This document shows positions 1 through 32,100 of a DNA stretch of 32,100 nt, piece after piece (position 1 is the stretch's first letter; every line of letters starts with the position of its first letter). The notes beneath the pieces were generated by a model that was given only the letters and a program-made list of their open reading frames with translations, was not told the origin of the DNA and ran no database searches. Where the stretch lies: positions 1 through 32,100 of the forward strand of contig JAUCBJ010002685.1 of the NCBI GenBank assembly GCA_032718475.1, read 5' to 3'. The DNA comes from Nemertoderma westbladi (lineage: Eukaryota > Animalia > Xenacoelomorpha). The translations under genes were made by a program, and so were the position numbers.

Positions 1-3000
1 CATCAGCAGTATAGAAATTATCATCTACAACTTCTTCGTCATCGCTTCCATCGTCGCCAGGATCCTGTTTACGGAACAGAACTTGCTTGGCTCGTACGGA
101 CCAATGGCTCTTCGTCCTTTCAACAGTTTCGGGTGTCAGCATATCCGACGCTGACGGCGGTGGTGGCATGTAGCGGAAGGCTAGTTGGTCGGCAGACAGC
201 TCGGAGGATACCGGACTGTGGCTGGACAACGCTCCCTCTTCCTTACTTTCTTCCGCCGGGAAGGGTTTGTGGACGTTGTGGAGTTTCTTCTGACCGTCTT
301 TGACTACGTCTGCGAAACCTACCTCGTGCGCGAACGCGTAACCATGTCCAACCACCTTGGTTATTGTGGTAGTTCTCTGCCGGCTCATCTGAGATTTTTC
401 TTCGACATCCTGTAATTCATAATACTATTATCTTAATAATAGTAACTATATTTGGAAATGTGGATTTCATACATAATAACCGTTGAGCACAGATAAGCGG
501 AGTCTGCTTTGGCGACCATGGAGGATCCTATTAGCGACCTAGACTCAGTGGACAAGGCGACCAAGTACAGTAGGGTTGATATTGTGAATTTACACTTCGA
601 CGGTCTATAAATTTATTAAAAAAATTAAAAAAAAATCTTATATTTTTTTTTATTAAAAAGTTCATATTTATGCCGACAATACAATGTTGTTTATCCCCCC
701 CCCCCTCCCTCTTTGTTTATTTACTAACCATCCAACCCATCGCCATCGCCTTTTTCTTTTGAATTCGTAATCGATGGGAAATACTTGGCATTCCAATTTT
801 GTAGATTAAATCGTGGCTTAAGCGCGTTATAACAGTGACGATGAGCGACAGTAGCAAACTCAACCAAAATCGAATTGAGCTGTATACTTGAAATGGGACA
901 CCACCGTATCTGAAAATAATAGACATAGTTAACTCTGGTGTCAGTGATACATTGTTTCTTATTATTGTTGAGTTCAGGTTGTAAAATGGTATTATTAAGT
1001 TCTAATAAAATATCTAATTCACATTATTTTTACATTAATTAAGTATTTACAGACGTGTTAACATGCCAACATGGCCAGCCACAAAATACAAACGGGATAT
1101 TATGAACAGGATACAGTCGGTAGTTCTACTCACACCATCATTGCAGGGAACATGTAGTCAATTCCAACTTGATATAATCCGATCTGTACCAGGAAATATA
1201 TTATTACAGAACCCCAGATGAATATTTGACTTATTGTTGTCCAATATGCTGTGTCTAAACAAATCTAAAATTAAGATGTAATTATGTATTACTGTCAATT
1301 TCTTTCATAGAGTTAGTATTTGTAATGCTACTCAAAAAAAAATCACCACTCGAATTGTGAAGGCTCCTTTCTCGTGGCAGTTACCTGTGAAGCAGGTAGG
1401 TGATGCCCTAACTCCAACCCGCTAATTGGGCGGTTCTGGGGCCGAACTCACGGCCTTCGATCTGAAACTCTCCGATTCGAGAAAAAATACAAATTGTTTC
1501 CAAACGTTTACGTGTATCCATATTTACAGTAATTCCAACGTGTTCAAACTTTACTATCGTGTTCTACTTTACAGTGTAATAGCCAAGAGAGAAGAGCCTT
1601 TGGTTTGCTTCTGTTATGTTTCAAGTTCACTGATAATTCCATGTTTCTGAGAACTTTCTGTCACAAATCCAGCCTAGGTTGCAATGAAGGGTTATTACGT
1701 ATGATTTATTGTGTAAAATAAACTATCAATAAACGCTATGGAACCCGCACACAAACACTAACTTGTATACTGACGATAATAATAAGTATTGTCTGGGCAG
1801 TAATACATAAACTCTGATAGTCAGCTGCATCCATTCCATTGGGTAGAATGTAACTCCCATAGACACAATAGCAAACACTAGTTATCACTCCCGGGGTGAA
1901 TGCGCCCTGCAAATATAAAAAAACGCAATATATATAACACAAACATTGCAAGTATCAGTGAACAATGCGAATATAATTTTATTTTTATATTTGTTATAAG
2001 TTACTAGAACAAAATAAACATTGTTCAGTTTTATTTGTGTCAATATGATGCCCCTTGGCCAGAGGACCCATTTCCTCCCGTCTTGTCAATAACTCTATTT
2101 ATAACTTTCTAGAACTATAACTTCCTTCCCCATATACCATATCCCTTAATATAACAAGTTTATTAACAACTCGCAGTTGCTCCCTCTCCTAATGTTTTCA
2201 AATTTCTATGTGCCACGAAATTTGGTATCATGATAGAAGCCAGAAGCGAATTGGACAAATCATTAGAATTTACGTCATAAAATAATGATAACTTAAATAA
2301 ACTATTGGTGAAATTAAAACTGTTTTTATATTCATATCTGCAGATGAAGGCTGTTCCAACGATATTTATAATATTATATTATAAAACCAAGAAATAAAGC
2401 ATAAGGAACTTAAAAATAGTGCAAAATAGACACTTTTAAACGGCAAGTTGCAGCCAAATAGTTTGAAAATTGAAAAATCCGACCGGGCCAGCATTAAGGG
2501 AGATTGTCGAACTATGTTGGGTTTGAATGGGATGGTCGTTGTTCGAATTCCTGTGATTTCGTAATTGTGAGTTACTCATTGCTTATAGTTTGTATCCAAG
2601 TGACATATTTTCCAGTATGTCCCTACACCAAATATAGACATGACGTGCCGAGACAGGGGTGGGTGGGGGGACTGGACGCAAAACCCGCCTTGGCGAATTA
2701 ATGTCCCGCCTCAATGTTAAATTCTCAAGTTAGGGAAAGGAGCAGGTTACAGTGTCACGTTATTTTAACCAAAACATGAGAGTACTCAGCTGTTACTTGC
2801 GTCGAATTTCCCCTGGAGTGGGATGAATTTTTATTGCGTCCAGTTTCCCCCCCTATCTGGACGTGCCAGGGAATTTGATATACAGGAAATGTTTCATAGC
2901 GAAAATGTGTAAAAGAATTATACTCACTTCGCCCGCCATTCCATTCCCCACATCACTAAATATTTAGGTGCACTCTAATAAATAGACTATATTGATATTC

Positions 3001-6000
3001 TATAAAAATGTAACTGAACTAGAGTGGAAACCGAAACCCTGAATAAAATACATCAGTTTTTCTAAAACAGAATTAAGAAATTATGATTCTTTCATATATC
3101 TTTACACTTTTCTGAAATAAATCGGCACCTGAACACAATAATAACAAATACTGAAATATGTATATTATTTAAGGTACAGAGAGTAATTCACTGGACTTTT
3201 ATTACACAGAGTTTCCCTTGAATCATCTTCCTTTCCTTTTCTTAACTTTGGTTACTCGCGGGGCCGCCGTAGAACCTGCTACTAAAGTTTTCTTCACTTT
3301 TGCCATCAGTTCGGATTCCTCCGGGGGATTTCTTCGTTTCGTCGTCCGGGGTTTTGTGCGGGGTACTGCCGCTGGGGGCGTATCAGCCGCCGCTGGAGGG
3401 CCCCGTACCACCGGAGGCGTGTCGGCAAGGGAATCGACTCGCTTCCGCGGTTTCGCGTCGTCCGACACTTCGCTACTCTTCAATGTGGTTTCGCTAAACA
3501 GCGAGGAATCCTCGACGGAACTGGCGAGGTTCTGTTGGCTCTGATAAACCGGTAGACTTATTGTATCCGGTCGCCCTAGTCGTAGGTAGAGACTCCTTAT
3601 ATTAGCCCACCCACGGGGGCACTGCTCTACAAAACTCTGACAAGCTCCCATCACGTTGTCGATACTTGAATCCACTGGAAGGGCGGTGTTGGCAACCCGG
3701 CAGGTCATACAGTCGCCCCGACCAGTCATAAGTAGCGGCACGGAACCCAACGCGGCTTCAATCTCGGACTTAATCGCCTGCCGTGCAGATACATTGACGC
3801 CGATAGGGACTTTATTGGCCTTAAAGAATGCCTTGCCTAACATTGTCGGCAGTCGATGGTAAATAGATCGATCTGCTAGGAATACATCGAACATTCGACA
3901 TAGTCGGATCTTCGCTTCGTAGGGTTTGTATTCCGTAGCCAAAACTCGATGAGGAATAACCTCGCTGATTCCTTTTATATCTTCTTTTCCTAAAAGGCGA
4001 CGATAGAATTCCACAGTCGCGTCGCTGTCTTTCCCTTCGATATCTTTAACGAAGAGACAAACTTGCCGCTGTTGAGTTGGAGCGAAAGGTGAGTGATCTA
4101 CATGAAGTTGTAGCCATTTGTTATTTACGTCGGGTATTCGCTTTAGTGATATAGTAAGTTGAATACCGGTAGCTTCGCAACCATCCTCTGCTAAGAGGTT
4201 GGGCTTGTTTTTTTCTGGGGTTCGGCTTGCTAACACGTAAAGAGCCTTTATCGCTCGAGATACCTGTGATTTATCGACTAGACTGATACGTTGAAACGGG
4301 ATTTCGTCCATTTTTAAAGATCTCAAACAATTCAGTGGGTCTCTGAGTCTGATACAAGTGCACTGATATGTTATTGGGTTAGTGACGGAGGTTTATAGAC
4401 CGCCACCGCGGTGTAGCTGATATAAGTCAGAAAGTGTACCGGTAACTTACAGACTTACTGGCTAGGCTAGCCTATATTAAATTTCTCACAGTTTCTATCT
4501 ACAGATCTCAGGATCTACAATCAGACAATACAGAATTCTTAAAATACGCTGATAATTCCGCATTAACGGATCTTGCTATTTAACCTCAGTGCAATCACGC
4601 CATCTCCGCAAGTGTGCAATAAGCAATTCTGCTTAGCAGTCTGGCAGTCAGCAGTGGGTTGGTCAGTTGGTGGACCAGACAGCCAGAGTGACCTGACTGA
4701 CTATGTGCTATTGGCTCCCGGAAGTGGGATGAAAAGATGAAATCAAGGTTGCAAGGCCTTCGTGACTTGCTTGGATGGAATGTGGAATGTCAGAATGTAC
4801 TGCTGTACTGCATGTGGGCATATTTCCAATTGGAGTGTCGTTTCAGCCTATCACCTATAGGGCAGTAGGGCTTCTTTCTAAGTATTTCTGGGCTTCCAAT
4901 TGGCTTTTCCTTCAATAAGCTCACCTCATTGGCTAACACTGTCCTATCTGCCTATACTACTGTACTAGCCAAACTGCCAAAAGGTTCGGTTCAGCCTAAG
5001 TCAGTTAAGTGCCAAAAGGGATGTCGCTTGGGGAACTGTCTGAGTGAGTACCGTTACTGCTGTACTGACAGATAAAAATATTCAAACCTAAAGCTCCCTG
5101 ACAGCCTGAGCTCATCAGTATCTGCCAGTCTGCCTGTAGGCAGGTAGGCTAGGTCAATAATTATTGCGGGATGGTAATAGGTCAGTAGGCCTACTATGGT
5201 AACAGATAAAAATAGGTAGGCCTAGGGTAAGCGGGTTGTGAGCTTCAATGCGTGGTCAGTTGTAGGTACTGTAGACCCTTTCTGCCTTTGACCTTAAGAC
5301 TGATAGAGGTAGGTAGCTCTAGCAGGATAGTCCTATATTGTTTTTAAATAAGATTACGTGTGGTTCTTGTCACTGCTGCACTGTCCGTACTCACTGACAT
5401 TGACATACTGTATATAGGCCAAATAACTGAATAAGCAAGTTGACTACTGTATGTACCAATCAGTAACATTTAAAACAATTAGTAACATTTAGAAAGTAAC
5501 ATTAAAAAATTATCACCGACGCACCTTTTGGCTATGGGAGAGTGTTAGCCAATGAGGTGAGCATATTGAAGAAACAACCAATTAGAAGCCCAGAAATACT
5601 TCCATAGGCTGAAACGACACCCCAATTGGAAATATGCCTACAATAGCACTACTAAAACGGACCAGAGTGACCTGACTGACTATGCTATTGGCTCCCGGAA
5701 GTGGGATGAAATCAAGGCTGCAAGGCCTTCGTGACTTGCTTGGATGGAATGTACTGTAGGCCGCATGCGCATGCATGATACAGGGAAGGGGGATACTACA
5801 GGACCGGTAATATTTTAGGTATCGGCCTGGCATAAAATGAAAGTGAATTTAGGAGCGTTTTGATCTGTTGTTAAATTTCTTACTCATTTTGCCGCTAGAT
5901 GTGCAATAGTCATCTCAACAATATCTGCTGAATTTCCACAAAGCGCAATAATCTGCCCATAAATTGTGTACCTAAATTGCGCGCAATTCAATATATATTT

Positions 6001-9000
6001 TTATTAATATAAATTATATTTACTTGCTATTCTTTGCTTACGTGTATAAGACTCTTTAGAAATATAAATTTGTTGAAGCCTTCGTCCTTCTGACCGCGGA
6101 AATAAAGTTGGGGATACGTCACGCACACCTTATCGGTCACATCCTATAAAACAAAATTTTGTGTCTTTAAGTTTTTTGAATTAGAGAGTGAGAGAATCTT
6201 TCCAGTATGTTCATAAAGTAAGTGTGTGTGGTGGGTGCAATTAATCACAAAATTAATTATGTTTCTTATATATTGCTCGTCTAACTAATTAATTCATTAT
6301 TCATGTTTCATTACACCACTCACTACCTTGATAATAATGTTGTCGAATACATTAAAGTATACACTGTGGGTTAAACACTGACAGACACATTATCTCTAAG
6401 GATTACTCCCTTATATCTCTAAGGATTACTGGGGTATCTAAGGATTTCTGAGGTATCGGGGTAACTCGTTTACTTACCTGGTCGAGGATTCCAAGTGCTA
6501 AAACTGGCAATGCCGTATATATCATATTGTATAACATTATGAAGAATGGGTCATATATCGTCAATGCAGAGTGGCCACACAGGAATCCATACCTGTAACA
6601 TTAAGATGAAAAAAAAATGTTTTGACTGTCATACATTTGTATTACCGCGGTTCGTACATACGACGGTATCTGTTTCATAACTGTACTTAACATAACATGT
6701 TATAACATATTTTTTATTTTTAAATTTAGGTGGTCTGACATCCATATTAAATTTCAAATTATCGTATGTGATTAAACGGAACAATGGATGGGGAGAAATT
6801 TTTTTACACGTGCATGTACATTTTTTTTTACTTTTTAACAATTTTTGATGTTATATATAATTCCCCACTTACCACCATTGTAGTAGTGCGAATGAGAAAT
6901 TCTTATAAAAGAAATAGCTCAGGAATTTGCACATGCGGTAGTAGGAATATCTTCCATGAACAAGTAACAACCTTTCCAGGAATCTAAATTGTGCTATCGA
7001 GTAGTCCGAAGCCAGAACTGCTTGAAGTCCTTCCTGTCCACTTATTCCTATGCCAACGTCAGCCACTGTATTGCCACAAAAGTGAAAATATTATTATCAT
7101 CACTTCGAATATGTTTGTGCGACGTACAACAAATGTTCTATTGAAATACTAAAAAAACTATTGAAAATTGCGAGACCATTGTACTGTACATGTACAACAC
7201 TGTATATCACTGGTCTCACCCCGGTGAGGACTCAGTGCCACCTGCCAATACCAATATACTAACTTAGTTCATCTTTGTTATGATGTGTACTTACTCTTTA
7301 TCATGCTAACATCATTCGCACCATCTCCAATAGCAAGTGTTATCTTTTTCTTTTCCACCTTTACCAGTTGAATAACTAAAGACTTCTGAAGAGGTGTCAC
7401 TCGACAACATATTACTGCTTTACATTTAGTGGCCACCTTGAGAAACTTACTTTCAACGTCTTTTTGGAGGGCGAACGCAAGACTTTGTCCTACATAATAT
7501 TAAATTTGTAATTCAGGAAATTATATTCACTCTTTGAACTTTTGTAGCAAAATGTATCATTAATGTTGATATACTTCCATTATTGGGACTTACCTGTTAT
7601 TACTAAAGCAATGTCCACCACAGTATTATCGTTCTTTGTTAATTGTTTCCTTTGAATATAGCTTTCAATTAAATCATCACCTTGTTCAAGCTCATTGACA
7701 ACTTCCTAATAATTAGTAATAGTTACAAATTGATTGTTCATTATATGTGGCCTGGAGGTTGTTGCCTCAGTTTTTATTGCGAGGATCCACGTTTAAATCC
7801 GATACCGACCACGCTGGAGACCCAGTAAGTTCAAAACGCGTACGTGGTTTGGATAGACGTGAGATAAGAATTTCATTAAAAAAATAACACGATTCCTAAG
7901 TTTTACACAACCCGGTAAAAGTACGCATATGTTTGGCATTACTCCCACAATTGCGCCAATAAAAAAAGTTATTTTCGGTAAAATAAAGTTTAGAACTATT
8001 TCTGTAATCACTGTATAAATAGTTTTGTTGAAATAAAGTTTTTGACGCCTAGTTTTGATTTTGTGGGCATCTTACCTGAAGAGTTTCGCAGTTTATTTTT
8101 ATTATTTCGACTGTCTCGTTAGTGAGCAAGTTGCAGGAATAACCAATATTGATGGCCGTTTCAAGTTTATCACCAGTTAACATCCATATCCTCAGATTAG
8201 CCTATTTAATTAGCAATATTAGTTAAGAGACTTGAATCAAATTATGTTTCTACATAAGATATTTGATAATTTAAAGTTTCTAAAAGTTTATTTGATTTGT
8301 ATTTTTCCATGTGTGCATTCAACTCTCAGATGTTCTTTTAAACGACTTGAATTTGATGCCATACATAGTTTATTTTTAATATTATTAGTTTAGAATTGAC
8401 CTTTGACCTATCTCTTTATGCTTACATCAGCTAATTTTGCTAAAGTCTGTGGTACTCCATCCTGTAATTTATCTTCGATGGCTGTCGCTCCGATTAATTC
8501 CAAATCTGTTTCCAATTTTTCGTAAGCTTCATCCAATTTGGCTTCTCTATCTTCTAACGCAACACTGGCTTCCATTCTCACATTACGATCCCAGTCTTCG
8601 AACTCATCAACAGTGAGTCTCTTTTTTGCGAGTACCAAAGTTCGTAAACCAGATGAAGCGAATTGCTAAAACAACATTGTGCATTGGTTAAGGACCGAAC
8701 AACATTCGCTACGGCAGGGTATTAGTATATCTGATACTAATTGACCACCTATAACCGACTAGTTCGCGTGCCTATTATTATCGTACAACTATATCCTAGA
8801 ATTCTGATGGGTTTAATGTGTAAAATCACGATAATTAAAATAGCTAGTAGTAGTTGGTGCGTTCGTATATAAATGGGTTTCCCAAGATGATCTTCAGGTA
8901 TTCACGCTATGGAAGTAAATAGTAAATGATTATTATTAAAGAAGTAAAATTGTCAACAGCCTGATTTGATTTTCACGCATCTCACCCACCTCCGAGATAT

Positions 9001-12000
9001 GTCCCCTCCATCTCTCCAACCTGGAATGACTACCATATATTACTTACTTACTTCTAAATGTTGATTGGTCTGCTCCAAGACACCTTTTTTGTGGTTATTG
9101 ATTCCGTTATTGAGTCTTTCATATATGACACTATCTGCCCCCTTACAATATAGAGTGATTTTCCCATTCCTTTCTACGACAACTGACATTCGCTTTCTTG
9201 TGCTGTTGAAATCTAGAATGCATTTTAAATTGTACACAACATCTTTTCCCATTTCTTCCACTGTTATGCAAGACGGTGATCTTTCCTGAAATGGAATAAA
9301 ATCGATTCCTTACGAAACTAATAAATGTGAACAAAAACTATGTGATATGGTGAGTGATCTCCACCGCAAATTGACCGCAAGTTAAATAAAGTTTGTTTAT
9401 TGTATGGTTAGAAAACACCACCACTGTAAACAAGTTATTTACAAGTATTCAAAGTTAAAAAGTAAAAAAAAGATAATTTCTTGTTCAGTACCTTGAATAC
9501 ATATCCAAAATTTCTCGCTGCCTCAATGAGAGCACCCTCGTCTGGACTTTGCGCCATGTGAACTAGTTCATCCTTCTGCCATTCTGGCATTATTGTGTGA
9601 CAAAGTGCGAGACATCTGAAGAAATCATGAACATGATCTTTTTGATGCGGTTTCATGAGATCATCCAGTAGGTGTTGATCATAGAACTTGAATTTCTTCG
9701 TGAACCAGGTGGGATTAGTTTTTTCGAAGTCGATTAAAGGTTTATCCAGAATCTAACAAAGGTTGATTATATTGAATATTAATTTTCAAATAAAGATTGT
9801 AATTACTTAATCGTAATTTAAAACTAACAACTAACTCGCATCTTCTATCTAAAAATTTTCCCAGGAGCCTGACCCCCACCCATCTCGCGACCCATCCTGG
9901 CTGGCTCTTAAATCCGGACCCACCTGAGTCGGTTCATTTCCATAGACTTTGTTATTAATGCTGCACATATTGAAAGTCATTATGTTTCTAGTCAATGTTC
10001 CTGTTTTATCTGTAAATACATATTGAATTTGTCCCAGTTCTTCATTGAGTGTTGTAGTTCTCGCATTGGCTCTAATCCCTTCGTATACCATTTCATTATC
10101 CCAGTTAATAAATTTGGATTGCATTAGTCGAATAGCTTCAACACTATGAAATATTATATAAAGTATCAAAAGTCTACAATACAAAATAGCATAACATTAT
10201 TACGAGTAATGGATATTTGTAACTGTTTTGGATGATTATTATTTGGAAAGTTGTAGATATCGTTAGTCGGAGAGGTTTAGTTTATTATAGATGTTTCAAA
10301 TGTTTGGTGGAAATTATCTTACCTTACATATAAAGATATTGGAACGAGATTGTTCACTAGAATCACGTATGAGAAGAATAATAGTCCACTTTCCAAGATG
10401 AATGGGCCAGTTTCAAACGAATCCGATGGGTTGTGCCACAAGTATCGGCCATATATATGATTCCAAATCAAATGCCAGACACTATGAGTTGCGCACAATA
10501 GTACGAGGAGAAGGAATATCTGAATAAAACATGTCAAAAGTGTAGTTATTGTAATTAGAATATTGCTCGGGTACAGAACAGTACAGTGTTGAGCATGAAT
10601 ACCTACCAAATGTAAATTCGACCTCAAACTTACAAAAGCAACCATACGGTTTAGTTTGAGGTCCATATTAGTCCGTTTAAATCTCGATCCGCCACTGTTC
10701 TGCATAAGTTTGGTGTCGCTCCCAGCGAATATGACCACCCCGAAACACCACTTGGTATTCCGTAACACGCATCCCCTAAGTATGATGTTGTCATTGTTGA
10801 GCGAGTGCATCTGGTTCCCCTCTACCAATGTACCGCTGAACCTATCCAGCACATTATTGGGCGGTTCACACGTGATTATACCTTCAAATGGGAAACAATA
10901 TATTTTTTATATAACATTTTATTTTTGTTACATACAGATGTAGTTTAGTTATTCATTTAATCTTAAATATGAACATATTTATTAACTATAATAATAAAGT
11001 CACAATAACTATATGCAAATATATATAACACATTCGTGTTATATTTATATTTATTTATTTATAAGAATCATATATGGTACTTATTTAGTACAAGTTCAAA
11101 TTGTCCAATCAGGTTTCCCCAAAAAATGAGCGTAGTCGTGTTCCTGACTCAAATTAAATTTTCAGGACAGTGTTCATTTTATGCTATTAATTTGGAGGAC
11201 ATTGGTAATTAGTAAAATTATCCTGTTTAGGTTTGTGGCTAATTTCTTTTGGACATATATTTCTTATCAACTTAATTTTTCTTGATTCATTATGAGCAAA
11301 TCATGAACCATGTCTGAAACAATTTATTTCTAAAAATGAAATATTTAAGAATGAGCCTTGTAAAATTGTAATGTCCAAAAACAACTTTGGTTTCAAAAAT
11401 TGACAAGAAACGCATTGATATCTCGCGTTGAGGTTCGGCCATTAAGTTACCCAGATACCCTAATTTCTTATAAAACGTGGTGTTGATTTATAGCAAAAAC
11501 TTTAAAAATGTTTTTCTCGAAGTGATAAAAGTGGGTGTGGCTCACTTTTTAATCTATTCAAATTTTACGACTCGAGATTTTGTTGTTGATATGCAAAATA
11601 ATAATGTGTCAGTTGTTATATTGTACTACCAATAGGTTCATATTGATGAATATGTGTTTTATTGTATATCTATTATTATATTATTAGTAAAATTATAAAA
11701 TTTTTATTGTTACTCTGTTTAATTTATTGTTGCGTTTTACATTTATACCTTGGAATTTAGAGAGTTTTTCTATCGAGTCCCCAAGAGCTGCTGTTACGTT
11801 GAGACCTTGACGGCATTTTAGGTTTGTTTCTCCATCCAACTCAGCCGTTTCTATGTAAGTGAGACTGTGTTGTGCGCTACTCGATAGTATCAGCATATCA
11901 GCCGCCACAAAATCATCAGCCTTGAGTCTTACCACATCACCAACAATGACATTCTTCCAGGATGTTTTGACCAATCTGTGAAGTGTTAATGTTAATAATG

Positions 12001-15000
12001 TTCGGGATGGGATTAACATATTGATAAAAAGTTTGTGTTGAAATGAATGAAAAATTATTAATGTATAACTTGATTATATTCAAGTTTTAATTTACACAGT
12101 TATATTTACTGTAAAGTGTAATCTATACCCACACAATAATATATGTAGTGGTTTTAGGTTCTTACCGGCCTTTTTTGTTGATGATTTCCGATTTCCGATG
12201 ATTGACTACTCTATCATTTCTATGTCTCTTCTGTAAATTAACAGTTTAATACTATTTAAGAGTCTAGAACAATATTATGAATAATATTATGATATGTATC
12301 ATAATAATATGATACATATCATTACTAAGAAATACAATATTTATTACATGTTGAGAATTATATTGATTTTCCATGTCAGTGCTATTCCATTGTTTAGTTA
12401 CTTTTTTTCAATTGAGAGAGGAGCACACAGTAAATTGGTGAGTTATATTAACTATAAAATGCTCAATTATGTGACCAAAAAGTGAAGATAGAATATATGC
12501 AACTTAAGACTGCCCATTCAATAGAAGTGGATTAGGTGGGAGTGTGAGTGTCAGGGGCTATTGGCTGAGCTGGTTAGCGCTACTGATGAGGCCTGTTAGG
12601 CCGAAACGTACGTATAGCGCTGGTTCAACCCCCGGTGACGCGCTTTCTCACTTTTTCCATTTCTGAACAAAACCATAATATTACATCTTTAATTACAGTT
12701 GCATAACAACTCAACTCCAATGTAATTATTTACATTGACTGTTACGTCATGTAGTAACATCTTGTTCTTTTGCTCTTTGCTCTACTTACAATGTCATCGA
12801 TGGCATCTTTTACTGCTGTTATGGTTATGACGAATATTAATGGGGCTATAGTCGTTATTGGTGTTAGAGTAGAAATTTGTGGGATCATCTGTAATATACA
12901 AAGTTTCAATTAACTAGTAATTTATCAACTTTTATTCAATAGCAATAATTTAAGTTATTATATTATTGATTAATAAGTGAAATGTTTCTATTTAATTTAA
13001 TAATTCGCAAAACATTTTGTATGAAAATTATAATTGAAGTTTAAAACACCACAAGCACAATTAATTCTTAAGCACCGCAAACACAATTAATTTGTAAGCA
13101 CCACAAACACAATTAATTTGTAAGCACCACAAACACAATTAATTTGTAAGCACCACAAACACAATTAATTTGTAAGCACCACAAACACAATTAATTTGTA
13201 AGCACCACAAACACAATTAATTTGTAAGCACCACAAACACAATTAATTTGTAAGCACCACAAACACAATTAATTTATAAGCACCACAAACACAATTAATT
13301 TGTAAGCACCACAAACACAATTAATTTGTAAGCACCACAAACACAATTAATTTGTAAGCACCACAAACACAATTAATTTGTAAGCACCACAAACACAATT
13401 AATTTGTAAGCACCACAAACACAATTAATTTGTAAGCACCACAAACACAATTAATTTGTAAGCACCACAAACACAATTAATTTGTAAGCACCACAAACAC
13501 AATTAATTTGTAAGCACCACAAACACAATTAATTTGTAAGCACCACAAACACAATTAATTTATAAGCACCACAAACACAATTAATTTATAAGCACCACAA
13601 ACAATAAATCAAAAAAATAACATATACAGTATCAGTATCGATCTGGACAAACCGCACCATCCACCATTCCCGAACACAAGTGCCCTCCATCAACCCCCTA
13701 CCGCCATGCAGGTAGGGGTTGATGGAGTTGGAACGGTAAGAGTAGACGCCCCCTGTCGACCTCTGGCCCCCAATACGATGATTGGCTGGAGTTTATTATT
13801 ATTTAATTATTATTATTATTTAATAAAATAAATATTAATAATTATTTATTGTAAATAAAGTTATGTATAACGTTATTTTCACCATATTCGAGATATTTTA
13901 TTTAATAGCATAGTGAAAATATGTTTCACCCGATTGAATGTAGCGGGGTTTTAAAACCAAATGTATGCCATAGTATTGTACCATAAAGATCTGCGTTTGT
14001 CATGTGTTGTCTCCTGCTGCTGTTTAGTGACTATTATTATTAATTATATATAAGACTAAAATTACGTCAATCAAAAACCATAGCGACAGTAGAATTCTAG
14101 ACAATATTACTATTATTTTCCCCATTAAGTACATAGGTACATTTTGTAACCATTTAATTGTTAGCTTTTTAATTAATAACAGCACTAACAACTGTACATC
14201 GTGACTATTCTGATGTAACCATGCGATTTATTTCAGCATTGACTATTACTACCTTTTTCGTATCTGCGGTGGTAAATGTTGCACTAATTTGCATTGTCTA
14301 CGCTGCGCCGGATTTTACACCAGAACTGCTAATGCAAAGAGGGAATCTAACACCTGGAATTCAGGGTATCATTATTTTCTGGAACACGCTTAAAATAGTT
14401 GGATGGTTAGCAGTATTATATTTGGCTTTGCGGCAAATTAATTCTACGGAAACAACAACTTTATTGCTGTTATATTACGCAACATTTGGGCATCATTCTT
14501 TGTTAACATTCCTTATTAGGCTCTTAAAAACGGGAACCTTTGTTCATTACTGGGTGATAATTCTCACCTTGCAGGTTTTACTGGAGACAACATTGTTGTC
14601 CGTAACTTTATTCCCTATGGTCGCGGCGTATACTGTGTTCGCTCAGAGTGGTAACTGGCTGCCTGAGGAGTTAATAAAGCCATTCGCCTACACCGTTTAC
14701 ATTCTCACGCAAGGTGTAGCAATCACCAGCTTCCTTTGCGACCTCTACGGATTCATCTATATCGATAAGCGAATGTGCGAAGCGGTTTACGCCGGTTACA
14801 ATCATATCATGGAATACGAAGACCGTGGTTTAGCTCTCAGTCTACCGCCCTATCGCAACGTATCTCATTTCGCGAGTAATTCCTTGAGCAACCGTCAACG
14901 TTTCGCTTCGGCTCCCATCCAATACGGGTCGTATATCGCGGATATGCAGGCAGCAGCTCCCGCATCATCGAGAAAGTCAAGGAAGATAAAGTGGCGGTCG

Positions 15001-18000
15001 CCAGTGCGTTAACCGCACCCTCCCCCCCCCCCCCCCCCTCCCCTACTCGAAATTATTATAGCTACATTTTTTGCCGGTGCCTTTTTAATATTCTCGAACA
15101 TGTTCTAAAACATCTTAGATATTCTAGAAAGCAACTTAAATATTAAAGAAAACAAAGAAAATGTTCTAGAACAAGCATTTTTTGTTCTATTATTAATAAT
15201 ATACACATTTTTTGCGTAATTTTGAGAGGTTGGAATTTCGGCCGTGGCTACATTTTATTCTTATAGTTCCGCTTATTGCTACATTTTGTTCCTATAGTTC
15301 CGCCTACGGCTATATTATAATGTTATGACCGTCATTTCCTGAATGCTATAGTGGTTTTTTATTTGTTCCGTATGCAGTCGCATTTAAAAAAATTTTTATG
15401 AAATATATAGGCATATATTATGACTTATTTAGAACTAAATTGCCATAGTTGACTTCCTCACAACATTTTTCAAAAAATATTGTGTTCTAGAACACAATAT
15501 TAGCTAATTTCAGAACATTTGCTACCGCTATTAAAAAATCAACGTATTTTTTTTAAATTAGCTATATGTTCTAGAACATTATATTTTTTTATTTTATTTT
15601 GTTCTAGAATAGTATATAATACTTTTCTATTATTCTAGAACTCTTCAACGTTGCCATAGTAACAATTAATTATGTTTTAAAAATGTAGTTCTATACGGAA
15701 ATATAGCCTAAAAAAAGTTGGAAAAACTAGGCCTAGTTAGTATGAAAAATAAAAATTGTGTTCTACAACAAAAATATTTTTCAAAATTGATAGCCAGCAC
15801 GTGTTCTATAATATTTATAGAAAAATAGCAAAAAATAGCTAGTATAAAATGATAATATTTAATAAATCATGTTTTTAAAAATTTTCTAGAATACAATATT
15901 TTTTTTGAAAAATGTTGCATTGAAGTCATTGGTGATGTTACAATGAAAAAAATACATCATTTCATTAATTAATATCAAAATATCAAATGCGACTGTATGC
16001 GGAACCGAACATAGCCACCTAGCCACCTAGCCGAACATTTACAAATCTAAGTATTCATGAAATAGCTCTTAACAAGTGCTGAGGGTGGTGGGGGTGCTGA
16101 TAATTTGCCGTGACAAAGTGCCGGCGGTGCTCTCCTACTAACAAGGTTCCTCCTCCTCGAATGAATAATAGAAACAAAGTAGATGCAAAAGATCCTTTAT
16201 ATTCCGGTGAATTTAGGTTGATAAACGAGCCAGGAATGTGTTCGCGACTGAGTTTCATTAAAGGAAATTCTCCGTAGGGGCCGACGGATTTCAGGAAAAC
16301 TACGGCCAAACGGCCAAACTCGAAAAAACCATCGTAAGGATCTGATAATGACTCATATCAACGATGTTACACATTCAACCGGGAAATCCTTCACAATATT
16401 TCCGTATATCGCTCCACGCTATTTCCGAATATCGCTCCACACTACTTCCGTACATTGCTCCACACTATTTCCGTATATCGCTCCACACTTTCCGAATATC
16501 GCTCCACACTACTTCCGTACATAGCTCCATACCTTTTCCGTATATCGCTCCACACCACACTATTTCCGAATATCGCTCCACACTATTTCCGAATATCGCT
16601 CCACACTATTTCCGAATATAGCTCCACCCTACTTCCGTACATTGCTCCACACTATTTCCGAATATCGCTCCACACTATTTCCGAATTTCGCTCCACACTA
16701 CTTCCGCACATTGCTCCACACTATTTCCGTATATCGCTCCACACTACTTCCGTATATCGCTCCCCACATCGCTCCGCACTATTTCCGTACACTCCTCTAC
16801 ACTACTTCCGTGCATTGCTCCACACCACACTATTTCCGAATATCGCTCCACACTATTTCCAAATATAGCTCCACACTACTTCCGTACATTGCTCCACACT
16901 ATTTCCGTATATCGCTCCGCACCGCACTACTTCCGTACATTGCTCCACACTATTTCCGTATATAGCTCCACACTATTTCCGTATATCGCTCCACACTATT
17001 TCCGAATATCGCTCCGCTCCGCACTACTTCCGTACATTGCTCCGCACTATTTCCCTATATCGCTCCACGCTATTTCCGAATATCGCTCCACACTATTTCC
17101 GAATATCGCTCCACACTATTTCCGAATATCGCTCCGCTCCACCCTACTTCCGTACATTGCTCCACACTATTTCCGAATATCGCTCCACACTATTTCCGAA
17201 TTTCGCTCCACACTACTTCCATACATCGCTCCACACTATTTCCGAATATCGCTCCACACTATTTCCGAATATCGCTCCACACTACTTCCGAATATCGCTC
17301 CACACTACTTCCGTATATCGCTCCACACTATTTCCGTATATCGCTCCACACTATTTCCGAATATCGCTCCACACTACTTCCGAATATCGCTCCACACTAC
17401 TTCCGTATATAGCTCCACACTATTTCCGTATATCGCTCCACACTATTTCCGAATATCGCTCCACACTATTTCCGAATATCGCTCCGCTCCACCCTACTTC
17501 CGTACATTGCTCCACACTATTTCCGAATATCGCTCCACACTATTTCCGAATTTCGCTCCACACTACTTCCATACATCGCTCCACACTATTTCCGAATATC
17601 GCTCCACACTATTTCCGAATATCGCTCCACACTACTTCCGAATATCGCTCCACACTACTTCCGTATATCGCTCCACACTATTTCCGAATATCGCTCCACA
17701 CTACTTCCGTATATCGATCCACACTATTTCCGTATATAGCTCCACACTATTTCCGAATATCTCTCCCTACCTTTTCCGTATATCGCTCCACACCACACTA
17801 TTTCCGAATATCGCTCCACACTATTTCCGAATATCGCTCCACACTACTTCCGTATATCGCTCCACACTATTTCCGAATATCGCTCCACACTACTTCCGTA
17901 TATCGATCCACACTATTTCCGTATATCGCTCCACACCACACTATTTCCGAATATCGCTCCACACTATTTCCGAATATCGCTCCACACTACTTCCGAATAT

Positions 18001-21000
18001 CGCTCCACACTACTTCCGTATATCGCTCCATACTATTTCCGCATCTCGCTCCACACTATTTCCGAATATCTCTCCCTACCTTTTCCGTATATCGCTCCAC
18101 ACCACACCATTTCCAAATATAGCTCCACACTACTTCCGTACATTGCTCCACACTACTTCCGTATATCGATCCGCACTATTTCCGAATATCGCTCCACACT
18201 ATTTCCGTATATCGCTCCACACTATTTCCGTATATCGCTCCACACTATTTCCAAATATAGCTCCACACTACTTCCGTACATTGCTCCACACTATTTCCGT
18301 ATATCGCTCCGCACCGCACTACTTCCGTACATTGCTCCACACTATTTCCGTACAATGCTCCGCACTACTTCCGTACAATGCTCCGCACTACTTCCGTACA
18401 TTGCTCCGCACTATTTCCCTATATCGCTCCACGCTATTTCCGTATATCGCACCACACCACACTATTTCCGAATATCGCTCCACACTATTTCCGAATATCG
18501 CTCCGCACTACTTCCGTACATTGCTCCGCACTATTTCCGAATATCGCTCCGCACTATTTCCGAATTTCGCTCCACACTACTTCCGTACATTGCTCCACAC
18601 TATTTCCGAATTTCGCTCCACACTACTTCCGTACATTGCTCCACACTATTTCCGTATATGCTCCACACTATTTCCGTATATCGCTCCACACTACTTCCGT
18701 ACATTGCTCCACACTATTTCCGTATATGCTCCACACTATTTCCGTATATCGCTCCGCACATCGCTTCGCACTATTTCCCTATATCGCTCCACGCTATTTC
18801 CGTATATCGCACCACACCACACTATTTCCGAATATCGCTCCACACTATTTCCGAATATCGCTCCGCACTACTTCCGTACATTGCTCCGCACTATTTCCGA
18901 ATATCGCTCCGCACTATTTCCGAATATCGCTCCACACTATTTCCGTACATCGCTCCACACTATTTCCGTATATAGCTCCACACTATTTCCGAATATCTCT
19001 CCACACTATTTCCGAATATCGCTCCACACTATTTCCGTACATCGCTCCACACTATTTCCGTATATAGCTCCACACTATTTCCGTATATCGCTCCACACTA
19101 TTTCCGTACAATGCTCCACACTATTTCGTACATTCATTCAAACTATTTTTGTATATATGTAATTGTGCACACACTCTAAGGTATAACATTTGACACTAAA
19201 TTATAGACTAAAATATATTTATTATTTATTTATGTATAATTATATATTCGTATTTGTATTGTTAATTTAAGATAGTATACCATACATGTGGTTTTAAACA
19301 ATTCAATTTCGTTACTATTAAATATTCGAAATATTCCGGAACACAATATAATTGTTCTAAAATAACTACATAATTGGAAACATTTGAAAATTGAAAATGT
19401 TTTGTTCTAGAATATTTTTACTCAATATTTATCATTAATTTGTGTATTTTTGTAATCAAATAAAAAGGCAACAAAAGTGTGTAAAATAATTTATCTGAAT
19501 TTCTAAATTGTTATAATAGGATTTGGCAAAGCAGAAAAAGGATTCCACCTATTTTAAAAAGAATGACCAAGGTATACCAAAGATATTAGACTTGTTAAAA
19601 AAAACCATAGCGGAGGTTTAGGTATTAGGCCTAGCAACCTAAATAAATTACTAGTTAATTAATTAGATAAATACTTTTATTTATTGTTTTTAAGGTAATC
19701 TTGGCCTGACCAAGTTAAATTATATTGTAAGTTCAATGTTAAGTTTCTTTGTAAAGTTCCTTATATAGAGCAGTAAAATGGAATGGCATTTTTTTGCATT
19801 TTTTTACCTAGGGAAAATATAACCCATAAAGGGTTGCTTTGATTTTATTTTTGTCCCGGCGAAAAAAATATAATAAAATATTTTGTTGTCTTAAATTTTA
19901 TTTCATGTGTTAAAAGAACATCGAAGTACAAAAGGCTTTCACGTCATTTGTCAAAATTCCATTCACACACTCAAAAGTTATTGCAAATTTAGTGTCTGCA
20001 AGGCGAACTCCAAAAGGGAAGTCATTATCAAATATTGGTTTATGTTGTTAAGCCGCTCTCTAGTTAAGTAATAAATATTCGAGAACACTAAATTATTTAA
20101 CATTGAGTAAGGCAACATCCAGAGTTGAAGAGTTAAATAATATGAATAACTGTAACTATGGAAGCAATATAGTTAAATACTATAGTTCAATTTATTTTTT
20201 AGCATTATTTTAGCACCTAGCTCTATCTCTATTACTTATTACATGGGGAAAAAAACGTAGGACAAATTTTTTTCAATATAATAATAAAAATAATAAATAT
20301 AGTAATAAATACTTAATTGTTCTCTATAGTTTTTTTTATAGAACAACTCGCTGTTATAGAATAACAGCTTTAAGGCAGAGATGTTTTTATTTCTTTTAGA
20401 ACTTTAGTTTTTAAACATTGTTATTGTAATATATATATAAACACAAAAAATGCCAGTTATTTCTACAATGTGCATTACAATATGAATTATTAATAAAATG
20501 CCATGGTAGCCCTTACCTGTAGCGCAATGAGAATAAGGAAATAGGTATTTGCCGTTCGTTGGAACTGCTCGAATAAGTTAACAGGTAGGAAGGTTAATAG
20601 GGTATATTTGGCGGTGTTGATATAGTTATTCTACATAAAAAAAAGTAATTGCGAAAATAATGGGAATGTATTTTTATTAATATGGATTTACACGGAAAAA
20701 AATTAACTCTTATGTAATGCGAATTGTTGATTAATATGATATCGTACCATCTTCATATTACATAGGATTTTCAGGCAAATTTGGCGAGCGTTTGAAAATG
20801 TATCTGTATCTAATTTACACCCGCCGCCACGCAGCCAATCTCCTTCCTAATCTGGCTGGTTTGACATAATAACATCGTCCAAATGGTGCAGGTGATTTAA
20901 CCCACGCTAAAATACCGCAATTTATAAAAAAAAAACACTCTTGAAAGCTTTTTAAAAGAAAAAAAAGTAAACAGCATTACAACGTTTAGCAGACTTTTCT

Positions 21001-22947
21001 AAATACAATTTATTTTAAAAATAGATATCTTTATAGATTTGGCATCCTTCAACGCCAATTCTCCATCGGTACCGGCTAATCACTCCTGAGAACTATGAAT
21101 ATAGCAGCTGCGTTTCCGTACTTTAGAAAACGAAAGTAATTCAAATTTTTTGCTATTTAATTTAGAAACAAATTTCCTACAATATTTTGAAAAATACAAC
21201 CTATGAATTTCTAGTAAAATGTATTATACATTGGATTTTCATGATACTAACCGCATATTTACGTTTCTTGTTTAATTTCCTGTTATTCGCTGTGATATGT
21301 CTTTCAACGGCTGAAATATAATATAAATACATAACATAAACATTAAGCATACTTCACTGTTGTAATATACTATTAGTAATACGTGTATTATTATTCTTAG
21401 TATTATTATCTGTTACCAGCATCTGTTACACGTTCGTGGGGCCTTCGCGCAGCACGAGAGCCCATATTAGAAAGTACATTACTAATCTCTATTAGATATA
21501 CGAAAACCGTCTTTCCCAACATATATATGAGTGAAGGCGATGCTATCAGTTTGTGATAAACTAGTTGTAAAAGCAGAGATCCATTTCAGTTTACCCTTAC
21601 ACACTTTAACTGTCATTTGTAAACCTTCTAACTAGGGCTATTTAAGTTAAGTATGACATTTTTAGTTTTACAATACTCTTCTCCTTCATTAGCCTCGTTG
21701 CGCTCGTCCTGTTTTGTCATAAAATAATTTCCCTAAACGGAGAATAACGACGTTTATAACTGTGCAAAGTCTCGAAACTGTGAGAGTAACTGCTGATTTA
21801 TGGCAGATGGATACTCGTATCCACTGTAAACTCGTTGCGTTCGTTCGTTTTTTACCAAACTTGAGATTCTTTCTAAACTTTTGTCGGACTACATACATAC
21901 AAAGTTTCGTTTAGCCTAATTTCATCAAGGAATAACCGAGTTATTAACGATCAAAAATTATCGACGACGACAGACGACGAAGACGAAAACAGACGACGAC
22001 AGACAAGGTACTGGTCCAGTATGCGTTCACCCCCCACCTAATTTTTTGTACTAGCTAGTTTTTGATACTTTCTTTTTTCATATGTTCTGGAACTTATTAG
22101 CTATTTGTTTATAAAAAAAATATTGTTCTAGATAAAATATTTTTTATTCTGGAACATTTAAAAAAAGGTTTGTATTAAGATCTTATGAGTTCGTTATATC
22201 AATAGTACTTATGCTTTTTAATGATACTCTGGCAACATTATTATAGAACATTGAAAAGTTTTCATTTTCAATTAGCTATATATAAGAGTATTACATACAG
22301 TAGAATTTAAATTTATCGCAGTTAAGTCAATAACAAATAAAAAGAATTCCAATAATAGAGACTATCATAAACTGGATAGGCCTCATGAGCACGATTTCAA
22401 TATGTTTGAAATAACGGAATTCCTAAAAACGGAAGCGTGTGCCATATCATTTGCTCAATCAATGGGGCTGTTGCCTATAAATAGTGAAAATAGCGATAAC
22501 AATATTTATATTGAAATTTATTTGTTAATAAATTAAAATTTATTAGCTACCATCATAATTTTATTGAAAAATTTAAAAATATTAAAATAAATTATTTTAT
22601 TTATTTTATACCAACCATCCCATGCATTTTAAGAACAAAGCAGGCTTTTCTCTAAAGCATGTTCTAGAACAAAAAATATTTGTTCTAGAACATTATTTTT
22701 TCAAAATCAAATAGCTAACATGTTTTGGTACATTTCAAAAAAAGAAATTATCAAAAACTAACTAGTACAAAAAATTTGGTGGGGGGTGTACGCATACTGG
22801 ACCAGTACCGACAGACAACTCGTTAATGGTACCCATATGCTAAGGCTTCGCTCACTTCATGGCTCGCCCCACAACGTTTTGTTGACGTAACATTTGATGA
22901 TAAAATATTACGTTACCTGGGTTCCTTGACTTCTTCCTTAATCCCAT
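1..22947 (-). CDS. ATP8B: P4-type phospholipid-transporting ATPase (flippase), ATP8B-like; 22 coding exons in window, 3' end beyond left edge
   Basis: Manually spliced exons, all GT-AG and phase-compatible: 22917-22947, 21252-21310, 20517-20630, 12790-12888, 12166-12230, 11749-11975, 10634-10881, 10323-10519, 9924-10143, 9492-9752, 9052-9285, 8426-8665, 8076-8201, 7594-7705, 7295-7489, 6873-7065, 6478-6592, 6042-6143, 1763-1906, 1134-1264, 729-909, <1-409 (~1234 codons). Motifs: [98 protein letters not shown]-terminal GYAFAHE. Subfamily-level call only; specific paralogue not assignable. Confidence 0.95.
2650..2859. mobile_element. MITE, hAT-like (8-bp TSD), copy 1
   Basis: Imperfect terminal inverted repeats (gagacagggg..actggacgcaa / ttgcgtccagt..ccctatctg); flanked by direct repeat GACGTGCC at 2642-2649 and 2860-2867; homologous inverted copy at 27337-27588. 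Confidence 0.75.
3223..4311 (-). CDS. RSL1D1: Ribosomal L1 domain-containing protein 1 (RSL1D1/Cic1/Utp30-like), single coding exon, nested in ATP8B intron 1907-6041
   Basis: 362-aa ORF from first ATG (MDEIPFQR; the track's 4326 start is a TTG). Family-typical segments [67 protein letters not shown]; basic low-complexity tail; AATAAA on minus strand at 3198-3203. Confidence 0.92.
   Translation of the reverse strand: MDEIPFQRISLVDKSQVSRAIKALYVLASRTPEKNKPNLLAEDGCEATGIQLTISLKRIPDVNNKWLQLHVDHSPFAPTQQRQVCLFVKDIEGKDSDATVEFYRRLLGKEDIKGISEVIPHRVLATEYKPYEAKIRLCRMFDVFLADRSIYHRLPTMLGKAFFKANKVPIGVNVSARQAIKSEIEAALGSVPLLMTGRGDCMTCRVANTALPVDSSIDNVMGACQSFVEQCPRGWANIRSLYLRLGRPDTISLPVYQSQQNLASSVEDSSLFSETTLKSSEVSDDAKPRKRVDSLADTPPVVRGPPAAADTPPAAVPRTKPRTTKRRNPPEESELMAKVKKTLVAGSTAAPRVTKVKKRKGR
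4672..5775. promoter_or_regulatory. Duplicated promoter-like segments upstream of RSL1D1 (A-B ... inverted B - A)
   Basis: A ~4672-4800 is repeated directly at ~5659-5760; B ~4816-4990 is repeated inverted at ~5515-5640. Contains CCGGAAGT (ETS-like) twice, several CCAAT/ATTGG boxes and GCATGCGCATGC (NRF1-like) near 5763-5774. The duplication is seen directly; promoter function is inference. Confidence 0.45.
12554..12656 (+). mobile_element. tRNA-derived Pol III unit (SINE/retrozyme-like) enclosing the hammerhead
   Basis: tRNA-like 5' end GGGGCTA; A box TGGCTGAGCTGG 12562-73; B box GGTTCAACCCC 12622-32; TTTTT at 12652-56. The anticodon/variable region is replaced by the ribozyme. Confidence 0.65.
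12576..12621 (+). ncRNA. Minimal type I hammerhead ribozyme
   Basis: Stem I AGCGCTA(12576-82)/TAGCGCT(12615-21); core CTGATGA 12583-89; stem II GGCCT-gtt-AGGCC 12590-12602; GAAA 12603-06; short stem III within palindrome ACGTACGT 12606-13; cleavage triplet GTA 12612-14. All core positions are canonical. Confidence 0.9.
13043..13604. repeat. 26-bp minisatellite (TAAGCACCACAAACACAATTAATTTG), ~21 copies
   Basis: Period 26 read directly (e.g. 13095 then 13121); first units diverged, a few G>A variants. Confidence 0.95.
14221..15012 (+). CDS. Uncharacterised multi-pass membrane protein (263 aa, ~4-5 TM), intronless, antisense inside ATP8B intron 12889-20516
   Basis: ATG-initiated 792-nt non-repetitive ORF in very AT-rich surroundings, Kozak-like aaccATG, several hydrophobic spans in residues ~1-180, hydrophilic tail with LPPY and a basic end. 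No family recognised. Confidence 0.7.
   Translation: MRFISALTITTFFVSAVVNVALICIVYAAPDFTPELLMQRGNLTPGIQGIIIFWNTLKIVGWLAVLYLALRQINSTETTTLLLLYYATFGHHSLLTFLIRLLKTGTFVHYWVIILTLQVLLETTLLSVTLFPMVAAYTVFAQSGNWLPEELIKPFAYTVYILTQGVAITSFLCDLYGFIYIDKRMCEAVYAGYNHIMEYEDRGLALSLPPYRNVSHFASNSLSNRQRFASAPIQYGSYIADMQAAAPASSRKSRKIKWRSPVR
15345..16030. mobile_element. Degenerate inverted-repeat (MITE-like) element rich in TTCTAGAA
   Basis: gttccgtatgcagtcgcattt (~15365-85) vs aaatgcgactgtatgcggaac (~15985-16005), and a second inverted match ~15450-15492 vs ~15885-15930; ends and TSD not resolved. Confidence 0.5.
16395..19140. repeat. 23-bp satellite/minisatellite (consensus TATTTCCGAATATCGCTCCACAC), ~115-120 variable copies
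   Basis: Period 23 (16561 then 16584); recurrent unit variants and higher-order duplications at 350- and 360-bp offsets. Confidence 0.95.
21690..22870. mobile_element. Probable older non-autonomous interspersed element with GAC/ACAG microsatellite, interrupted by the Merlin-like insertion
   Basis: gacgacagac-type microsatellite at 21962-22006 resumes at 22810; ends resemble each other (cgttgcgctcgtcc / ggctcgcccc). Class (Helitron/HINE-like) is a guess from general architecture. Confidence 0.3.
22007..22809 (+). mobile_element. Non-autonomous Merlin-like DNA transposon with transposase N-terminal remnant
   Basis: Long TIRs GGTACTGGTCCAGTATGCG..(>60 bp) / ..CGCATACTGGACCAGTACC; perfect 9-bp TSD GACAGACAA (21998-22006, 22810-22818); internal frame ~22372-22476 [27 protein letters not shown] resembles the Merlin/IS1595-family transposase N-terminus. 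Confidence 0.8.
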
Positions 22948-23127
22948 TTTTCCTTAGCGTATTTGCTAATGGCTATTTTTTGCAGCATATCATGTGTATA
23001 AATTCAACGTGTCTATTTCTAAACTTGTTAAATGTGGCCTATGATCTGAACTGATACTAGCCAACTTAAGCAGTTGAGCTATCTCAATGTATGTATGTAT
23101 CTCAAGGCGTTTAAAACCCAAGGAATT

Positions 23128-23364
23128 CAGCCGGAATTTGCTAGCTCAATGGAAATTGAAAAGTCTCAATGGTAATTTCATGTAAATATAGAATTGCAAA
23201 ATTTCGTGAAAGTTTATGTTTAGCTTAAATTAGCAAGAAGGAAAACCAACAATTAATTATAATTTTCGGAAATGTTTCATTTTCATATTTACATGAAATT
23301 TACAATGTGTTTGATAAGAAATAATTCTGAGATTCAATAAAGGTAAAAGGGTAAATTCCGGCTC
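23128..23364. mobile_element. Small inverted-repeat element (MITE-like)
   Basis: cagccggaatttgc / gtaaattccggctc termini plus internal inverted pair aatttcatgtaaatat / atatttacatgaaatt. Confidence 0.55.
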
Positions 23365-23594
23365 CATGGCCTAGGTAGGCCTTGCCTATAGGCTTTAGGT
23401 GCAGCTACGCATTTTTTGTTCTAGAATTTCTTCGAATTTAAACTAGTGAATCCGTGGCAACATTGTTATTTAATTAGTTGTAACAAGGTCCTCTTCTGTT
23501 TTACGTTTGGGTTGTTTATTACATTCACTTAATTTAATGTCACAATCGTTACAGTTTTTGTTACATAACGCTCTAATTATTTGATGCTTTTCAG

Positions 23595-26500
23595 CTGAAA
23601 CGGATGGCGGTAGCGTACGGAGTGATTGGGCGGTAGTTCGTTTCCGATATATTATCGATATGGAGTCCAAAGTCGTTCAAACCAAAGAACCATTAGAGAA
23701 GTTCGAAGGCTTCCGATTTCGAAGCGACAATCTCCAGAAAGATGGAGGTAATATCGCCTATCTTACAGAAACATAATTACCTTATTATTATTATATGTAA
23801 ACTGGTAGAGTCATGATTTTTGTAATGTATGCTGGAAAATTAGTAACGTCATTGCCAATAGAATTCGTTAAAAAAGTAGTGAATTTCAATTAAAATTTCG
23901 TATTTATATTGAATAATTATTGAGAATATTAAATTGAAATACACTAACGTTGCTAAGTGCTACTTTTCGTTCATTTCACAGTATTTATATGTAAATTATT
24001 ATTTATATTATTATATTTGGCCTTCATTTTTACAACGATCTAGACATTTTTGTATTGCCATTATTTATTAACCAAAGTACCAAAGAGTAACACACTTTGT
24101 TTAAATTTTTGTAAATCGTTCATAAGTTGGTTGGAAGCTCTATTTATTGAGCTCACTAATTTTTGTGTTCATATAGAGAACTCTAATTAATTTCGACGGG
24201 AAATTTTTTCAAACGTAATCGTTCACATCAGATTGTCGCAATTTCTATATTTTATACACATCGCACTTCTTTCACACTCAGATGTTCGCTATATTTGGGC
24301 CAAGAGACTCTCTCCGGGAATCTGGACTGAGGTAAACGGAGATACCACGGCGAGAATATTTATCCAGTCGAACGGCGACATCCACTTCGCGTACGCGAGA
24401 CGCGAAGACGTTGGCAAGTACCGCGGATCTGCGCAACTCTACCTCAATGGTTCTCCCAGCGGTAGTATCTACCAAATGTCCACAAACAACTTACAAGTCA
24501 AGTTTAATTATGCGAAGCCATCCAAACCCGAGATAAAGGTTCCACCCAAGGGAGGGCCCGAGTGGGACCGACAACTCGTTGCAGTTAAGGGCTCTTCTTT
24601 GGTTCTAGAATGTTTCGCCTACAACTATCCGACTCCTAGTTACTCCTGGAGTAAGTCGGACGGTCGGTTCCCTTCTTTCGTTGAGTTTAATACGGTGAGT
24701 TTAATTATTGTGGAGCCAGGACTTAATGGCCAGAACTTCAGGACTTATTTTTTATAAGTCCTGAATTTAGCTTATATTTTGTAATGAAATTTTTTTTTTA
24801 AGTAATAAGAATAACTATATATATATTCGATTTAAATTAAGTAGCACTGTATTTCACGCCGGCTCGAGTGGGTATATTTCCACGGACGAGCGTAAGCGAG
24901 TGAGTGAAATATGGGACCCTGGAAGTGTAATACAGGTACTTTATTTAAATCGAATGTCGTTTTATTTTCAAGTTTCGACTGCTGATGGTAACAACCTATG
25001 TAGCGTGGGGTGACTACAAAACAAAGACCCAAATAATAAAGATCTGTACAAAACACGTGTGTTAACTTTCGTTTATCCCCCAAACTGCCTCTGTAACCTG
25101 CTCCTTTACTAACCTGCTCCTTTACTAACCTGCTCCTTTAAATGGCAATGGGACCTAATGCCTAACGCTCTTTGGGACCTAACGCGACTTTACCTCATTT
25201 TTTTGTACAGGTCCCAAAGAGCATTAGGTGCCATTGCCATTTAAAGGAGCAGGTTAGTAAAGGAGCAGCTGACAGAGGCATGTTGGGGGAACCAAAACAA
25301 TAAACGAAAGTTAACACGTTACAATATTATGCAGGTCTTTATATCATTTAGGTCTTTTGTCATTGTTATGTAGTCACCCATGTAGTGTGTGCTGTCTGCA
25401 GCCTACAGGGTGAATAAGTGAATGAGTGACACCTTTCGCGTGCCGGTACCGGTAACGACGTGTAGCTTGTGCTGTCTGCATCTGTGATGCATGACTAACT
25501 GTTAGTATTGCGCCTACCTCAGCGTGAACGTAGAAATCTGTAATAACATACTAAATGATATTGATGTGACTTTATTTCACGCCGTGTTTATATATCTCCC
25601 CCGCATACCCTTAATTGATTTTACCTTATTTCACTTCCGACTTGAAAATATAATACATAATATGGATAGTTCGTTTATATTACTAGTACCAGTAGTGAAG
25701 TAAATGGGAGTGTAGGTGTAGTTTGTTCAGACTTTGAATTTTATGTTATTTCTCCTATAGGGTCGAAGTCGTATGACCATCACTAACATTAGCCTTGGAG
25801 ATGCTGGAAAGTACCAATGCACTGCGCGTAATAGTGAGGGCACTGACCAAGTCACCTACACAGTCACTGTAGAAGGTTTGTACTTATCTCATACAATTCT
25901 AATAATATAAAAAATAATAATATCTAATATATTTAAACGTAATGAGATGCATGGAATTTAAAGAGAGTTAGTTTGACCTCGGGGTGAGTCAGAATTATTA
26001 TATTAATTTTGGTTGGGCACAGCTTTGCAAAGTCGGCAATGACGTCGAGGTGGGATCGAACTGGTGACCTCCAGGTTGGAAGTCTATCGCTCTAAAGTTC
26101 AGATAGCTGCTCAAATAAAAAGAGACCGACCTGGAAATTATATCTGATATCTTGTATGTCTGCAATTTACATTCCAATGGCATGGCGTCCCAACTGTCAA
26201 CCAATCAACTGCAGCCACTGTGCTCAAACCTATAGTACTTGGCCGTCTTATCCACTCTATTACAATGAAATGGTTGCGTATAATACATACACAACACATA
26301 GTACATAATGTATTAACCATCGGCCAAATACCAATACACAATACAATACAATGAACAATGTCTGATAAAAAAAAACTGTCATTTTTGCAGCGAAACCTGA
26401 ATGGACGCAACGTCTAGAGGATGAAATAAAGGCAATAGGGTCTACCCTAGTCCTACAATGTGGGGCCTTTGGTAGACCGGCTGTCAGCTATAGATGGTTT

Positions 26501-27813
26501 GCAGACAACGTGGAAGTAGTCGGCGAAAATATTGCCAGGTTGGTGGTAAATAGCCTAACAACATCTGTGCACAACTAGCAAACTCCCACATGGGTGTCAT
26601 ACCGGGTACTCTTCTAACCAGTTCTTCTAACTCAGCAATTTTTACCCGTTAGAGATACAAATTTGCAACGATATTAATATATATAAGGAAAAATGTATGT
26701 GGGGGTACAAGGAAAAGTTACTGGAGTACTGGCCATTAATCATGTCGTCTCCAGATGAATTCTTTATCATCATCTGATAATATATTATTTGGGTAACAAT
26801 AAACTATAATTTTCCTCTCCACATAACAAAACGCTTTATAATGAAATGCCTGTGGTTTTTTTATTGCATTATAGTCGTGGGCGGGTTAATTTCCGGTATG
26901 TGTGCTGTTGTATGAACTGAACCTCTAGCGCTGTACTGAACAGGAACACAGGCTGTAAAGATTCATGTCGTTCAGAATTTTGTCCAATAAATCAATCAAA
27001 CTTACAAATAAGGCCTACGGCTATAATAGCCGTATTCTGGGCTGCCAACAATTTATAATCTCCAGTAGTTTTGTATTTTCTCATCATAATTGTTAAATAA
27101 ATCTGTTTTTAATTTAATTTTTTGCAGACATACTGTTACTAAAGATAATAAAACGCTACACATAAGAGACTTGAACGAACAGGACTCTAAAGTATACCAG
27201 TGTATGGCGTACAACGTACACGGGACCATATTCACCCAATCTCAACTGAGAGTCCATAGTAAGTCATCTACTTCAAATAACAATTGTTATTTTGGTTTCC
27301 ATTACGAATGGGTTGGCGTGTGCGCACTCTTATTTACAGATAAGGGGGGGGGGGGGGGGGGGGGGCTTTCGACGTAAACAAAATTCATCCCTCTCCAGGT
27401 GAAATTCGACACAATTAACAGCTGATTACTCTCAAAAATTAAACCGTAACCTGTTATAGTGACATTTATTGTTTTGGTTAGAATACCGTGCCACTGTAAC
27501 CTGCTCCTTTCTTAAATGTATAATTTAACATTGAGGCGAAATATTAATTAGCCGAGATAAGATTTGCGTCCAGTTTTCCTTCTGTCTCCTTATTTTACAC
27601 CATTTATATAGATGGTGGATTAACTCATGTTACATTGGTGGGTAATATAATAAATAATTGTTTTAATTTAGATACTAAACCAATATTTGTTCACCCTCTT
27701 CCTAAAACGACACTGGGTGCCGAGAAGGGCAACATTACGTTGGAATGCGATCCGGTCGCAACACCCGAGGCTAAATTCTCTTGGTTCCATAATGGGAGAG
27801 CGGTTACTGGAGG
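23595..27813 (+). CDS. CNTN: Contactin-like Ig-superfamily cell-adhesion protein, partial (end of Ig1 to first half of Ig5); 6 exons
   Basis: Phase-compatible GT-AG exons 23595-23747, 24282-24694, 25761-25875, 26391-26538, 27128-27258, 27672-27813. Contactin-type segments GSVRSDWAVVRFRY, RIFIQSNGDIHF..REDVGKY, LECFAYNYPTPSYSW, DAGKYQCTARNSEG, KPEW..LQCGAFGRP..YRW, YQCMAYNVHGTIFTQSQLRV, GNITLECDPVATPEAKFSW. Both gene ends are missing from the window. Confidence 0.85.
25008..25379. mobile_element. Foldback/MULE-like MITE (near-complete palindrome)
   Basis: Arms of ~170 bp GGGTGACTACA..TTTGGGACCT / AGGTCCCAAA..TGTAGTCACCC around a ~28-nt spacer; flanking repeat ATGTAGCGTG (24998-25007) / ATGTAGTGTG (25380-25389). 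Confidence 0.8.
26005..26112 (-). mobile_element. tRNA-derived SINE head (degenerate)
   Basis: Minus strand reads agagcgatagacttccaacctggaggtcaccAGTTCGATCCC: tRNA-like layout with B box; A box and acceptor stem decayed. Confidence 0.5.
27337..27588. mobile_element. MITE, hAT-like (8-bp TSD), copy 2, inverted relative to 2650-2859
   Basis: Reverse complement aligns along 2650-2859; flanks CTTATTTA (27329-36) / CTTATTTT (27589-96); poly-G expansion inside the terminus. Confidence 0.7.
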
Positions 27814-30800
27814 GTAAGTTAATGGGAGAGCGGTTACTGGAGGGTAAGTTAATGGGAGAGCGGTTACTGGAGGGTAAGTTAATGGGGGAGTGGTTACTGG
27901 GGGGTAAGTTAATGGGAGAGCGGTTACTGGAGGGTAAGTTAATGGGGTAGCGGTTACTGGAGGGTAAGTTAATGGGAGAGCGGTTACTGGAGGGTAAGTT
28001 AATGGGAGAGCGGTTACTGGAGGGTAAGTTAATGGGAGGGCGGTTACTGGAGGGTAAGTTAATGGGAGAGCGGTTACTGGAGGGTAAGTTAATGGGAGAG
28101 CGGTTACTGGAGGGTAAGTTAATGGGAGAGCGGTTACTGGAGGGTAAGTTAATGGGAGAGCGGTTACTGGAGGGTAAGTTAATGGGAGAGCGGTTACTGG
28201 AGGGTAAGTTAATGGGAGAGCGGTTACTGGAGGGTAAGTTAATGGGAGAGCGGTTACTGGAGGGTAAGTTAATGGGAGAGCGGTTACTGGAGGGTAAGTT
28301 AATGGGAGAGCGGTTACTGGAGGGTAAGTTAATGGGAGAGCGGTTACTGGAGGGTAAGTTAATGGGAGAGCGGTTACTGGAGGGTAAGTTAATGGGAGAG
28401 CGGTTACTGGAGGGTAAGTTAATGGGAGAGCGGTTACTGGAGGGTAAGTTAATGGGAGAGCGGTTACTGGAGGGTAAGTTAATGGGAGAGCGGTTACTGG
28501 AGGGTAAGTTAATGGGAGAGCGGTTACTGGAGGGTAAGTTAATGGGAGAGCGGTTACTGGAGGGTAAGTTAATGGGAGAGCGGTTACTGGAGGGTAAGTT
28601 AATGGGAGAGCGGTTACTGGAGGGTAAGTTAATGGGAGAGCGGTTACTGGAGGGTAAGTTAATGGGAGAGCGGTTACTGGAGGGTAAGTTAATGGGAGAG
28701 CGGTTACTGGAGGGTAAGTTAATGGGAGAGCGGTTACTGGAGGGTAAGTTAATGGGAGAGCGGTTACTGGAGGGTAAGTTAATGGGAGAGCGGTTACTGG
28801 AGGGTAAGTTAATGGGAGAGCGGTTACTGGAGGGTAAGTTAATGGGAGAGCGGTTACTGGAGGGTAAGTTAATGGGAGAGCGGTTACTGGAGGGTAAGTT
28901 AATGGGAGAGCGGTTACTGGAGGGTAAGTTAATGGGAGAGCGGTTACTGGAGGGTAAGTTAATGGGAGAGCGGTTACTGGAGGGTAAGTTAATGGGAGAG
29001 CGGTTACTGGAGGGTAAGTTAATGGGAGAGCGGTTACTGGAGGGTAAGTTAATGGGAGAGCGGTTACTGGAGGGTAAGTTAATGGGAGAGCGGTTACTGG
29101 AGGGTAAGTTAATGGGAGAGCGGTTACTGGAGGGTAAGTTAATGGGAGAGCGGTTACTGGAGGGTAAGTTAATGGGAGAGCGGTTACTGGAGGGTAAGTT
29201 AATGGGAGAGCGGTTACTGGAGGGTAAGTTAATGGGAGAGCGGTTACTGGAGGGTAAGTTAATGGGAGAGCGGTTACTGGAGGGTAAGTTAATGGGAGAG
29301 CGGTTACTGGAGGGTAAGTTAATGGGAGAGCGGTTACTGGAGGGTAAGTTAATGGGAGAGCGGTTACTGGAGGGTAAGTTAATGGGAGAGCGGTTACTGG
29401 AGGGTAAGTTAATGGGAGAGCGGTTACTGGAGGGTAAGTTAATGGGAGAGCGGTTACTGGAGGGTAAGTTAATGGGAGAGCGGTTACTGGAGGGTAAGTT
29501 AATGGGAGAGCGGTTACTGGAGGGTAAGTTAATGGGAGAGCGGTTACTGGAGGGTAAGTTAATGGGAGAGCGGTTACTGGAGGGTAAGTTAATGGGAGAG
29601 CGGTTACTGGAGGGTAAGTTAATGGGAGAGCGGTTACTGGAGGGTAAGTTAATGGGAGAGCGGTTACTGGAGGGTAAGTTAATGGGAGAGCGGTTACTGG
29701 AGGGTAAGTTAATGGGAGAGCGGTTACTGGAGGGTAAGTTAATGGGAGAGCGGTTACTGGAGGGTAAGTTAATGGGAGAGCGGTTACTGGAGGGTAAGTT
29801 AATGGGAGAGCGGTTACTGGAGGGTAAGTTAATGGGAGAGCGGTTACTGGAGGGTAAGTTAATGGGAGAGCGGTTACTGGAGGGTAAGTTAATGGGAGAG
29901 CGGTTACTGGAGGGTAAGTTAATGGGAGAGCGGTTACTGGAGGGTAAGTTAATGGGAGAGCGGTTACTGGAGGGTAAGTTAATGGGAGAGCGGTTACTGG
30001 AGGGTAAGTTAATGGGAGAGCGGTTACTGGAGGGTAAGTTAATGGGAGAGCGGTTACTGGAGGGTAAGTTAATGGGAGAGCGGTTACTGGAGGGTAAGTT
30101 AATGGGAGAGCGGTTACTGGAGGGTAAGTTAATGGGAGAGCGGTTACTGGAGGGTAAGTTAATGGGAGAGCGGTTACTGGAGGGTAAGTTAATGGGAGAG
30201 CGGTTACTGGAGGGTAAGTTAATGGGAGAGCGGTTACTGGAGGGTAAGTTAATGGGAGAGCGGTTACTGGAGGGTAAGTTAATGGGAGAGCGGTTACTGG
30301 AGGGTAAGTTAATGGGAGAGCGGTTACTGGAGGGTAAGTTAATGGGAGAGCGGTTACTGGAGGGTAAGTTAATGGGAGAGCGGTTACTGGAGGGTAAGTT
30401 AATGGGAGAGCGGTTACTGGAGGGTAAGTTAATGGGAGAGCGGTTACTGGAGGGTAAGTTAATGGGAGAGCGGTTACTGGAGGGTAAGTTAATGGGAGAG
30501 CGGTTACTGGAGGGTAAGTTAATGGGAGAGCGGTTACTGGAGGGTAAGTTAATGGGAGAGCGGTTACTGGAGGGTAAGTTAATGGGAGAGCGGTTACTGG
30601 AGGGTAAGTTAATGGGAGAGCGGTTACTGGAGGGTAAGTTAATGGGAGAGCGGTTACTGGAGGGTAAGTTAATGGGAGAGCGGTTACTGGAGGGTAAGTT
30701 AATGGGAGAGCGGTTACTGGAGGGTAAGTTAATGGGAGAGCGGTTACTGGAGGGTAAGTTAATGGGAGAGCGGTTACTGGAGGGTAAGTTAATGGGAGAG

Positions 30801-32100
30801 CGGTTACTGGAGGGTAAGTTAATGGGAGAGCGGTTACTGGAGGGTAAGTTAATGGGAGAGCGGTTACTGGAGGGTAAGTTAATGGGAGAGCGGTTACTGG
30901 AGGGTAAGTTAATGGGAGAGCGGTTACTGGAGGGTAAGTTAATGGGAGAGCGGTTACTGGAGGGTAAGTTAATGGGAGAGCGGTTACTGGAGGGTAAGTT
31001 AATGGGAGAGCGGTTACTGGAGGGTAAGTTAATGGGAGAGCGGTTACTGGAGGGTAAGTTAATGGGAGAGCGGTTACTGGAGGGTAAGTTAATGGGAGAG
31101 CGGTTACTGGAGGGTAAGTTAATGGGAGAGCGGTTACTGGAGGGTAAGTTAATGGGAGAGCGGTTACTGGAGGGTAAGTTAATGGGAGAGCGGTTACTGG
31201 AGGGTAAGTTAATGGGAGAGCGGTTACTGGAGGGTAAGTTAATGGGAGAGCGGTTACTGGAGGGTAAGTTAATGGGAGAGCGGTTACTGGAGGGTAAGTT
31301 AATGGGAGAGCGGTTACTGGAGGGTAAGTTAATGGGAGAGCGGTTACTGGAGGGTAAGTTAATGGGAGAGCGGTTACTGGAGGGTAAGTTAATGGGAGAG
31401 CGGTTACTGGAGGGTAAGTTAATGGGAGAGCGGTTACTGGAGGGTAAGTTAATGGGAGAGCGGTTACTGGAGGGTAAGTTAATGGGAGAGCGGTTACTGG
31501 AGGGTAAGTTAATGGGAGAGCGGTTACTGGAGGGTAAGTTAATGGGAGAGCGGTTACTGGAGGGTAAGTTAATGGGAGAGCGGTTACTGGAGGGTAAGTT
31601 AATGGGAGAGCGGTTACTGGAGGGTAAGTTAATGGGAGAGCGGTTACTGGAGGGTAAGTTAATGGGAGAGCGGTTACTGGAGGGTAAGTTAATGGGAGAG
31701 CGGTTACTGGAGGGTAAGTTAATGGGAGAGCGGTTACTGGAGGGTAAGTTAATGGGAGAGCGGTTACTGGAGGGTAAGTTAATGGGAGAGCGGTTACTGG
31801 AGGGTAAGTTAATGGGAGAGCGGTTACTGGAGGGTAAGTTAATGGGAGAGCGGTTACTGGAGGGTAAGTTAATGGGAGAGCGGTTACTGGAGGGTAAGTT
31901 AATGGGAGAGCGGTTACTGGAGGGTAAGTTAATGGGAGAGCGGTTACTGGAGGGTAAGTTAATGGGAGAGCGGTTACTGGAGGGTAAGTTAATGGGAGAG
32001 CGGTTACTGGAGGGTAAGTTAATGGGAGAGCGGTTACTGGAGGGTAAGTTAATGGGGGAGCGGTTACTGGAGGGTAAGTTAATGGGAGAGCGGTTACTGG
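27790..32100 (+). repeat. 30-bp tandem array (AATGGGAGAGCGGTTACTGGAGG|GTAAGTT), >=143 copies, spanning the contactin exon/5' splice site
   Basis: The first unit is the real exon end (NGRAVTGG) plus donor. The array is nearly invariant to the window end, with variants only in a few units near 27880-28040 and one near 32057. Confidence 0.98.

What the first reader, a model, noticed from the sequence alone, without database searches (positions are those of the whole stretch)
12537..12658. Hammerhead ribozyme grafted into a tRNA-type Pol III promoter: candidate self-cleaving SINE/retrozyme family
Seen: a fully canonical minimal type I hammerhead (7-bp stem I, CUGAUGA, 5-bp stem II, GAAA, GUA cleavage triplet). 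It lies exactly between a consensus A box (12562-73) and B box (12622-32), starts with a tRNA-like GGGGCTA and ends in TTTTT, giving a self-contained ~103-nt Pol III transcript. Stem I can extend: TGAGCT/GGTTCA, GGGG/CCCC, GTGTCA/TGACGC, GTGAG/CTCAC, so the promoter boxes double as the ribozyme's distal helix. Established: minimal hammerheads with a palindromic stem III (here ACGTACGT) occur in Penelope-like elements and retrozymes and cleave as dimers. Inference: this is a tRNA-hammerhead chimera, possibly a non-autonomous element mobilised by a Penelope-type RT, or a dimerisation-gated small RNA. I do not know of this exact architecture being described. It lies antisense in an ATP8B intron, so it would not cut that pre-mRNA.
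Basis: partly seen in the sequence, partly recalled or inferred. Interest (0 to 1): 0.88.

Follow-up and report, generated by a model that had tools for sequence, protein, structure and literature searches.

The report
Retrozyme with promoter split by ribozyme
This is a partial copy of a very abundant 341-base repeat of an animal genome in which a hammerhead self-cutting motif sits between the two halves of a predicted tRNA-type promoter; it likely spreads as a circular RNA copied by a Penelope-type enzyme, and would offer a testable answer to how such repeats get transcribed.

Summary
Observation confirmed: a complete type I hammerhead (cut after A12614) lies between an A box (12562-73) and a B box (12622-32), antisense in an ATP8B-type intron. 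But it is not a self-contained 103-nt SINE. Laying public runs shows a repeat at 12486-~12722 hit by 1,427-2,587 contigs per DNA run. Copies share 68 nt upstream of the predicted Pol III start. One contig closes into a 341-nt head-to-tail unit. Copies are ragged, with inverted and partial-tandem joints like Penelope insertions, and the family occurs in a run with spliced contigs. It fits metazoan non-LTR retrozymes, and a Pol III promoter plus hammerhead is known from schistosome Sm-alpha. The twist I did not find in print is the order A-hammerhead-B: cleavage would separate the boxes, so only junction-spanning copies carry a whole promoter. A second, decayed repeat at ~7747-7987 has the Sm-alpha order A-B-hammerhead. 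Against Pol III driving the cycle: a conserved T6 lies 19 nt after the B box. Cleavage, RNA circularity, Pol III use and the Penelope partner are untested. Verdict: new variant of a known kind.

The parts
12486..12722 (+). Partial (about 237 of 341 nt) dispersed copy of a high-copy hammerhead repeat; right end approximate
   Evidence: Summed contig depth 1,026-11,648 times the unique flank in 3 of 3 DNA runs; rises at 12486 and is near flank level by 12720-40
12522..12665 (+). Long self-paired rod with the hammerhead at its tip
   Evidence: MFE -61.6 kcal/mol, z -2.5; 52 pairs, 9 G-U, -59.8 with the hammerhead fold enforced
12554..12557 (+). G-run, predicted Pol III start (about 7-8 nt before the A box)
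   Evidence: Sequence; start site inferred from recalled tRNA promoter geometry, not shown
12562..12573 (+). A box; also the 5' strand of the distal stem I extension
   Evidence: Only strict A box in the window; 1 variable site of 12 (12569 G/A), which keeps both the purine consensus and the pair
12576..12582 (+). Hammerhead stem I, 5' strand
   Evidence: 7 Watson-Crick pairs with 12615-21; no listed variant
12583..12606 (+). Catalytic core CUGAUGA, stem II (4-5 bp) and GAAA
   Evidence: listed variants only at N7 (12587), loop II (12596) and 12602 (G-C to G-U)
12606..12614 (+). 2-bp stem III with palindromic loop and GUA triplet; predicted cut after 12614
   Evidence: Two copies co-fold as a double hammerhead with an 8-bp intermolecular stem III, -42.8 versus -15.9 kcal/mol per monomer
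12615..12621 (+). Hammerhead stem I, 3' strand; predicted 5' end of the cleaved monomer
12622..12632 (+). B box; also the 3' strand of the distal stem I extension
   Evidence: 0 listed variants in 11 positions
12651..12656 (+). T-run (T5 in this copy, T6 in the family majority); predicted Pol III terminator
   Evidence: 12651 reads T in about 99% of summed depth in 3 of 3 DNA runs and in the 341-nt contig; the only T>=4 run in the copy
12231..12789 (-). Host intron of an ATP8B-type P4-ATPase; the ribozyme strand is antisense to it
   Evidence: Flanking exons with GT/AG ends; best PDB match ATPase IC (ATP8B1 by recalled naming), E 3e-31; homologs named ATPase ID / 8B
7747..7987 (+). Decayed copy of a second repeat family with the order A box, B box, type I hammerhead (cut after 7842)
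   Evidence: The only decayed-hammerhead hit besides 12583, against 0 in 8 shuffles; contigs in X4, X5 and X6 show an intact B box and the two core letters that this copy lacks (loose ends before 7817)

Best explanation
This is a truncated, dispersed copy of an abundant 341-nt hammerhead repeat that is likely a non-LTR retrozyme: tandem transcripts would self-cleave after A12614 (probably as dimers), the monomers would be ligated into circles, and a Penelope-type reverse transcriptase would copy across the junction into new sites. The A and B boxes likely form a tRNA-type Pol III promoter that straddles the cut, so a linear monomer would start with the B box and end with the A box, and only DNA copies spanning the junction would hold a complete promoter. 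Shown: the motifs, the high copy number, the 341-nt head-to-tail contig, ragged, inverted and partial-tandem copies, and presence in a run with spliced contigs. Inferred: cleavage, ligation, the Penelope partner and Pol III use. Unit-length RNA would need read-through of the T6 run or host Pol II read-through of arrays; a terminated Pol III product (about 103 nt) cannot by itself regenerate the unit.
For: Hammerhead beyond chance. 1,427, 1,663 and 2,587 contigs laid in runs X1-X3, confined to 12486-~12722. X5 record of 371 nt: 12611-12703, then 125 other letters, then 12486-12640, with a 30-nt terminal overlap, giving a closed 341-nt unit. This lies in the 150-450 bp retrozyme range (PMC7229834) and near Sm-alpha's 335 bp (PMC8490949). 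Dispersed copies keep the intact cleavage junction with variable ends (listed starts 12497-12562, ends 12667-12704, tables 7 and 8). A linear monomer cut at 12614/15 could not template these. 6 of 15 shown joints change strand and 3 of 15 go back, matching the inverted 5'-truncated copies and partial tandems of PLE insertions (bioRxiv 2021.04.23.441226). Boxes and stem I are conserved (A box 1 of 12, B box 0 of 11, stem I 0 of 16 positions variable) while the rod arms vary (10 of 26, 11 of 28). Variant 12610 A>G would keep the palindrome paired as U-G. X4 has joints with CT..AC ends (2 of 4 joints upstream of the RSL1D1-like ORF) and holds element contigs (14 contigs at 12561). A sister family in the same window has A-B-hammerhead, so tRNA-type boxes beside hammerheads recur in this genome.
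Against: The T6 run 19 nt after the B box is the family majority and is in the 341-nt contig, and would stop Pol III. The boxes pair with each other as the stem I extension, so their conservation may be structural. The closed unit rests on one contig of depth 5.5 from a run whose RNA status is a guess and whose label is another organism; a DNA tandem array gives the same contig. No target-site duplication was found. Only 12 of 20 variants at paired rod positions keep pairing, all transitions and unphased, so the rod has no real covariation support. No Rfam hit at gathering score. No genome was held, so no PLE partner or shared termini were tested. The X4 contigs are unstranded and may come from copies inside host transcripts.
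Confidence: 0.62

Rival explanations
1. An ordinary retrozyme or Penelope terminal-repeat derivative transcribed by host read-through; the A and B boxes are relics or look-alikes kept only because they pair as the distal stem I helix.
For: The boxes pair with each other over 8 bp. The T6 would end Pol III transcripts early. No cloverleaf: relaxed ARAGORN calls have broken stems, and at a lower cut-off it also calls an AT-rich decoy. The 65-nt unit seen in X4 and X6 keeps the hammerhead but has no B box. A review states that metazoan retrozymes seem to lack promoters (PMC7761336).
Against: Both strict boxes in the right order arose in 5e-6 of shuffles. A G-rich start sits at the expected offset. 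Unpaired box positions also show no listed variant. A second family here has A-B-hammerhead with tRNA-like spacing.
Confidence: 0.2
2. A transcribed satellite that spreads by DNA-level tandem amplification and recombination, with no circular RNA intermediate.
For: The 341-nt closed contig is equally explained by a tandem DNA array. A homogeneous high-depth subfamily shares its alleles (12542C, 12545C, 12610G, 12660C). The 2026 preprint allows local satellite-type amplification.
Against: Many dispersed copies with long unique flanks, ragged ends and strand-switch joints, and an intact catalytic core across copies.
Confidence: 0.1
3. One reading: a self-contained ~103-nt Pol III SINE or small RNA (12554-12656) is the mobile unit.
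For: Start, boxes and terminator are all present and conserved.
Against: Copies share 68 nt upstream of the start and at least 47 nt beyond the T-run, and a 341-nt unit exists. No A-tail or target-site duplication. Self-cleavage would cut such a transcript into 61 + 42 nt.
Confidence: 0.05

Closest known systems
Metazoan non-LTR retrozymes (Cervera & de la Pena 2020, PMC7229834, parts 2-4 of 6 read; Li, Clavereau & Pollet 2026, bioRxiv 10.64898/2026.07.22.740005, abstract, most of Results, Discussion read)
   Same: Type I hammerhead with short palindromic stem III, unit of 150-450 nt, thousands of copies, monomers and multimers, self-paired fold, proposed PLE mobilisation.
   Different: These are described as lacking promoters (PMC7761336 passage); the 2026 preprint has 0 hits for Pol III, tRNA or promoter. 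Here conserved A and B boxes flank the ribozyme. No large target-site duplication was found for this copy.
Schistosome Sm-alpha / Sj-alpha SINE-like hammerhead repeats (passages of PMC6765202, PMC2770079, PMC8490949; Ferbeyre 1998 itself not held)
   Same: Pol III-type promoter plus type I hammerhead in a ~335-bp repeat; tRNA-related; needs junction-spanning or tandem copies to propagate.
   Different: The review describes a promoter followed by the hammerhead, with the whole promoter at the 3' end of the cleaved monomer. Here the cut falls between A and B and a T6 follows B. The second family at ~7747-7987 has the Sm-alpha order.
Penelope-like element pLTR minimal hammerheads (Cervera & de la Pena 2014, PMC4209133, parts 1-2 of 4 read)
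   Same: Palindromic stem III, dimer activity, ragged, inverted and partial-tandem insertions.
   Different: PLE min-HHRs have helix II of 7-8 bp, helix I of 4-5 bp and an extra base before stem II. This one has helix II of 4-5 bp, helix I of 7 bp plus an extension and no extra base, which is the canonical layout.
TRIMp3 elements Helenus / Ajax / Cassandra (PMC10886601, passages and start of abstract)
   Same: Small-RNA-gene sequence embedded inside a non-autonomous retroelement rather than at a SINE 5' end.
   Different: They are LTR-type elements and are not described with a ribozyme (the word occurs only in a reference title).

Membership tests
Metazoan non-LTR retrozyme | Type I hammerhead with intact core | tested here: met
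Metazoan non-LTR retrozyme | Short head-to-tail unit of about 150-450 nt | tested here: met
   341-nt closed contig in X5; one contig only
Metazoan non-LTR retrozyme | Multi-copy in the genome | tested here: met
   1,427-2,587 contigs per DNA run, 3 of 3 runs; not an exact copy number
Metazoan non-LTR retrozyme | Non-coding, GC under 50% | tested here: met
   No stop-free frame of 60 aa or more over the copy; 42% GC for 12480-12730; the other 125 nt of the unit were not seen
Metazoan non-LTR retrozyme | Large target-site duplication when present | tested here: inconclusive
   None found; best a 6-nt AT-rich match out of register; the feature is optional in PMC7229834
Metazoan non-LTR retrozyme | Expressed as circular RNA | tested here: inconclusive
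   Element in a run with spliced contigs (X4) and a closed contig in an RNA-guess run (X5); contigs cannot tell an RNA circle from a DNA tandem
Metazoan non-LTR retrozyme | Self-cleavage | not testable with these tools
   Needs an in vitro assay
Metazoan non-LTR retrozyme | Co-occurring or homologous PLE | not testable with these tools
   No genome held; PLE-like joints only
Sm-alpha-type Pol III hammerhead repeat | Whole Pol III promoter (A then B) upstream of the hammerhead | tested here: not met
   The B box lies 3' of the cut; met by the second family at ~7747-7987. The Sm-alpha order is taken from a review
Sm-alpha-type Pol III hammerhead repeat | Derived from a recognisable tRNA | tested here: inconclusive
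   No tRNA at default ARAGORN or in Rfam; only poor pseudogene calls at 80% score
Classical tRNA-derived SINE | Element 5' end at the Pol III start | tested here: not met
   Shared sequence from 12486 and further upstream
Classical tRNA-derived SINE | Fixed 3' end with A-rich or simple-repeat tail and target-site duplication | tested here: not met
   3' ends scattered over 12667-12704 and beyond; no duplication at this copy
PLE pLTR minimal hammerhead | Helix II 7-8 bp, helix I 4-5 bp, extra base before stem II | tested here: not met
   against PMC4209133
PLE pLTR minimal hammerhead | Adjacent RT / GIY-YIG reading frame in full-length copies | not testable with these tools
   No genome held; this copy lies inside a 559-nt intron, so none is adjacent here

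The most novel reading that the evidence does not exclude
A retrozyme with a split promoter: the ribozyme cuts between the A and B boxes of a working Pol III promoter, so the promoter exists only in copies that were reverse-transcribed across the ligated junction, tying transcription to the circular route. The terminated 103-nt Pol III RNA may also serve as the partner strand that activates dimer cleavage of longer read-through transcripts. With the A-B-hammerhead sister family in the same genome, this would make tRNA-type promoters a recurring answer to how animal retrozymes are so highly expressed.
Probability: 0.28. Interest if true: 0.72.

Novelty: new variant of a known kind. Interest (0 to 1): 0.47.

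Why it matters
Animal retrozymes are abundant RNAs whose promoter is unknown; a review says they seem to have none (PMC7761336). A family with conserved A and B boxes wrapped around the ribozyme, beside a sister family in the Sm-alpha order, gives a direct test: mutate the boxes while keeping the helix, and map the starts and ends. If the boxes work, one stretch of sequence is at once a DNA promoter and an RNA helix of a ribozyme. If they do not, this is one more retrozyme family. This intronic copy itself is antisense and probably inert for the host gene.

Tried and rejected
No genome is held, so no genome-wide BLAST or PLE search was possible. Rfam at gathering score: 0 hits in the window; E-value mode gave a weak Hammerhead_3 match at 12545-12612 and no ribozyme match at 7700-8000. 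No second copy of the element lies in the window. Pattern scans for relatives: 2 viral and 105 metagenome loci matched core+GAAAC+B box, and 0 of 107 fold as a type I hammerhead with stem II >=3 and stem I >=5. 0 of 73 viral loci matching A box+core+B box held one. There were 0 exact matches of the family core in prokaryote genomes. The run search listed no RNA holder on record, which is no evidence on expression. In one search, X5 gave no cover of the RSL1D1-like gene, X6 gave no piece over 12620-12670, and most ATP8B exons were uncovered in all four runs; these blanks are not used as evidence. Idea that the ribozyme is an intron in a tRNA anticodon arm (stem I as anticodon stem, CUGAUGA as loop): by recalled tRNA numbering the spacings are about 2-3 nt short before and 5-6 nt short after, and relaxed ARAGORN folds are poor; not adopted. 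Rod covariation is too weak (12 of 20, unphased; my notebook's 11 of 19 was a miscount). The phylum of the animal was not resolved. The look-ups of earlier findings by sequence and by place returned nothing. Not readable: Ferbeyre 1998, Lunse 2017 and the supplement of PMC7229834, whose retrozyme sequences may contain similar boxes.

Full report
Observation. A descriptor scan found one intact type I hammerhead in the window, core at 12583, and none in 200 dinucleotide shuffles; the strict A box at 12562 and the + strand B box at 12622 are also unique in the window. With the ribozyme fixed and the arms shuffled, both strict boxes appeared in 5e-6 of 200,000 shuffles; this does not correct for the many hammerhead families a scan will meet. 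The pairing extends to a rod from 12522 to 12665 (z -2.5), and the hammerhead-competent fold costs 1.8 kcal/mol against the MFE. Two copies co-fold as a double hammerhead through the 8-nt palindrome. Rfam gave nothing at gathering score and only a weak Hammerhead_3 match; ARAGORN found no tRNA. The host intron is 12231-12789 on the minus strand of an ATP8B-type flippase, so the ribozyme strand is antisense, as stated.

Ribozyme class. By the definitions in PMC4209133 (parts 1-2 of 4 read), helix I of about 6 bp, helix II of 4 bp and a 1-2 bp helix III with a palindromic loop make the canonical metazoan type I motif. PLE minimal motifs have a longer helix II, a shorter helix I and an extra base. 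This element is of the first kind. Loop-loop tertiary contacts were not tested.

What the element is. No genome is held, so I used public runs: 7 were listed, 5 holding the stretch or part of it. In three DNA runs (two samples; the best may be the window's own source) 1,427, 1,663 and 2,587 contigs were laid on 12300-12900, almost all on 12486-~12722, at 1,026 to 11,648 times the flank depth (the tool warns this is no copy number). Loose ends before 12486 agree between runs, so the family continues upstream. Run X5 holds a 371-nt contig that reads 12611-12703, then 125 other letters, then 12486-12640, with 30 nt repeated at its two ends: a closed 341-nt unit. The window copy is thus about 237 nt of that unit, centred on the cleavage junction. 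Other dispersed copies with long unique flanks start between 12497 and 12562 and end between 12667 and 12704 or later. Of 15 joints shown (22 hidden), 6 switch strand, 3 go back and 6 skip. Four of the six strand switches lie 28-100 nt off the rod's symmetry sum and two lie within about 20 nt of it. Inverted 5'-truncated copies and partial tandems are described for PLE insertions (bioRxiv 2021.04.23.441226, passages). No target-site duplication was found.

Conservation. Among the 40 variant rows shown (3 hidden), variable positions number 1 of 12 in the A box, 0 of 11 in the B box, 0 of 16 in stem I with its upstream linker, 6 of 32 in the core with stems II and III, and 10 of 26 and 11 of 28 in the rod arms. 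The core variants fall at N7, loop II, a G-C to G-U change and the stem III loop. The A-box variant keeps both the purine consensus and the pair, so it does not separate promoter from structure. In the rod, 12 of 20 variants at paired sites keep pairing and 8 break it; this is weak. Position 12651 is T in about 99% of depth, so the family has T6, and so does the 341-nt contig.

Expression. X4, labelled DNA? by the tool, has joints upstream of the RSL1D1-like ORF, 2 of 4 with CT..AC ends, and so behaves as RNA. It holds element contigs (14 at 12561, about 90% with 12559A and 12569A). Contigs give no strand, start or level, and some may be copies inside host transcripts. In X5 the only two long pieces among 9 records laid on 3100-13040 are the 341-nt unit and the 7817-7987 repeat. 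X5 is an RNA guess under another organism label, so trace DNA of high-copy repeats is not excluded.

A sister family. The loose ends before 7817 in X4, X5 and X6 show an intact B box and end in CTGAT, which with the GA at 7817-18 gives a hammerhead core. The window copy has an A-box-like 12-mer at 7747, a decayed B box at ~7790, a 6-bp stem I (7808-13/7843-48), stem II with a 6-nt loop, a palindromic stem III and GUA at 7840-42. It is the only decayed-hammerhead hit besides 12583, against 0 in 8 shuffles. This family has the order A-B-hammerhead.

Mechanism. I commit to a non-LTR retrozyme (0.62): tandem transcript, cleavage after A12614, ligation to a circle, and PLE-type reverse transcription across the junction. 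Copies that keep the junction intact need a circular or uncleaved multimeric template; this is inference from the copy shapes. The boxes straddle the cut, so a linear monomer would begin with B and end with A, and a whole promoter exists only in junction-spanning DNA. The weak point is the T6: Pol III from 12554 would give about 103 nt (61 + 42 after cleavage), which cannot supply the 68 nt that copies share upstream of the start. Unit-length RNA therefore needs read-through of T6 or host Pol II transcription. The main rival (0.2) is that the boxes are kept only as the distal stem I helix.

Known systems. Retrozymes: PMC7229834 and the 2026 preprint describe the unit sizes, circles and PLE link; PMC7761336 says they seem to lack promoters (passages). 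Sm-alpha is a tRNA-Gln-related SINE-like repeat with a hammerhead (PMC2770079, passages), apparently Pol III-transcribed, with the promoter followed by the ribozyme (PMC6765202, passages). So promoter plus hammerhead is known. I found no description of a hammerhead between the A and B boxes in nine literature searches (listings, with the papers named here opened; PMC10886601, PMC3653858 and PMC6155905 seen as passages). Ferbeyre 1998, Lunse 2017 and the PMC7229834 supplement could not be read and may bear on this. Earlier AI notes of this scan report related designs in other genomes; they are leads, not support. Scans of viral, metagenome and prokaryote collections found no relative, as expected for an animal repeat.

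Verdict. A real, family-wide feature and a new variant of a known kind; interest 0.47. The split-promoter reading has probability about 0.28 and would deserve about 0.72.

Noticed in passing
window 7747-7987 (+): Second repeat family with A box, B box, then a type I hammerhead (Sm-alpha order); decayed here, core restored in contigs of X4, X5 and X6; the X5 contig is 441 nt. The end of its B box also pairs as a stem I extension.
   Followed up: partly
window 12574-12619, runs X4 and X6: A 65-nt closed unit (46 nt of hammerhead plus 19 other letters that begin like the A box, no B box) appears in two runs of different studies, at depth 241 and 153. It is not among the joints shown for the DNA runs, one sample of which is shared with X6, but 22 rows were hidden. 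Tandem mini-array or tiny circle: unexplained.
   Followed up: partly
L031, L042, L050, L085, L018 and L013, L037, L047, L066 (metagenome loci): 9 of 107 pattern hits fold as type III hammerheads followed by a T-loop/B-box-like motif, in two sequence families repeated across contigs.
   Followed up: no
window 3226-4311 (-): RSL1D1-like ORF (PF00687) with no intron in the coding part, strongly covered in X4 and X6, with splice-like joints upstream at 4416-5088.
   Followed up: partly
window 14173-15009 (+): 279-aa stop-free frame with several hydrophobic stretches and no Pfam match, nested antisense within the ATP8B-type gene span.
   Followed up: no
window 13047-13603, 16392-19127, 27790-32100: Tandem arrays of 26, 23 and 30 nt; the 30-nt array (99% identical, over 143 copies) begins at what looks like an exon donor of the Ig-domain gene and is stop-free on the minus strand.
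   Followed up: no
window 4680-4800 and 5660-5760; also 5560-5640 versus 4860-4950: Repeated and inverted segments upstream of the RSL1D1-like gene, also multi-contig in X4.
   Followed up: no
window ~26050-26100 (-): B-box-containing stretch, probably another tRNA-type SINE copy; no hammerhead detected there.
   Followed up: partly
run X4, joint 7891 to 12574: One contig (depth 165, shorter side 22 nt) joins the two hammerhead families; it may be a chance short match or a chimera.
   Followed up: no
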